Positions 1-34,544 of a stretch of 34,544 bases of DNA are shown here, in pieces (within the stretch, counting starts at the first letter, position 1; the number at the start of each line of letters is the position of its first letter). The notes below the pieces were generated by a model that saw nothing but the letters and a program-made list of their open reading frames with translations, ran no database searches and had not been told where the DNA came from. A program made the position numbers and the translations under genes. The stretch is from an uncultured Planctomycetaceae bacterium (lineage in GTDB: Bacteria > Planctomycetota > Phycisphaerae > SM23-33). The stretch lies in the NCBI GenBank assembly GCA_964575155.1, contig CAZNSB010000001.1:1-34544 (forward strand). Reading direction: 5' to 3'.

Positions 1-1
1 C

Positions 2-520
2 TATTACACCCGTCACGATATAACTCACCTGCGACGGGGCGAAGTGCGGTCGTACCTCAAGATGTATTACAACACACTGGCGAGCCTGGCCGACCGCGAG
101 ACGTACACGTTCTGGGAGCACTACTTCCACGCCTCCCCGCACAAAACGCACGAGGAAGCATGGTTCTGCATGCAAACGCGCTGGATGCTCTACCTGGAAG
201 ACGGTTCGACACTGAAGCTCCTGCCGGCGGCGCCGCGCGCCTGGCTGGAGGCGGGCCGGCGCATCGAGTTGGACAAGGTGGCGACGTACTTCGGGCCGGT
301 GAGCCTATCGGTGACCAGCCGGGCCGGCGAGGGCGTCATCGAGGCGACCGTCGAGTGCCAGGCGGGCCGAAAACCCAAGACCGTCGAGCTGCGCCTGCCC
401 CACCCTCAGGGATTGAAGCCGGTGAAAATCCAAGGTGGCCGGTACAATCCCGCCGCCGAGAGCGTTACAGTTTCCCGGTTCGGCGGCAAGGCGACCGTGA
501 CCTTGACGTTTGAAAACTGA
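2..520 (+). CDS. 3' end (C-terminal about 172 aa) of a protein that starts upstream of the window; function unknown
   Basis: The frame is open from nt 2 with no stop (YYTRHDITHLRRGEV... precedes the track's GTG at 44). Third codon positions are strongly G/C. Stop TGA at 518-520. I see no motif I can name. Confidence 0.7.
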   Translation, partial: YYTRHDITHLRRGEVRSYLKMYYNTLASLADRETYTFWEHYFHASPHKTHEEAWFCMQTRWMLYLEDGSTLKLLPAAPRAWLEAGRRIELDKVATYFGPVSLSVTSRAGEGVIEATVECQAGRKPKTVELRLPHPQGLKPVKIQGGRYNPAAESVTVSRFGGKATVTLTFEN

Positions 521-582
521 ACGCAGCGCCGCCGGCTGAAGAACTAACGGGCGGCCCGGCCGCCCGTAGAAAGGACAAGGTC

Positions 583-1350
583 ATGGATCGTGTTTTGGCG
601 TTCGGGTGCCACCCGGACGACGTGGAGTTCATGTGTGCCGGCACACTGGCGCTGCTGGCGCAGAAGGGTTACGAGATTCACATCGCAACGATGACCGGCG
701 GCGAGGTCGGCCATCCGACCGCCAGCAGTCAGGAGATTCCCCAGTGCCGCATCGGCGAAGCTGCTGCCGCCGCCAAGCTGATCGGCGCGACCTACCACTA
801 CGCGGGCGGCTGCGACCTGGAAGTGGAGTACAGTTCGGCCTACCGCCGGCTGGCTACGCGGGTCGTGCGCGACGTGGACCCGAAGATCATCCTCACCCAC
901 CCGCCGATGGACTACTTGCCGGACCACGAACAGACCTCGCTGGTGGTTCGCAACGCCGCGTACATCGCCTCGGTGCCGCTCTACGACTGCGGCGTGCCCG
1001 CACAGATTACGGACAAGCCGCCGCACCTCTACTACTGGGACGCCAGCGGCCTGACGGACATCTTCGGGCGGTCGCTGCCCCTGCATTTCGGCGTCGATAT
1101 CTCGTCGGTCATGGACATCAAGGAGAAAATGCTCGCCTGCCACACTTCGCAGCGCGAGTGGCTGGCGTACCACAACGACTGGAACGTCTACACCGAAACC
1201 ATGAAAGACATGACCCGCAAGGCAGGCCAGCGTTTCGGCCTGGCCGCCGGCGAGGGCTTTATCCAGCATCTCGGGCAGAACCATCCGACCGACAACCTCC
1301 TCAAAGCAATTCTCGGCGAGCTCTGCGTGGAACTCGACTGGCAGAAGTAA
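583..1350 (+). CDS. PIG-L / LmbE-family N-acetylglucosaminyl deacetylase
   Basis: ATG start, 255 aa. The N-terminal signature AFGCHPDDVEF (HPDD-x-E) plus downstream His/Asp-rich metal-site regions is typical of the PIG-L family. GC3 is coding-like. Confidence 0.85.
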   Translation: MDRVLAFGCHPDDVEFMCAGTLALLAQKGYEIHIATMTGGEVGHPTASSQEIPQCRIGEAAAAAKLIGATYHYAGGCDLEVEYSSAYRRLATRVVRDVDPKIILTHPPMDYLPDHEQTSLVVRNAAYIASVPLYDCGVPAQITDKPPHLYYWDASGLTDIFGRSLPLHFGVDISSVMDIKEKMLACHTSQREWLAYHNDWNVYTETMKDMTRKAGQRFGLAAGEGFIQHLGQNHPTDNLLKAILGELCVELDWQK

Positions 1351-1449
1351 ACCGCACGCAGTTTCACTCGACAATTGACACCCGCCGGGGCGAAAGCGAC
1401 AACTTCCGCTCCGGGTTCTTTCTCCCGCCGGCGCGGGGCGATCGGGGGC

Positions 1450-2117
1450 TTGACAGGTCCGCCCGGGCAGCGCTTCGCGCCGTCCGCCCGGGCGTGGAAC
1501 GCGTTCATCGACGCGGCCCTCGACTATCTGCGGCGCGCGCACGCGGTGGGCCAGGGATCGCTGCCCTCCTGGCGGCAGGCGAGCGTCATCAAGGTCAAGA
1601 ACACGTCGGGGGCCGACCGCCAGCGGTTCGAGGTGCTCGGCGCGGACAAGCCCGTCCTCGACCCCACCAGCGCCGAGCGGGCCTTCAAGGAGCTCGTCGC
1701 CCTCAAGGGCGAGACGCCGGCGGCGGACGAGCACGAGGGGCGGTTCTGTGTCCTCCTAGTGTACGCTGCACGGCATCAAGGACCACGGCTCCGGCTCACC
1801 GACGTACACCACGGTGGACCTGCGCCGGCGGTTTATCATGGGCGTGGATCCCGGAGGGCTACGCCGGCGACACGTACAAGGCGATCGGCGGCGAGACCAG
1901 CATCGGCGACAAGGGGGGGTTCCGGTGCAGCCGCCGCGTCCTGGAGGAAATCGGCCCCCCGTGGTTCGGCCGGCGGTACAGCAACGACGGCAAGGTCATC
2001 TACTACGAGGCAGAGTGGAAGGACGGCGGCAAGGAAATCGAGATCAAGGTCGCCCCCGACGGCAAACTCCTCAGCAAGGAGGTCGAGGACGACGACGATG
2101 ACGATGACGACGATTGA
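1450..2117 (+). pseudogene. Disrupted coding locus read in three successive frames; the C-terminal part is PepSY-like with a poly-Asp tail
   Basis: About 1480-1757 is clearly coding in frame 1 (RFAPSARAWNAFIDAALDYL...EHEGRFCVLL, nearly all third positions G/C). 1760 to about 1850 looks coding in frame 2 (CTLHGIKDHGSGSPTYTTVDLRRRFIMGVDP). About 1845-2117 is clearly coding in frame 0 (IPEGYAGDTYKAIGG...GKVIYYEAEWKDGGKEIEIKVAPDGKLLSKEVEDDDDDDDDD, stop TGA 2115-2117). Frame 1 has no stop until 2154, and frame 0 has no usable start near 1840. A possible TTG start lies at 1450 after a GGGGG run. Confidence 0.35.
2088..2114 (+). repeat. (GAC/GAT)x9 trinucleotide run encoding a C-terminal D9 tail
   Basis: Read directly: gac gac gac gat gac gat gac gac gat, followed by tga. 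Confidence 0.9.
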
Positions 2118-2804
2118 CCGCAGGGCCACGCCACAACGCCTTGCTTCTTTGTAGCGACAACCGCGACAACAGAATGCTCAACTTGCGCGGAGTCATCTCA
2201 GGCCCTCTCCCGGTCGGTAACGGCTTGCAGGGGGTTTCTCGATTCGCACAGACAGCGGGCTGGGGAGGCACCGCTCGGCCCTACGGAACCCACGCGGGAA
2301 GCATCCGAGGACCTGATTCTCATAACGGTTGGCACATAATCCAGGGGCAGCTCACTCGTGAACGATGGGGGCTAGACGCTGCGAGGCAGCTATGTCTTGG
2401 CCTCGCGCTCCGAGACGTTGAGCTTCAGTTCGCCGAAACGGTCTTCGTACTTTTTCAGCAATCGCCCCAAGGTTAATGGGGCCAACGTCATCTACGACAT
2501 CGGGCCGGCAGATCCGACGGCAACCCAGCCGGCGCGTCCGGCTCGGAAGGGGGGAGTTCCGGCCACCCGGCCGGGAACCTCGAGAAACGCACACCGGTAA
2601 TGCTCTGCGCGCCCGGGGGGCAGTCCGGTCTGGCACTTCAACGGCGTGGAGCGGGCGCGATCGCCGATGATCGGGCCACGCCCGGGCGGATCTGCAAAGG
2701 TGTCTGCCCGGGCGCCACCGCCGGGGGACCGGCGTCGTATAACAGTTAGCGGGGGCGGTACGGACACGCTCCAGGGGGCGGGCCGATCGGCGGGGCACGG
2801 CCGG

Positions 2805-2827
2805 CGGCCTCGTGCGAGGCCGTTTTT
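2805..2827 (+). terminator. Intrinsic-terminator-like hairpin plus T5 tract, 86 nt upstream of the GTPase gene start
   Basis: cGGCCTCgtgcGAGGCCg forms a 7-8 bp GC-rich stem followed by ttttt (2823-2827). The T tract exists only on the plus strand. Confidence 0.5.
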
Positions 2828-2912
2828 GAGGGCCAACAGCGTTGCGGGCGGCGAGGGCACGTGTTATTGTCAGCGCGAATCTGCCTCGACAGCCAGGGGA
2901 AAGGACGACGAG

Positions 2913-4232
2913 ATGACGACCGTCTCGGGCAAAGTGCATTACGGGAAGCACTTGGTCCGCAAGATCACGTGCCCGAACTGCTGGCACTCCTTCCCGCCGG
3001 AGGACGTCCTGTTCATCGCCAAGCACACCGACCTGGTGGGCGATCCCATCGCCGGCGGGAACGAGTACCTCCGGTTCATGCCCGTCCGGTTCAACCTCGA
3101 GGGCGAGGCGCTGGACCCCCGCGGGGTGCCGACGTCGGATTTGGCCTGTCCGCGCTGCCACCTGGAGCTGCCGGACCAGATGCTCGAGGTCTCCCCGCTG
3201 TTCATCTCGCTGGTGGGCTCCCCCGCCAGCGGGAAGTCGTATTTCCTGACGGCCCTGGTGGACGGGCTGCGGTCCCTGATGCCGCGGGCGTTCCTTCAAT
3301 TCACCGACGCCGACACCGGGGCCAACAGCCCCATCCTCGAATACGAGAAGACCCTCTTCCACAGCTCCAGCCCGGAGGAGGTGACGGAGATCCGCAAGAC
3401 CCAGGCGGACGACCCGGACCTGCACCAGACCGCCCTGATCGGCGACATCCCGGTCCGTTTTCCGGTGCCACTGCAGTTCCAGCTCTGGCCGAACGAGCGG
3501 CACCCGAAGTTCCCTCAGGCGTACCGCATCGGGCGCATCGTGGTGATGTACGACAACGCCGGGGAAGACTTCCACCCGCAGACGGAAAGGGCCTCCTCGG
3601 CGGCGGTCAGGCACCTGGCCAGCTCGCACGTTCTGTTCGTGATGTTCGATCCCACGCAGGACACCACCTTCCGCGCCCAGTGCCACAGCGACGACCCCCA
3701 GCTCAAGCACGGGTTCCGCCCCGGGGCCGAGGCGACGCCGCTGCTCCGTCAGGAGAGCATACTGAATGAGGCCGCCAGGCGCATCCGGCGATACCACGGC
3801 GCCTCCCAGAGCACCCGCCTGAAGAAGCCGCTGATCGTGGTCGTCCCCAAATTCGACATCTGGGAAGACCTCCCGGGCCTGTCCCTGCAAGAAGAGCCGT
3901 ACGTCGACTCCGAGAACAACGGCCCGGCCAAGATGAACCTGGAGCGGGTCGAGCAGGTCAGCGAGTCGATCCGCGAGCTGTTCTGCCGGCTGTGCCCCGA
4001 CTTTGTGGCCACGGCCGAGGGCCTGAGCGAGTTCATCCGGTACGTCCCCGTCAGCAGTCTTGGAAGGAGCCCCGAGTACGTCGTGCGGGAAGACCGAAGC
4101 TTCTACGGCATCCGGCCGAAGGACATCAAGCCGAGGTGGGTGACGGTGCCCCTGGCGTACTGCCTGTGCAAATGGGCGACCGGACTGATCGGGTGGGCCG
4201 ACGCCCCCCGGCCGCCCGGGAGGTCCGAATGA
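2913..4232 (+). CDS. Zinc-ribbon-fused P-loop GTPase (TRAFAC-like; possibly of the 'double-GTPase' type found in GTPase-centric conflict systems)
   Basis: ATG 2913 is preceded by GGGGAAAGGA with a 7-nt spacer, and the upstream part of the track ORF is R/P/G junk. The protein is 439 aa. Zinc-ribbon cysteines are C20-x2-C23 ... C79-x2-C82. G1/Walker A is GSPASGKS (nt 3216-3239), G3 is hhhh-DNAG (VVMYDNAGE, nt 3552-3563) and the G4-like motif is VVVPKFD (nt 3846-3857). Confidence 0.85.
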   Translation: MTTVSGKVHYGKHLVRKITCPNCWHSFPPEDVLFIAKHTDLVGDPIAGGNEYLRFMPVRFNLEGEALDPRGVPTSDLACPRCHLELPDQMLEVSPLFISLVGSPASGKSYFLTALVDGLRSLMPRAFLQFTDADTGANSPILEYEKTLFHSSSPEEVTEIRKTQADDPDLHQTALIGDIPVRFPVPLQFQLWPNERHPKFPQAYRIGRIVVMYDNAGEDFHPQTERASSAAVRHLASSHVLFVMFDPTQDTTFRAQCHSDDPQLKHGFRPGAEATPLLRQESILNEAARRIRRYHGASQSTRLKKPLIVVVPKFDIWEDLPGLSLQEEPYVDSENNGPAKMNLERVEQVSESIRELFCRLCPDFVATAEGLSEFIRYVPVSSLGRSPEYVVREDRSFYGIRPKDIKPRWVTVPLAYCLCKWATGLIGWADAPRPPGRSE

Positions 4233-6973
4233 GCCTCGAACTGATTTACACGTCGGCGCCGCGGGGCCTCCGGCCGAACACCAGCGGCTTCTGCACGGTG
4301 GCGGCCACCACCGGCATGCCCAAGCACGCCTTCGAGAAGCTGGAGATGCTCAGCGGGTACGAGTTCTGCTACAACATCTCGGACGCCCGCGCCGACCAGA
4401 ACCCCGTCAACTTCATGCACACGCTGATCCTGATCGGCGGCGCCGGGCGTCACGTGCTGTCCAGGATCGCCTATTCCGGGGCAGACCACACCGCCCGCAC
4501 CAACAAGATCGCCCACCACTTCCTGCTGGAAGAGCCCGAGATGGCGGCGGCGGGGCCGGCGTGGATGCTCTCTCGGCTGTCGGCGGAGTCTTTCCGGAGG
4601 AAATGGGACGAACCCGCGGCCGAGCTCCCGCAGAGGTCCTTTGCCGACGCGCCGGGCGGCGCCCAGCCAGCCGACCCCGCCCCGGCCAAGGCCTGGCAGG
4701 AACGCACCGGCGACGCCGGCTGGGCCGGTGAGCTGGCCAGGGCCTTTCGCGAAGACAAAAAGGTCCCCGCCTACGTCATCTACAAGCCGGGGACCGACCT
4801 CCTGCCCCTCTTCCAGGAAAGCCTGGCCCTCCTGCCGGCCGAGGAGAGATGGTCCGTCTGCTTTGCCACCTACTACACCGCCCTGCCGACGGGCTGCCGG
4901 TGCCACTGGCGCGGGGTGGTGGCGGGCTCGAAGGCGGCCGGGGAGGCCGGACGCTTCCCCAGCGCGGTGGTGATCGACCTGACCCGCGCGGCGGGTCCGG
5001 CGCCGGAGAACGAGTTCACGGCGGCGGCCCGGCGGGGCGAGGCGGTCGCGCCGCTGGCGAAGGCGCCCGCCGCCCGGGCCGCCAGGCCCGAGCCGAGGAG
5101 AAGGGAAAGGGCCTTCGAAGCCGCCGTCGCCGAGGCCGTGGCTGCGGCCCCGGCCGAGGCGGGCCGGGGCGGGGCGCCCCGGCCCGCCGGCTACCCGGCC
5201 GGAGCGGCGCCGGCGGGATGGGGGCAAAGGTCTTCGCGGCTTCGCCGGCTGGTCATCGCCCTGGGCGCGTTGGCGGCGATCCTGGCGCTGGCCAACGCGT
5301 GGACGTTTTCCGGCCTCATGTCCGCGCGAGAGGACGCCGACGGGCTCCGGCGGAAGCAGACCGAACTTCAGGTCGAGCTGGCGCGGGCGCGGGTAAAGGC
5401 CGAGGACGCCGAGGAAAGTGTGCGGGCGCTGCGAGCGACCATCGCCGAGCTGAGGGGCAGCAAGCCCGGCCCGGAGCCCCCGAAGCCCCCGGTTGTGAGA
5501 GATCCGGTCCCCGAGCCCCCGAAGCCCCCGGTCGTGCCCCGGCCCGGCCCGAAGCCGCCGAAGCCCCCCAAGCCGACCCCGCCGACGCCGCCGGCTGTAA
5601 CGAGACTGAAGCTCAAGCCGCCGATGCCCCGGCGGGACCGGAAGGTCCGCGACTTCCAGCGCCGGCCCGTGGCCCCGACGTCCGTTAAGAGAAACCAGAT
5701 CGTCTTCGACATCGGCAAGGCCGACACCTTCCTGGATATGCCCGGCGTGCTGACCTCCAGCCGCGCTTTCACCTCGGAACGCGGGCGCGAGAACATGACC
5801 ATCAAGTGCCGCAGCGCCAGCGGGCTTTCCAAGAAGGTCCTCGAGTACTGGATCGAGGACGTCGGCGGCGCGCACCGGCTCATGCTGGAAATCCCCGAGG
5901 ACGCGGGGGGGGCCGGCGACTACACCAAGACGCTCGAATCGCTCGTCATCGAGGTGGTCGAGGAGGGCAACCGGGTAATCTACCAGTGTTCGCGGCGCCA
6001 GCCCCCCGCCCCCGAGACGATCGTCCTCGGGTTCAAGCCGGACGGGACCCCGATCGTCCCCGCCCGGAAAAGCTACAGCTACCTCTGGGCGAGCGTCCTG
6101 GAGATCGTCGACGCCGAGGACGAGCTCCTCAAGCGCAGAAAGGACCGCGCCGGGACCGCCCTGCCCGTGCTGGAGCTTGATCCCCCCGTCCAGGGCTTCG
6201 CCAAGCCGGTGTACACCTTCGAGTTCGACCGGCCCGAGCAGGGCCCGAAGTGGTCCATCCGGGTCAGCACGAACGCGACCGGCGAGATCGTCAACGAGGT
6301 CAAGAAAAGGGACCAGGCCCTGGCCGACCAAAACGGAAAGCTGGCCCCCCTGCTCCAGAAAAGGAAGGAACTCGGCGCCAAGAAGGGCCAACTGGCCAAG
6401 GTCGAGCAGGAAATGAAGATTCAAGAGAAGCTCGTGACTGATGTAGACAAGAAGACGGCGGCCCTCAAAGACAGCGCCAAGAAGCTTCGTGCCCAGAGCA
6501 CTTCGCTGACTGCGTCGATAAACAAGCTCGTAGACCAGAGAGACAAGATCGACACGCAGCTCAAGAAGAGAAATGCCGACAAGAAGAAGCTGCAAGCCGA
6601 AAAGACCAGGCCCAATGGCCAGATCCAAAAGAAGACCACCGAGCGAGACAAGTTGGACAAGGCCCTCAAGGCCGAGCAGCAACAGATCAAGCAGGCCGAG
6701 GCGGAGAAGAAGAGACTCCTGGGCCTGCCCGAGCTGAGAAGAACATTGCCGGCCGATATTCAGAAGCTGGAGAAGCAGATCGAGAAGCTGCCGGCGCAGC
6801 AGCAGGCCGTCAAGAAAGCGGGGGCCAGGCTCAACGAAATGACGAATATCATGAAGAAGCTGTCCGCCCAGGCGGGTCTCGTGAAGGTCATTGACCCGTG
6901 GGACGTGCCGGTGGCGACGTTCGAGTTGAGGTTCCAGCCGGCGGGCCTGAAGGAGATCCTGGCGAAGAACTAG
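4229..6973 (+). CDS. Bitopic membrane protein with a GAP1-N-like (GTPase-associated protein 1) N-terminal domain, a TM helix, a coiled coil, a Pro-rich spacer, a beta-rich domain and a K/E/Q-rich coiled coil
   Basis: The ATG at 4229 overlaps the stop of the GTPase gene (ATGA, 4229-4232). The protein is 914 aa. The N-terminus MSLELIYTSAPRGLRPNTSGFCTVAATTGMP matches, from memory, the h-x-YTS...GL...sGF..vA.s.G signature of GAP1-N2-type proteins. The TM helix is LVIALGALAAILALANAWTFSGL (nt 5249-5317), preceded by RSSRLRR, which implies N-in topology. The Pro-rich spacer is PEPPKPPVV x2 plus PKPPKPPKPTPPTPP. A heptad-rich region covers the last 225 codons. Stop TAG at 6971-6973. Confidence 0.85.
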   Translation: MSLELIYTSAPRGLRPNTSGFCTVAATTGMPKHAFEKLEMLSGYEFCYNISDARADQNPVNFMHTLILIGGAGRHVLSRIAYSGADHTARTNKIAHHFLLEEPEMAAAGPAWMLSRLSAESFRRKWDEPAAELPQRSFADAPGGAQPADPAPAKAWQERTGDAGWAGELARAFREDKKVPAYVIYKPGTDLLPLFQESLALLPAEERWSVCFATYYTALPTGCRCHWRGVVAGSKAAGEAGRFPSAVVIDLTRAAGPAPENEFTAAARRGEAVAPLAKAPAARAARPEPRRRERAFEAAVAEAVAAAPAEAGRGGAPRPAGYPAGAAPAGWGQRSSRLRRLVIALGALAAILALANAWTFSGLMSAREDADGLRRKQTELQVELARARVKAEDAEESVRALRATIAELRGSKPGPEPPKPPVVRDPVPEPPKPPVVPRPGPKPPKPPKPTPPTPPAVTRLKLKPPMPRRDRKVRDFQRRPVAPTSVKRNQIVFDIGKADTFLDMPGVLTSSRAFTSERGRENMTIKCRSASGLSKKVLEYWIEDVGGAHRLMLEIPEDAGGAGDYTKTLESLVIEVVEEGNRVIYQCSRRQPPAPETIVLGFKPDGTPIVPARKSYSYLWASVLEIVDAEDELLKRRKDRAGTALPVLELDPPVQGFAKPVYTFEFDRPEQGPKWSIRVSTNATGEIVNEVKKRDQALADQNGKLAPLLQKRKELGAKKGQLAKVEQEMKIQEKLVTDVDKKTAALKDSAKKLRAQSTSLTASINKLVDQRDKIDTQLKKRNADKKKLQAEKTRPNGQIQKKTTERDKLDKALKAEQQQIKQAEAEKKRLLGLPELRRTLPADIQKLEKQIEKLPAQQQAVKKAGARLNEMTNIMKKLSAQAGLVKVIDPWDVPVATFELRFQPAGLKEILAKN
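5474..5532 (+). repeat. Tandem 39-nt period repeat (20-nt identical core gagcccccgaagcccccggt x2) encoding PEPPKPPVV within a Pro/Lys-rich spacer
   Basis: Identical 20-mers at 5474-5493 and 5513-5532, followed by ccgaagccgccgaagccccccaagccg (PKPPKPPKP). Confidence 0.8.
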
Positions 6974-7077
6974 TGCTCTGTCAAGCATCATTTTGCTGGT
7001 GGCACAGGTTTGTAACCTGTGCGAGACAAACAGGTTGAAAACCTGTTCCACCCACAGATTCAACCTTGACAGAGCAC
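6973..7077. mobile_element. 105-bp MITE-like non-autonomous element with 13-bp perfect terminal inverted repeats, flanked by a TA duplication in a CTAG target (IS630/Tc1-mariner style)
   Basis: The left TIR is gtgctctgtcaag (6973-6985) and the right TIR is cttgacagagcac (7065-7077). Flanking TA dinucleotides at 6971-6972 and 7078-7079 sit inside C-TA...TA-G. The interior is about 47% G+C by my count, against a much more GC-rich background. It contains two related perfect hairpins: GCACAGGTT-tgt-AACCTGTGC (7002-7022) and AACAGGTT-gaa-AACCTGTT (7029-7047). Each TIR carries an outward-facing TTGACA. Confidence 0.7.
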
Positions 7078-7114
7078 TAGCCGGGGGGTGAGACTTCCGG
7101 CGGAGGCCGGGGCG

Positions 7115-10100
7115 ATGATGCCAACTGCAGAGGCGGTCGAAGAGATACAGTCGTTCCTTTACGGCGAGGCCCAGTTGGACGGCAGCCGGCTGCTCTCGCT
7201 GGCGCGCGCCTACGCCGAGGCCTGCACCCGGGTCAACAAGAAGGCCCTCCAGTGCCGAGACCTGCTCCACAAGGGGCTGCGGAACGAGGCCATCTGCGTC
7301 GCCAAGGAGGAGTACGACCTCAAGGAGGAATTCCAACTGGTCAGCTTCGACGAGAACGACGCCTGGTTCAGCGTCTGCGAGAAGGAGGGCCTCCCGATCC
7401 CCGACCTGATCGACTCGGACCTGGTCACCACCGTGGTCGAGGAGATCTACACGGGGCAGGGGAACATCGACCGGCTGCTTCGGGTGTACCGGCTGATGTC
7501 GCTGGCCCGGGCGCCGGTGGTGGACCTGATTCGGGTGCTTCGGCTGATCGCCAAGGAGGACCCTCGGCAGAGGTTCTGGCGGCAGGACGTGCGGACGTTC
7601 GAGAAGGCTCGGCTGGACGAGCTGCACGGCCTGGCCGACGAGGCCGCCGAAAAAGGCGATCGGTCGGCCCTGGAGGACATCGTGGCGGAGCTGACCGGCA
7701 AGGAGTGGCTGGAGCGACCGCCGGAGAGGCTCATCAGGTCGGCCCAGAAGAGCCTGCTCCCGCACCGCCGGGAGGCGGCCCAGGCGCGCTTCGGGCAGCT
7801 TCTCGAGGAGATTCGCCAGGCCCACAGCGCCCTGGACGAGCCCGCCTGCCGAGAGGCCGTCGCCACATGGCACGCCACCATCGACCAAACCCGCATCCAG
7901 CCCGACGCCGCAGACGCCGACCAGGTCGCCCAGGTCGAGGAATGGCTCCGGTCCCTGGAAGCCGCCAGGCAGGCCGAGGCCGAGTTCCAGCAGGCCTGCG
8001 ACACCCTCGATGCCGCCCTCAACGACCGAAAAGACCGCGCCGTCGTCGAGAAGGAGCTCGCCCAGGTCCGCCGGTTCGGGCAGGGGATGCCCTCCTGGCT
8101 GAAGGACAGGGCGGAGGGCTACCTGGCCGAGCTGCGGCGGCGCGCCAGGGTGAAGGGCACGTTCATCCTCGTCGGCACCGTCGCGGGGGTCCTGCTGGCG
8201 GGGGGGGCGGTGTGGCTGGCCGTCCTGCGCCACCGGGCCGGCGAAGAGCAAAGGAGCTGGGTGAACCAGATCACCGCCTGCCTGAACAAGAAGGACCTCG
8301 CCGGCGCCGAGAAGCTGCTGAAGGACCTGGAGAGGAAGGACCCGGGCTTCCATGGCTCGGCGGAGATCGGCGCCCTGCGGGTCCGGCTGGCCGGGGAGGT
8401 GGAACAGGTGGAGTTGGCGGCGAAGCGCGAGAGGGAGCGCAAGGAGCATTTCGCCAAGGCCATGGCCCTGGCCAGGTCGGCCGGGGTGACCCACCCGGAT
8501 CGCCAGGCCCTGGCCACCGCCAAGGGGCTGGCCAGGACGCCGGAAGAGAAGGGCCAGGTCACCGACCTCGAGCAGCGCATCGCGGAGGCACGCCGCGTCA
8601 GCACCGAGGAAAGGAAGGCGCAGATTGCCGCCACCGTGGCGAAGGCGCAGGTCGGGATCGGAGCACTCACCAGCGCCCTCGACCCCGTCAGGGAGCCCGA
8701 CCTCGAAAGCGTCGAGAAGCTCGCCAAACGATGCACCAGCTTCCTGGACCTTCTGGACGGGCTCCCAAAGAAAAACCCCCTCTCCGGGTCGATCTCCCGC
8801 CAGCGCGTGGCCAAGGCCCAGGAGGTCATCGACGAGGCCGTGAAGAAGGCCAAGGCCCCGAACCCGGCGCGTTTCGAGAACCTCGAAGCCCCCGCCGGGG
8901 CGTGCGCCGAGCTGTGCCGGCTGCTGGCGGCAAGCAAGGAACTCTCGAAAGAGCAGCAGGCCCTCCTGGCCGGTGCCGCCGACGCCGCCGACAAGGCCTT
9001 GAAGGCCGCCAAGGCCAGGTTCGAAACGGACCGGAAAATGGCCGCCGACTGGAAGGGGATTTCGAGGCTGTACGCCCGGCCGGAGGAGCTGGGCACTGCG
9101 CTCGTCGCGTTCGCCAGCACCTACCCGAATCACGCGTTTGCCAAGGACCTGGCGGCGGCCGCCACCATGACGACACAGTGCCGGTCGATGGGAGTATGGG
9201 AAGGCCTGGTCAAGCCGTGGCGCGCGGCCCCGCCCGTTTCCGACGCCCAGGAGGCCGAACGACGGCACACCGCCCTCGACCAGTTCCGCAAGGATCACGG
9301 CTCCGGGCCGTGGGAGGACGCCGCCAAGAGATACGCCGAGTACCTCCGGGCCGCGGTCGACACCTTGCCGAAGGACCGCCTCCCCGCCCAGCTTGCCGAC
9401 ATCCAACAGTTCCTGAACGACGACCTGATCGCCGCCTCGTCCATGTTCGTCACCAGGACGGGCAGTCGGTACTACTTGCTGAAAAACGCCGCCAAGGAGA
9501 TCAAGCTCAACGCCAGGGTGGTCGGGTGGAGGATCGATTACGTGGTCGACAGCCGATTGACCACGAAGCCGGAATCGCTGAGAATGGATGCCCTGGCCCT
9601 AATTTGCGCGCAGGGGCCGATCCCGGCGCCCCAGAATGCGCTTTCCAAGAGCATCCGGCAGGAGATCGGGCGGTTCGACGGGCCGGGATGGGAAACCCTC
9701 TGCCTGCGACTTGCCGACCTGGCACTACAGGACACGACCGTGGACCCGATCCTGCGGGCCGGCATCCTCAAGAGCCTGCTCGAAAGCGCCGCCCAGTTCA
9801 CGCCCCACCAAGCCGAGCCGATCAAGAAGACTGCGGACCGGTTTGAGAACCTCCCGCTGGAGGTGTACTGGATGGACCCGAAGGACGAGGACGCGAACAA
9901 GGCCCGCGGTCAGGTGGCCCGCTCGCTGGAGGAGATCGACCGAAAGACGCTCACCAGGATGATCCAGGACGTCCACGGCGGGCTCGACGGGCTCTTTCCC
10001 GCCCCCAGCCGGTGCGCCGGGATCATCTTCCCCCGCCGCGGGGAAGTGGTCCTCCACAAGGACCTCCGGGACGCCGACCTCTACGTCATCTCGGGCGAGA

Positions 10101-10243
10101 GCGGCAAGACGCCCGCCATGGTGAAAGTCGGCTTCGTGGCAGGAGGCAAGTTCGCGTCAGCCGGCCCGGCCGGCGGATACCCCGTCGGAAGCTGCCTCTT
10201 CGCCAGGGCCAGACACCCCGCTGGCTCAAGAAAAAGCCCTTAG
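7115..10243 (+). CDS. Large orphan bitopic membrane protein (1042 aa) with an alpha-helical cytoplasmic N-domain, one TM helix and a C-terminal region of about 670 aa predicted to be extracytoplasmic
   Basis: ATG-ATG at 7115/7118 follows GGAGG (7102-7106, 8-nt spacer); the track ORF begins at GTG 7088. The TM helix is GTFILVGTVAGVLLAGGAVWLAVL (about nt 8159-8230), preceded by RRRARVK. GC3 is consistently high. Stop TAG at 10241-10243. I recognise no family. Confidence 0.8.
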   Translation: MMPTAEAVEEIQSFLYGEAQLDGSRLLSLARAYAEACTRVNKKALQCRDLLHKGLRNEAICVAKEEYDLKEEFQLVSFDENDAWFSVCEKEGLPIPDLIDSDLVTTVVEEIYTGQGNIDRLLRVYRLMSLARAPVVDLIRVLRLIAKEDPRQRFWRQDVRTFEKARLDELHGLADEAAEKGDRSALEDIVAELTGKEWLERPPERLIRSAQKSLLPHRREAAQARFGQLLEEIRQAHSALDEPACREAVATWHATIDQTRIQPDAADADQVAQVEEWLRSLEAARQAEAEFQQACDTLDAALNDRKDRAVVEKELAQVRRFGQGMPSWLKDRAEGYLAELRRRARVKGTFILVGTVAGVLLAGGAVWLAVLRHRAGEEQRSWVNQITACLNKKDLAGAEKLLKDLERKDPGFHGSAEIGALRVRLAGEVEQVELAAKRERERKEHFAKAMALARSAGVTHPDRQALATAKGLARTPEEKGQVTDLEQRIAEARRVSTEERKAQIAATVAKAQVGIGALTSALDPVREPDLESVEKLAKRCTSFLDLLDGLPKKNPLSGSISRQRVAKAQEVIDEAVKKAKAPNPARFENLEAPAGACAELCRLLAASKELSKEQQALLAGAADAADKALKAAKARFETDRKMAADWKGISRLYARPEELGTALVAFASTYPNHAFAKDLAAAATMTTQCRSMGVWEGLVKPWRAAPPVSDAQEAERRHTALDQFRKDHGSGPWEDAAKRYAEYLRAAVDTLPKDRLPAQLADIQQFLNDDLIAASSMFVTRTGSRYYLLKNAAKEIKLNARVVGWRIDYVVDSRLTTKPESLRMDALALICAQGPIPAPQNALSKSIRQEIGRFDGPGWETLCLRLADLALQDTTVDPILRAGILKSLLESAAQFTPHQAEPIKKTADRFENLPLEVYWMDPKDEDANKARGQVARSLEEIDRKTLTRMIQDVHGGLDGLFPAPSRCAGIIFPRRGEVVLHKDLRDADLYVISGESGKTPAMVKVGFVAGGKFASAGPAGGYPVGSCLFARARHPAGSRKSP

Positions 10244-10252
10244 GGCTTCTTT
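10231..10252. terminator. Compact bidirectional hairpin lying on the overlapping convergent stop codons
   Basis: aaaaAAGCCCttaGGGCTTcttt forms a 6-bp stem (10234-10239 / 10243-10248) with loop tta, an A-run upstream and a T-rich stretch downstream. The plus-strand stop TAG (10241-10243) and the minus-strand stop TAA (10240-10242) share the loop. Confidence 0.4.
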
Positions 10253-11022
10253 CCGGACAGGAGCGTCCTCTTTGCCGCCTCGGCGGCGACGCTCGGACGC
10301 AAGGCGCCCGGAGAATACAGGTCGATCCCGCCGGCGCGGAGGTGCCCCGCCAGAGAGATGACCTTCCTGATCGCCTCGGTGCTTCGAGCCGACCCCTTCT
10401 GCGGTGCCTTCTCGGCGCCGGTGCGAGCGCAGAGCGTGCAGGAGATGACGCCGGCGCCCTGGCAGCGCGGGCAGACCACGGCGCCGGAGCCGCCGCAGTC
10501 GTTGCAGGTCGTCCCCTTGAGGGTGCCGACCCCGCGGCAGGTCGAGCACTTGGCGTGGCCCATCCCCCTGCACCTGGGGCAGTCCTCCCGGCCCGTGCCG
10601 AAGCAGCGCGGGCACCGCGCGGGAGGACGCCGGCCGACGCCGCCACGCGCGGAGAACATCTTCTCCAGCGGCGTCAGCAGGACCGAGTTGGCCAGTTCGA
10701 GCACGTAGGCCGATGCCGACGCCCTCTTCAGCTCGCGGGCCGCCAGGGCCCCGTCGCCCTGGAGGTGGGCCCGGAGCCCCTGCCGGAGGCTCTCCAGCGA
10801 CTCCAGCCGGTACCTGCGCTGATCCTTGCGGAGCCTGAGGAGCCTCCGGACGGCGGGGAGGTCCTTGGGGTTGGCCAGGACGGTCTTGCACAGCGATGCA
10901 ATCCGGCGGTCGACCTCGGCCGGCCTGAGGAGCTGCGAGAGGCCCCTCGGCGCCCGCCACAGCAGGGCGCCCACCAGGGCGCACAAGGCGCATGCCCGCG
11001 CGACGGCGGCGAACCGTTTCAT
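10240..11022 (-). CDS. Signal-anchored protein with six DnaJ-type CxxCxGxG zinc-finger repeats
   Basis: ATG at 11022 follows GGGGAAAGGG. The protein is 260 aa. The N-terminal hydrophobic segment is MKRFAAVARACALCALVGALLW. The repeats are CPRCFGTG, CPRCRGMG, CSTCRGVG, CNDCGGSG, CPRCQGAG and CTLCARTG (aa 137-202, nt 10417-10614). Confidence 0.85.
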   Translation of the reverse strand: MKRFAAVARACALCALVGALLWRAPRGLSQLLRPAEVDRRIASLCKTVLANPKDLPAVRRLLRLRKDQRRYRLESLESLRQGLRAHLQGDGALAARELKRASASAYVLELANSVLLTPLEKMFSARGGVGRRPPARCPRCFGTGREDCPRCRGMGHAKCSTCRGVGTLKGTTCNDCGGSGAVVCPRCQGAGVISCTLCARTGAEKAPQKGSARSTEAIRKVISLAGHLRAGGIDLYSPGALRPSVAAEAAKRTLLSGKKP

Positions 11023-11059
11023 CTTGCACCCTTTCCCCGGCCGGACCCGCCGCGGCGGG

Positions 11060-13609
11060 CTAGCTCCCGCACCGCACCAGCAGGTCCAGCAGGACCAGGT
11101 TGTAGTAGCAGCTCTCTCTCAGCTCCCGGACCACGTCCTTGACGTTGGCCAGGGCCTGGCGCCGGTCGCTGCGGGCCTTGGCCAGCGGCCCCTGGAGCTC
11201 TCCCTTGGCGTCGCAGGCCCGCACCAGCAGCTCCAGCAGCCCGCCCGTGGCGTCGAGACTGACCGCCGCCTGCTGCAGCGCGCCGTCGCTGGCCGCCAGC
11301 CGCGCCCCCGTGGTCGTCTCGATCGTCTCGGCCGGCGCGGAGAAGCTCTTCGCCTTGGGGTGCTCGCGGAGCAGCCTGAGCACCTGCCCGCGAAACGCCT
11401 CCAGGGCGCCGACGAGGTCGCCGCCCAGGTCCGGCGCCACGACGGTGGTGGGGCTGGCCAAGTCTGCGTCCGGCGGGGGGGCGGGCAGGCCCCACCGGTA
11501 GCTCTTCAGGCCGGCCGCGGCCGCCGAGGCGTAGTGCGCGGTGACGGCCAGCAGCTTGATGGAATCGGCGTCGGGCTCCCAGGCCGGCGGCTTGGGGGCG
11601 CCGACCGCCGGGGCCGGCGCCGCTGCTTGCCCGGCCCCCCAACGCGTCGCTTGGATGATCCGCGCCCAATCTGCCGCGCAGGACTTGCGCTGTGCGGCGT
11701 TGTTGACCATCGGCAAGACCACCCCGCGATATCCGCGGTACGTCCCCCCGGTGCCCTCGATGAGCGTCTGGGCGATCTGGTATGCCAGCTCGGCGCTGGG
11801 CGTGTGGTCGACAAGCTTGATCAGCTCCCGGGGGATGGTGGCGTCGCTCATGGACTTGAGGGCGCGGAGGACGCGGCTGGCGATCCTCATGTCGGCCCTG
11901 CGTGCTTTCGATTGACGTTGGAGCGCCTGTAGCAGGACCGCGGCGGCCTGGGTCGTGTCGAGCTTCCGCAGATCCTCGATGGCCTGGTAGCGGACGGCGA
12001 TGTTCGGAGAGATCAGGTCCACCTGGAGCTTCCTGGCGGGGTTCGCCGCCGGCTTCCCGGGCGCCGGCGCCGGCGGGGGCGGCCCCGAGGCCGCCGGGAC
12101 AGTCACTCCCCTCGTCAGGGCGCTGCGGCGATCGCTCGCCGAGGCCGCCGACCGCAGCTCGTCCTCCGACAACCAGCCCGAGGCGCCGGTCCACCGCGCC
12201 GCCTGGTTGCAGCAGGCCTTCATCGTCATGGCCACGTCCGTGAGGACCTCGTCGCGCGTCCTGGACCGCTCGTACGCCCGCCGGAACTCGGCCAGGAAGC
12301 CCCCGCCGGGCGATGGCGGCGCCGTCGGCGACAGCTCGCCGATGTCCGCCGCCGGCACCGGCTCCAGGCCGGGGCGGCTCGGGGGCTGTGGCACGAGCGG
12401 CGTCGGCGCCGGCGGGGGCGCCGCCGGGGGCGAATCGGTCGGAGGCTCGATCGGGAGCAACTGGCGGGGCGCCGGTTGCGCCGCCGGCGGGCGGGGGGAG
12501 GGCCGATCCGGCCTCTCCCAGTCGCCGGTGAGCGCCTCCGAGACCAGCGAGAAGGCGCTGGTCGGCGGGGTCGGGGGCTCCCAGAACCCGCCGAAGGCCA
12601 GCAGGAGCGCCATCAGGACAGCGACGGCGACGGCCGGGATGGCAACGACCTCGACCTGCGGGAAGGACCGGCGGGGCACGCCCCCCCCCGCCGGCGGGAG
12701 CGGCACGGGCGAGGTCGGCGCCGGCGAGGGGGAGCTCAGACACCGCTCCATCACCTGCCGGGCCCCCTCCGCCGCCAGCCCGATCGCCGCCGCCGCCTCC
12801 AGCAGCCTCGCACGGTCCTCGGCCGATGCCCGCCCCTGCGGGTGCATCGCCCGCACCTGCTGGGCGAACATATCCTCGATGGCCGCCCGGTCCCGGTCGT
12901 CGCGCCGCGCCTGTCGGCTCCGGAGGCGCTGGTCGATCCGCTCGGCGGCGAGGTCGGCGGGGATGCCCAGCCTCCTGGCCAGTTCCGTCAGCTTGCGCTC
13001 GTCCGCAGCGGCCAGCACGCCGCCCTCGATCTCCATGTCGATGACGCTGTCGAAGAATTGCAGCGCCTCGTCACTCGGCGGGCCCGCGGGCGCGGCCGGG
13101 GCCGGGATCTGCGCCAGGGCGGCCTCCACCTCCTGCTCGGGCAGGCCCAGCCGGCAGAGGCGTTCGGCCAGTTCCGGTCGCCTGGGGTGGTCCAAGGTGC
13201 CGTCGGGGGCGACCATGGAGGCGATGACCTGTCGGGCGGCCCGGACGAGGCGTTCCCTCTCGGCGCGGAACCTGCCGGGCCTCTTCGGGCGGGCCTCGCC
13301 GGCCACACGCTGCTGATACTCCGCCCGCCTCTGCGGGCTCAGCAGCGTCTCCGCCGCCTCTGCCAACTGCTTCTCGAACAGCATCACCATGGGGATGAAC
13401 TGGGGCCCGGGGATGTTCTGGCGAAGCTGCATCCTGCGCTCCCGCAGGGCCCGGCGGACGGCATCGGGGCTCACCTGGCGGGGGGAAAGCCCCAGCAGCT
13501 CGTACGGGGTGGGCTCCGTCTCCTTCTCGGGTATCCCCAGCAGTCTGTACAAGGCCTTGGCGTACAGCATGGTCAGGCTTCGTCGGATCGTCCCCGGCCG
13601 ACAGGTCAC
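11060..13609 (-). CDS. HPD-less J-like domain membrane protein with helical repeat modules, one TM helix, a Pro-rich linker and a HEAT-like C-terminal region
   Basis: The start is either GTG 13609 or ATG 13570 (MLYAKALYRLLGIP...), and neither has a clear SD. The J-like region is YELLGLSPRQVSPDAVRRALRERRMQLRQNIPGPQ...LLSPQRRAEYQ, with QNIPGP where the HPD motif would be. The TM helix is VVAIPAVAVAVLMALLLAFGGFW. HEAT-like sequence: ISPNIAVRYQAIEDLRKLDTTQAAAVLLQAL. Stop TAG at 11060-11062, 37 nt before the Zn-finger gene. Confidence 0.8.
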   Translation of the reverse strand: MTCRPGTIRRSLTMLYAKALYRLLGIPEKETEPTPYELLGLSPRQVSPDAVRRALRERRMQLRQNIPGPQFIPMVMLFEKQLAEAAETLLSPQRRAEYQQRVAGEARPKRPGRFRAERERLVRAARQVIASMVAPDGTLDHPRRPELAERLCRLGLPEQEVEAALAQIPAPAAPAGPPSDEALQFFDSVIDMEIEGGVLAAADERKLTELARRLGIPADLAAERIDQRLRSRQARRDDRDRAAIEDMFAQQVRAMHPQGRASAEDRARLLEAAAAIGLAAEGARQVMERCLSSPSPAPTSPVPLPPAGGGVPRRSFPQVEVVAIPAVAVAVLMALLLAFGGFWEPPTPPTSAFSLVSEALTGDWERPDRPSPRPPAAQPAPRQLLPIEPPTDSPPAAPPPAPTPLVPQPPSRPGLEPVPAADIGELSPTAPPSPGGGFLAEFRRAYERSRTRDEVLTDVAMTMKACCNQAARWTGASGWLSEDELRSAASASDRRSALTRGVTVPAASGPPPPAPAPGKPAANPARKLQVDLISPNIAVRYQAIEDLRKLDTTQAAAVLLQALQRQSKARRADMRIASRVLRALKSMSDATIPRELIKLVDHTPSAELAYQIAQTLIEGTGGTYRGYRGVVLPMVNNAAQRKSCAADWARIIQATRWGAGQAAAPAPAVGAPKPPAWEPDADSIKLLAVTAHYASAAAAGLKSYRWGLPAPPPDADLASPTTVVAPDLGGDLVGALEAFRGQVLRLLREHPKAKSFSAPAETIETTTGARLAASDGALQQAAVSLDATGGLLELLVRACDAKGELQGPLAKARSDRRQALANVKDVVRELRESCYYNLVLLDLLVRCGS

Positions 13610-13712
13610 CCCGGCGGCTGCCCGGCCGCAGACCAGATCGCGTCCCGTTCAAGATGGTACCGGGCGACGACGCGGACGACAAGGACAATACCCCCCGCCG
13701 GGGAGAGCCCTC

Positions 13713-13740
13713 TTGTTACCGACGGGAAGTCCGCTAAGAT
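13713..13740 (+). promoter_or_regulatory. Candidate sigma70-like promoter for the Zn-ribbon/vWA/exbBD operon
   Basis: TTGTTA (13713-13718), a 16-nt spacer, then TAAGAT (13735-13740). This is only 13 nt before ATG 13754, which implies a near-leaderless mRNA, and no SD is visible. Confidence 0.3.
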
Positions 13741-13753
13741 ACCGGGCGCGACG

Positions 13754-14926
13754 ATGATCGCATTCGAATGCGAGAATTGCGGAAAGCCGTTGAGGGTCGC
13801 GACCCGGCTGGCGGGGAAACTGGCCAAGTGCCCGGGGTGCGGGCACGCCGTCCGGGTGCCCATCTCGACGATGCCCCCCGAGGAGGAGCCCGCCGGCGCC
13901 GCCCCGGCGGAGCCGCCCCAGGCCGGGGACGTCGCTCCCGCGGCGCCGGAGTTTGGGGACAGGCAGGCTCCGTGCGGCGAGGGCGAGCCGCCGGCCCCGG
14001 CGCCGGGGACGGACCAGCCGCCCGTCCCGGCGGCGCCCCCGCCGCAGGCGGGGGGCCCACTGGACCTCCGCGCCGGCGCGGCGCCCGCCGAGGACACGAC
14101 GGCGGACGTCCTCGCCGGCGCCCTGATGCTGGCGACCTTCCTGATCCCCTGGGTGGTGCTGCCCAACGGGGTCTTCATGTCCTGGGACGTCGCCAGGGAG
14201 GCCGGCGCCGCCTTCAACATGTTTCTCGTCGGCGCGTGGGTGATCGGCATTGCCGTCCTCCTCGTCAACCTCTCCGTCCGAGGCATCCAGCGATGGAGGT
14301 GGAACGCGGGGCTGGGGGCGCTGGGCATGGTCCTGACCCTGATCATGCTGGGGCAGTTCTCGCACGCCGACTGGAGCACCAGCCCGCTGCCGAACTCCAG
14401 GACCGTGGCCATCGTCTGCGTGCTGCTCCTGGTGGCCCTGATCGTGGTGGAGAACCTGCAACTGCGGTTCCAGGCCAATCAGTCGCTGGCGACGGCCGGG
14501 CGGGTGGTGGGCGCGCTGGTGATCGCGGCCTTCGCCGCCGGTCTGGTCAAGGGGGTCGCCAATTACAGCGACCAGCCGGTGGACCTGCGGGAGAGGTCCG
14601 CCCTGGACCTGGTGTTCCTGTCGTTCTGGCGGCTGGCGATGATCGCGGCGGGCGTGGCGGCGACGCGCCCGCCCACCGCCGCGGTGTCCCGGTTGGTCCT
14701 GACGGGTCTGTACGTGTCGCTGGGCGTGCTGGGGGCCTACCTGATCGTCCGCCCCCCCTTCCTGTTCGAGATCGGCGGGATCGCGCTGACGTTCCTGAAC
14801 CTCATCATGATCGTCGGGGGGCTGATCCTCCTCGCCTGCCGGGGGTTCATCGAGGCCATCAGCGAGCGCATCCGAGCTTCGCGCCCGCCCCCCGCCGCGG
14901 CCGCACCCGGGGCAAAAACCGCTTGA
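13754..14926 (+). CDS. N-terminal zinc-ribbon protein fused to a polytopic (about 8 TM) membrane domain
   Basis: ATG 13754; 390 aa. The ribbon is MIAFECENCGKPLRVATRLAGKLAKCPGCGHAVRVP. A Pro/Ala-rich linker is followed by about 8 hydrophobic helices. Stop TGA at 14924-14926. Confidence 0.8.
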   Translation: MIAFECENCGKPLRVATRLAGKLAKCPGCGHAVRVPISTMPPEEEPAGAAPAEPPQAGDVAPAAPEFGDRQAPCGEGEPPAPAPGTDQPPVPAAPPPQAGGPLDLRAGAAPAEDTTADVLAGALMLATFLIPWVVLPNGVFMSWDVAREAGAAFNMFLVGAWVIGIAVLLVNLSVRGIQRWRWNAGLGALGMVLTLIMLGQFSHADWSTSPLPNSRTVAIVCVLLLVALIVVENLQLRFQANQSLATAGRVVGALVIAAFAAGLVKGVANYSDQPVDLRERSALDLVFLSFWRLAMIAAGVAATRPPTAAVSRLVLTGLYVSLGVLGAYLIVRPPFLFEIGGIALTFLNLIMIVGGLILLACRGFIEAISERIRASRPPPAAAAPGAKTA

Positions 14927-15016
14927 CGTCCCTGCGCGTCGGCGGTCCAATGCGCCCGGGCGTTCAGGGCTCGCCCCCGGACCGCTGGCGCCGTCCAAGG
15001 GCGGAAAGAGGGTAAG

Positions 15017-16297
15017 ATGATCTGTTTCCAGTGCGACAACTGCCAGAAGGATCTGCGGGTCCCTGACCGCCTGGCCGGAAGGATGGCCAGGTGTCCCCGC
15101 TGCGGAAAGGCGGTCCGAGTGCCCATGGTCACCTTCGCGCCGGGCCCGCCCGCCCCGCCTGCCGGGCCTCACTCGCCGCCGGCGCGGGCGCGGGCGGGCG
15201 TTGGCGCCGCCGGGCGGCCCGTCCCCCCCGGCCCGCCGGCCGACGCGACGGCCCCGCAGCCCGCGGCGGGGGCGGGGGCGCCGCCGCCCGGCCCGGACGA
15301 GGGGGAGGAGGCGGCGCCGAGGGAGGTGGTCGGGCCGAAGCACCGCAGCGACTCCGTCGCCGGGTGGGCGGTCTCCCTGATCCTCCACAGCCTCATCCTG
15401 GTCGGCTTCTCCGGATACACGTGGATGGCGGGCCTCGGGACCGGCGGCGGCCGGGCCGAGGCCGACATGGGCGTCGTCATCGACACCGGCGGCGAGATCT
15501 CCTCCGGCGCCGCCGAGGCCCTCCAGATGCAGGCCGACGTCGGCGAGGTGGCGCTTACCGGCCTCAGCCAGGAACCGGCCGGCATCGAGCCGATCACCGG
15601 CCTGGGGCCGGGCGTGTCGGCCTCGTCGCCGATCGGCCCGCTGGTGGCGTCGGCGCTGTGCGGGGGCGGGGGCGGACCCGCGGCGCGCGGCGACCTGTCG
15701 ATGATCGCCGGCGGCGGCGTGGGCGGGGGGGCGAGCTTCTTCGGCATCGTCACCCCGGCGGACGCCAGCAAGTTCGTTTACGTCCTGGACTACTCCGGCA
15801 GCATGCAGGGGAAAAAGCTCGCGCTGGTCAAGGAAGAGCTGCTCCGCGCGATCAGCGCCCTGAAGCAACGGATGAAGTTCTACATCATCTTCTACGACGA
15901 CGACTACGAGGCCATGGCCGCCGAGAAGCTGGTCCCGGCGACCCAGCAGAACAAGCGCCAGTACCTCACCTGGGCCAACGGGGTCCACGGGGGCGGGGGG
16001 ACCGACCCGACCGAGGCCATGAAACTGGCCCTGTCGCTGAAGCCTCACGCCATCTGGCTGCTCTCGGACGGCATATTCAACCCCCACGCGTGCGACGTGA
16101 TCCGCCGGGCCAACCCCCGGGCGCGGGTCCGCATCCACACGATCGCGTTCTGGGACAACGCCGGGCAGTCGCTGCTGGAGCGGATCGCCAAGGAGAATCG
16201 CGGGCGGTGCCGTTTCGTGCCCGGGCCGGGGTCGGCGCCGCCAGGCGCCCGCCCCGCCGGCCGGCGGCATCCGCGAAGGACAATCCGCCGCCCATGA
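15017..16297 (+). CDS. Zinc-ribbon, Pro/Ala-rich linker, TonB-like (S-x3-H) TM anchor, Gly-rich linker and von Willebrand factor A domain protein
   Basis: ATG 15017; 426 aa. The ribbon is MICFQCDNCQKDLRVPDRLAGRMARCPRCGKAVRVP. The TM helix is WAVSLILHSLILVGFSGY (S120 at nt 15374, H124 at nt 15386). The vWA MIDAS motif DxSxS is DYSGS (nt 15788-15802), followed by GGGTD and LLSDG. Confidence 0.85.
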   Translation: MICFQCDNCQKDLRVPDRLAGRMARCPRCGKAVRVPMVTFAPGPPAPPAGPHSPPARARAGVGAAGRPVPPGPPADATAPQPAAGAGAPPPGPDEGEEAAPREVVGPKHRSDSVAGWAVSLILHSLILVGFSGYTWMAGLGTGGGRAEADMGVVIDTGGEISSGAAEALQMQADVGEVALTGLSQEPAGIEPITGLGPGVSASSPIGPLVASALCGGGGGPAARGDLSMIAGGGVGGGASFFGIVTPADASKFVYVLDYSGSMQGKKLALVKEELLRAISALKQRMKFYIIFYDDDYEAMAAEKLVPATQQNKRQYLTWANGVHGGGGTDPTEAMKLALSLKPHAIWLLSDGIFNPHACDVIRRANPRARVRIHTIAFWDNAGQSLLERIAKENRGRCRFVPGPGSAPPGARPAGRRHPRRTIRRP

Positions 16298-16310
16298 AAG
16301 GGCCGTGCCC

Positions 16311-17060
16311 ATGAGAAGGACCGCGTGGCTGTCTGTCATCGTACTCGTTCTGCTGCTGCTTTGGGTCTGGGCGGGTCAGGCGGCCGCCCAGGCCCCGCCC
16401 GACAGCGCGGACGCCCAGGTCGGGGGAAAGAAGATCTCCCTGTGGCGCATGATCCGGGCCGGCGGGTTCATCGGGTTCGTCATCATCCTGCTGTCGCTGG
16501 TGGCCACGGCGCTGATCATCGAGCATTTCCTCTCGATCCGGCGGGACCGGCTGGTGCCGCCGGTCCTTGCGGACCGGCTGGGGGCGTTCCTGGACGCCGG
16601 CCAGCACGAGCAGGCGCAGCACGAGTGCGAGCAGGACGCGTCGTTCCTGGGCGCGGTGGTCAACGCCGGGCTGGGGCAGCGGGGAGGGATGTTCGGGTTC
16701 TTCGACATGCAGACCGCCATGCAGGAGGTCAGCGAGCGCGAGGTCTCCAAACTGTACCGCAAGATCGAGTACCTCGCGTTCATCGCGGGCGCGGCCCCGA
16801 TGCTGGGCCTGCTGGGGACGGTGACGGGCATGATCGTCTCGTTCAACGTGATCGCCCAGAGCGAGGGGACCGCCAAGCCGTCGCAACTGGCCGAGGGCAT
16901 CTGGGAGGCGCTGATCACCACCGTCGAGGGGCTGGTCGTGGCCATCCCCGTCATGTTCTTCGTGTCCTTCTTCCGGGGGCGGATCGACAGCTTCGTCGCC
17001 GAGGCCGAGGTCGTCGTCGAGAAACTCATGGGACGCTTCCGCAAAGCGCCCGCGGAATAG
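16311..17060 (+). CDS. exbB: MotA/TolQ/ExbB-family proton channel protein
   Basis: ATG 16311 follows GAAAGGG (alternative GTG at 16305). The family motif PMLGLLGTVTGMI is present, with three TM helices. The symbol denotes the family, not proven orthology (TolQ/AglR-like is equally possible). Confidence 0.85.
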   Translation: MRRTAWLSVIVLVLLLLWVWAGQAAAQAPPDSADAQVGGKKISLWRMIRAGGFIGFVIILLSLVATALIIEHFLSIRRDRLVPPVLADRLGAFLDAGQHEQAQHECEQDASFLGAVVNAGLGQRGGMFGFFDMQTAMQEVSEREVSKLYRKIEYLAFIAGAAPMLGLLGTVTGMIVSFNVIAQSEGTAKPSQLAEGIWEALITTVEGLVVAIPVMFFVSFFRGRIDSFVAEAEVVVEKLMGRFRKAPAE

Positions 17061-17071
17061 GAGCCGGACCC

Positions 17072-17506
17072 ATGAGACTGCACAAGCCGCGACGCAGCTA
17101 CGGGTGCGAAATCAACATGACCCCGATGATCGACATCGTCTTCCAGTTGATCATCTTCTTCATGACGGCGACGCAACTGGTCCGGATCGAGGCGGAGGAC
17201 CTGGCGCTGCCCGAGGCCGGCGAGGGCGAGCAGGTCAGCCAGCTCACCACCGGGCCGGTGGTGGTGAACGTCCATGAGGACGGGCGGATCGTCATCTCGC
17301 ACCAGACCGTCCGCCCCGCCGGGCTGGGCCCGGCCCTCGCCGAGCATCTCAAGCAGCGGGCCCCCGCCGACCGGTCGGTGGTGATCCGCGGGGACCGCAA
17401 CGCCGCCTGGGAAAAGATCACCACGGTCCTTCAGGCCTGCGCGGGCAGCCGGATCGGGCGCGTGCGCGTCGCGGTCGTCGAGCCGCCCGCCCAGCCGTCC
17501 CCGTGA
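17072..17506 (+). CDS. exbD: ExbD/TolR-family biopolymer transport protein (copy 1)
   Basis: ATG 17072 follows AGGAG. INMTPMIDIVFQLIIFFM is the canonical ExbD/TolR N-terminal TM motif, including the conserved Asp. Confidence 0.85.
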   Translation: MRLHKPRRSYGCEINMTPMIDIVFQLIIFFMTATQLVRIEAEDLALPEAGEGEQVSQLTTGPVVVNVHEDGRIVISHQTVRPAGLGPALAEHLKQRAPADRSVVIRGDRNAAWEKITTVLQACAGSRIGRVRVAVVEPPAQPSP

Positions 17507-17519
17507 GGAGGCCCCAGGC

Positions 17520-17945
17520 ATGTTGCTCACGCGCCAGCGGCCCAAACGCTCCTCGACGGGGCTGAACATGACCCCGATGATCGACGCCATCTTCCTCCTG
17601 CTCATTTTCTTCATGTGCTCGTCCTCCCTGCGGTCCTTCGAGAGCCAGCTTCCGACGCAGATCTCGCAGCGCGGCAGCGGGCAGAAGGAAGAGCCCTACC
17701 CGCCGATCCGGATTCGCCTGACGAAAACGGCCGCCGGCGTGCTCGTGCTCTGCGACGAGCAGCCGTGCAGCGACTTCCACGACCTCACGGGCCGGCTGAA
17801 AAAGAGGCGGGCCATCGCCGACGCCGCGGTGATTATCGAAGGCGGCGGGCGGGTGCCTTTCGGGCGCATGGTGGCGGCCCTGGACGCCTGTCACCAGGCC
17901 GACCTGCGGCGGGTGGCCTTCTCGCCGACAGGAGGCGCCAAGTGA
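17520..17945 (+). CDS. exbD: ExbD/TolR-family biopolymer transport protein (copy 2)
   Basis: ATG 17520 follows GAGGAGG. The motif LNMTPMIDAIFLLLIFFM is present. The stop TGA overlaps the next gene's GTG (GTGA, 17942-17945). Confidence 0.85.
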   Translation: MLLTRQRPKRSSTGLNMTPMIDAIFLLLIFFMCSSSLRSFESQLPTQISQRGSGQKEEPYPPIRIRLTKTAAGVLVLCDEQPCSDFHDLTGRLKKRRAIADAAVIIEGGGRVPFGRMVAALDACHQADLRRVAFSPTGGAK

Positions 17946-20443
17946 AAGCCACGTCCCCCCGGACGCCCCCGGTTGCGATCTTGCTGCTGGCCCTGGCGCC
18001 GGCGGGCGCCGCCGGCGCCGCACAAACCGCCGGCCGCATCGAGAAACTGCTCGCCCAGGCCGAGGCCGCCGACAACCTGGACCACGCCGAAAAGAAAATC
18101 GACGAAGCCGAAAGCCAGCTCAAGTGGGCCGGCAGGGGAATGGACGCGAGGTTCCTGAGGGCGGACGTCCTCCGGACGCGCGGGCGGGTCAAGATCAAGG
18201 CCTGGCAGAAGCACCTGGCCGGCGAGGAGAAGCGGGCGGCCGGGGTGAAGCTGCTGAAACAGGCCCTCGACGGATACGACGCGCTCATCCAGGAGAACGA
18301 GGGCATCGCCAAGAAGATCGAGGACACCACGGAGGGCGACCCGGAAACGAACAGGAAATACCGCGAGGCGCTCAGCTACAGGAACCGTGCGGTCTACGCG
18401 CAGGCGTGGGGCGAGTACAACCTCGCCCTCGGGCAGGCGTTCTCGCACGACCGGAAGAGGTTCCTCGACCGGGCGGTCCTCCGCTTCAGCCACTCCACGG
18501 CGGGCGTGACGGACGCCGGCGGCTTCGAGGCGGACGGCTCGGACGCCAAGCCGATCATCATCGACTGCCTGCTGGGGCAGGCCCTGTGCTACTACGAGCA
18601 GCGGTCGTTCGCCGACGCCGAGAAGTATCTCAACCTGGCCGCCGACGGCGCCCGCAAGGGCGCCGCGGTGACGAAGACCCTGCCCTTCGTCGTCCAGCGG
18701 ATCACCTACCTGCGGGTGAAGATCCATCAGGACCGCGGCGAGCACGAGAAGGCCGATGAGGTCGCCGGGAAGTACTTCGACGCCCTTCCGGGCGGTCACA
18801 GGCTGGACGCGCTGGAGCGGGGCATCGCCGTCGAACGCGCCCGCAGCCTCGCCGCCCTGGCCGACCCGCAGCGAAGCCCGGGGAAGGACCACCGGGCCTT
18901 CCGGGCCCGGCTGGAGGCGGCGGCGCGGACGGTCAACGCCTACGGCGGCCAGTGGCGGGCGGAGATGGACAGGATCCTCCGCAAGCCCCCCGGCGCCGTG
19001 CTGGGCCCCGCCGTGGCCAGGGCGAGAGAGCTCTTCAACGCCAGGCGCTACCGCCAGGCCGCCGATGCCGCCGACGCCGGACTGAAGGACGCCAAGCTCA
19101 AGCCCCCGGCCCGGGCCGAGCTGCGCTACATCCGGTTCGCCGCCTACTGGAACCTCGCCCGGTGGCGCGACGCCCACCTGGCGGCGGCGGCGTTCCTCCG
19201 GCTCAACCCCACCGACCCCCGCGCCGCGCACGTCTGCGGGAAGGCCATCCACGCCGGACACAGGGCCCTCCAGGCCAGCCCCCCCCTCCCCCAGGCCGAC
19301 CTCGCCCAATTCTTCGACCATGCCGAGAAAAACTTCCCCACCCACCCCGAGGTCCGGATGATCCCCTGGTACCGCGGAAGCCTGCTGCTGTCGGCCGGGG
19401 AGTATGCCCGGGCGGAACGGGCGCTCAGCGGGGTACCGCCCGGCTCGCCGGCGTATCGCCTGGCGCAGTACGGCATGGCCATGTCCGCCTACAAGCAGGC
19501 GGAGGCCCTGGCCGGAGCCAAGGGCCGGGATGCCGCCGGGGTCGAGGGCCATCTCTCTCGGGCCGCCCAAGCCGTCCGCCGATTTGCCGCCGCCCTCACC
19601 GCAGGCCAGCAGCTCTCGCCCCAGGAGCGAGAAGCGGCCAGGAAGGTCATCGAGGTCGGCCAGGCAGCCGCCCAGCGCATGCTCAACCTGCCCCAGCCCA
19701 AGCCCGACGCCGCCGGCGACCTGATACGAACCATCGACGCCCTGTCGATCAAGACCGGGCAGACCGCCGCCGCCGGCCTGGCGCCCCGGATCCTGTTGAG
19801 CGTCCGCAAGGGCGACGTCAAGGGGGCCCTGAAGATGATCGACGCCGCCCTGGCCAATCCCGGCCGGGACGCCGGGCAGCTCGTCCAGAGCCTCGTCGCG
19901 GCCAGCGGCCTGCTGGAGCAGGAGGTCCCAAAGCGGATCCAGGCCGGGAAGGCCGCCGAGGCCGCCGCCCTCGCCAACAAGCTGGTCGACATCTACCGCT
20001 TCCTGTTCGCCCACGTCATCCGCAGCACGGACAAGGGCGTGCTCGCCCAGGAGCGAGCCGTCCGCCGCCGCCTCGCCGCCGCCCTCCAGCGCGTCGGGCG
20101 ATTCGGCGAGTCCATCGATCACTATGAATGGCTGGGCAAGAGGCTGCCGAGAAACGAATCGGGCGACGTGATCCGCGGGCTGGGGATCGCCTACGAAAAG
20201 ACGGGCAAGTACCGACAGGCCATGGCCAACTGGGGACAACTCGCCGGTGGACTGAAGACGGGGACCCCCGGCTGGTGCGAGGCCTGCTACCACCTGATCG
20301 ACTGCCAGCTCCTGTCCGGGCAGCGCGACGCCGCCCGCAAGCGGCTGGCCTTCTTCAGGGCCCAGTACCCCAACATCGCCGACGCCGAATGGAAAAAGCG
20401 CTTCGACGACCTGGAGGCCCGCATCGGCAAGGGCGGCAAGTAG
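17942..20443 (+). CDS. Secreted TPR-repeat protein (833 aa)
   Basis: GTG 17942 overlaps the upstream stop. The signal-peptide-like N-terminus is VKATSPRTPPVAILLLALAPAGAAGAAQ. There are many TPR-like helical pairs, for example LLGQALCYYEQRSFADAEKYLNLA and IRGLGIAYEKTGKYRQAMANWGQLA. Confidence 0.8.
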   Translation: MKATSPRTPPVAILLLALAPAGAAGAAQTAGRIEKLLAQAEAADNLDHAEKKIDEAESQLKWAGRGMDARFLRADVLRTRGRVKIKAWQKHLAGEEKRAAGVKLLKQALDGYDALIQENEGIAKKIEDTTEGDPETNRKYREALSYRNRAVYAQAWGEYNLALGQAFSHDRKRFLDRAVLRFSHSTAGVTDAGGFEADGSDAKPIIIDCLLGQALCYYEQRSFADAEKYLNLAADGARKGAAVTKTLPFVVQRITYLRVKIHQDRGEHEKADEVAGKYFDALPGGHRLDALERGIAVERARSLAALADPQRSPGKDHRAFRARLEAAARTVNAYGGQWRAEMDRILRKPPGAVLGPAVARARELFNARRYRQAADAADAGLKDAKLKPPARAELRYIRFAAYWNLARWRDAHLAAAAFLRLNPTDPRAAHVCGKAIHAGHRALQASPPLPQADLAQFFDHAEKNFPTHPEVRMIPWYRGSLLLSAGEYARAERALSGVPPGSPAYRLAQYGMAMSAYKQAEALAGAKGRDAAGVEGHLSRAAQAVRRFAAALTAGQQLSPQEREAARKVIEVGQAAAQRMLNLPQPKPDAAGDLIRTIDALSIKTGQTAAAGLAPRILLSVRKGDVKGALKMIDAALANPGRDAGQLVQSLVAASGLLEQEVPKRIQAGKAAEAAALANKLVDIYRFLFAHVIRSTDKGVLAQERAVRRRLAAALQRVGRFGESIDHYEWLGKRLPRNESGDVIRGLGIAYEKTGKYRQAMANWGQLAGGLKTGTPGWCEACYHLIDCQLLSGQRDAARKRLAFFRAQYPNIADAEWKKRFDDLEARIGKGGK

Positions 20444-20475
20444 CACCGCGCCACCATGGACCTGGGGGGGCGCGG

Positions 20476-21321
20476 CTAAGCGCCTTCCGGGTCGAACGCG
20501 CGGAGGTTGCGGACGAACTCCTCGATGACCCACTTGGGCGTGGACGCCCCGGCGGTGACGCCGGCGACCTTCTTCCCGGCGGCCATCTCCGGCCGGAACT
20601 CGTGCCAGCCCTCCAGGTGGTGCGTCGGCACGCCCTCTTCGGCGCAGAGGCGGGCGAGCTGGCGGGTGTTGGCCGACTGCCTCCCGCCCAGGACGAACAT
20701 GACGTCCACCTCGCCGGCCAGCTCGACGGCGGCGGCCTGGCGATCGCGGACCTCCCTGCACAGCGTGTTGACGATCCGCACCTCCGGGTACCCCCGGGAG
20801 ACGATCCGCCCCACCACCTCCCCGAAGTGCTGCGGCGAGTGGGTCGTCTGGCAGACGATCCCGAGCTTCCCGCCGGCCGGCAGCCGGTCCAGGTCCTCCG
20901 ACGTGTCCACACAGATCACGCCCGGGGCGTAGGCGCACACGGCCTTGACCTCGGGGTGCTCGGGCTGGCCGATGACCACGACCTGGTAGCCTTCCTCGGC
21001 CAGTTGGGCCACCACCTTCTGGGCCCGCTTGACCAGCACGCAGGTGGCGTCGACGATCTCCACGCCGCGGCGGCGGAGGGTCTCGAAGACCTCCGGTGCC
21101 TCCCCGTGGGAGCGGATCAGCACCTTGCCGGTGGCCTCGTCGGGGTGGTCGATGACGCGAAGCCCCTGGCGCGCGAGCCGCTCGACGACCTGGCGGTTGT
21201 GGATGATCTCCCCGAGGCTGGAGATCTCCCCGCCGCGGCGGGCGAGGGTATCCTCCGCCGCCTTGATGGCGCGCTCGACGCCGAAGCAGAACCCCAGCTT
21301 TCTGGCCAGCTTTACCTGCAT
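20476..21321 (-). CDS. ispH: 4-hydroxy-3-methylbut-2-enyl diphosphate reductase (IspH/LytB)
   Basis: ATG at 21321 (MQVKLARKLGFCFGVERAI...); the track ORF extends upstream into non-coding-looking sequence. The three cluster-ligand Cys contexts are GFCFGV, DATCVLV and NTLCREV. The protein is 281 aa. Confidence 0.9.
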   Translation of the reverse strand: MQVKLARKLGFCFGVERAIKAAEDTLARRGGEISSLGEIIHNRQVVERLARQGLRVIDHPDEATGKVLIRSHGEAPEVFETLRRRGVEIVDATCVLVKRAQKVVAQLAEEGYQVVVIGQPEHPEVKAVCAYAPGVICVDTSEDLDRLPAGGKLGIVCQTTHSPQHFGEVVGRIVSRGYPEVRIVNTLCREVRDRQAAAVELAGEVDVMFVLGGRQSANTRQLARLCAEEGVPTHHLEGWHEFRPEMAAGKKVAGVTAGASTPKWVIEEFVRNLRAFDPEGA

Positions 21322-21365
21322 GGCACACCAGAGCGCCCCGCCGCAAACGCCACGGGGCGCAAGGA

Positions 21366-21395
21366 AGTCTAGGCAAATGGAGCAAGGATTGTCAA
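21366..21395 (-). promoter_or_regulatory. Candidate sigma70-like promoter for ispH
   Basis: On the minus strand: TTGACA (21395-21390), an 18-nt spacer, then TAGACT (21371-21366). This lies about 45 nt upstream of the ispH ATG. Confidence 0.4.
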
Positions 21396-21542
21396 ACAGG
21401 TTCAGGCGCCGCCCAAGAGGCACTTCCGCTTGCGGCCGCTGGCCGAGGTGCGGCGGGAACAGCCGCGCCGGTCGTTCTTGTTTCGCACCGTGCCCCCCTG
21501 AGGAAGTGACCCGGCCGGCCATCGTAATAGGCTAGCGTCCCC

Positions 21543-24500
21543 CTATCTTGAGGCGGGCCGCGTGGGGGCCGCGGCTTCGAGGCCGTACCGCATCGCCTCT
21601 TCGTCCCACCTGAGTCTGTGCCGGTGCTGCCGGTGCCACCGCCGCCACGCGGCGCCGGCCTTGACGGGGGCGGCCGTGAGGACCTTGAAGTCGCGGACCT
21701 CGGCGGGCCGCTCCAGGCCGGGCGACTTGGTGAAGATGATCCAGATCGAGTACGACGCCTGTCGCTGAATGGTGACGTTGTCCTTGTGCCGCTCGAGCAT
21801 CTCGAAGAAGGCCGGCAGCACGCGCTTGTCGGGGATGTTCATGAGGATGTCGGTGGTCGTGTCCGATCCCCAGTCCGGCTCGGTCATCTTGATGCGGATG
21901 AGTCCCGGCACGATCCGGCGCTGCTGGGCGGCGGAGAGGGCCGCCGGGTGGAGCCGGTAGGTCCGCTTCTTCACCGCCCCGATGAAGGAGCGGCCCCAGG
22001 GCTTGCGCTGGGCCAGGGCGTCCACCATGATGGCGGTGCTTCGCTTGGTGGGGACGTCGCGTAGGCACCCGGCCGCCGCGGAGGCGACCCGCGGGTCGTC
22101 CGACGCCAGCAGAGACTCCAGGACGTCCGTGAGGAACTCCCGCCAGGGCGCGTCGGTCTGGAGCTTCTTGCTCAGGCCCGGCCGGCGGGTGAGGCGGTTG
22201 CGCAATCGGGCCAGGATCGCCACGGTCACCTCGGTGTCGTCCTCGCGCAGGAGCAGCACGGGCAGCTCCTCCGCCTCGCCCTCGTAGTCGATGCCGACGA
22301 GGACGTGGTTGCTCCAGCCGCGCTCGTCGGGATCGACGGAGAACAGCAGCCTGCGGGCCCATTCCACGATCCGCTTGCGGGCCTTGTCCTTCCGAGCCAA
22401 GTGGACCAGCAGCTTGGCCGCATACCTGTGAGCCCCGCCCCATCCCAGGCCGCTTCGCGCGAACGGCTCGTCGTAGAACCTTGCGAACAGCAGCGGCACC
22501 GCCTCGCGGGCGTGCTCGACGATCTCCGGCCGCAGCTCGACCTGGGCCTTCGCGGAGACCTTGAAGTACCATCCCAGCAGGTACCGGACCCGGCCTGTGT
22601 GCTGAGGCCGGATGTCGATGCCGGCGAGATCGCCGAGCGCCGCGACGAGCTGGGCGCGGGCCGGCCCGCCGACCGGAATCGCCGTCTTCTCGATCGCCTC
22701 GGGCTTGGCCCCCTCCAGCCGGCGGCGGCAGATCTCCGCGAAGCGCCGGCCGCCCACCTTCAGCTCCTGGAGCTTCTTTAGGTCCGGCCTGATCACGGCC
22801 TCCTTGCCGTCGGCGAGAAAGACCACGAACGACGGGTGCTTCGACGCCGCCAGCAGCTTCCGCACGGTGCTCTTGTCCTGCGGCGGCCGGGCGAGCAGGA
22901 TCGCCCCGCCCTTGCCGCCGGGGCGGACGCTCAACTGCCGCATGAGGCGGCCGAGCGCGACCGCGCCCGGCGTCGTCCGCTGCGGCAGCTTCGGATCGTC
23001 GCGCAGCATGGCCCAGAGCTGCCTCTTCACCTCGGTGATCCCGGCCTGGTCCAGCTCCAGCAGCCGCCGGCGGACCTCGTGCGGCTCGGTGCCGTCATGG
23101 AAGTTCGCCAAGACGTACAGGTACCGCCCGACGGCCTTCGCCATCTCCAGCGCCCGGTCGTGGGCGCGGGCCTTGCTGAGGATCCTGGCGCGGAGCAAGG
23201 CTCGATCGTTCCGCCCCAGTCCAGCGCCCGCCCGGAGGCGCCAGTACAGCACGTTCAGCGGCTGCCAGCGGCGGTCCGGGACGTCCGTCTCCAGGTGCCG
23301 CAGCGAGATCAGGCCCTTGTCCGACTCCAGCCACACCACGTGCAAGCGGCGGCCGCGCACGGCCAGCCTGCTGATCTGCCCCGCCGCGCCGCGCCCGGCC
23401 CCGCCGTGCCACAGGCAGACCGCCTCGGTGGCGCCCCCGGGGCCGAGTCGAAGCAGGTACAGGTGGCCGGACTCGGCGATGACCGCCAACGGCCGACCTT
23501 TGGGATCGGCCGCCAGGCTGGGGTAGGACCAGCCGTAGTTGGGAATCATGGCCATCCGCGTCCCGGGCAGCAGGAACTGCCCGCGGCGCCGGATGCGCCC
23601 CTTGGCGTCGGGCCCGAACAGGACGTACGCCCCCTGCCACGGGCCGGGACGATACAAGCTCGCCAGCACGAAGGCGCGGCCCTCGGAGATCTGATGCCGG
23701 AAAGCCGTCTTGTGCAGCAGCAGCTTCGGCTCGCCCCACTGCCCCTCCCGGCAGGTCAGGTGGTACGTGGAGATCGACTGGTAGTCGGGGGTCTGACCGG
23801 CCGCGAAGACGTGCAGGGCGCCGTTCGTCCAACGGATTCTGGGGTACGTCAGGTTGTAGCCGGCGACGCCCGGCAGCACGCGGGTCTCTTGCCAGTTTCC
23901 CCCGACGCACCGGCGGTAGTGGATCACCTGCCGCGTCCGGTTGTCCTTCCACGGGGACCACACCAGGTGCAGGCTGCCGGAGCCGTCCAGGCAGGCGTCC
24001 AGCCCGTGCACCAGCTTCGGGTGCTCCGACAGCAGGCTCCGGGGCGCGGACCACTCGCCGCCGCGCGGGCGGCGGAACACCAGCAGGTCGTTCAGGCCGG
24101 GCTTGAGGCCCGAGCGCGTCGGCGCCAGGCGGGCGTTGTGGCCGAAACAGAGGACGTAGGCGGTGTCCTCGCCGTCCACGAGCAGTCGCAGGCCGTTCAC
24201 GTACAGCTCGTCGTCCAGCAGCACCCGTGGCTTCGACCATTCCGCACCCCCTTGGCTCGTGTAGTATAGATTGGTCCGCCGGCGGCGCCGGTTTCCCAGG
24301 TGATCGGGCCCCGGGACCAGCCGGCTACCGCAGAAGGCCAAGTGCAGCCGGCCGGTGCTGTCGAACGCCATCGCCGGCCGGCCGAGCTGCTCGACGCCTT
24401 TGTGGACGTCCTTCACGGACGCCTTGGGGCGTGCGGCCAGGGCGATGGTGAGCGGGGAGATCGCCTTCATCCGCGCGGAGATCTCATCCACGCTCAGGTG

Positions 24501-24659
24501 GTGCGTCAGCGCCAGCAGGGCCTCGGTGTCGCCGTCCTGCACGAGGCGCTTCAGGAGCCGCTCGGCGCCGGCCGCAGGCGCCTCTCCGGCCGAGAAGGAC
24601 GCCCCGATCAGCAACGCCAGCACGCCGGCCAGCGGCGCCGTCCTGAGCACGCCCGCCAT
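21543..24659 (-). CDS. Secreted hypothetical protein (1038 aa) with an N-terminal beta-rich (propeller-like) region and a helical-repeat C-terminal half
   Basis: ATG at 24659 follows GGAGAGGGAAG. The signal peptide is MAGVLRTAPLAGVLALLIGASFSAGEA. W/G-rich strands recur (LHLAF, LHLVW, LHVFA, LHVVW). I recognise no catalytic motif. Confidence 0.8.
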   Translation of the reverse strand: MAGVLRTAPLAGVLALLIGASFSAGEAPAAGAERLLKRLVQDGDTEALLALTHHLSVDEISARMKAISPLTIALAARPKASVKDVHKGVEQLGRPAMAFDSTGRLHLAFCGSRLVPGPDHLGNRRRRRTNLYYTSQGGAEWSKPRVLLDDELYVNGLRLLVDGEDTAYVLCFGHNARLAPTRSGLKPGLNDLLVFRRPRGGEWSAPRSLLSEHPKLVHGLDACLDGSGSLHLVWSPWKDNRTRQVIHYRRCVGGNWQETRVLPGVAGYNLTYPRIRWTNGALHVFAAGQTPDYQSISTYHLTCREGQWGEPKLLLHKTAFRHQISEGRAFVLASLYRPGPWQGAYVLFGPDAKGRIRRRGQFLLPGTRMAMIPNYGWSYPSLAADPKGRPLAVIAESGHLYLLRLGPGGATEAVCLWHGGAGRGAAGQISRLAVRGRRLHVVWLESDKGLISLRHLETDVPDRRWQPLNVLYWRLRAGAGLGRNDRALLRARILSKARAHDRALEMAKAVGRYLYVLANFHDGTEPHEVRRRLLELDQAGITEVKRQLWAMLRDDPKLPQRTTPGAVALGRLMRQLSVRPGGKGGAILLARPPQDKSTVRKLLAASKHPSFVVFLADGKEAVIRPDLKKLQELKVGGRRFAEICRRRLEGAKPEAIEKTAIPVGGPARAQLVAALGDLAGIDIRPQHTGRVRYLLGWYFKVSAKAQVELRPEIVEHAREAVPLLFARFYDEPFARSGLGWGGAHRYAAKLLVHLARKDKARKRIVEWARRLLFSVDPDERGWSNHVLVGIDYEGEAEELPVLLLREDDTEVTVAILARLRNRLTRRPGLSKKLQTDAPWREFLTDVLESLLASDDPRVASAAAGCLRDVPTKRSTAIMVDALAQRKPWGRSFIGAVKKRTYRLHPAALSAAQQRRIVPGLIRIKMTEPDWGSDTTTDILMNIPDKRVLPAFFEMLERHKDNVTIQRQASYSIWIIFTKSPGLERPAEVRDFKVLTAAPVKAGAAWRRWHRQHRHRLRWDEEAMRYGLEAAAPTRPASR

Positions 24660-25308
24660 CTTCCCTCTCCGTCAAACCCCGACGGCCGCAGCCGCGGCAC
24701 CCATCATTCTGCATCCGACGGACCACCAGCACTCGTGGTCGCCCCGGCTATGGACGTTTCCGGGTGACGGTGAAGCGGTCGCCGGTCCTGCCGGCCGCGC
24801 GGAAGCCGAGGGTGCCAGCATTCCCCAGATGGGCTCGCGCCTGCGACCACCGTGGGTCTTTTCTATCATGCTATCACGATGCGGGAGATCAGCAAGCACT
24901 TTCCCTGGCCCCGGCAAGGAGCATCGGGCCGTTGCCGGGCCATTATGTTGCTCGAAACGGCCTGCATGCGGGCCTCCGTTGCCGCTCCGGACGGACCGTC
25001 CCTGTTGCCTCCGCGTCCTCCCCCTGTCTCGTCACGTGCCGCCGTCATCTCAGCACCGGCTCCCGCGGCCGCCGGTAGCGATCATGCCAGTAGCGGCCAG
25101 GCATGGCCGTCCGGGGTCGCATCGTCCGCGGAGACCCGGACGATGCAGGTACAACTTCGCAAGCTCTCCTCCATCAAGCCGTACAAGGGCAAGCCGACGT
25201 GCGGACGGGAGAGCTGCAACATCCGGTCCTGGCCGGCCGGCACTACAGGCGCCCCTCCGTCTGCCACGCCGGCGAGTTCTTCCTTCGGCGGCGCCGCGGG
25301 GGCGTCTT

Positions 25309-27876
25309 TCAGTCGATCCACTTCGCCCCGAGGATCGCGGCGGCGTGGCGGAGCATCTGCTCCTGCCAGTGGTCGTAGAAGCCCTCGTAGCCCCAGCTCC
25401 AGGCGGTGCCGAGGTATGGCTGGAGGGTCCAGGTGTAGCGGTGGTCGCCGTTGAAGACCTTGAAGACCCCAGCGAGGTACTCCTTGGCCGACTTGACGGC
25501 GGCGGCCTTTTTCGGGTCTTTGGCGGCCTGCTCGATGGCGGCCTTCAGCAGGAAGTAGGCCTTCAGGTCGTTCATGCCGTCGGCCCAGTTGATCATGGCC
25601 GGGGCGCGGAGGAGCTTCTTGGTGGTCTTGTCGTAGGCGACCTGCCCGGCGGTGTGCCCGCCAGTGAGGTGCCAGGCGTGGAAGAACTTCGCGCCGGTGG
25701 AGATCATCATCATGCCGGCCTGGAAGCGGTTGGCCTCATCCTTGTCGGTGGCGCCGCAGTAGCCGAAGTGCTTTCCCTGCTTGTGGATCCAGCGGTAGAC
25801 CTCCGGTCCGGCCCAGGTGGCCGGATCGTCGAAGGCCGGCACCGCGTACCACTTCAGGCACACCGGAAGCGGCGAGAACTGCACGTCCAGGGTGGTCAGG
25901 GCGTCGGGGGCGACCTCGTTGACCCACCCCATGAACGCCCCCGGCTTGCCGTTGCGCCCCCCGCCGAGGTTCGGCTCGTCGAAGGTCATGTAGATCAGCT
26001 CCGGCCACTCGGGGTGTTTCTTCCGGGCCGCCTCAATCCGCTTGATCTGCGCTTTCCAGGCCTTCTCGGCGGTCTTCATGCGCTCGTTCCACGCGCCGGC
26101 CTGGTTGAAGTTGGCCGGGCGGGTGCGCTTCAGCAGCGTCCCGCCGTTCCACTTCGGGCCCGTGTCGAAGTCGCTGAAGACGCACACCGCCTGGAAGCCG
26201 TAGCGCTTCATCCACATCATCCGCTTGTGCAGCTTCGCCACGTCCACCTGCCAGGCGCCCTTGGCGTCCTTCTCGAAGTCGAGGAAGTTGCCGAAGCGGG
26301 TGATGCAGTTGAAGCCGCTGCGGCTGTAGACGGTCAGCCCCTCGTCGTCGAAGCGCGGGTTCCCCCCCTGGTAGATCAGCCCCACGAACACGTCCTTCGG
26401 GGCGGTCTGGACCATGTCCTGGACGCGAAGGGACATCGGTGCCGAGCAAAGCTCCTTGCCGTCCAGGAGCAGCTCGACCTTGCCGGTGTATTTGCCGGCC
26501 CGGGCGTCGGCGGGCACGTGGAAGGTCAGGAAGAAGTACCGCACGCCCTCGGTTCCGGCCGGCGTGACCGCCCGGACGCCGTCGGCCGTGCTCAGCACGT
26601 CCATGTACCGCCGCTTGTCCGGGCCGAGGTACCCGGGGCAGTACTCGATGAGCTCGACGGGCATCTTCGCCCCCGCCGGCCCGGCCAGCGCCATCCCCGC
26701 CGGCCGGCACACGACGTCCTTGACCTCGCGCGTGTGATACACGCCCACGCAATAGCTCACGCGCTGGCCCTTCACGGCGAACGTGTCCAGCTCGGTGAGC
26801 TTCTCGTGGGCGTAGGGCATGGCGGCCCATTCGGGGCGCTTCCGCCTCTTCTCGTCGATCTGCCCCAGGGGCATCAGCGGCGGACGGGTGAAAACGAACA
26901 CGCCGTCCTTGACCAGCGGCTTGACCGCCAGGTCGAAGCGGACTTCTGTCTCGGGCTGCTCGATCAGGACGGCGTCGTCCAGCCACCACGTGCCGCGCGT
27001 CTTGCCCGGCTGCATGTAGAAGTGCCGGCGCTGCTGGAGGGCGAACTCGATCGCGGCGTCGGCGGTCGCGGCCCGGGCGACGTAGCGGTCCATGCCCCAG
27101 CCGGTCCGGGCGCCTTCAAAGGTGGCCTTGAGCCAGTCTCGCGTGCTGCACTGGGCCATGACGGACCCGCCAAAGGCCCCGATACTCTTCTTGGTCTTGG
27201 GGTCGGTGCCGGTGAGCTTGAAGTGGGCGGCGTTGCCGGCCTGGTAGCCGAACCGGCACACGCCGGCGGTCTTGCTCCACGCGCCGAAGTAGTACCACGA
27301 GCCCTTGTGCAGCTTGACGGGCTTGGCGTACTTCGTCGAGATCGTCTGGTTGTCGGCGGTGAGCATCAGGGAGGATTTCCCCGAGTGCCTGACCTTGGTG
27401 TCGAGGGTTCCCGGCGCACTGAAGTGCGCCGGCCGGCCGGCTGCGCCGGTCTCGAAGCCGCCGCCGGAGATCAGGTTGTGCGGGCTGTTGACCACGTCGA
27501 TCTCGACCTGCTTGCCGGACTTCGCGGACGTGTTCGTCACCCGGTACGACAGCGTCTCGCCGGGGGCGATCTTCGGGATGACGAAGACGATCTCGTCGTT
27601 GCCGGGCTGGTCGTGGGGGGGGACCTTCTCGATCGCGTGGGGCACCTCCTTGCCCGACGGGTCGTACACGTGGAAGCCCGCGCGCTGGATCGTGCCCGGG
27701 CGCAGGTTCCGGCCCAGCACGGTGTACACCCGCAGGATCACCGGCCAGTTCGTCTTGGCCTCGCCGGAGACGTTCTTGAGGTCCACGCGGACGTCGTAGT
27801 CGGCCCGGGCGGCGCCGCCGGCGCAGCCGCCCACCAGGAGCAACAGCATCGTCCATCGCATCGCCGCGGAAGTCAT
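25309..27876 (-). CDS. Large lipoprotein, possibly glycoside-hydrolase/carbohydrate-binding-like (function uncertain)
   Basis: ATG at 27876 has a perfect AAGGAG (reverse complement of 27882-27887, 5-nt spacer); the track start at 27900 is less likely. The lipobox-like sequence is MTSAAMRWTMLLLLVGGCAGG. The N-terminal region looks like a beta-sandwich. GC3 is high throughout. Confidence 0.8.
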   Translation of the reverse strand: MTSAAMRWTMLLLLVGGCAGGAARADYDVRVDLKNVSGEAKTNWPVILRVYTVLGRNLRPGTIQRAGFHVYDPSGKEVPHAIEKVPPHDQPGNDEIVFVIPKIAPGETLSYRVTNTSAKSGKQVEIDVVNSPHNLISGGGFETGAAGRPAHFSAPGTLDTKVRHSGKSSLMLTADNQTISTKYAKPVKLHKGSWYYFGAWSKTAGVCRFGYQAGNAAHFKLTGTDPKTKKSIGAFGGSVMAQCSTRDWLKATFEGARTGWGMDRYVARAATADAAIEFALQQRRHFYMQPGKTRGTWWLDDAVLIEQPETEVRFDLAVKPLVKDGVFVFTRPPLMPLGQIDEKRRKRPEWAAMPYAHEKLTELDTFAVKGQRVSYCVGVYHTREVKDVVCRPAGMALAGPAGAKMPVELIEYCPGYLGPDKRRYMDVLSTADGVRAVTPAGTEGVRYFFLTFHVPADARAGKYTGKVELLLDGKELCSAPMSLRVQDMVQTAPKDVFVGLIYQGGNPRFDDEGLTVYSRSGFNCITRFGNFLDFEKDAKGAWQVDVAKLHKRMMWMKRYGFQAVCVFSDFDTGPKWNGGTLLKRTRPANFNQAGAWNERMKTAEKAWKAQIKRIEAARKKHPEWPELIYMTFDEPNLGGGRNGKPGAFMGWVNEVAPDALTTLDVQFSPLPVCLKWYAVPAFDDPATWAGPEVYRWIHKQGKHFGYCGATDKDEANRFQAGMMMISTGAKFFHAWHLTGGHTAGQVAYDKTTKKLLRAPAMINWADGMNDLKAYFLLKAAIEQAAKDPKKAAAVKSAKEYLAGVFKVFNGDHRYTWTLQPYLGTAWSWGYEGFYDHWQEQMLRHAAAILGAKWID

Positions 27877-28078
27877 AGATTCTCCTTTCGCTCCCGTCAT
27901 CGCCTCGGCGTTTCGCTCGCCCGCCCGATCCGGCGGGTCCCGCCCGGCGGCGGTCTCTTACCTAACCCCAAACAACCCGGATGTCACCGGGTTGCTGGAA
28001 AAATCACCGCCCGGCCGACAGGCGGCGCCGGGGGGCGTTTTTGGCGTTGTTCGCCCCCGTCCGGGGCTTTCCGGTAGA

Positions 28079-29053
28079 ATGCCGCACGTGGCGGCAGAGG
28101 CGACAGCCAAGAGAGCGCGCCGCCGCCGCTGGCTGATCCCGGCGGTGAAGCTGGCTCTGCTGGCGGCGGTGGTCTGGTACGTCGGCGCGGCCCTGTTCAA
28201 CGCGGTCCGACAGACCGACTGGTCGGGCCTGTTCTTCCGCCCGCAGTGGATGCTGCTGGGGGTCGGGCTGCTGATGTGCGGGGTCTTCGCCGGCACGACG
28301 GTCTTCCGCACGTTCTACCGCCAACTGGGCACGAAGCTCACCCTCAGCGAGGGCGTCTCCCTGTTCACCGTGCCCATGCTGGGCGCCTACCTGCCGGGAA
28401 GGGCCTTTTACGTCGCCGGACACGTGGCCATTGCACGGACCATGGGCGTGCCCCTCTCGATAAGCGGGGCGGGGGTGTTTCTGCTGGCGGGGCTGGGCGT
28501 GCTGGCGGGCATCCTCGTGGGGCTGCTGCTACTGCTGCTCCGCCCGATTCCCGGGATCGACGCGGGCTATTTCCGTCTGTCTCTGGGCGCGGCCCTGGCG
28601 CTGACGCTGCCGGTGCTTCACCCCAGGCTCTACTTCGGCATCGTCAACCTGGTGCGCCGGGCCGCCAAGAAGCGCCCGCTGAGGGTGGATCTTCGCTTGC
28701 CCACCATGGCCTCTCTGCTGGGGGGCATGTGCCTGTACGCGGTCTTCTTCATTGCCGGGTTCGTGGCCATGGGGCGGAGCATCATGGCCTTTCCCCTGGC
28801 GGCGGTGCCGACGATGATCGGCGCGATCTCCCTGGCCACGATGATCGGGCTGCTGGCGCTGTTCGCCCCCGGCGGGCTGGGCGTCCGCGAGGGGCTGCTG
28901 CTGCTGTTCCTCTCACCGGTCGTCGGCGAGGCCACCGCCGGGCTCCTGGCCGTCTCGCTGCGGCTGCTTCAGATTCTGGTGGACGTGGCCCTGGCGGGGA
29001 TCGGATACGCGATCTTCCGCCGGCTTCAGAAGGGCAAGGCCGTGCGCCACTGA
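28079..29053 (+). CDS. Flippase-like / lysylphosphatidylglycerol-synthase-TM-region (UPF0104) family membrane protein
   Basis: ATG 28079. The protein has about 8 TM helices and the C-terminal signature FAPGGLGVREG typical of this family (from memory). Confidence 0.75.
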   Translation: MPHVAAEATAKRARRRRWLIPAVKLALLAAVVWYVGAALFNAVRQTDWSGLFFRPQWMLLGVGLLMCGVFAGTTVFRTFYRQLGTKLTLSEGVSLFTVPMLGAYLPGRAFYVAGHVAIARTMGVPLSISGAGVFLLAGLGVLAGILVGLLLLLLRPIPGIDAGYFRLSLGAALALTLPVLHPRLYFGIVNLVRRAAKKRPLRVDLRLPTMASLLGGMCLYAVFFIAGFVAMGRSIMAFPLAAVPTMIGAISLATMIGLLALFAPGGLGVREGLLLLFLSPVVGEATAGLLAVSLRLLQILVDVALAGIGYAIFRRLQKGKAVRH

Positions 29054-29092
29054 CTGGTGTACATCCAATCTCCCCGCCCCGGTCCGTTTAGC

Positions 29093-29111
29093 GGCGGGCC
29101 GCAGGCCCGCC
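29093..29111. terminator. GC-rich hairpin between convergent genes
   Basis: GGCGGGCC-gca-GGCCCGCC forms a perfect 8-bp stem, with gttta upstream and ttcc downstream. The U-tract is weak. Confidence 0.4.
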
Positions 29112-29125
29112 TTCCGCGACAGGAT

Positions 29126-30022
29126 TCAATCGCCGAGTCGCCCCAGCAGGCTCACCAGGTACAGCGGATACGCCTTGAGGTTCCAGCGCCGGTACCGAAT
29201 GGCCTTACCCAGGAACTCGCGGGCGCCGCTTTGGCGCTGCCTCAGGAGCATCTTCCCGGCGGCGTAGTGCACCCGCGACAGCCGGCGGAAGGCCTCCTTC
29301 CGGGTGATGAACTCGTCCCCGCCGCGCTCGAAGTAGAACCGCTCCAGCATGGCCGCTTTGACCCGGCGCCCGAGGGCGCGGTTCGAGAGGGTCAGCGACT
29401 GCTCGTGCCACCGCCGCAGGGCCAGCGGCTCGTCGATCAGCCCGATCTCGAACTTCGTGGACACCCGCAGCCAGAACTCGTGCCCCACGCACACCGGGAG
29501 CGACTCGTCGAACCCGCCGCACTGGTGGATGACGCGCCTGTGGAAGACCGCCGCCGGGTCGTGAATGAAGATGCTCTGGAACAGCGCCCGCGTCAGCCGG
29601 CCGGCATGGCAGGGCTTGGAGTGCCCCGCCATGGGCGTTCCGTCCATACGGATCGGCTTCATGGGGGTGTACACGATGCTCAGGTGCGGATTGGCGCGGA
29701 GGTAGTCCATGCAGCGCTGGAGCTTCTCCGGCAGCCAGAGGTCGTCCGCGTCCAGCAGGGCGATCCACTCGCCGCGCATCGCCTCGATGCCGCGGTTCCT
29801 CGCCGCCGCCAGCCCGCCGTGGGCAGCCCGGACGGGCCGGATCTTCTCCCACCCCGAGCCCAGCTCCTCGATCACCGCCGGCGTGTCGTCGGTGGAGCCG
29901 TCGTCCACGACGATCAGCTCGAAATCCTCATACGTCTGCCGCCGGACCGATTCAACCGCCTGGCGCAGCAGTTGCCCGCAGTTGTATGCGGGAAGAATCA
30001 CACTGACGCTCGGCTCGTGCAT
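29126..30022 (-). CDS. Family 2 (GT-A) glycosyltransferase
   Basis: VSVILPAYNCGQLLRQAVESVRRQTYEDFELIVVDDGSTDDT followed by LDADD (DxD motif). 298 aa, no TM segments. Confidence 0.85.
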   Translation of the reverse strand: MHEPSVSVILPAYNCGQLLRQAVESVRRQTYEDFELIVVDDGSTDDTPAVIEELGSGWEKIRPVRAAHGGLAAARNRGIEAMRGEWIALLDADDLWLPEKLQRCMDYLRANPHLSIVYTPMKPIRMDGTPMAGHSKPCHAGRLTRALFQSIFIHDPAAVFHRRVIHQCGGFDESLPVCVGHEFWLRVSTKFEIGLIDEPLALRRWHEQSLTLSNRALGRRVKAAMLERFYFERGGDEFITRKEAFRRLSRVHYAAGKMLLRQRQSGAREFLGKAIRYRRWNLKAYPLYLVSLLGRLGD

Positions 30023-30043
30023 GTCGGCCGCCTCGGACCGGCC

Positions 30044-31642
30044 TCAACGCTCACTGCGGCGGTACACCTGCCAGCCAGGCTTCTCGTAAATCCGATCCAA
30101 CTGCGGCCAGCCCTTCAAGCCGCGCTGAAGCGCCCGCCGGTATTCCTTTTCCCCGTCCTTGGTGTTCACTGCGACCAGGGAGAACCCCGGCTGGGAGCGG
30201 ACGAACTCCAGGACGCGCTGGGCGTCCGAGGCCGTCTCAGAGGGATCATCGGGCATCGCCAGCGTGCGCAGGCCGGTAACGTAGTGCAGGACGCTGTGGT
30301 CGCCGCCGGGGGCGGCAATGGGCTCATCTACGGGCTGCAACTGACGCAGATGGTCGGCGACCCCCAACAGCCGGGCATGTTGGCCGTCGCGAATGACCTC
30401 GTAGTACCTCGGCGTGTAGCTGAGGTAGCAGTAGTACACCGCGTTTCGCAGCAGCCGGGGGGCGTTGACGCCCAGCACGAAGACGGCAAGCACCGTGGCC
30501 GCCTTGAGATATAGCGAGGCGCTTGGCCGTCTCCGCCGCCACCGGCACACGCCGCGGACGGTCCAGCAGACCCCCTCGAACATCAGGTATGCCATCAGCA
30601 CGTGCAGCGGCAGCAGCAGCCGGGGCCGGATCGCCCAGGCGCCGACGGCGGAAAGCGACAGCCCCAGGACGGACAACGCAACCGTCACCGCCGGCAGCCG
30701 CTGCCCGCGCCGCCACAGGACCACCCCGCCGATGACCATCCACGCCGCCGCCGGCACGCCGAAGACGTGCCACAGCCCCTTCTGGCTGGTCAGCATCTCC
30801 GCGACGGCGGCGGGGATCGCCAGGAGGCCCTCCGGCAGGCTCAGGACCACCCGCCAGAGGGGGTAGGCGAGCTGCTCCCGGGTGGCGTCCAGGTACACGT
30901 TGACCCCTTCGGAGGCGGCCCGGGCCAGGAGATACAGACCGCCCATGGTTGCCAGCATCGCCAGCAGGAGCGTCCCGGCCACGAGAAGCCGCCTCCGCCC
31001 CGAGGCGCCCTCGCTCGTGTCCACCGCCAGCCCGACCGCCAGCGGGCCCAGCAGCAGCACGCCGGGGGCGCGAACGAGCAGGGCCGCGACGATCAGGACC
31101 ACCGCCACGCACAGCCACCAGATGCTGCCGCGGACCGCCCGCCCGCCGGCGCGAAGCACCGCCCAGAACAGCAGCAGGAAGGGAGCGCCCGTGAGAATGG
31201 TGTGGGATTTCAGGTAGTAGGTATAGGAGAACCCGGCGCACAGAACGACGGCCAGCGCCATGCGGGGGCTGCTCATCCGGCGGAGGACCGCATAGGCGAT
31301 GCCCAGGGCGCCCAGCCCGCAGGCCGCCGCGAAGAGATGCGGCGCCCAGTAGCCGGCCCCGAACACCCGCCGGAGGCCCGCCAGAATCAGTGGAAAGCCC
31401 GGGGGGACGGCGTTGGAGACCCGCCCGTTGAAGACGTATCCCTGCCCGGCCGCCAGCGACCTGCCCAGCCCCAGGTACAGGGCGCTGTCGGGCGAGGGCC
31501 ACCACTTGTTCGTCACCGTGCCGAGGTAGAGGGCGGCGAGGCACCCGCCGGCCAGGGCAAGGTGCCATCGGCGCGGAGGAAACGGCGCCAACCATCGCCG
31601 CGCCGCACCGGCGTGCTCAGACTGACCCGGAACGGCCGTCAT
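30044..31642 (-). CDS. Polytopic ArnT/PMT-like (GT39/GT83-type) glycosyltransferase
   Basis: ATG at 31642 follows GAAGGAA (alternative GTG at 31702). The protein has more than 10 hydrophobic helices, an N-terminal [20 protein letters not shown] loop and a soluble C-terminal domain. The function call is at family level only. Confidence 0.7.
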
Positions 31643-31869
31643 GGTGCGGATTCCTTCTGGCCTTGCGGCGAGCGGGCCCAAGGCGGCGCGTATCCTATGC
31701 ACTGCCCCTGCGCGTTACAAGCCCTATCCGCAGGGGCGCGGCGGGCCCAAGCGGCGACACGCCCGGCTATTGCGTGGGCCCCCGAAGGCCCGTATCATGT
31801 CGGCCGCTCCGCCGGCGCCGGATCGGCCCTGCGACGACGCCGGGCGCGGGCACCCGTGGAGATTCGGGC

Positions 31870-32826
31870 ATGATCGAAGGAAAGAGCGTCTTCATCACGG
31901 GCGGGGCCGGCTTCATCGGCTCGACCCTGGCGGGCAGGCTCGTCGAAAAGAACGAGGTCACGATCTTTGATAACCTGGCCAGGAACTCCCTGAAAGCCAG
32001 GCCCTTCAAGGACCACCCCGGCCTGAAGCTCGTCGAGGGCGACGTCCTCGATTTCGATTGCGTCAGTCAGGCCATGCAAGGCGCCGACGTGATCGTGCAC
32101 TGTGCGGCCGTTGCCGGCATCGACACCGTGATCAAGAGCCCCGTATCCACGATGCGCGTCAACACGATCGGCACGGCCAACGTGCTGGAGGCCGCCTCCC
32201 GCCTGCCCCGATGCGAGCGGGTGGTCTGCTTCTCCACGTCCGAGGTCTTCGGCAGCCACGCCTTCAGCTCCGACGAGAAGGACAACTCCGTCATCGGCAG
32301 CGTGGGGGAGGCGCGGTGGACGTACGCGGTCAGCAAGCTGGCGGGGGAGCATTTGGCCGTGGCCTACTACCACGAGAAATGGCTGCCGGTGACGGTGGTG
32401 CGGCCCTTCAACGTCTACGGCCCGGGACAGGTCGGGGAAGGCGCGCTGAGAACGTTCGTCATCCGCGCCCTCAAGGGCGAGCCCATCGAGATCCACGGCG
32501 ATGGGACCCAGATCCGGGCATGGTGCTACATCGATGACATGGTCGACGGGATCCTGCTGGCCATGGTCCACCCCAAGGCCGTGGGCGAGTCGTTCAACAT
32601 CGGCAACCAGAAGGCGGTGGTGACGATCTACGGCCTGGCGAACACCGTGGTGCGCGTGCTGGACTCCAAGTCGCTCATCGTCTTCGTGCAGAAAGACTAC
32701 GCGGACGTGGAGCTTCGGGTCCCCGCGGTGGCCAAGGCCAAGAAGCTGCTGGGCTTTGAGGCGAAGGTGGACATGGAGGAGGGCATCCGGCGCACGGCGG
32801 AATACTACCGGAGCATCGCCCAGTGA
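31870..32826 (+). CDS. NAD-dependent sugar-nucleotide epimerase/dehydratase (extended SDR)
   Basis: ATG 31870. The Rossmann motif is [10 protein letters not shown] and the catalytic motif is YAVSK (YxxxK). 318 aa. Confidence 0.85.
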
Positions 32827-33965
32827 TCCGACTGACCGTCCCATCCATCGGGCCCGACGATCTCCAGGCCGTGCGCGACGCCCTGGCGTCGGGCTTCCTG
32901 GTGCAGGGAAGACGCGTCGCCGCCTTCGAGCAGGCCGTCGCCGACTCCCTCGGCGTGAAGTTCGCCGTGGCCACCAGCAGTGGCACGGCGGCGCTGCACC
33001 TGGGGCTGCTGGCGGCCGGCGTGGGCGCCGGCGACGTCGTGATCGTCACCGCGTACTCCTGGATCGCCACCGCCAACGTGATCGAGCTGTGCGGCGCCCG
33101 CCCCGTCTTCGTGGACATCCGGGCGGACACCTTCAACATGGACCCGGCCCGGCTGGAAGCGGCCCTGAAGGGGCTCGCCGCCGGCGGCGGAGCCGGCGGG
33201 CGGGTCAAGGCGGTCCTGCCGGTGCACACCTTCGGGCAGATGGCGGACATGCCCGCCATCGGGGCCCTGGCAGGCCGCCACGGCGCGTGCGTCATCGAGG
33301 ACGCCGCCTGCGCGCTGGGGGCCACGTGGGCGGGCCGGCAGGCGGGGACCTTCGGCCGAATGGGATGCCTGAGCTTTCACCCGCGCAAGGCGATCACCAC
33401 CGGCGAGGGGGGCATGGTGGTCACCAACGACCCGGAGCTGGACCGGCGCCTGCGGGCGCTCCGCAACCACGGGCAGGACCCCGGCGCCGCCTCCCCCGAC
33501 TTCATCCTGCCCGGGTTCAACTATCGCATGACCGAGTTCCAGGCCGCTCTGGGCACCACGCAGATGACCAAGCTGGACCGGATCATCTCCGCCCGGCGGC
33601 GGCTTGCGGAGAAATACGACGAGCTGCTGGCCGGGTCGAGCCTGACGCCGCCCGCCGCCGCTCCGGCGGCCGGCCACGTGTATCAGTCCTACGTCGCCCT
33701 GCTGCCGGAGCAGGCGGCCTGCGCCCGGGCGAAGCTGATTGCCGCGCTGAAGGAACAGGCGGTGGAGACGACCGTGGGCACCATCCACATGCCGATGACG
33801 ACGTACTACCGTCAGACGTACGGGCACCGCGAGGGCGACTTCCCCGTGACGGACGACGTTGCCTCCCGGTCGCTGACGCTGCCGCTGTATGAGAAGCTGC
33901 TGCCGGCCGACCAGGAGTACGTGGTGAAGAAGATCGAGGAGCTCCTTTCCTCGCTTGCGGTCTGA
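32823..33965 (+). CDS. DegT/DnrJ/EryC1/StrS-family PLP-dependent sugar aminotransferase
   Basis: GTG 32823 overlaps the upstream stop (GTGA). Motifs present: [11 protein letters not shown] and [14 protein letters not shown] (PLP lysine context). 380 aa. Confidence 0.85.
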
Positions 33966-34034
33966 CGCCGCGGGAGCGGGAGCGGCGGGCGTTCCTGGCG
34001 CGGATCCCTCCCGACAGGAAGAAGGGCCGAAGAC

Positions 34035-34544
34035 GTGACGTGGTCGGAGAAAGACAAGCTGCGCCTGCGCGAGCAGTACGAGGCCGAATTCGCCAAGTAC
34101 GGATATGACTTCCGCTCGCTGTTCACGCCGAAGGGGCGCCAGCCGATCCGCCACGCCGTGCTGGCCGGCATCGGCGTGGGCGACGGCGCCTCCGTGCTGG
34201 ACGTGGGGTGCGGGCTCGGGCACATGTACGAGTACCTGGCGGGAAACTACCGCGACATCCGCTACACCGGCGTGGACATCGTCCCCGCCTTCGTCCAGGC
34301 CGCCGCCCAGCACCACCCCGGCGCCGAGTTCAAGGTGATGGACCTCCTCAAGGACCCGATGGAGGAAACCTACGACTTCGTCTTCGAGTCCGGCACCTTC
34401 AATCTCCGCCTGGCCTGCGGGGACAACCAGGCCTTCGTGGAAAGGATGCTGAGGCGGATGTTCGAGCTGGCCGACGTGGGCGTGGCCGCCGACTTCCTGA
34501 GCACCTACGTGGACTTCCAGCACGACGCCGCCCTCCACTACGAC
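34035..34544 (+). CDS. Class I SAM-dependent methyltransferase, 5' part (runs off the window end)
   Basis: This gene is absent from the ORF track because it has no stop. My translation from GTG 34035 is VTWSEKDKLRLREQYEAEFAKYGYDF...VLDVGCGLGHMYEYL...VDIVPAF. Motif I VLDVGCGLG is present. The frame is open to nt 34544, and an in-frame stop lies at 33963-33965 upstream. Confidence 0.7.
   Translation, partial: MTWSEKDKLRLREQYEAEFAKYGYDFRSLFTPKGRQPIRHAVLAGIGVGDGASVLDVGCGLGHMYEYLAGNYRDIRYTGVDIVPAFVQAAAQHHPGAEFKVMDLLKDPMEETYDFVFESGTFNLRLACGDNQAFVERMLRRMFELADVGVAADFLSTYVDFQHDAALHYD

Follow-up and report, generated by a model that had tools for sequence, protein, structure and literature searches.

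The systems closest to the locus analysed here are the DO-GTPase/GAP1-N2 systems of Kaur, Burroughs, Iyer and Aravind (2020, eLife 9:e52696). In these systems, the GTPase, which is marked by a conserved glutamate in the Walker B motif, is encoded immediately upstream of a co-evolving GAP1 gene. N-terminal zinc ribbons are present in 60% of DO-GTPases, and there are usually two in GAP1-N2 systems. Paired paralogous GTPase genes (the "double" arrangement) occur in 38% of the systems and are not obligatory. The GAP1-N2 systems further include a companion protein whose FNIII repeats evolve rapidly, and variable components have been described, comprising tubulin/vWA, HSP70-GrpE-DnaJ, kinase-PP2C, SLATT, FGS and GYF (Kaur et al. 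2020). The only published interpretation is that of a conflict system (Kaur et al. 2020). In the searchable literature we found the systems described by these authors only, together with one passing mention, and no experimental test, as a sequence-only reading of this DNA had stated.

The window, by which we mean the whole stretch of 34,544 nucleotides that was analysed, contains three adjacent and co-directional genes, all of which, like their features given below, are on the + strand. Gene A (2913–4232) is an open reading frame whose translation gives a cytoplasmic zinc-ribbon GTPase of 439 aa with a TRAFAC fold, which we read as a divergent DO-GTPase; gene B (4229–6973) encodes a bitopic GAP1 protein of 914 aa; and gene C (7115–10243) encodes an unannotated bitopic protein of 1042 aa. 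A 41-kb contig at NCBI has exactly these three products on record. The coordinates were as first read, the ATG of B (4229–4231) overlaps the TGA of A (4230–4232) as ATGA, and the GC3 phase supports all three reading frames. The gene downstream of C (10240–11118) is convergent, and thus the operon ends at C; its product has DnaJ-type Cys-rich repeats, with a match to BSD2_CRD (E 0.002) that is below the cut-off. Scans of the window for promoters and terminators gave nothing above shuffled expectation, and an Rfam scan found no RNA family. A-B-C is a three-gene operon, a real system of an already described kind and the PVC-clade form of the DO-GTPase/GAP1-N2 system; we hold the placement of the locus among these systems with high confidence.

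The zinc-binding module of A (2970–3158) consists of CPNC (C20 and C23; 2970–2981) and CPRC (C79 and C82; 3147–3158), with a beta-rich insert between them. These cysteines are invariant in 65 sequences, and beta strands are predicted for residues 17–92 in the AF2 model. Since A has only these four conserved cysteines, it should have one zinc site and not two ribbons. The Walker A/G1 motif, GSPASGKS (3216–3239, residues 102–109), has the invariant form GxPxSGKS in the homologues (G102, G107 and K108 invariant), and no other Walker A motif occurs in frame anywhere in the window. The Walker B/G3 motif, DNAGE (3552–3566, residues 214–218), contains the glutamate that marks DO-GTPases, and Y213, D214, N215, G217 and E218 are invariant in the alignment of 65 homologues. 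The G4-like guanine-specificity motif, KFD (3849–3857), has the form K313-x-D315, with both residues invariant in 65 sequences. A has more than 714 homologues at 47–62% identity, and the hydropathy scan showed no transmembrane segment in it.

The AF2 model of A has a pLDDT of 90.4 and a pTM of 0.90, and all 22 Foldseek matches in the PDB at E ≤ 1e-3 are TRAFAC GTPases. Together with the invariant motifs and cysteines, this bears out the sequence-only reading of A as a TRAFAC-type GTPase with a zinc ribbon. The G domain is enlarged (about 340 aa), like those of the large, dimerisation-activated GTPases of the GBP, atlastin and mitofusin/dynamin superfamily, which act on membranes with helical partner domains, and the best query-normalised fold scores are for the G domains of GBP2 and atlastin-1 (TMq 0.30). 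However, this likeness is at the level of the fold only (E about 1e-4, identity 7–11%), and eEF1A, Hbs1, Era and Ras score equally. Furthermore, A has neither a helical stalk nor a transmembrane segment, and has instead a zinc ribbon and a separate GAP1 partner.

Is A a DO-GTPase? Against the Pfam models (PF19975 and PF19993, gathering cut-off 27 bits), A scores 18.5 bits for DO-GTPase2 and 12.5 bits for DO-GTPase1, matching the P-loop only, and so falls below the cut-off. The homologues come closer. DO-GTPase2 is matched at E < 0.01 by 8 of 20 of them; one that is 48% identical to A (P0116) scores 27.6 and 27.1 bits, and two others (P0118 and P0119) match profile positions 81–179 at 23.7–25 bits. 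The homologues are collinear with DO-GTPase1/2, the P-loop region corresponding to positions 1–79 and the stretch from Walker B to G4 to positions 81–179, with scores at the cut-off. The profile comparison proposed in the sequence-only reading thus places A itself below the cut-off and its relatives on the borderline. Judged by its motifs, its gene context and these borderline matches, A is a DO-GTPase, though one below the Pfam cut-off.

The assignment of B is clearer. Residues 2–136 (4232–4636) match GAP1-N2 (PF20013) with 88.2 bits (E 6.7e-25) over profile positions 2–136 of 139, and residues 159–253 (4703–4987) match GAP1-M (PF20014) with 43.3 bits (E 4.5e-11) over positions 7–101 of 101; the cut-off is 24 bits for each. 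Both domains were also matched in 9 of 9 homologues scanned. The GAP1-N-like N-terminus first noticed by eye is therefore GAP1-N2 followed by GAP1-M, both above the Pfam gathering scores. Among the many polar residues conserved at ≥ 90% in 54 homologues are E4, Y7, T8, S9, E39, H64, R79, D86, R90, N92, H96 and H97. Pfam reports no third GAP1 domain in B or the 9 homologues; a GAP1-C model may be absent from the library. After GAP1-M there is a short conserved patch, A267-R268-G270, and a low-complexity linker rich in Ala, Arg and Pro (254–336), which leads to a single transmembrane helix in the hydropathy scan (residues 337–361; 5237–5311). All long homologues from Planctomycetota have a helix in the corresponding position, and the versions of about 306 aa in Lentisphaerae and Kiritimatiellota lack it, so that B is bitopic in Planctomycetota only.

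The extracytoplasmic part of B (residues 362–914; 5312–6970) begins with a short coiled coil and a proline-rich linker of the PEPPKPP type (direct DNA repeats at 5464–5593), followed by a mixed or beta region (about 470–690) and a coiled coil rich in Lys, Gln and Leu (about 690–880); the last residues, VKVIDPWDVPVATFELRF, form a short beta tail. This ectodomain gave coiled-coil-type matches to SMC, Rad50 and LmuB and sub-threshold Ig-V-like matches to residues 506–597, and sequence and profile searches of the PDB with B gave nothing significant. The sequence-only reading considered the membrane-anchored GAP1 a departure from the known architecture. This claim of novelty fails, because membrane-anchored GAP1-N2 systems in planctomycetes were already described by Kaur et al. 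(2020).

The spacer between B and C contains a near-perfect palindrome (6970–7080, 111 nt, arms of 51 nt) that overlaps the TAG stop codon of B. Folded as RNA, it has an energy of −63 kcal/mol (z = −9.3). It is the only copy in the window, and its 17-nt termini (CTAGTGCTCTGTCAAGC) were found around different cores on five other metagenome contigs, a recurrence that makes the label "MITE-like" plausible, without proof. Thus, of the 105-bp MITE first claimed here, the palindrome stands, at 111 nt, and its nature as a MITE is plausible only. Discounting it leaves about 36 nt between B and C, rather than the 34 nt given previously; in relatives the spacer ranges from −8 to +109 nt. The GGAGG ribosome-binding site of C, also as read before, is at 7102–7106, 8 nt 5′ of the ATG.

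C begins with a cytoplasmic domain (residues 1–345; 7115–8149) that is all-alpha and helical-repeat-like, with 15 helices, and is the most conserved part of the protein; in an alignment of 21 sequences that spans several phyla, C47, A59, W84, R126, R143 and E163 never vary. As quick searches returned few homologues, the AF2 model of this domain was built on a 5-sequence alignment. It has a pLDDT of 84.9 and a pTM of 0.47, so the packing of the helices is uncertain, and Foldseek against the PDB gave only non-significant matches to helical-repeat, TPR and SNAP proteins. The domain is followed by a single transmembrane helix (residues 346–372; 8150–8230, hydropathy scan) and an extracytoplasmic part (residues 373–1042; 8231–10243), which is a helical region rich in Ala, Leu, Glu and Lys ending in a conserved C-terminal region with W919 invariant and G969 and G1025 near-invariant. 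There are five Lys/Arg before the helix and two after it, which fits the N-in orientation by the positive-inside rule. The N-in bitopic topology claimed for both proteins is thus supported directly for C. For B, the charges flanking its one helix are ambiguous, and the N-in orientation follows from the GAP1 domains being cytoplasmic.

The sequence-only reading also had C as an orphan with no recognisable family, and this must be abandoned. Full-length C retrieved nothing but itself in a word-index search, and the 21-sequence alignment found four matches, but an exhaustive HMMER search with a profile of the N-domain found 2,222 clusters at 50% identity. With few exceptions, the members have a length of about 1,000 aa and a single transmembrane helix near residue 350; a length of about 960–1046 aa and a helix at about 345–375 are kept in all clades, and all of the more than 40 full-length homologues have a helix within about residues 340–380. 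C is thus a constant third gene across phyla. No Pfam model matched in the ten members scanned, including C, and sequence searches of the PDB with C, its N-domain or its C-terminal region gave no significant match.

Planctomycetota, Lentisphaerae and Kiritimatiellota share the order A-B-C, with B adjoining A in 56 of 62 loci and C lying downstream in 44 of 49. The survey of co-occurrence proposed earlier therefore shows wide linkage in several phyla. The trio is also present in a cultured organism, Oligosphaera ethanolica DSM 24202 (locus L076); a paper on the essential genome of V. spinosum does not mention the system. Some loci (L003, L005, L023, L050 and L065) have additional genes interposed among A, B and C, and those between B and C gave no significant Pfam match; beyond the trio, synteny is kept only in the nearest clade (L003 and L005). 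It might be argued that the three genes are chance neighbours, or that A is a housekeeping NTPase of the SRP/FtsY, MinD or Era type beside two membrane proteins, given its score under the DO-GTPase cut-off and its weak similarity, in the P-loop only, to Csx3-AAA and PRK13768. However, the order is kept in tens of genomes with genes that overlap or nearly abut. Furthermore, A has no match among the housekeeping families of NCBIfam or Pfam, a PDB profile search gave nothing significant, and its fold matches are generic TRAFAC GTPases only, with TM-scores ≤ 0.54. We rejected this explanation on the conserved synteny, which effectively refutes it, and give it only the slightest chance.

How does the locus compare with the published GAP1-N2 systems? 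It shares with them a GTPase with an N-terminal zinc ribbon and a Walker B of the form DxxGE, directly upstream of GAP1, and a GAP1 protein with N2 and M domains and a C-terminally fused transmembrane segment. The published systems likewise occur in planctomycetes, as well as in verrucomicrobia, and have the membrane as their predicted site of action. Unlike those with two GTPases, the window has a single A-like gene and no paralogous second GTPase gene. It has no FNIII-repeat protein (no fn3 or other Pfam match in C or nine C homologues, no fn3 in B), and no tubulin, HSP70/GrpE, kinase/PP2C or SLATT/FGS/GYF component was found in the operon. Outside it, the gene with DnaJ-type repeats (10240–11118) and a vWA gene (14927–16297) lie close by, and are at most candidates for such linked components. 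The third gene is instead constant and of the unannotated bitopic family of about 1,000 aa. The inheritance also differs, being apparently vertical across the PVC phyla rather than patchy; the tree of A, a quick NJ tree of 81 sequences without support values, is largely congruent with taxonomy.

The conservons of Streptomyces, CvnA-D, comprise a membrane sensor, a Roadblock protein, CvnC and a Ras-like GTPase, and probably act as a G-protein-like switch. They resemble the trio in being bacterial operons centred on a small GTPase, which has a partner anchored in the membrane and accessory proteins of its own, but no sequence relationship was detected, and no histidine-kinase-like, Roadblock/LC7 or MglB-type component is present here.

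In 17 of 39 assessable loci, C is followed on the same strand by a gene for a MotA/ExbB-family protein with four transmembrane helices and by two paralogous genes for proteins with a single N-terminal helix. L089, whose A is 59% identical, is one of these. Such loci resemble Zorya (ZorAB), Tol-Pal and TonB-ExbBD in combining a four-helix protein of this family, single-helix partners and long coiled-coil proteins, and we take the stator-bearing relatives to recall Zorya in particular. The window, unlike Zorya, has no stator module after C and no ZorC- or ZorD-like genes, and ZorA matched only the coiled coil of B (E 0.28). The window does contain a vWA-ExbB-ExbD-ExbD-fusion operon 3.5 kb downstream of the trio, with the vWA gene at 14927–16297, and in L005 homologues of the ExbD-fusion gene and of the two genes between it and the trio adjoin the trio despite rearrangement. 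From these facts, the trio could regulate, or serve as adaptor to, a trans-envelope machine that is driven by ions like those of the Tol/Ton/Mot type, with the GTPase controlling stator engagement with the periplasmic parts of B and C, and with the motor genes split off here. However, the trio-linked MotA-like family is only distantly related to the ExbB of the window (profile E 2e-7, channel core), ExbB/ExbD and vWA genes are near the trio in few other loci, where they may be chance neighbours, and the module is absent from all eight assessable Lentisphaerae and Kiritimatiellota loci and from 14 Planctomycetota loci. We consider this role improbable.

Is the trio then a conflict system against invaders? 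On this account, the variable ectodomain of B, and perhaps that of C, would sense an invader or envelope damage, the GTPase and GAP1 would set the threshold, and the bitopic proteins would reorganise the membrane, lethally or so as to arrest growth, with no enzyme as effector. This is the role proposed by Kaur et al. (2020), and the assignment to the GAP1-N2 family holds. Features that fit it are the hypervariable ectodomain of B, with no sequence conservation detected beyond the nearest clade while the cytoplasmic part is 36–61% identical among relatives; the variable genes inserted in the loci listed above, including those between B and C; and one protein (P0190) in which a TIR_2 domain is fused to a C-type N-domain. 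FHA domains fused to A in a sister clade and, by the Zorya analogy, the stator of the relatives point the same way. However, the TIR fusion is one case among the best 150 family members listed, and the TIR domain of P0190 is absent from the insert in L005. Neither the core nor its topology changes from phylum to phylum among the several that have it, and the tree agrees with taxonomy for the most part. No effector is present in the window, nor any defence or mobile-element gene apart from the small palindrome. Searches of 72,556 plasmid and 50,697 phage records gave no match. PADLOC-DB 2.0 matched neither A nor the GAP1 part of B beyond weak P-loop and coiled-coil noise (Csx3, E 0.01, at the P-loop; LmuB, JetC and ZorA at B residues 680–880, the coiled coil), and NCBIfam gave only noise of the same two kinds. 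We regard a conflict role as a possibility to be taken seriously, and as rather unlikely.

The GC content of the trio resembles that of its flanks, and its neighbours are envelope or core genes (PIG-L, vWA-ExbB-ExbD, IspH, GT2, PMT_2, an epimerase and DegT). Because there is no enzymatic effector, the inheritance appears vertical and the gene context is that of the core envelope, we lean toward a resident switch or scaffold at the envelope, which would monitor or maintain that envelope, over a mobile abortive-infection toxin. The membrane or envelope remodelling that the sequence-only reading offered as the output is speculative.

The gene structure, domain identities, topologies, GTPase fold and motifs and the kept A-B-C linkage come directly from the data, and on them we propose that A, B and C form a GTP-gated trans-membrane switch complex, a mechanism that we give an even chance of being right. 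A would be the cytoplasmic GTP switch, with its G1, G3 and G4 motifs, and is probably competent for hydrolysis, since Glu218 is at the position of the catalytic Gln or His of other TRAFAC GTPases. It would bind the co-evolving GAP1-N2 and GAP1-M module of B, and the helical-repeat N-domain of C would serve both as their docking site on the inner side of the cytoplasmic membrane, which makes C the presumed constant membrane anchor. In Lentisphaerae and Kiritimatiellota, where B is soluble (about 306 aa), C is the sole transmembrane protein of the trio, and the B of Planctomycetota would have gained its own helix and its fast-evolving coiled-coil and beta ectodomain. Across the membrane, the nucleotide state of A may thereby be coupled to the large periplasmic parts of C and B, to their conformation or to their assembly; just as well, the ectodomains may gate the GTPase by their own state. 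In many Planctomycetota, the system would be coupled to an ion-driven stator of the MotA/ExbB type.

What appears to be new here is the constant C component, the apparently vertical inheritance and the MotA/ExbB-like module in 17 of 39 relatives. DO-GTPase/GAP1 systems are known from one computational study alone (Kaur et al. 2020), and this locus is a compact version, in which a GTPase, a GAP1 and a constant membrane partner each occur once. The partner is from a family of more than 2,000 clusters (50% identity) that has neither a Pfam model nor a structural relative. The motifs of A are clear for mutagenesis (K108, E218, D315 and the four cysteines). If the system is immune, it would be a defence type without an effector; if it is housekeeping, it would be a lineage-wide envelope GTP switch in bacteria of whose cell biology, their division without FtsZ included, little is understood. 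There would be something to learn in either case. More speculatively, and rather less likely than not, A-B-C could be a trans-envelope GTPase machine that is ancestral to Planctomycetota, Lentisphaerae and Kiritimatiellota and vertically inherited in them, coupled to a MotA/ExbB-like ion-driven stator in many Planctomycetota, and that would serve core cell biology (envelope or membrane organisation, or FtsZ-independent division or budding) and not immunity. If this is true, the label "conflict system" would be wrong for this branch of GAP1-N2.

Genes A (a zinc-ribbon GTPase), B (a bitopic GAP1 protein) and C (a second bitopic protein) lie side by side on the plus strand at 2913-4232 (439 aa), 4229-6973 (914 aa) and 7115-10243 (1042 aa). 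These limits, proposed by the sequence-only reading, were borne out exactly by the open reading frames and their translations. Identical products of all three genes are on record from a 41-kb NCBI contig, and each frame is backed by the third-position GC phase. The TGA of A overlaps the ATG of B as ATGA. The gene at 10240-11118 runs the other way and overlaps the stop codon of C, and the frame plot shows a further 862-codon frame beyond it, also on the minus strand. Thus, A-B-C is a self-contained three-gene operon.

The B-C spacer is 141 nt long and holds a 111-nt palindrome with 51-nt arms (6970-7080), which overlaps the stop codon of B. As RNA, the palindrome folds at -63 kcal/mol (z = -9.3), and it could act as an intercistronic hairpin that alters the B:C expression ratio. 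Five other metagenome contigs (L082-L086) carry the 17-nt termini (CTAGTGCTCTGTCAAGC) around unrelated cores; this fits, without proving, a small mobile palindromic element. When the palindrome is subtracted, the spacer is about 36 nt, with GGAGG 8 nt upstream of the ATG of C, similar to the spacers of relatives (-8 to +109 nt).

Gene A has no TM segment and more than 714 relatives at 47-62% identity. In an alignment of 65 sequences, the invariant residues are C20/C23, C79/C82, G102, G107, K108, Y213-D214-N215-G217-E218, K313 and D315; from the general G3 motif, we infer that E218 takes the position of the catalytic Gln of Ras or His of EF-Tu. A profile search of the PDB detected no solved structure for A by sequence. 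The AlphaFold2 model (pLDDT 90.4, pTM 0.90) has significant Foldseek matches in the PDB only to TRAFAC GTPases (eEF1A, Hbs1, GBP, atlastin, Era and Ras), all of them distant (E about 1e-4, TM 0.54 or less). In the description by Kaur et al. (2020, eLife 9:e52696), the DO-GTPases form a TRAFAC family whose Walker B motif has a conserved Glu; most carry zinc ribbons at the N-terminus, and their genes lie upstream of GAP1. A has the TRAFAC fold, the Walker B Glu, the N-terminal zinc ribbon and the GAP1 gene downstream. Its own score against the Pfam DO-GTPase profile is 18.5 bits, below the 27-bit cut-off, although the matches of its homologues are collinear and at or slightly under the cut-off. 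From these features and the borderline matches, we place A among the DO-GTPases as a divergent member. The window holds no second GTPase gene that would make a pair with it.

B carries the GAP1-N2 domain at residues 2-136 (Pfam E 6.7e-25) and GAP1-M at 159-253 (E 4.5e-11), both far over the gathering score, and both domains are also well above it in nine B homologues from several phyla. The sequence-only reading had assigned B to the GAP1-N family defined by Kaur et al., none of whose systems is known to have been tested experimentally; the Pfam match to GAP1-N2 and a literature search show that it was right. Polar N2 residues kept in at least 90% of 54 B homologues include E4, Y7, T8, S9, E39, H64, R79, D86, R90, N92, H96 and H97, and this conservation suggests that the domain presents a defined binding or catalytic surface. 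A low-complexity linker leads to the single TM helix (337-361). In the ectodomain beyond it, a proline-rich linker joins a short coiled coil to a mixed/beta region of sub-threshold Ig-like similarity, and a Lys-rich coiled coil of about 190 residues and a short beta tail come last. This ectodomain has no recognisable homology beyond the nearest clade. In two relatives (L051:3479-6042 and L073:11341-13898), B is broken into two overlapping frames, apparently by frameshift, as a pseudogene or through assembly error.

C had been taken for an orphan with no recognisable family, but it belongs to a large conserved one that is present in nearly all loci with enough sequence. With tblastn, counterparts of its N-terminal 345 residues, 22-37% identical, were seen downstream of B in nearly all sufficiently long loci, and a profile of this N-domain matches 2,222 clusters (formed at 50% identity), of which 978 reach E<=1e-30. 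Nearly all members are 950-1050 aa long with the N-domain at the extreme N-terminus, and every full-length homologue has one TM helix, at about 340-380. The N-domain is predicted to be all-alpha, with 15 helices (pLDDT 84.9, pTM 0.47, in a model built from five sequences), and gave no significant structural or sequence match. The C-terminal region of the periplasmic part can be aligned across phyla, with W919 invariant; Pfam and PDB sequence searches found no known relative of this part.

Relatives of A occur in at least 568 species-representative genomes, of which the best 80 loci were examined. These are from Planctomycetota (Phycisphaerae and Planctomycetia), Lentisphaerae, Kiritimatiellota and one MAG labelled Verrucomicrobia; one of the genomes is that of a cultured strain, Oligosphaera ethanolica DSM 24202. 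B adjoins A in 56 of 62 loci, and C lies downstream in 44 of 49. The six A homologues without an adjoining GAP1 gene may be second, unlinked GTPase paralogues or parts of rearranged systems: five loci (L018, L028, L041, L061 and L062) have an A-like gene with neither B nor C nearby, and in L059 B is 8.4 kb downstream of A. The A frame of L028, at 593 codons, matches an FHA-fused form in length. The A sequences group largely by taxonomy in a quick NJ tree without support values. The B of Lentisphaerae and Kiritimatiellota is soluble, about 306 aa long and made up of N2 and M only, whereas C is still fully bitopic there. We therefore read C as the ancestral membrane anchor of the complex, and the TM helix and ectodomain of B as a Planctomycetota addition. 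A GTPase with intact motifs is inherited as a set with its GAP1 partner and a constant bitopic protein.

Relatives also show that this core accepts add-ons, a tolerance that Kaur et al. ascribe to their systems. Of the 39 loci that could be assessed, 17, all from Planctomycetota, continue beyond C on the same strand with a small gene, a gene for a 4-TM protein of the MotA/ExbB family and a pair of paralogues (about 265 and 306 aa) that each have a TM helix at the N-terminus. This MotA-like module is present in L089 (16687-20567), whose A is 59% identical to that of the window, and, for example, in L071:11224-12105, L032:17814-18734 and L011:18046-18897. Neither the window nor any of the eight assessable Lentisphaerae/Kiritimatiellota loci has it, and the relationship between the window's ExbB and the triad-linked family is a distant one. 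That the trio regulates an ion-driven stator is possible but seems improbable to us. In the sister clade nearest the window, an FHA domain is fused to the GTPase (588-673 aa forms, P0032, P0062, P0071, P0074 and others), and an extra bitopic gene of about 600 aa between B and C (L003:14115-15923, L005:11572-13356) shares the tail of the window's B, V-x-V-x-DPW-x-x-P-x-A. The protein P0190 (L087:183-2861), from a complete 892-aa gene, is a fusion of TIR_2 (381-471) with an N-domain of the C type (519-862); it also has a TM helix but lacks a periplasmic part. Among the best 150 family members listed, it is the only such TIR fusion. By eye, its N-terminus resembles the end of a Ser/Thr kinase.

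The TIR fusion, the genes inserted in some relatives and the hypervariable B ectodomain speak for the published reading of such loci as conflict systems (Kaur et al., 2020), which we consider possible but rather doubtful for the trio. No mobile or defence hallmarks were seen in the window, PADLOC gave only P-loop and coiled-coil noise on the trio, and its GC content is that of the flanks. A set of 72,556 plasmids gave no match to A or to the GAP1 part of B, and 50,697 phage records gave none to A; PVC replicons are probably rare in these collections. The neighbours in the window are a PIG-L deacetylase, IspH, glycosyltransferases, an epimerase, a DegT aminotransferase, a methyltransferase and a vWA-ExbB-ExbD-ExbD-fusion operon; synteny with them was not seen outside the nearest clade. 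This operon (13700-20443, plus strand) encodes an 8-TM protein, vWA (15017-16297), ExbB (16305-17060), ExbD (17066-17506) and a protein of about 940 aa, which repeats the ExbD motif at its N-terminus (direct repeat 17114-17164/17565-17615, 84% identical) and has a homologue near the trio in L005.

On the minus strand, 10240-11118 encodes a protein of 292 aa. It has a TM helix at the N-terminus and cysteine-rich repeats of the DnaJ type (CxxCxGxG; BSD2_CRD at E 0.002, under the cut-off). The 849-aa bitopic protein of 11060-13609 has an N-terminus that is J-domain-like by eye (YELLGLSP...) and no Pfam match. Homologues of both genes lie beside the trio in L003 and L005, in different order and orientation, and Kaur et al. 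report an HSP70/DnaJ theme for some GAP1-N2 neighbourhoods. Upstream, at 1375-2117, the GC3 phase switches near 1800 from the 1375..2154 frame, which has no Pfam match, to the 606..2117 frame, which is the JGI gene call on an identical contig; the jump points to a frameshift in the gene or to an error in sequencing.

The sequence-only reading had set B apart from a soluble GAP1 architecture, but Kaur et al. already describe TM-fused GAP1, and planctomycete GAP1-N2 systems that combine it with zinc-ribbon GTPases. Their GAP1-N2 systems, as presented in the main text, have an FNIII-repeat component, whereas here the constant C family stands in its place; Pfam detected no fn3 in B, C or nine C homologues. 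The constant C, the single GTPase, the taxonomy-congruent spread across PVC phyla and the frequent MotA-like extension are absent from that main text, though some of them may be in the source data. We file the locus as a variant form of a known, computationally defined kind of system.

What is the function of the trio? Since there is no enzyme effector, inheritance is apparently vertical and the context is one of core genes, we favour a resident envelope switch or scaffold, to which we give about an even chance. A would assemble with the N2+M module of B and the helical N-domain of C on the inner side of the membrane, and the TM helices would relay the GTP/GDP state to the periplasmic parts of both bitopic proteins.

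Follow-up and report, generated by a model that had tools for sequence, protein, structure and literature searches.

To our knowledge, DO-GTPase/GAP1 systems are known from comparative genomics only, and a function has been tested for none of their members. Proton-driven 5:2 motors (Ton, Tol, Mot, Agl, and Zorya) are a central theme in envelope biology, and we know of very few cases in which they are switched from the cytoplasm. Zorya is an anti-phage system with a MotAB-like proton motor, ZorA/ZorB, and is proposed to monitor the envelope.

The "GTPase-centric" DO-GTPase/GAP1-N2 systems were described by Kaur, Burroughs, Iyer and Aravind (eLife 2020; PMC7159879), who predicted them to be conflict systems. 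GAP1 proteins with C-terminal transmembrane (TM) segments were already noted there in planctomycetes, and fast divergence and duplication of an ectodomain attached to a constant cytoplasmic module were used as the signature of sensor parts; MotA, ExbB, TolQ, and TonB are nowhere mentioned. A second report (Mol Biol Evol 2025; PMC12204202) proposed vWA force transducers in PVC bacteria, whose genes stand with one TolQ-like, two TolR-like, and one TPR gene; this vWA/ExbBD/TPR block is described there as a self-contained unit, and a GTPase is not mentioned. In Myxococcus, the Agl-Glt focal-adhesion machine contains MglA, MglB, GltJ (ZnR-linker-GYF/TM/TonB-C), the AglRQS motor, and the vWA adhesin CglB, and GltJ is an example of a TonB-like protein under GTPase control, with MglA acting on its cytoplasmic end (Sci Adv 2024; PMC11135422).

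We have analyzed a window (the whole stretch of DNA under study) of 34,544 nt, contig CAZNSB010000001.1 of assembly GCA_964575155.1, from an uncultured Planctomycetaceae bacterium. Its features, centered on protein B, are collected in Table 1.

Table 1. Coordinates of the features identified in the window, with the evidence for each.
Feature	Position	Strand	Evidence
A, zinc-ribbon GTPase, 439 aa, divergent DO-GTPase2	2913..4232	+	Invariant motifs, Pfam in homologues
B, whole gene, 914 aa plus stop	4229..6973	+	Translation; homologues of 750 to 1115 aa with the same layout
B aa 2-253, cytoplasmic GAP1-N2 and GAP1-M domains	4232..4987	+	Pfam
B aa 254-340, A/R/P-rich disordered tether ending in conserved RR	4988..5248	+	Composition, AF2
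B aa 341-363, single TM helix, N-in/C-out	5249..5317	+	Hydropathy, alignment columns, K+R bias
B aa 364-408, juxtamembrane helix continuous with TM	5318..5452	+	AF2 helix aa 335-408
B aa 409-455, Pro/Lys spacer, PEPPKPPVV x2 then PKPPKPPKPTPPTPP	5453..5593	+	Composition, AF2
B aa 457-630, periplasmic beta domain, motifs LVIEV, YQC, YPWP	5597..6118	+	pLDDT 81-97
B aa 686-882, K/E/Q coiled coil, antiparallel hairpin in model	6284..6874	+	Periodicity, AF2
B aa 884-903, conserved C-terminal beta-hairpin, V.I.DPWG.PVA motif	6878..6937	+	Alignment, AF2
105-bp MITE at B's stop codon, between B and C	6973..7077	.	51-nt imperfect inverted arms, CTAG at both ends
C, third conserved component, 1042 aa, bitopic, TM near aa 355-380	7115..10243	+	Gene neighborhood, homologues
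D, signal-anchored, DnaJ-type CxxCxGxG zinc-finger repeats	10240..11022	-	Weak Pfam BSD2_CRD, DnaJ_CXXCXGXG
E, J-like N-terminus, TM, Pro-rich/HEAT-like region	11060..13609	-	Weak Pfam DnaJ, HEAT
F, N-terminal zinc ribbon, Pro/Ala linker, polytopic membrane region	13754..14926	+	Frame from GC3; weak Pfam Zn_ribbon_8
vWA protein, cytoplasmic zinc ribbon, S-x3-H TM, C-terminal vWA domain	15017..16297	+	Pfam VWA
Proton-driven motor: ExbB 16305-17060, ExbD1 17072-17506, ExbD2 17520-17945	16305..17945	+	Pfam
G, TPR-like protein, start uncertain	17948..20443	+	Weak Pfam TPR/ARM

Domain layout of protein B

All the elements listed for B in the original prediction, which was made from the sequence alone, were found in the order given there by Pfam, composition, hydropathy, and AF2 models, with changes to the nature or size of some of them. 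The GAP1-N-like domain predicted to reach aa ~250 corresponds to a GAP1-N2 domain (PF20013, aa 2 to 136, E 6.7e-25, 88 bits against a cutoff of 24) followed by GAP1-M (PF20014, aa 159 to 253, E 4.5e-11, 43 bits against a cutoff of 24). This region is modeled with pLDDT values mostly above 90, is 45 to 59% identical to its relatives, and resembles TagF and C9orf72/SMCR8 weakly in Foldseek; its GAP1-N2 domain is the single copy in the whole genome. As in the DO-GTPase/GAP1-N2 systems, which are found in planctomycetes and verrucomicrobia and whose TRAFAC GTPases have a Walker-B Glu and often N-terminal zinc ribbons, both domains are present and the gene directly preceding B encodes a zinc-ribbon GTPase of this kind (A). 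Unlike in those systems (PMC7159879), the third globular domain, GAP1-C, is absent from B, as Pfam gave nothing more up to E 0.1. The GAP1 domains, together with the overlap of A's stop and B's start as ATGA at 4229-4232, bear out the assignment of the cytoplasmic end as a GTPase-partner module, and by the same overlap B is translationally coupled to A.

The A/R/P-rich stretch that follows (34% Ala, 16% Arg, and 13% Pro over aa 254 to 340) has pLDDT values below 50 at aa 283 to 336, just N-terminal of the TM helix, and an RR pair precedes the TM in 33 of 40 aligned homologues. The TM helix had been predicted with positive residues before it, and the homologues agree: the 15 flanking residues hold a mean of 4.1 K+R before the helix versus 2.3 after it, with the larger number before it in 30/40. 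The alignment also shows a partly conserved [ST]N..T motif within the helix. The next segment (REDADGLRRK...AELRG, aa 367 to 410), previously read as a first heptad coiled coil, does not behave as one, since its 3.5-residue periodicity is not significant (z 1.2, p 0.13) and AF2 places it in one helix with the TM.

The Pro/Lys spacer (47 aa) was also found, with the PEPPKPPVV copies at aa 415 to 423 and 428 to 436 and PKPPKPPKPTPPTPP at aa 441 to 455. It is 51% Pro and 13% Lys and has pLDDT values below 50. In B homologues the linker is always long (95 to 348 aa) and free in sequence, with a Pro fraction that goes from 0.03 to 0.21, the window being the maximum. As judged from these alignments, the long spacer is kept and its Pro/Lys sequence is not conserved, the Pro/Lys repeat being peculiar to the window.

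Beyond the spacer, a beta-rich domain of ~270 aa had been expected; the domain is there but its size is not, as the confidently folded part covers ~175 aa and is followed by ~55 low-confidence residues. A profile of this domain retrieved just 85 representatives among 1.84 billion, and no relative was found in Pfam, PDB, or BFVD. A PDB sequence-profile search gave coiled-coil noise only, and Foldseek against viral structures gave no match. The K/E/Q coiled coil of ~200 aa, in turn, is present, with a significant periodicity (z 4.2, p 0.003) and the expected composition (19% Lys, 11% Gln, and 8% Glu). In the AF2 model it folds back on itself, with helices at aa 706 to 792, 800 to 831, and 834 to 882, and it matches the antiparallel coiled coils of EnvC and Smc in Foldseek; the length of this insert varies from 55 to 367 aa among homologues.

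Last, B ends in a conserved beta-hairpin (pLDDT 85 to 92) that was not listed in the original prediction. The 16 nearest homologues all retain D889 and W891, and the D.W[GD] motif is present in 39/58 family members. In the models, this beta-hairpin probably completes the beta domain; the way its strands dock there, like the hairpin geometry of the coiled coil, is taken from AF2 models whose confidence is low at aa 632 to 730. Because these strands come after the coiled coil, we considered a membrane-fusion protein of the HlyD/MacA/AcrA type (an alpha-hairpin in a lipoyl domain plus a beta-barrel). When aa 450 to 914 were modeled, no such protein appeared among the Foldseek PDB matches, and MacA was retrieved in the PDB profile search only at E 0.5 to 0.9, via its coiled coil. 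A foreign origin was also considered for the last 200 codons of B, in which GC drops (0.30 at codon position 2, with GC3 still 0.81), and was rejected, as the drop mostly reflects amino-acid composition.

By these profile searches and alignments, the periplasmic module is a new family that is small, rare, fast diverging, and without detectable relative. Its identity among relatives is ~20%, versus ~55% for the N-terminal domain, and it is found fused to GAP1 or as stand-alone TM-anchored paralogues (B') adjoining B. Such a beta/coiled-coil module is not described for the known DO-GTPase/GAP1-N2 systems (PMC7159879), and this small family would be worth a structure.

The A-B-C triad and its gene neighbors

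(i) GTPase A and protein C. Four motifs of A are invariant in 25 homologues: GSPASGKS, the P-loop with K108; YDNAGE, which holds Walker B and its Glu, E218; K313-x-D315; and the paired CPxCW...CPxCH. A itself scores 18.5 bits against Pfam DO-GTPase2, below the cutoff of 27, and the same model matches 14 of the 25 homologues (best E 3.6e-7). It is 54% identical to the FHA-GTPase of a related locus, L002. As FHA-GTPase fusions occur in relatives, a decayed FHA domain was sought upstream of A, but tblastn found no trace of it at 2118-2912. A lies upstream of B in 82/83 loci, and C lies downstream of the GAP1 gene in 56/83, many of these loci being truncated. Protein C is 28 to 31% identical to its relatives over the full length, is split in L002 into genes of 680 and 310 aa, and seems, by sequence, to be helical in its conserved N-terminal half; no FNIII or other Pfam match was found in it. 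It therefore differs from the third component of the described systems, a rapidly evolving FNIII-repeat protein (PMC7159879). By gene neighborhood, A, B, and the bitopic C form a triad conserved across PVC bacteria. PADLOC and NCBIfam models gave only weak coiled-coil or P-loop similarity for the three proteins and nothing specific.

(ii) Genes D to F. D has homologues in L002, L006, and L085, and homologues of E adjoin D in L004, L006, and L085. For F, the alternative ORF at 13768-15015 was rejected, as it translates into R/G/P-rich junk and GC3 points to the other frame. The zinc ribbon of F is of the same type as that of the vWA protein.

(iii) The motor block. The TM of the vWA protein, WAVSLILHSLILVGF, contains S-L-I-L-H (S-x3-H), and the protein is 64% identical to its L086 orthologue over the vWA domain; it is likely the TonB-like transducer of the adjacent motor. 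The motor genes match Pfam MotA_ExbB (E 4.5e-29) and ExbD (E 1.9e-21), with 75% (ExbB) and 49 to 57% (ExbD) identity to the orthologues in L086 and L085. This exbB-exbD-exbD set, predicted to lie 9 kb downstream of B, starts 9.3 kb past B's stop. G is 35 to 40% identical over ~810 aa to genes adjoining E in L006 and ExbD2 in L085. Gene for gene, 15017-20443 corresponds to the block of PMC12204202, down to the S-x3-H in the TM of the vWA protein. That block corresponds to the neighbors of B and not to B itself, and its adjacency to a GTPase/GAP1 triad is new. The coupling of GTPase and motor genes places these recently proposed force transducers in a context. The adjacency could also reflect co-regulation rather than contact.

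Motor linkage in the clade of protein B

A MotA/ExbB-type motor is encoded in the same gene array in 9 of the 13 informative loci of B's clade, the window included. Among these loci there are three gene orders and two types of motor that are not orthologous, stop and start codons overlap in some, and all of them fall in one clade (SH-aLRT 100). No cultured member of the clade was found. Five are of the vWA-ExbB-ExbD-ExbD-TPR type (the window, L085, L086, the P0021 locus, and L091). The other four (L087, L088, L089, and L093) have what we call a type-2 motor, directly after A-B-C and without a vWA transducer, in which a MotA-like gene overlaps the end of C and is followed by Asp-bearing MotB/ExbD-like genes.

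Among the ExbB matches listed, no motor was found near four clade loci (G001/L002, G002/L010, G012/L044, and L092). The same applies to all 24 of the more distant GAP1-N2 genomes outside the clade, again among the matches listed, where weak ones could be missed. Therefore, the triad can work without a motor. A tblastn search of the window ExbB and ExbD against the 83 loci, most of which belong to more distant clades, gave no match; these loci end ~10.8 kb past the start of B, and exbB lies at +12 kb. The chance linkage suggested by this null result was reversed by longer metagenome contigs of the nearest homologues. The linkage of triad and motor in B's clade is real and not due to chance, and it is reported here for the first time, being absent from both PMC7159879 and PMC12204202.

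Proposed role of protein B

On balance, we lean toward the view that B, with its GAP1-N2 and GAP1-M domains, serves a DO-GTPase/GAP1-N2 system as the GAP1 subunit, and that this inner-membrane-spanning form, which is specific to PVC bacteria, couples GTPase A to a motor-driven periplasmic apparatus. Its N-terminal 250 residues would pair in the cytoplasm with the zinc-ribbon GTPase, a predicted A-B binding, while the single TM would be followed by a long spacer of variable composition holding the periplasmic beta domain, from which the antiparallel coiled-coil hairpin would project. B and the bitopic C, plus the stand-alone B' in relatives, would make up a transmembrane link between the cytoplasmic nucleotide switch and the periplasm. 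In B's clade this link would work with a proton-driven motor, which in the window would be ExbB/ExbD1/ExbD2 with the vWA TonB-like transducer and the TPR protein. B would most likely not be the force transducer, but a coupler between A and the motor-driven periplasmic apparatus, linking the nucleotide state of the one (GTP or GDP) to the state or engagement of the other, with signaling either inside-out or outside-in. The data show the domain identities, the topology logic, the conservation of the triad, and its linkage to motors; from gene neighborhood and models we infer the function, including any output and a contact between the motor module and B or C.

More tentatively, the triad may be the control unit of an undescribed GTPase-gated, proton-motor-driven envelope machine, with two different 5:2 motor modules (in the second, the MotA-like protein goes with heterologous Asp-bearing MotB-like proteins), B and C as couplers, and the zinc-ribbon protein F and the vWA protein as clients. 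By analogy, such a machine would be a non-homologous counterpart, in logic, of MglA/MglB-GltJ-AglRQS or of Zorya. The Agl-Glt machine likewise combines a bitopic protein reading a GTPase with a TolQR-type motor and vWA and TPR proteins, and in both, membrane components carry zinc ribbons at their cytoplasmic ends. The likeness stops at analogy: homology between the parts was not detected, A does not resemble MglA, the ZnR, GYF, and TonB-C domains are missing from B, and gliding is not known for the organisms of B's clade. The original remark that the combination found in B was not recognized from described systems is only half right, since GAP1 with a TM (PMC7159879) and a GTPase-controlled TonB-like protein, GltJ (PMC11135422), both had precedents. 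At the gene level, this GTPase-motor coupling offers a concrete and testable system for the role of GAP1-N2 systems and for nucleotide gating of periplasmic force transduction.

A conflict system as predicted in PMC7159879 would be compatible with the coupler reading, and we regard it as possible but somewhat unlikely. The periplasmic module of B, B', and C would sense an invader or envelope damage and signal outside-in to the GTPase, effectors would be licensed, and the motor would probe the envelope mechanically, much as proposed for ZorAB of Zorya, another MotA/MotB-type proton motor. The fast-diverging and duplicated ectodomain next to a constant cytoplasmic module is consistent with this role, although a mere spacer or scaffold is also expected to diverge fast. 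Relatives carry trypsin, FGE-sulfatase/CHAT, and GYF+TM2 genes, as PMC7159879 describes for planctomycetes, and MmeI-like, HerA/NurA-like, and WYL genes adjoin some loci, but no recognizable effector was found within the 17.5-kb cluster at 2913-20443 of the window, nor did PADLOC return anything specific for the triad. The type-2 MotA-like and MotB-like proteins match ZorA (E 7.5e-6) and ZorB (E 1e-3) weakly in PADLOC, a generic MotA/MotB similarity, and the window ExbB barely matches the ZorA/ZorB models (E 0.004). Unlike in Zorya, the type-2 MotA-like protein (294 aa) has no long ZorA tail, and ZorC/ZorD are absent.

That B itself is a TonB/TolA-like force transducer, with its TM docked on ExbB/ExbD, force passing along the spacer to the beta domain, which would sit at the wall or outer membrane, and the GTPase as the cytoplasmic gate, seems unlikely. 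Its topology does fit: B is anchored in the inner membrane by its TM, a long spacer leads to a globular C-terminal domain, and the gene is linked to exbB/exbD. The presence of the spacer is conserved, Pro-rich or helical, which parallels TonB versus TolA (PMC12204202), GltJ with MglA is a precedent (PMC11135422), and the type-2 loci, having no vWA transducer, leave B or C as the obvious bitopic partners. However, the TM columns of the 40 homologues contain no His and no S-x3-H (SHLS) motor-binding motif, whereas the adjacent vWA protein has S-x3-H. Neither TonB_C nor TolA_C was detected in B by Pfam or by Foldseek against PDB (best E 0.056, no TonB/TolA match), the Pro/Lys repeat is restricted to the window, and most of the family has the triad without any motor among the ExbB matches listed. 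On the cytoplasmic side, B also differs from TonB, with a GTPase-partner module of 340 aa in place of a short tail. Of the transenvelope geometry originally proposed, the N-in/C-out orientation with ~550 aa outside the cytoplasm behind a long spacer can be kept.

It is very unlikely that B is no more than a GAP1 on a membrane tether, with its periplasmic part holding the GTPase complex at the wall and the exbB/exbD adjacency incidental: most PVC GAP1-N2 loci have no nearby motor among the ExbB matches listed, and at least 5 to 11 MotA/ExbB paralogues per planctomycete genome raise the chance of adjacency, but motors of two non-orthologous types are linked in three gene orders within the clade and in 0/24 genomes outside it, and in L006 the G (TPR) homologue lies directly upstream of E-D-A-B.

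The MITE between B and C has at least 6 full-length copies at 95 to 100% identity in the same genome.

Protein B as the probable GAP1 partner of GTPase A

Protein B belongs to the GAP1 proteins of the DO-GTPase/GAP1-N2 systems, which Kaur et al. 2020 (PMC7159879) defined and reported in planctomycetes and verrucomicrobia. Its gene overlaps by ATGA with that of the zinc-ribbon GTPase A (2913-4232). Invariant in 25 homologues of A are a CPxCW...CPxCH zinc ribbon, the GxxxxGKS P-loop, K-x-D and YDNAGE, a Walker B motif that contains the defining Glu of DO-GTPases. Fourteen of these 25 have a Pfam DO-GTPase2 match (best E 3.6e-7), with the window's own A scoring under the cut-off. By Pfam, the GAP1-C domain expected of the family is absent from B, and no FNIII repeats, expected in the third component, were found in the downstream bitopic protein C. 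Foldseek with the full B model weakly matched the N-domain to TagF (E 0.013, probability 0.82) and to a chain of the C9orf72-SMCR8-ARF1 complex (E 0.025, probability 0.23), which would fit a GTPase-partner fold; we take these matches as a lead, not as a result.

Among 83 loci from PVC genomes, A is found upstream of B in 82 and a homologue of C downstream in 56, many of the remaining loci being truncated, which makes A-B-C a core triad. The closest relatives are metagenome-assembled Planctomycetota and Phycisphaerae, and the source genome is an assembly of 911 contigs, 75% complete, the G+C content of the window being ~70%.

We lean towards a reading in which B is a transmembrane GAP1 subunit that, through proposed interactions, couples a periplasmic apparatus to the nucleotide state of A. 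This apparatus would consist of B and C, joined in relatives by stand-alone paralogues of the C-terminal module of B (B'), and in B's own clade of PVC bacteria it would also include a motor, a vWA transducer and a TPR protein. A conflict-sensor role as Kaur et al. conceive it is less likely, and it can coexist with a transmembrane GAP1 subunit of this kind.

Several relatives code for an A with an N-terminal FHA domain of ~200 aa (L002 8110-9996, L004 5917-7683, L085 8066-9982, L091 8317-10008, L092 4773-6569). The window's A is without this domain, and the ~800 nt upstream of it (2118-2912) hold neither a convincing gene nor, by tblastn, any trace of FHA. Two GAP1-N2 genes stand 4 kb apart on one contig in the more distant PVC genome of L026 (G007:C27:25217-29853), as if the system had been duplicated in tandem.

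Architecture and periplasmic module of B

All the parts that the original prediction listed for B are present, and its observation was confirmed as a whole, with three amendments. The juxtamembrane helix, described as a heptad coiled coil, has no significant heptad signal (z 1.2); the folded part of the beta domain covers ~175 aa and not ~270 aa; and the K/E/Q coiled coil, whose periodicity is significant, is modelled as an antiparallel hairpin, in which the chain goes out in an 87-residue helix and returns in two, of 32 and 49 residues. In Foldseek this region matches EnvC and Smc through their antiparallel coiled coils, and in the model the hairpin geometry would return the conserved terminal strands of B to the beta domain. 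The G+C of the coiled-coil codons (window 6284-6874) is 0.57, versus 0.67-0.75 elsewhere in B. As GC at codon position 2 is only 0.30 (Lys, Gln, Glu) while GC3 remains at 0.81, the fall reflects mainly amino acid composition and not foreign DNA.

Features of B, its paralogues (B'), gene F and the motor loci
Feature	Location	Details
B, whole protein	4229-6973	914 aa; translation
GAP1-N2	B aa 2-136	Pfam E 6.7e-25
GAP1-M	B aa 159-253	Pfam E 4.5e-11
A/R/P-rich stretch	B aa 254-340	composition; pLDDT <50 over aa 283-336
TM helix, single	B aa 341-363	hydropathy
Juxtamembrane helix, running on from TM	B, up to aa 408	AF2 model
Pro/Lys segment, 47 residues	B aa 409-455	51% Pro, 13% Lys; PEPPKPPVV x2, PKPPKPPKPTPPTPP
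Beta domain	B aa 457-630	pLDDT 81-97
Low-confidence residues, ~55	B, between beta domain and K/E/Q region	structure model
K/E/Q helical region	B aa 686-882	3.5-residue periodicity, z 4.2, p 0.003
Beta-hairpin, conserved	B aa 884-903	V.I.DPW[GD].PVA
N-domain of B		~55% identical across clade
Periplasmic module of B		~20% identical across clade
Linker, TM to beta domain		95-348 aa; Pro fraction 0.03-0.21 in clade homologues, window the maximum
Coiled-coil insert of B		55-367 aa among homologues
Beta core of B		111-146 aa among homologues
B'	L002 12875-14629	directly downstream of B
B', two genes, one with two tandem modules	L004 10769-15199	directly downstream of B
B'	L006 11572-13353	directly downstream of B
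B'	L086 12597-14570	directly downstream of B
Gene F	13754-14926 (+)	frame set by GC3
Type 1 locus	window	vWA-ExbB-ExbD-ExbD-TPR
Type 1 locus	L086	whole array A-B-B'-C-352aa-vWA-ExbB-ExbD-ExbD-TPR co-directional
Type 1 locus	P0021	vWA-ExbB-ExbD-ExbD-TPR
Type 1 loci	L085, L091	ExbB-ExbD-ExbD-TPR-E-D convergent to A-B-C
Type 2 locus	L087 15752-19358	
Type 2 locus	L088 15840-18459	
Type 2 locus	L089 15466-18032	stop of C overlaps start of motor gene
Type 2 locus	L093 14619-17248	

From the sequence, we place aa 364-914 of B in the periplasm, because B has no signal peptide and a single TM helix and its N-domain is predicted to pair with a cytoplasmic GTPase. The charge bias agrees, with a mean K+R of 4.1 in the 15 residues before the TM versus 2.3 in the 15 after it over 40 homologues (N-terminal excess in 30/40), as do the stand-alone paralogues of the C-terminal module, which open with a short tail and a signal-anchor helix.

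This periplasmic module is rare and has no detectable relative, which makes it of interest in itself, and it is restricted to the nearest clade. Out of 1.84 billion proteins, a beta-domain profile retrieved just 85 representatives, 59 of them at E up to 1e-10, in two settings: GAP1-fused, at about aa 450-660 of 750-980-aa proteins, and stand-alone, near the start of 260-680-aa proteins. The B' proteins consist of a short tail, TM, linker, beta domain, coiled coil and DPWG tail; none is found in the window. Regarding the proposed TonB-like Pro/Lys spacer, the linker is always long and its Pro fraction varies, so it is the long spacer that is conserved and not its Pro/Lys composition.

Linkage to two kinds of motor

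Directly upstream of exbB, the window codes for a vWA protein (15017-16297) with an N-terminal zinc ribbon, a Pro/Ala-rich linker, a TM (WAVSLILHSLILVGF) with the S-x3-H spacing of TonB, and a C-terminal vWA domain. It belongs to exactly the class of inner-membrane vWA "force transducers" with an SHLS motif described in PVC bacteria in 2025, whose genes adjoin a TolQ-like gene, two different TolR-like genes and a TPR gene, and whose function is undescribed (PMC12204202). B has the long spacer, and no His was found in its TM in 40 homologues; that B itself is the force transducer is improbable.

ExbB and ExbD were not found in the 83 loci. These end ~10.8 kb past the start of B, short of the exbB position in the window (+12 kb), so this null result is an artefact; longer contigs with the nearest homologues overturned the coincidental adjacency that it had suggested. 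Two kinds of motor locus were found in them. Type 1 has the set vWA-ExbB-ExbD-ExbD-TPR, and its Exb genes are orthologous (ExbB 75% and ExbD 49-57% identical). In type 2, a MotA_ExbB protein of 289-294 aa comes directly after C, followed by two or three paralogues that have an Asp in an N-terminal TM (FQDV..., LLDTICNVFGG...), then a coiled coil and an uncharacterised C-terminal domain. A TM and coiled coil of this kind characterise the plug subunits ExbD, TolR and MotB; Pfam gave no ExbD or MotB match in these paralogues.

Motor linkage was present in 9 of the 13 informative clade loci, and a tree of the GAP1 N-domain groups every motor-linked locus in a single clade (SH-aLRT 100). The search of genomes rests on the best 150 ExbB matches. 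Among the matches listed, no nearby motor was found in G001 (L002/L008), G002 (L010), G012 (L044) or L092, nor in any of 24 genomes with more distant GAP1-N2 loci. L006, whose contig ends at G, the TPR gene that directly precedes E-D-A-B, is ambiguous. Incidental Exb adjacency is very unlikely. Of the earlier interpretation, the GTPase-partner N-domain, the periplasmic C-terminal part and the recurrent motor linkage held, while the TM without His and the unconserved Pro/Lys spacer did not fit it.

A vWA protein 29-41% identical to that of the window lies downstream of more distant GAP1-N2 triads, at about +8.5 to +10 kb from the GAP1 start (L025, L034, L039, L041, L048, L061, L062, L084), and no ExbB was found near it in the three genomes checked (L039, L048, L061). 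The link to vWA may thus predate the one to the motor and reach further.

These loci are of interest because a GTPase/GAP1 switch is coupled in them, repeatedly, to proton motors of two kinds. The vWA force-transducer paper (PMC12204202) does not mention a GTPase, and Kaur et al. (PMC7159879) do not mention MotA, ExbB, TolQ or TonB, so the coupling of these two published modules appears to be undescribed, within the limits of the literature searchable here. A GTPase-controlled reach protein, which the original prediction did not recognise from described systems, does have a described analogue, although not a homologue, in Myxococcus. In GltJ, a zinc ribbon, a linker and a GYF domain in the cytosol are followed by a TM and, in the periplasm, a TonB-C domain; the protein reads MglA-GTP, recruits MglB and stands next to the AglRQS motor, which is TolQR-like, and the vWA adhesin CglB (PMC11135422).

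Other genes of the cluster

The N-terminal zinc ribbon of the membrane protein F (MIAFECENCGKPLRV...CPGCG) differs little from that of the vWA protein (MICFQCDNCQKDLRV...CPRCG), and is followed by a Pro/Ala linker and a polytopic region of ~6 TM helices. An alternative ORF for F (13768-15015) was rejected, as its translation is R/G/P-rich and GC3 shows the gene to lie in another frame. Several different membrane proteins of related loci also start with a cytoplasmic zinc ribbon (L086 7068-7805 and 17818-18876, L089 6018-7337, L088 7259-7354). By analogy with the zinc ribbon of GltJ, this ribbon may serve them as a common tag for docking to the GTPase/GAP1 hub.

On the minus strand, D combines a signal anchor with CxxCxGxG zinc-finger repeats that come after it, while the N-terminus of E is J-like and is followed by a TM and a HEAT-like region. 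Together (10240-13609) they resemble a split, membrane-bound DnaJ relative, with weak Pfam matches under cut-offs, and the pair is kept beside the triad in L002, L006 and L085.

Some relatives have defence- or effector-type genes nearby (L087 1-3869, L088 1177-4326, L089 19675-21804, L093 18525-20279), namely DUF87/NurA-like genes with a WYL regulator, a CHAT and FGE-sulfatase protein, an MmeI-like enzyme and a trypsin-TPR protein; none of these is found in the window. Last, a 105-bp MITE (6973-7077) lies between B and C, exactly at the TAG stop of B. Its arms are imperfect inverted repeats of 51 nt, and CTAG stands at either end. At least six full-length copies (95-100% identity) occur elsewhere in the same genome, and its removal would leave a B-C gap of ~37 nt, like that of relatives.

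Follow-up and report, generated by a model that had tools for sequence, protein, structure and literature searches.

Transposition by members of the IS630 family proceeds through a cut-and-paste mechanism accompanied by duplication of a TA dinucleotide (PMC2170065), and IS630 itself favors a TA located within CTAG (Tenzen and Ohtsubo 1991, as cited in PMC2170065). RUP is a 107-bp MITE derived from IS630-Spn1 in Streptococcus pneumoniae; it is non-coding, has IS630-derived terminal inverted repeats (TIRs), a TA target and TA at its termini, is present in multiple copies, yields a stem-loop transcript and has been proposed to be mobilized in trans (PMC2229807). The Correia/NEMIS elements (CREE) of Neisseria are 105–155 bp long and have long TIRs, TA termini and, in their ends, proposed outward-facing promoter elements. 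Their transcripts contain a long RNA hairpin, and they are often found between co-transcribed genes (PMC2229807). REP and BIME sequences are short, G+C-rich hairpins that are repeated intergenically and carry neither a TIR pair nor a target duplication.

The 34.5-kb window (the whole stretch of DNA that was analyzed, 34,544 nucleotides) contains one copy of a 105-bp element, which is located between genes B and C of an intact, defense-like, three-gene GAP1/GTPase operon (A-B-C). It is very probable that this element is a non-autonomous MITE that was derived from, and mobilized in trans by, an IS630-family (Tc1/mariner-like DDE) transposase, with insertion at the TA within CTAG. Consistent with a small MITE, the element is shorter than 300 bp, has no coding capacity and contains no transposase in cis. 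Similarities to RUP include the size (approximately 107 bp in RUP), the lack of coding sequence, IS630-derived TIRs, the TA target, the predicted stem-loop transcript, the proposed mobilization in trans and, as regards the family in other genomes, the multi-copy nature; RUP differs in that its TIR (9 bp) is unrelated, it belongs to another phylum and parent IS clade, and no strict CTAG target has been reported for it. IS630 from Shigella sonnei likewise duplicates TA within its preferred 5'-CTAG-3' (cited in PMC2170065). The right end of ISMae29, CTTGACAGACTAC-TAG, has 2 mismatches in 13 positions to the TIR of the window element and is flanked by CTAG, and ISPna1 is also CTAG-flanked, with ends that begin TAGTG. 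In contrast to these three insertion sequences, the window element, at just 105 bp, encodes no transposase. The Correia/NEMIS elements have no sequence similarity to it, and no mobilizing transposase is known for them, whereas the parent family of the window element has been identified. The insertion is genuine, but as mobile DNA it is unremarkable and belongs to a kind that is already known.

Anatomy of the element and its insertion site

The earlier note described a 105-bp element with perfect 13-bp TIRs, flanked by TA on both sides inside CTAG, and this description was confirmed at 6973–7077 (Table 1). The junctions read AAG AAC TA/GTGCTCTGTCAAG ... CTTGACAGAGCAC/TA GCC, where the slashes mark the ends of the element. 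The TIRs match perfectly for 13 bp, and for 16 bp when the palindromic CTAG is included. A 13-bp TIR alone is unconvincing because, when the window was shuffled 100 times (first-order), a perfect inverted repeat of this length arose in 37 of the shuffles; none of 100 contained a perfect repeat as long as 16 bp within a span of 200 nt. The two arms of the element (51 nt) are 80% complementary, and the predicted fold is a long hairpin of -64.3 kcal/mol (z = -7.8). The claim that the element is AT-richer than its surroundings also held, with 48.6% G+C (estimated earlier at about 47%) versus 64.8% in the surrounding 2 kb, a difference of 16 points. The two near-identical internal palindromes reported previously were located at 7004–7020 and 7030–7046, and no further copy was found anywhere in the window when mismatches were allowed. 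The outward-facing TTGACA hexamers were likewise found at each end. A tblastn search of the window with the family transposase returned no transposase (best E = 0.04, outside the element), in agreement with the earlier note. Scans of the whole window identified no Rfam family at gathering score and no tRNA.

Table 1. Features at the B–C junction predicted from the sequence, in window coordinates
Feature	Position	Strand	Remarks
Gene B	4229–6973	+	GAP1-N2/GAP1-M protein, 914 aa; start overlaps the stop of gene A (ATGA)
Duplicated target TA, left copy	6971–6972		CTAG (6970–6973) with C6970 and G6973
MITE	6973–7077		105 bp, non-coding, imperfect palindrome, 48.6% G+C
Left TIR	6973–6985	+	GTGCTCTGTCAAG; outward TTGACA on the minus strand, 6984–6979
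Left subterminal region	6986–7002	+	Ends in GGTGG; inner half of the ~30-bp family end
Internal hairpin 1	7003–7021	+	CACAGGTT-TGT-AACCTGTG; stem reaches G7002/C7022
Internal hairpin 2	7029–7047	+	AACAGGTT-GAA-AACCTGTT, then CCACCC (7048–7053)
Right TIR	7065–7077	-	Outward TTGACA on the plus strand, 7066–7071
Duplicated target TA, right copy	7078–7079		CTAG (7077–7080)
Gene C	7115–10243	+	Downstream partner in the conserved operon; homology to the genes after GAP1 in L192 and L193

The structure of the locus suggests an insertion event. The transposase would recognize a bipartite end of approximately 30 bp, consisting of TAGTGCTCTGTCAAG, 12 nt and then GGT or GGGT, in which the subterminal GGTGG region is probably a second transposase contact. 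Acting in trans, it would move the element by cut-and-paste into a TA whose surrounding CTAG by chance held the TAG stop of gene B, and the target TA would be duplicated upon insertion, although a 2-bp duplication of TA and a 4-bp duplication of CTAG cannot be told apart from the sequence. As the first base of the element is G and its last is C, CTAG is remade at both junctions. The stop of gene B (TAG, 6971–6973) is retained for the same reason, as it is made up of the target TA and the first G of the element; translation of the gene reproduces the called 914-aa protein in full, with the end ...LAKN-TAG. Therefore, the protein encoded by gene B is unaltered, and the ribosome-binding site (GGAGG, 7102–7106) and start codon (ATG, 7115) of gene C are intact. 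With CTAG restored on each side, MITEs of this type can occupy TAG stop codons harmlessly.

Removal of the element together with one TA restores AAC TAG CCGGGG, with the stop of gene B preserved and the GGAGG-ATG of gene C placed so that the ATG lies 34 nt past the stop, as was claimed in the earlier note; the deduced empty-site junction is AACTAGCC. No empty site was found, and the collections searched contain no close relative of the locus: the protein of gene B has no exact match on record, its best relative shares 38% identity and it is the only member of its cluster, and the best housekeeping match, IspH, reaches 83% identity. The insertion lengthens the B–C spacer from 34 to 141 nt, and the latter value falls in the range of related operons. 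The insertion was probably near-neutral with respect to selection. Its sole likely local effect could be a stable intercistronic RNA hairpin that alters the processing or stability of the B/C mRNA, and the odd AT-rich palindrome between the two genes requires no special functional explanation. A 1767-aa antisense ORF (4103–9406) that spans the element was dismissed as a high-G+C artifact because it is overlapped by two genes on the opposite strand that are supported by Pfam matches or homology.

Related ends and autonomous relatives

The ends of the window element fit a family consensus, CTAGTGCTCTGTCAAncnTnaatTganGGGT, derived from 171 ends. The end sequence shared by the related elements has the consensus CTAGTGCTCTGTCAA-N12-GGGT, with the GGT always placed 12 nt beyond the TIR. 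The same ends bound at least 86 other non-coding elements of 61–226 bp, which are flanked by CTAG, have unrelated cores and were found in metagenomes and MAGs of Planctomycetota, Chloroflexota, Bacteroidota, Chlamydiota and Cyanobacteria. In metagenomes, at least 120 loci matched the 16-mer, most of which carry the extended end consensus, and the metagenome and genome scans together place the same ends with CTAG flanks at no fewer than about 190 unrelated loci. The earlier note had held that the absence of any related TIR elsewhere in the genome would count against a MITE; related TIRs are abundant in other genomes. Most of the 86 elements have cTA...TAg flanks, including at ends that were unconstrained by the search pattern, and the CTAG target is family-wide. 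Within individual assemblies, approximately 17 loci were found in a Phycisphaerales MAG and approximately 14 in a Chloroflexota MAG, with flanks that differ by site. A 119-bp element is present on at least nine contigs of the Phycisphaerales MAG CSMAG_1569, with differing flanks.

Autonomous relatives of the window element were identified at four loci (L016, L022, L044 and L061), where elements of 1229–1231 bp have a TIR, TAGTGCTCTGTCAAG, identical to that in the window and are flanked by CTAG. Their two-frame transposase matches Pfam DDE_3 (2.6e-23) and HTH_32, and it scores 217.8 bits against the NCBIfam model NF033545 'IS630 family transposase' (cutoff 100). The exact-TIR transposases are read via a -1 shift at an A7–8 run and are approximately 50–60% identical to those of named insertion sequences and of an Isosphaeraceae plasmid copy. 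An autonomous insertion sequence with a GGTGG-type subterminal sequence was found at none of 71 genome loci. The earlier assignment to IS630/Tc1-mariner-type MITEs is borne out by these results, as the same TIR bounds both many MITEs and 1.23-kb IS630-family elements, all flanked by CTAG. Many independent MITE families, spread over at least five phyla with Planctomycetota prominent among them, have arisen from a single IS630 clade whose 15-bp end is nearly invariant and whose target is strictly CTAG. Such MITEs can mislead gene callers as well as predictors of repeats, CRISPR arrays and sRNAs in MAGs, and a catalog of them would be useful.

Among the matches listed, the closest relative of the window element, and the sole close member of its subfamily, is a partly decayed element from a Planctomycetales MAG (L152) that has in both arms the same GGTGGCACAGGTTTGTAACCTGTGC hairpin as the window element. 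The half-element pattern GTGCTCTGTCAAG-N14-22-ACAGGTT had no match in viral or genome contigs; this pattern misses L152, which has CAAC in place of CAAG. A BLASTN search of plasmids with the element gave no match. Candidate hairpin-CCACC units outside of MITEs at planctomycete loci proved to be either arms of MITEs whose TIRs had mutated or a repeat that encodes Gly/Thr (L192/L193). A preference of the family for stop codons was also considered and dropped, as there was no enrichment: junction TAGs terminate an open frame of 100 codons or more in 13.8% of cases, compared with 10.8% in the other frames of the same junctions and 18.8% at random positions. A literature search with the TIR sequence, which did not cover ISfinder, returned only an unrelated human primer, and a search for planctomycete MITEs found no paper.

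Possible regulatory roles of the element

In an alternative explanation, the A-B-C operon has recruited the element for its regulation. The element would then contribute a hybrid promoter from which gene C is transcribed independently, or its 50-bp RNA hairpin would serve as an RNase III or stability site and uncouple the expression of B and C. The perfect -35 hexamer of the right TIR points at gene C, and the very stable RNA hairpin has a precedent in the Correia/NEMIS elements, which are proposed to supply promoters and to subject the transcripts of neighboring genes to regulation by RNase III cleavage (PMC2229807). While these functions have been documented or proposed for the Correia elements, they are unsupported for the window element. 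A consensus scan found no promoter around the element. The best -10 candidates, located 17–18 nt from the outward hexamers, are GAGACT on the right and CAGGAT on the left, each with 3 of 6 matches. No -10 hexamer with at least 4 of 6 matches, including A2 and T6, lies in the flank at 16–18 nt from an outward -35. Across 167 family ends, -10-like hexamers numbered 1, 4 and 0 at spacers of 16, 17 and 18 nt, respectively, against a control mean of 2.0. The promoter for gene C suggested in the earlier note is not supported, with no usable -10 at the locus and no excess across the family, and the idea that the family is selected for hybrid promoters was rejected. The invariance of TTGACA is explained by its position within the TIR, which binds transposase. 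A sigma-70 hybrid promoter is not supported, although the rules for planctomycete promoters are poorly known and a weak promoter is possible.

Other observations also weigh against a regulatory module. The hairpin is not followed by a U-tract, being succeeded instead by CUAGCCGGGGGG, and a scan of 6700–7400 found no terminator. Evidence of conservation at the B–C junction, which the earlier note had linked to a dedicated regulatory RNA or operator, was not found: in the homologous L192 and L194 operons, the junction after the GAP1 gene has unrelated spacers of 84 and 124 nt, at a position that precedes an extra gene rather than a counterpart of gene C and is not strictly orthologous to the B–C junction. 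Co-option of the element as a regulatory module is unlikely.

Hairpins of the core

The core of the element consists of a short hairpin present twice in inverted orientation, an arrangement reminiscent of a REP/BIME-like palindrome pair moved by a RAYT tyrosine transposase rather than of a derivative of a DDE element. The solitary, GTAG-headed hairpins in the intergenic regions of Mu-like phages are likewise arranged as REPs are. However, the hairpins of the window element and of L152 have the heads CTCG and ACAA in place of the GTAG or GGAG head of REPs, and they lie between IS630-type TIRs accompanied by a TA/CTAG duplication, neither of which is present in REPs. The rest of the window contains no solitary hairpin, no RAYT was seen here, and the 86 related elements share their ends rather than their cores. 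An origin as a REP/BIME-like pair is consequently regarded as highly improbable. A chance inverted repeat, or a dedicated operator or attenuator that arose at the B–C junction itself, is refuted: the 13-bp repeat is not rare in shuffled sequence, but the 16-bp repeat, the long complementary arms with their stable fold, the lower G+C content and the recurrence of the same ends and CTAG at unrelated loci stand against it.

Unexpectedly, the internal hairpin of the element was also observed as a solitary sequence in contigs of Mu-like phages, where several copies per contig lie between genes. These copies are always in one orientation, lie between co-directional genes and are often located 10–70 nt upstream of a start codon. 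It is conceivable, but doubtful, that the core is more than filler and that the MITE spreads a preformed signal, acting in cis as RNA or DNA, through the host genome. In the window this signal would lie 62 nt upstream of gene C of the GAP1/GTPase conflict operon; candidates for it include a hairpin involved in processing or stability, a site bound by a host or phage factor and a REP-like site of recombination. The phage copies are identical over 25 nt to GGTGG-CACAGGTT-nnn-AACCTGTG and carry a GTAG head, and the sequence of the solitary hairpin is GTAGCACAGGTTNNNAACCTGTGCCAC.

Structure of the 105-bp element and its insertion site

The miniature inverted-repeat transposable element (MITE) between genes B and C was re-read directly from the window, and what an earlier note had given as coordinates and descriptions of the 105-bp element, its perfect 13-bp terminal inverted repeats (TIRs), and its two internal palindromes is correct throughout. 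The junction reads GCG AAG AAC TA/GTGCTCTGTCAAG...(79 nt)...CTTGACAGAGCAC/TA GCCGGGG, and because CTAG is present at both junctions, the perfect inverted repeat extends to 16 bp. None of 100 first-order shuffles of the window contained a perfect 16-bp inverted repeat within 200 nt, while 37 of 100 contained one of 13 bp. It is the CTAG extension and further features, rather than the 13-bp TIR by itself, that carry evidential weight. Over its full length the element forms an imperfect palindrome, the 51-nt arms being 80% complementary, and as RNA it folds into a single long hairpin (-64.3 kcal/mol; shuffle mean -36.6; z = -7.8). The MITE is AT-richer than its surroundings, as had been noted, with a G+C content of 48.6% versus 64.8% in the flanking 2 kb. 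A search tolerating three mismatches found no further copy of the internal palindromes in the window. A second perfect inverted repeat (13–14 bp with a short loop, window 5158-5188) lies within gene B; chance is sufficient to explain it, since 37 of 100 shuffles hold one of such length.

Coordinates of the principal features
Feature	Position	Source	Remark
MITE	6973-7077	Window, direct reading	105 bp
Two internal palindromes	7004-7020 and 7030-7046	Window	
Gene B	4229-6973	Window	Identical to called 914-aa protein P0001
Gene C	ATG at 7115	Window	GGAGG at 7102-7106 upstream
Full-length elements	L016 167-1397; L022 184-1414; L061 558-1788; L044 168-1396	Metagenome loci	
Solitary hairpins	L198-L213, L222-L226; e.g. 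L208 2362-2389, 5236-5263, 10260-10287	IMG/VR viral contigs	

The ATG of gene B overlaps the stop codon of gene A (ATGA, 4229-4232), and its product ends ...LAKN-TAG, where the TAG consists of the left TA and the first MITE base, G. The genes flanking the MITE are intact. The B-C spacer is 141 nt with the MITE and 34 nt after deletion of the MITE and one TA, confirming the preserved stop codon and restored spacing described earlier. Gene B contains GAP1-N2 and GAP1-M domains, and GAP1 operons of other genomes contain consecutive genes homologous to A, B, and C. Gene A shares 54% identity with the C-terminal region of the FHA protein preceding GAP1, the N-terminal 268 residues of gene B share 55% identity with GAP1, and gene C shares 31-34% identity with the genes lying second and third downstream of GAP1 (operons L192 and L193). 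The post-GAP1 spacers in related operons are 84 and 124 nt long and are unrelated in sequence to the MITE junction; this junction is not strictly orthologous to B-C because an extra gene, not the counterpart of C, follows it. The region at 2646-10243, including the GTPase-like gene A, resembles a GTPase-centred 'GAP1' conflict-system operon syntenic with L192-L194. In the window, gene C corresponds to a fusion of two genes, and the C-terminal part of gene B weakly resembles the separate gene that comes after GAP1 in other operons. The source of the window is an uncultured planctomycete: named relatives of window proteins come from Planctomycetota, Phycisphaerae, Thermoguttaceae, and Isosphaeraceae, with a top IspH match of 83% identity; no relative of gene B exceeded 38% identity in the protein-relative search, and the available data accordingly yielded no orthologous empty site. 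A 1767-aa antisense open frame (4103-9406, minus strand), stop-free across B, C, and the MITE, was judged to be a high-G+C artefact.

A TIR family with full-length IS630 relatives

A metagenome scan with CTAGTGCTCTGTCAAG returned at least 120 loci, most of which are not chance matches; the sequence 3' of the 16-mer keeps a common pattern. The consensus of 171 ends among the matches listed is CTAGTGCTCTGTCAAncnTnaatTganGGGTngn, to which both arms of the window MITE conform. Pairing each end with an inverted second end among these matches yields at least 86 MITE-sized elements (61-226 bp, median 129 bp) on host contigs with G+C contents from 0.32 to 0.71. Their cores are mutually unrelated and mostly palindromic themselves. 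Their flanks are overwhelmingly cTA...TAg, also at ends left unconstrained by the search pattern, so that targeting of CTAG characterises the family as a whole. At about 5273-5315 of metagenome locus L011, a remnant some 40 bp long consists of two ends only.

A genome scan with the window-type subterminal sequence, TAGTGCTCTGTCAA-N13-GGTGG, returned 71 loci; a single Phycisphaerales MAG accounts for about 17 of them and a single Chloroflexota MAG for about 14. The remaining hosts include Gemmatales, Pirellulales, Thermoguttaceae, Candidatus Kuenenia, Bacteroidia, Saprospiraceae, Chlamydiales/Parachlamydiales, Leptolyngbyaceae/Nodosilinea, Armatimonadetes, and one Parcubacteria MAG. These genomes include cases of multi-copy dispersal: a 119-bp element is repeated on many contigs of the Phycisphaerales MAG with differing flanks, which is dispersal by transposition. 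The nearest relative of the window MITE lies at 383 to about 510 of L152, from Planctomycetales MAG CSMAG_1105; it shares the end sequence of the window MITE and carries the same GGTGGCACAGGTTTGTAACCTGTGC hairpin in each arm, with a longer linker and a decayed right TIR. The planctomycete subfamilies (L121-L191) have a common architecture of TIR, 12 nt, GGGTGG, and a hairpin starting CAC...GTG, whose sequence varies by subfamily (CACGGCCG..., CACAGCCCCC..., CACGCCCTG..., CACAGGTT...). This combination of shared architecture and differing hairpins suggests that MITEs were assembled repeatedly and independently on the same ends. At 2807-3004 of genome locus L171, a minimal TIR-TIR element, about 34 bp in length, abuts a 167-bp MITE via a shared CTAG.

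Among the metagenome matches listed, the same TIR pair is spaced 1229-1231 bp apart in four loci, with flanks that are almost all CTAG. Each of these elements encodes a transposase in two frames, an N-terminal helix-turn-helix (HTH) part and a C-terminal DDE part; a shift of -1 at a stretch of 7-8 A residues (e.g. TTAAAAAAAAC), kept in all four, joins the two frames. The conserved split implies either programmed -1 frameshifting or transcriptional slippage. With its two parts joined, the protein has matches to Pfam DDE_3, HTH_32, and HTH_23, as well as to NCBIfam NF033545 'IS630 family transposase' (217.8 bits; cutoff 100), which bears out the earlier assignment of the MITE to the IS630/Tc1-mariner type. 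These four metagenome elements represent autonomous parents of the family. The nearest proteins in annotated plasmids are IS630-family transposases, including one from an Isosphaeraceae plasmid (60% identity), ISMae29 of Microcystis (right end CTTGACAGACTAC-TAG), and ISPna1 of Polaromonas, whose CTAG-flanked ends start TAGTG. In metagenome locus L069, a MITE at 7908-8004 lies about 90 bp from a full-length insertion sequence of the same family at 8095-9215.

Transposition and comparison with known elements

As recorded earlier, the window has no transposase gene, nor do the 71 GGTGG-type genome loci, so this subfamily appears to depend on mobilisation in trans. An IS630-family transposase encoded elsewhere in the host would bind the bipartite ends of about 30 bp, excise one copy, and integrate it at the TA of AAC-TAG-CC. 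Both CTAG and the gene B stop codon would be regenerated, because the MITE starts with G and ends with C. The insertion was probably near-neutral. IS630-family transposition proceeds by cut-and-paste with TA duplication, the transposase contacting the ends via two HTH motifs (PMC2170065). The preference for TA within CTAG that the earlier note had mentioned is reported for IS630 by Tenzen and Ohtsubo 1991, as cited in PMC2170065. The transposase type and CTAG/TA target found here agree with this literature.

Matching TIRs, TA/CTAG duplication, and small non-coding size are defining features of an IS630-family MITE, and the window element, which has all three, adds a new member to this known kind. 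In its workings it parallels RUP of S. pneumoniae, a MITE of 107 bp derived from IS630-Spn1, and its layout resembles that of Correia elements, but it belongs to neither, their sequences being unrelated. Within the literature library searched, no paper carried this TIR sequence or gave an account of planctomycete MITEs like this one.

Regulatory potential and a solitary hairpin in viral contigs

While the main interpretation of the earlier note is supported, its regulatory additions are not. A hybrid promoter for gene C had been proposed from the outward-facing TTGACA; a consensus scan found no sigma-70-type promoter in 6700-7400, and no terminator was found there. At 17-18 nt from the two outward TTGACA hexamers, the best -10 candidates match at 3/6 positions: GAGACT on the right and CAGGAT on the left. 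Across 167 family ends among the matches listed, -10-like hexamers at 16-, 17-, and 18-nt spacers number 1, 4, and 0, respectively, versus a control-offset mean of 2.0, and are not in excess. The conservation of TTGACA follows from its position within the transposase-binding TIR. A stable hairpin in the mRNA spanning B and C could alter processing or stability, an effect proposed for Correia/NEMIS elements (PMC2229807). Insertion into stop codons is not demonstrably typical of the family, as 13.8% of junction TAGs close a long open frame versus 10.8% in the other frames of the same junctions.

IMG/VR viral contigs also contain the internal hairpin together with its 5' GGTGG, in 16 stretches versus fewer than one expected by chance (our own estimate, for a collection of unstated size). 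An unbiased IMG/VR scan with GCACAGGTTNNNAACCTGTGC likewise returned 16 stretches, 11 of which are loci of the first scan. The viral form is GTAG-CACAGGTT-nnn-AACCTGTG-CCAC(C), in which the 3-nt loop varies, and no IS630 ends surround it in these contigs. It occurs in several copies, up to three per contig, in uniform orientation and mostly between co-directional genes, often 9-37 nt past a stop codon or 12-72 nt ahead of a start codon. With its GTAG head and palindrome, this solitary hairpin is REP-like in form. The hairpin heads in the window and L152 differ from GTAG, and the hairpins there are enclosed by IS630 ends; the MITE subfamily may have acquired a hairpin that was originally REP-like or a phage regulatory signal. 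The hairpin-bearing contigs are Mu-like phage with hairpins in intergenic spacers; L208 encodes a terminase, Mu-type portal, head protease, and endolysin.

Follow-up and report, generated by a model that had tools for sequence, protein, structure and literature searches.

Five genes that run in one direction and nearly abut, at positions 15017-20443 of the stretch of DNA analysed here (the window; 34,544 nucleotides from an uncultured planctomycete), probably encode a machine of the Ton/Tol type, driven by the proton-motive force (PMF), in which the transducer is an inner-membrane-anchored vWA protein and neither TonB nor TolA. We put the probability of this at roughly 0.7. Judged from sequence, the locus is best read as encoding a PMF-coupled vWA transducer, with the 426-aa vWA protein proposed as the candidate force transducer (Table 1). 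The protein belongs to a family of SHLS-anchored vWA force transducers proposed for PVC bacteria (Mol Biol Evol 2025, msaf138; PMC12204202), whose genes adjoin tolQ, a pair of tolR genes and a TPR gene. That earlier proposal already joined a vWA head to an SHLS helix and a motor box, and was based on synteny and on AF3 models that placed the conserved His at the motor. An initial, sequence-only reading of the window had regarded the vWA domain as an output not previously described for motors of this family; this claim has to be withdrawn, since the same family and hypothesis appear in that work.

Table 1. Features of the window, by position and strand
Feature	Position	Strand	Evidence or remarks
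Linked GTPase-centric system, three genes	2913..10243	+	
DO-GTPase	2913-4232	+	weak Pfam DO-GTPase2 match
GAP1-N2/GAP1-M bitopic protein	4229-6973	+	Pfam GAP1-N2 7.8e-25, GAP1-M 5.4e-11
1051-aa bitopic protein	7088-10243	+	
Five-CxxCxGxG zinc-finger protein, 260 aa	10240..11022	-	secreted or anchored; DnaJ/BSD2-type cysteine-rich domain
J-like bitopic protein, 849 aa	11060..13609	-	HPD-less J-like N-terminal domain; inverted in window
390-aa protein	13754..14926	+	paralogous zinc ribbon, Pro-rich linker, ~7 TM helices
ZnR-TM(S-x3-H)-linker-vWA protein, 426 aa	15017..16297	+	Pfam VWA/VWA_3/VWA_2; AF2; Foldseek
N-terminal zinc ribbon, cytoplasmic	15017..15121	+	C5-x2-C8 ... C26-x2-C29; AF2
Pro/Ala-rich disordered linker, residues 40-112	15134..15352	+	29% Pro, 23% Ala; pLDDT <50
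TM helix, W117-x2-S120-x3-H124, then F131 and T135	15353..15424	+	TonB/TolA-type motor-docking motif
D-box / "motor box"-like motif ADMGVVIDTG, residues 149-158	15461..15490	+	13 residues past helix
Gly-rich disordered periplasmic linker, ~80-100 residues	15491..15736	+	composition; pLDDT <50
vWA domain, complete MIDAS (D258, S260, S262, T329, D351)	15737..16231	+	homologue alignment; fold confirmed
ExbB/TolQ-like proton channel subunit, 249 aa	16311..17060	+	signal-peptide-like N-terminus; Pfam MotA_ExbB 4.5e-29
ExbD/TolR-like 1, 144 aa	17072..17506	+	TM Asp (TPMIDIVF); Pfam ExbD 1.1e-22
ExbD/TolR-like 2, 141 aa	17520..17945	+	TM Asp (TPMIDAIF); Pfam ExbD 1.9e-21
TPR-like all-alpha solenoid, secreted, 833 aa	17942..20443	+	GTG start overlapping exbD2 stop

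The membrane anchor and the adjacent motor

Only one segment of the vWA protein is strongly hydrophobic (...GWAVSLILHSLILVGFSGYTW..., peak at residues 113-136), and in it Ser120 (codon 15374-15376) and His124 (codon 15386-15388) stand as first read. The pair resembles S16/H20 of TonB and S18/H22 of TolA, the motor contact residues in cryo-EM structures, and the remaining SHLS positions hold conservative replacements, F131 at the Leu position and T135 at the Ser position. Conservation in orthologues bears out the motif. Both residues are present in all 31 diverged family helices, with Trp at -3 in 26 of them and variation elsewhere, and across 21 aligned anchor regions no column other than Ser and His is invariant. 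Within the same metagenome-assembled genome (MAG), just 12 of 3432 filtered ORFs have a hydrophobic window that contains S-x3-H. Of these 12, four have one of the seven ExbB loci no more than 6 kb away; such zones make up 1.4% of the genome, and ~0.17 would be expected there. Two further ZnR-TM-vWA paralogues on contig C105 are among the four. A motor-less, GAP1-associated vWA clade (L013, L014 and L027, with L021; support 94/82), placed with weak support as sister of the window clade, has neither residue. In locus L010, a Tyr occupies the His124 position in both tandem anchor proteins and the motor is nevertheless kept, and ExbB TM1 bears no change that would obviously compensate; either the His is not absolutely required, or the interface was re-tuned in that lineage. 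Profile searches of the PDB and Pfam with the anchor and linker did not match TonB or TolA, so the likeness put forward in the sequence-only reading is one of motif and not of profile.

Beyond the helix lies a D-box-like motif. The E. coli D-box (QPISVTMVTPAD, TonB residues 43-54) follows its own helix by 11 residues. At the site of ADMGVVIDTG, (E/D)VGIV is conserved in alignment A2, and alternating hydrophobic motifs occupy the equivalent place across the vWA family. The motif may have the same role as the TonB D-box; the AF2 monomer shows no strand there.

The vWA gene ends at TGA 16295-16297 and exbB begins at ATG 16311, leaving the 13 nt originally counted, and the tight linkage is conserved in relatives. 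The subsequent gaps are 11 and 13 nt, followed by a 4-nt overlap. By NCBIfam, the ExbB/TolQ-like protein is closer to TolQ than to ExbB, yet falls under both cut-offs. Its Thr ring and TM3 A-I-P are conserved. In TM1, the Ser is kept and Thr, Val or Ile stands (except in the C105 paralogue) at what we take, from a register made by eye against E. coli TolQ/ExbB, to be the contact-Trp position. The two ExbD proteins are 31% identical to one another, and the TM Asp, checked at every locus examined, is retained by each ExbD.

Domains on either side of the membrane

The AF2 model of the vWA protein consists of a zinc ribbon (1-40), a disordered stretch, the TM helix (110-140), further disorder (141-237) and a vWA fold (240-405). 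The ribbon forms four short strands with pLDDT >90 and shares 62% identity over 40 aa with the N-terminus of the upstream gene product; the 390-aa zinc-ribbon/7-TM protein was not found at the other loci compared. Judging from CxxC counts, about half of the vWA family carries an N-terminal zinc ribbon. In the database, the call for this gene (P0001) begins at Met36/37 and leaves the ribbon out.

The Pro/Ala-rich stretch noted earlier is present, but it is N-terminal to the TM helix, between zinc ribbon and membrane, and hence cytoplasmic; it cannot replace the periplasmic rod of TonB. Where TonB has a Pro-rich periplasmic rod, the vWA protein has a Gly-rich linker instead (residues 135-245: 26% Gly, just 5% Pro), the equivalent of TonB domain II.

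The vWA domain carries the complete MIDAS first described, with motifs that start at residues 258 (DYSGS), 326 (GGGTD) and 350 (SDG), and its five MIDAS residues show no variation among 21 homologues. The vWA domains of the members that keep W-x2-S-x3-H are just 25-45% identical. The top Foldseek matches are the vWA domains of ITIH, alpha2delta, CLCA1 and CMG2. The transducer would pair an integrin-like, metal-binding head with a TonB-style anchor. The TPR solenoid has a signal-peptide-like N-terminus and ~37 helices (AF2 mean pLDDT 82), and matches long TPR scaffolds in Foldseek.

By analogy with its family, ExbB would assemble as a pentameric channel, with a heterodimeric axle made up of the two ExbD paralogues. 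The single helix of the vWA protein would dock against the exterior of ExbB by way of S120/H124, as in TonB and TolA, and the short, strand-prone ADMGVVIDTG may be captured by the ExbD periplasmic domains in the fashion of the TonB D-box. A flexible Gly-rich tether of ~90 residues carries the MIDAS-competent head, which could grip, in a metal-dependent manner, an acidic residue on a partner in the periplasm or outer membrane; rotation of the motor would then pull on, or remodel, that partner. Scaffold or target is the probable role of the three constant partners, the TPR solenoid, the J-like protein and the CxxCxGxG protein.

Distribution of the module and competing readings

The conserved order is vWA-ExbB-ExbD-ExbD-TPR, then the J-like gene, then the CxxCxGxG zinc finger, and the exact module recurs in L008, L010, L101, L102 and the P0005 locus. 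The expected synteny of the vWA gene with exbB-exbD-exbD-TPR holds in relatives: the TPR gene is syntenic at all window-type loci, the J-like gene follows it in L008, L010, L100, L101 and L102, and the CxxCxGxG gene comes after the J-like gene in L008, L010, L100 and L101, as in the window. The CxxCxGxG protein has a weak BSD2_CRD match; the J-like protein, with one TM helix at about residue 321, has no Pfam match. Most genes of the family adjoin ExbB/ExbD. ExbB is no more than 4.5 kb away from 23 S-x3-H members (20 rows, plus L101 and both C105 paralogues; by tally, 22 SH_Exb members plus the window). At least five S-x3-H members have no ExbB inside 10 kb, including L019, L041, L044 and L045, whose genomes hold 9-11 ExbB paralogues each. 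The parallel once drawn with Myxococcus AglRQS/Glt extends to subunit count (one TolQ-like, two TolR-like, a TPR protein) and to nothing beyond it.

The window locus represents a rare sub-type, distinguished by the added cytoplasmic zinc ribbon and by a frequent link to a DO-GTPase/GAP1-N2 switch. An alternative that we consider possible, though unlikely, is that the vWA-ExbBD module serves this adjoining GTPase-centric system, a predicted conflict/immunity system, as its envelope arm (sensor or effector). Motor and head would then detect or answer envelope perturbation, e.g., phage attack, much as the MotAB-like Zorya motor responds to such perturbation, and would have no housekeeping Ton/Tol-like job. 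The GAP1-N2 trio does adjoin four of seven window-type loci (the window, L010, L100 in G408, and the P0005 locus), among which three gene orders occur. Same-clade vWA paralogues regularly neighbour DO-GTPase/GAP1 genes (L013, L014, L027), and published GAP1-N2 systems, with a predicted conflict/immunity role, contain vWA, DnaJ-fused, TPR and TM components and zinc-ribbon GTPases. The sub-type is also patchy: of 401 genomes from the phylum, 4 hold homologues of the TPR protein. Against this, GAP1 is absent from the flanks of L008, L101 and L102, and in the complete genome G004 a distance of 2.6 Mb separates it from the vWA-ExbBD cluster. None of the components is matched by a PADLOC defence model, and an immune function for GAP1 systems is itself a prediction. 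The envelope-arm role fits docking through S-x3-H and differs as to biological role.

It is improbable that the vWA protein is an accessory or assembly factor and another partner the true transducer. The GAP1 protein, whose TM helix leads into a coiled coil and PEPPKPPVV/PKPPKPPKP repeats reminiscent of TonB domain II, might seem suited to that task, as might the J-like protein, which is bitopic, has a large periplasmic part and is always in the module, and the Gly-rich vWA linker is floppy. Only the vWA helix carries S-x3-H, however; those of the GAP1, 1051-aa and J-like proteins have neither residue, three of seven loci lack GAP1, and a widespread sister cluster type consists of vWA and motor without J-like or GAP1 genes.

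Least credible, and very improbable, is a coincidental or structural S-x3-H in an ordinary membrane-anchored vWA protein of BatA/BatB or CoxE type beside an ExbBD that serves an unlinked TonB: BatB is among the structural matches (rank 25), relatives carry TonB_C and the MAG, at 75% completeness, could have missed a TonB, but Ser and His are invariant over deep divergence and lost exactly in the motor-less clade, the window holds no MoxR or DUF58 partner, the close exbB linkage persists in relatives, and the 5.8-Mb MAG shows no TonB-dependent receptor barrel, TonB_C or TolB_N. The sequence-only reading was right that no canonical tonB is adjacent and no TonB_C gene is present in the window. 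That absence carries little weight, because of the incompleteness of the MAG and because 13 of 41 relatives have TonB_C, as does G101, which has the same module and three TonB_C genes elsewhere.

The link of the module to DO-GTPase/GAP1-N2 is mentioned neither in msaf138 (PMC12204202) nor in the paper on GAP1-N2 systems. What the window adds to the family is a rare sub-type and the link of a GTPase switch to the vWA-ExbBD module.

The vWA protein and its neighbouring genes

The window has a G+C content of 66–75%, and its closest relatives are Planctomycetota MAGs, most of them from Phycisphaerae. The sequence-only reading had described a vWA protein with a TonB-type S-x3-H membrane anchor, encoded directly ahead of exbB-exbD-exbD-TPR, as a possible transducer energized by the proton-motive force (PMF). 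Its coordinates and residue numbers are correct. Successive genes among the five are 13, 11 and 13 nt apart, and the last two overlap by 4 nt; the first gap lies between the vWA stop codon and the exbB ATG. S120 and H124 are inside the sole strongly hydrophobic segment of the vWA protein, and the MIDAS motifs start at residues 258, 326 and 350.

Locations of the window genes and of related features elsewhere in the host MAG and at homologous loci
Feature	Location	Strand	Remarks
GAP1-N2 protein, bitopic	window 4229–6973	+	TM helix near residue 420, numbered from the ORF start at 3992
HPD-less J-like bitopic and five-repeat CxxCxGxG genes	window 10240–13609	-	pair inverted, upstream of the vWA gene
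Protein with zinc ribbon, Pro-rich linker and ~7 TM helices	window 13754–14926	+	
vWA protein, 426 aa	window, first of five genes in 15017–20443	+	
ExbB/TolQ-like protein	window, second of five	+	MotA_ExbB E=4.5e-29
Two ExbD/TolR-like proteins	window, third and fourth of five	+	E=1.1e-22 and 1.9e-21
TPR protein, 833 aa	window, last of five	+	signal-peptide-like N-terminal start
863-aa protein	window 25309–27900	-	no Pfam match
Second, paralogous cluster	MAG contig C105 114–9376	-	two tandem ZnR-TM(W-x2-S-x3-H)-vWA genes first
ExbB-ExbD pair, 137-aa single-pass protein, 532-aa polytopic protein	MAG contig C4 24115–27680	+	
570-aa ExbB-like protein and two ExbD-like genes	MAG contig C199 1346–9008		
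P0022, tandem paralogue of the vWA gene	locus L010 6941–7999	+	directly upstream of the vWA gene
TPR protein (908 aa), ExbB, single ExbD, 1073-aa protein	locus L033 3304–10525	+	Verrucomicrobiales MAG
TM-anchored vWA protein without S/H	locus L047 10001–11181	+	Pirellulales MAG

An AlphaFold2 model of the vWA protein, built on 11 homologues, consists of a four-stranded zinc ribbon (residues 1–40, pLDDT >90), a disordered stretch (41–108), a long helix (110–140), a second disordered region between helix and head (141–237), and a confidently modelled vWA fold (240–405). The C-terminus is also assigned to this fold by Pfam, with VWA, VWA_3 and VWA_2 all over cut-off, and in structure it comes closest to the MIDAS vWA domains of ITIH, calcium-channel alpha2delta, CLCA1 and CMG2 (Foldseek probability 1.00 for ITIH, alpha2delta and CMG2). 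MIDAS residues D258, S260, S262, T329 and D351 are invariant in 21 homologues, and the metal site is therefore under selection.

The public gene call (P0001) begins at Met36/37 and so lacks the zinc ribbon. Since the ribbon is kept in homologues, and the upstream gene for the ~7-TM protein holds a 62% identical copy of it, the long, 426-aa ORF is supported. The ribbon must be cytoplasmic, and the vWA protein thus shares the N-in topology of TonB. A Pro/Ala-rich stretch that had been counted among its TonB-like traits does not survive as one: this stretch (residues 40–112, 29% Pro) precedes the TM helix and is therefore cytoplasmic, whereas the periplasmic tether is Gly-rich (26% Gly, 5% Pro).

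The 833-aa TPR protein is predicted to be an all-alpha solenoid of ~37 helices (mean pLDDT 82), for which Foldseek returned generic TPR scaffolds alone, with low TM-scores. Of 401 genomes sampled from the phylum, only four have a homologue of it, which makes the window sub-type rare. The ~7-TM protein was not found beside the module in other loci, and the 863-aa protein has several paralogues in the MAG, ~5 of them near-full-length, at 41–61% identity.

Anchor, motor and synteny in relatives

The TM Asp of ExbD is present in every ExbD of every locus examined, in line with the sequence-only reading. ExbB keeps its Thr-bearing motifs, the A-I-P of TM3, and the TM1 Ser that contacts TonB/TolA. 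At what we take to be the contact-Trp position of TM1, judged from a by-eye alignment with the E. coli proteins, the residue is Thr, Val or Ile. By NCBIfam scores the motor is slightly nearer TolQ/TolR than ExbB/ExbD, yet far under the TolQ/TolR equivalog cut-offs.

In the vWA protein, both putative docking residues picked out by that reading are conserved: Ser and His are found in 31 of 31 family helices, with Trp at −3 in 26. Other anchor-helix positions vary among these members, and their vWA domains are merely 25–45% identical. For example, SHLS position +11 is Met, Leu, Ala or Phe (F131 in the window protein), and +15 is Thr in 10 of the 31 (T135 in the window protein). In Ton, too, the Leu and Ser of SHLS vary more than the other half of the motif, according to the cryo-EM paper. 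The motif is also specific within the host genome, where S-x3-H falls within a hydrophobic window in 12 of 3432 filtered ORFs. Four of these lie ≤6 kb from one of the seven MotA_ExbB loci (expected, ~0.17), two of them being the tandem ZnR-TM-vWA genes of contig C105. The likeness to the TonB signature does not extend to profile level: a profile of the anchor and linker, searched in Pfam and the sequences of the PDB with E-values as high as 10 allowed, matched neither TonB nor TolA and gave chance matches alone. Sequence comparison cannot establish that the helix is homologous to that of TonB.

A natural variant is provided by L010, a homologous locus that keeps the motor and has Tyr at the position of His124, both in the vWA protein and in P0022. 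In the latter, a zinc ribbon, TM helix and D-box-like motif precede a different C-terminal domain with no Pfam match. The same replacement in two anchors serving one motor suggests that this position matters to the interface, and the Tyr variants show that the anchor His is not indispensable. Inspection of the L010 ExbB TM1 for a compensating change revealed nothing interpretable. Such a variant tests how strict the docking residue is.

A second possible likeness to TonB lies beyond the helix. In E. coli TonB, ExbD captures QPISVTMVTPAD (residues 43–54), ~11 residues past the helix; the window protein has ADMGVVIDTG (149–158) 13 residues past its own. The sub-family consensus at this D-box-like site is (E/D)VGIV, L010 has PIPVAIVDDEP, and similar alternating motifs occur at the same site in other clades. 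In the single-chain AlphaFold2 model the motif is coil with pLDDT <50. Its conservation, as distinct from its structure, would fit the “motor box” described in msaf138 (Mol Biol Evol 2025;42(6); PMC12204202), a paper proposing SHLS-anchored vWA force transducers.

Neighbourhoods were tallied for TM-anchored relatives with a C-terminal vWA domain. Members with S-x3-H lie ≤4.5 kb from ExbB in 23 cases and have no such ExbB in eight, several of which are at contig ends; three members without S-x3-H still adjoin ExbB, and four have neither feature. The synteny of vWA and exbBD noted in the window is also seen in relatives, with tolQ-like, two tolR-like and TPR genes beside the vWA gene in the window and in loci L008, L010, L015, L101, L102 and that of P0005.

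The family falls into two halves in a tree of vWA domains. One half is a widespread clade with the gene order vWA-(small TPR)-ExbB-ExbD-ExbD-large TPR. The other includes the window clade, made up of the window, L010 and L008 (support 96/90) and then L101. In this clade the order is always vWA-ExbB-ExbD-ExbD-TPR followed by an 800–1080-aa gene and a ~250-aa gene, which are homologues, where DNA is available, of the J-like and CxxCxGxG proteins of the window. A further clade (L013, L014, L027 and L021; internal support 94/82), placed with weak support as sister to the window clade, lacks a neighbouring ExbB and retains neither Ser nor His. It thereby serves as a natural control, with the motor absent and S/H lost. 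Three of its four members adjoin DO-GTPase/GAP1 genes.

Several other clusters link diverse proteins to motors of this kind. The paralogous cluster on C105 continues with a 383-aa TPR protein, ExbB, ExbD, ExbD and an 899-aa helical protein, and it belongs to the widespread clade, not to that of the window. On C4, the 532-aa protein combines an S-x3-H helix with a C-terminal DUF4159 (E=7.5e-30) and may be another non-TonB motor partner. The motor genes of C199 adjoin another J-like protein and a 1088-aa protein, so J-like proteins recur beside motors in the MAG. Finally, the 1073-aa protein of L033 represents a different architecture of motor-linked vWA protein, in which a TM helix lacking S/H and ~800 residues of low-complexity sequence rich in Ser and Ala precede the C-terminal vWA domain.

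Comparison with known force transducers

The window protein has every testable defining feature of the transducer family set out in msaf138. Its Tichowtungia aerotolerans type shares with the window protein a single TM helix with the S/H of SHLS, a disordered region that may include a strand-prone motor box, a ~100-residue domain II, and a C-terminal vWA fold. Also shared are adjacent tolQ-like, two heterologous tolR-like and TPR genes, and an occurrence in PVC bacteria. In gene order, the vWA gene of that type is downstream of TPR-tolQ-tolR-tolR, whereas it comes first in the window. The window protein further differs in its cytoplasmic zinc ribbon and ~110-residue Pro/Ala-rich N-terminal extension (the msaf138 reference protein has its His at position 35), in its constant J-like and CxxCxGxG partners, and in its frequent DO-GTPase/GAP1-N2 linkage. 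On the same account, these transducers occur in Proteobacteria, Planctomycetes, Verrucomicrobia, Bacteroidetes and Rhodothermaeota, AF3 models place the conserved His at the TonB/TolA site, and there is no known phenotype. The mechanism put forward by the sequence-only reading therefore stands as a prediction; its claim to novelty does not, as the same idea is already published there.

A second family in msaf138, TPH-vWA, has vWA in place of TolR, a TM helix bearing the ExbD-like Asp, and tolQ alone with no tolR genes. It is ruled out for the window protein, whose helix lacks Asp and whose operon has two ExbD genes. The vWA protein of L047, encoded 135 nt upstream of an ExbB-like gene at a locus where no ExbD was detected, may belong to that family as it is described there.

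With TonB, the window protein has in common an N-in, single-pass S-x3-H anchor, an ExbB/ExbD motor with the TM Asp, and a D-box-like motif 11–13 residues past the helix. In the cryo-EM structure, S16 and H20 of TonB contact ExbB TM1. It is nonetheless not a TonB, having no TonB_C (PF03544), no periplasmic Pro-rich rod and two different ExbD paralogues. With a MIDAS vWA domain as its head instead, it would bind its target through a metal and not by strand addition to a TonB box. TonB_C (window included), TonB-dependent receptor barrels and TolB_N were not found in the MAG. This is weak evidence for a non-TonB reading, since the MAG is 75% complete and TonB_C is present in 13 of 41 relatives. 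One of these, G101, carries the same module, which is thus not simply a replacement for TonB.

The resemblance to TolA-TolQ-TolR lies in an SHLS-type anchor, in the slightly closer NCBIfam scores of the motor, and in a periplasmic TPR partner in the operon, as with CpoB of Tol-Pal. The window differs in having no TolA domain III and a TPR protein of 833 aa, which is not CpoB-sized. Identity with TolA was rejected on the lack of TolB_N in the MAG and on motor scores far below the TolQ/TolR cut-offs.

The parallel with the Agl-Glt gliding machinery of Myxococcus xanthus, also raised by the sequence-only reading, is one of resemblance only. One TolQ-like and two TolR-like subunits, TPR proteins and, through CglB, a vWA domain whose function depends on a PMF motor are common to both. 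In Myxococcus, however, CglB is a lipoprotein of the outer membrane and TonB_C-like domains are found on the transducers, GltG/GltJ, whereas in the window the inner-membrane anchor and the vWA domain are parts of one protein. Work from 2023 on the Myxococcus vWA adhesin is cited in msaf138. A BatA/BatB-type aerotolerance vWA protein, which comes in an operon with MoxR ATPase and DUF58, is unlikely, as neither is encoded in the window.

Linkage to DO-GTPase/GAP1-N2 genes

Upstream in the window are genes for a zinc-ribbon GTPase, a GAP1-N2/GAP1-M protein and a 1051-aa bitopic protein. This trio is a GAP1-N2-type DO-GTPase system of eLife 2020;9:e52696 (PMC7159879). GAP1-N2 (88 bits) and GAP1-M (43 bits) are both over cut-off; the GTPase matches DO-GTPase2 weakly (E=0.0029) and is 37–55% identical to the genes preceding GAP1 in L013, L014, L027 and L100, the last a locus of genome G408. 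In the GAP1-N2 protein the TM helix has no S/H and is followed by a coiled coil and then a TonB-domain-II-like Pro/Lys rod, in which PEPPKPPVV occurs twice before PKPPKPPKPTPPTPP. PADLOC models assigned no defence system, the single match being that of the GAP1 coiled coil to LmuB.

The trio adjoins a window-type module in four of seven loci (the window, L010, G408 and the P0005 locus) and does not occur in the sequence flanking L008, L101 and L102. The genes are arranged in three ways: as divergent blocks in the window, as GAP1...vWA...J-like at L010 and the P0005 locus, and as TPR-J-like-ZnF-GTPase-GAP1 in G408. Adjacency that outlasts such rearrangement, together with vWA paralogues of the same clade in motor-less GAP1 clusters, argues for a functional link between GAP1 and the vWA-ExbBD module. 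The eLife study lists vWA, DnaJ-fused, TPR and TM-rich proteins as variable partners of GAP1-N2 systems, which it finds in planctomycetes and verrucomicrobia. Its main text has no mention of ExbB, ExbD, TolQ, MotA or TonB and thus does not connect these systems with a motor of the Ton/Tol type and an SHLS-anchored vWA protein; GTPases are likewise not mentioned in the accessible part of msaf138.

It is possible, though on our own estimate unlikely, that the SHLS-anchored vWA transducer and its ExbB-ExbD-ExbD motor form half of a GTPase-gated, envelope-spanning machine. The transducer and the 7-TM protein would use their paralogous cytoplasmic zinc ribbons to bind the pair formed by the zinc-ribbon DO-GTPase and GAP1-N2. 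Proton-driven pulling by the vWA head would then be controlled by the nucleotide state, or else a load on the head would be signalled inward, to the GTPase. If true, this would unite two systems that were predicted separately (eLife 2020; Mol Biol Evol 2025) and are not known to have been linked in any publication, and the orphan GAP1-N2 “conflict” switch would gain a mechanical output.

The occurrence of an S-x3-H-anchored vWA protein beside exbBD is real and well conserved, and its reading as a PMF-coupled transducer, already published as a prediction, appears sound. The window is a zinc-ribbon, J-like/ZnF-associated and often GAP1-linked variant of the kind described in msaf138. It adds independent comparative support, in that S/H is invariant, is lost in the motor-less sister clade and is a specific motif inside a single genome. 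It also delimits a module of seven genes, some of whose products can be named as candidate partners of the vWA head.

To our knowledge, PMF-driven 5:2 motors (Ton, Tol, Mot, Agl, GldLM and Zorya) are the sole energy route to the diderm outer envelope. The union of a TonB-type anchor with a metal-dependent, integrin-like head would give a third kind of periplasmic force transducer, and it may be the main kind in PVC bacteria, many of which are without TonB, TolA and TonB-dependent receptors. The repeated, rearranged linkage to DO-GTPase/GAP1-N2 genes would make both orphan systems experimentally approachable together.
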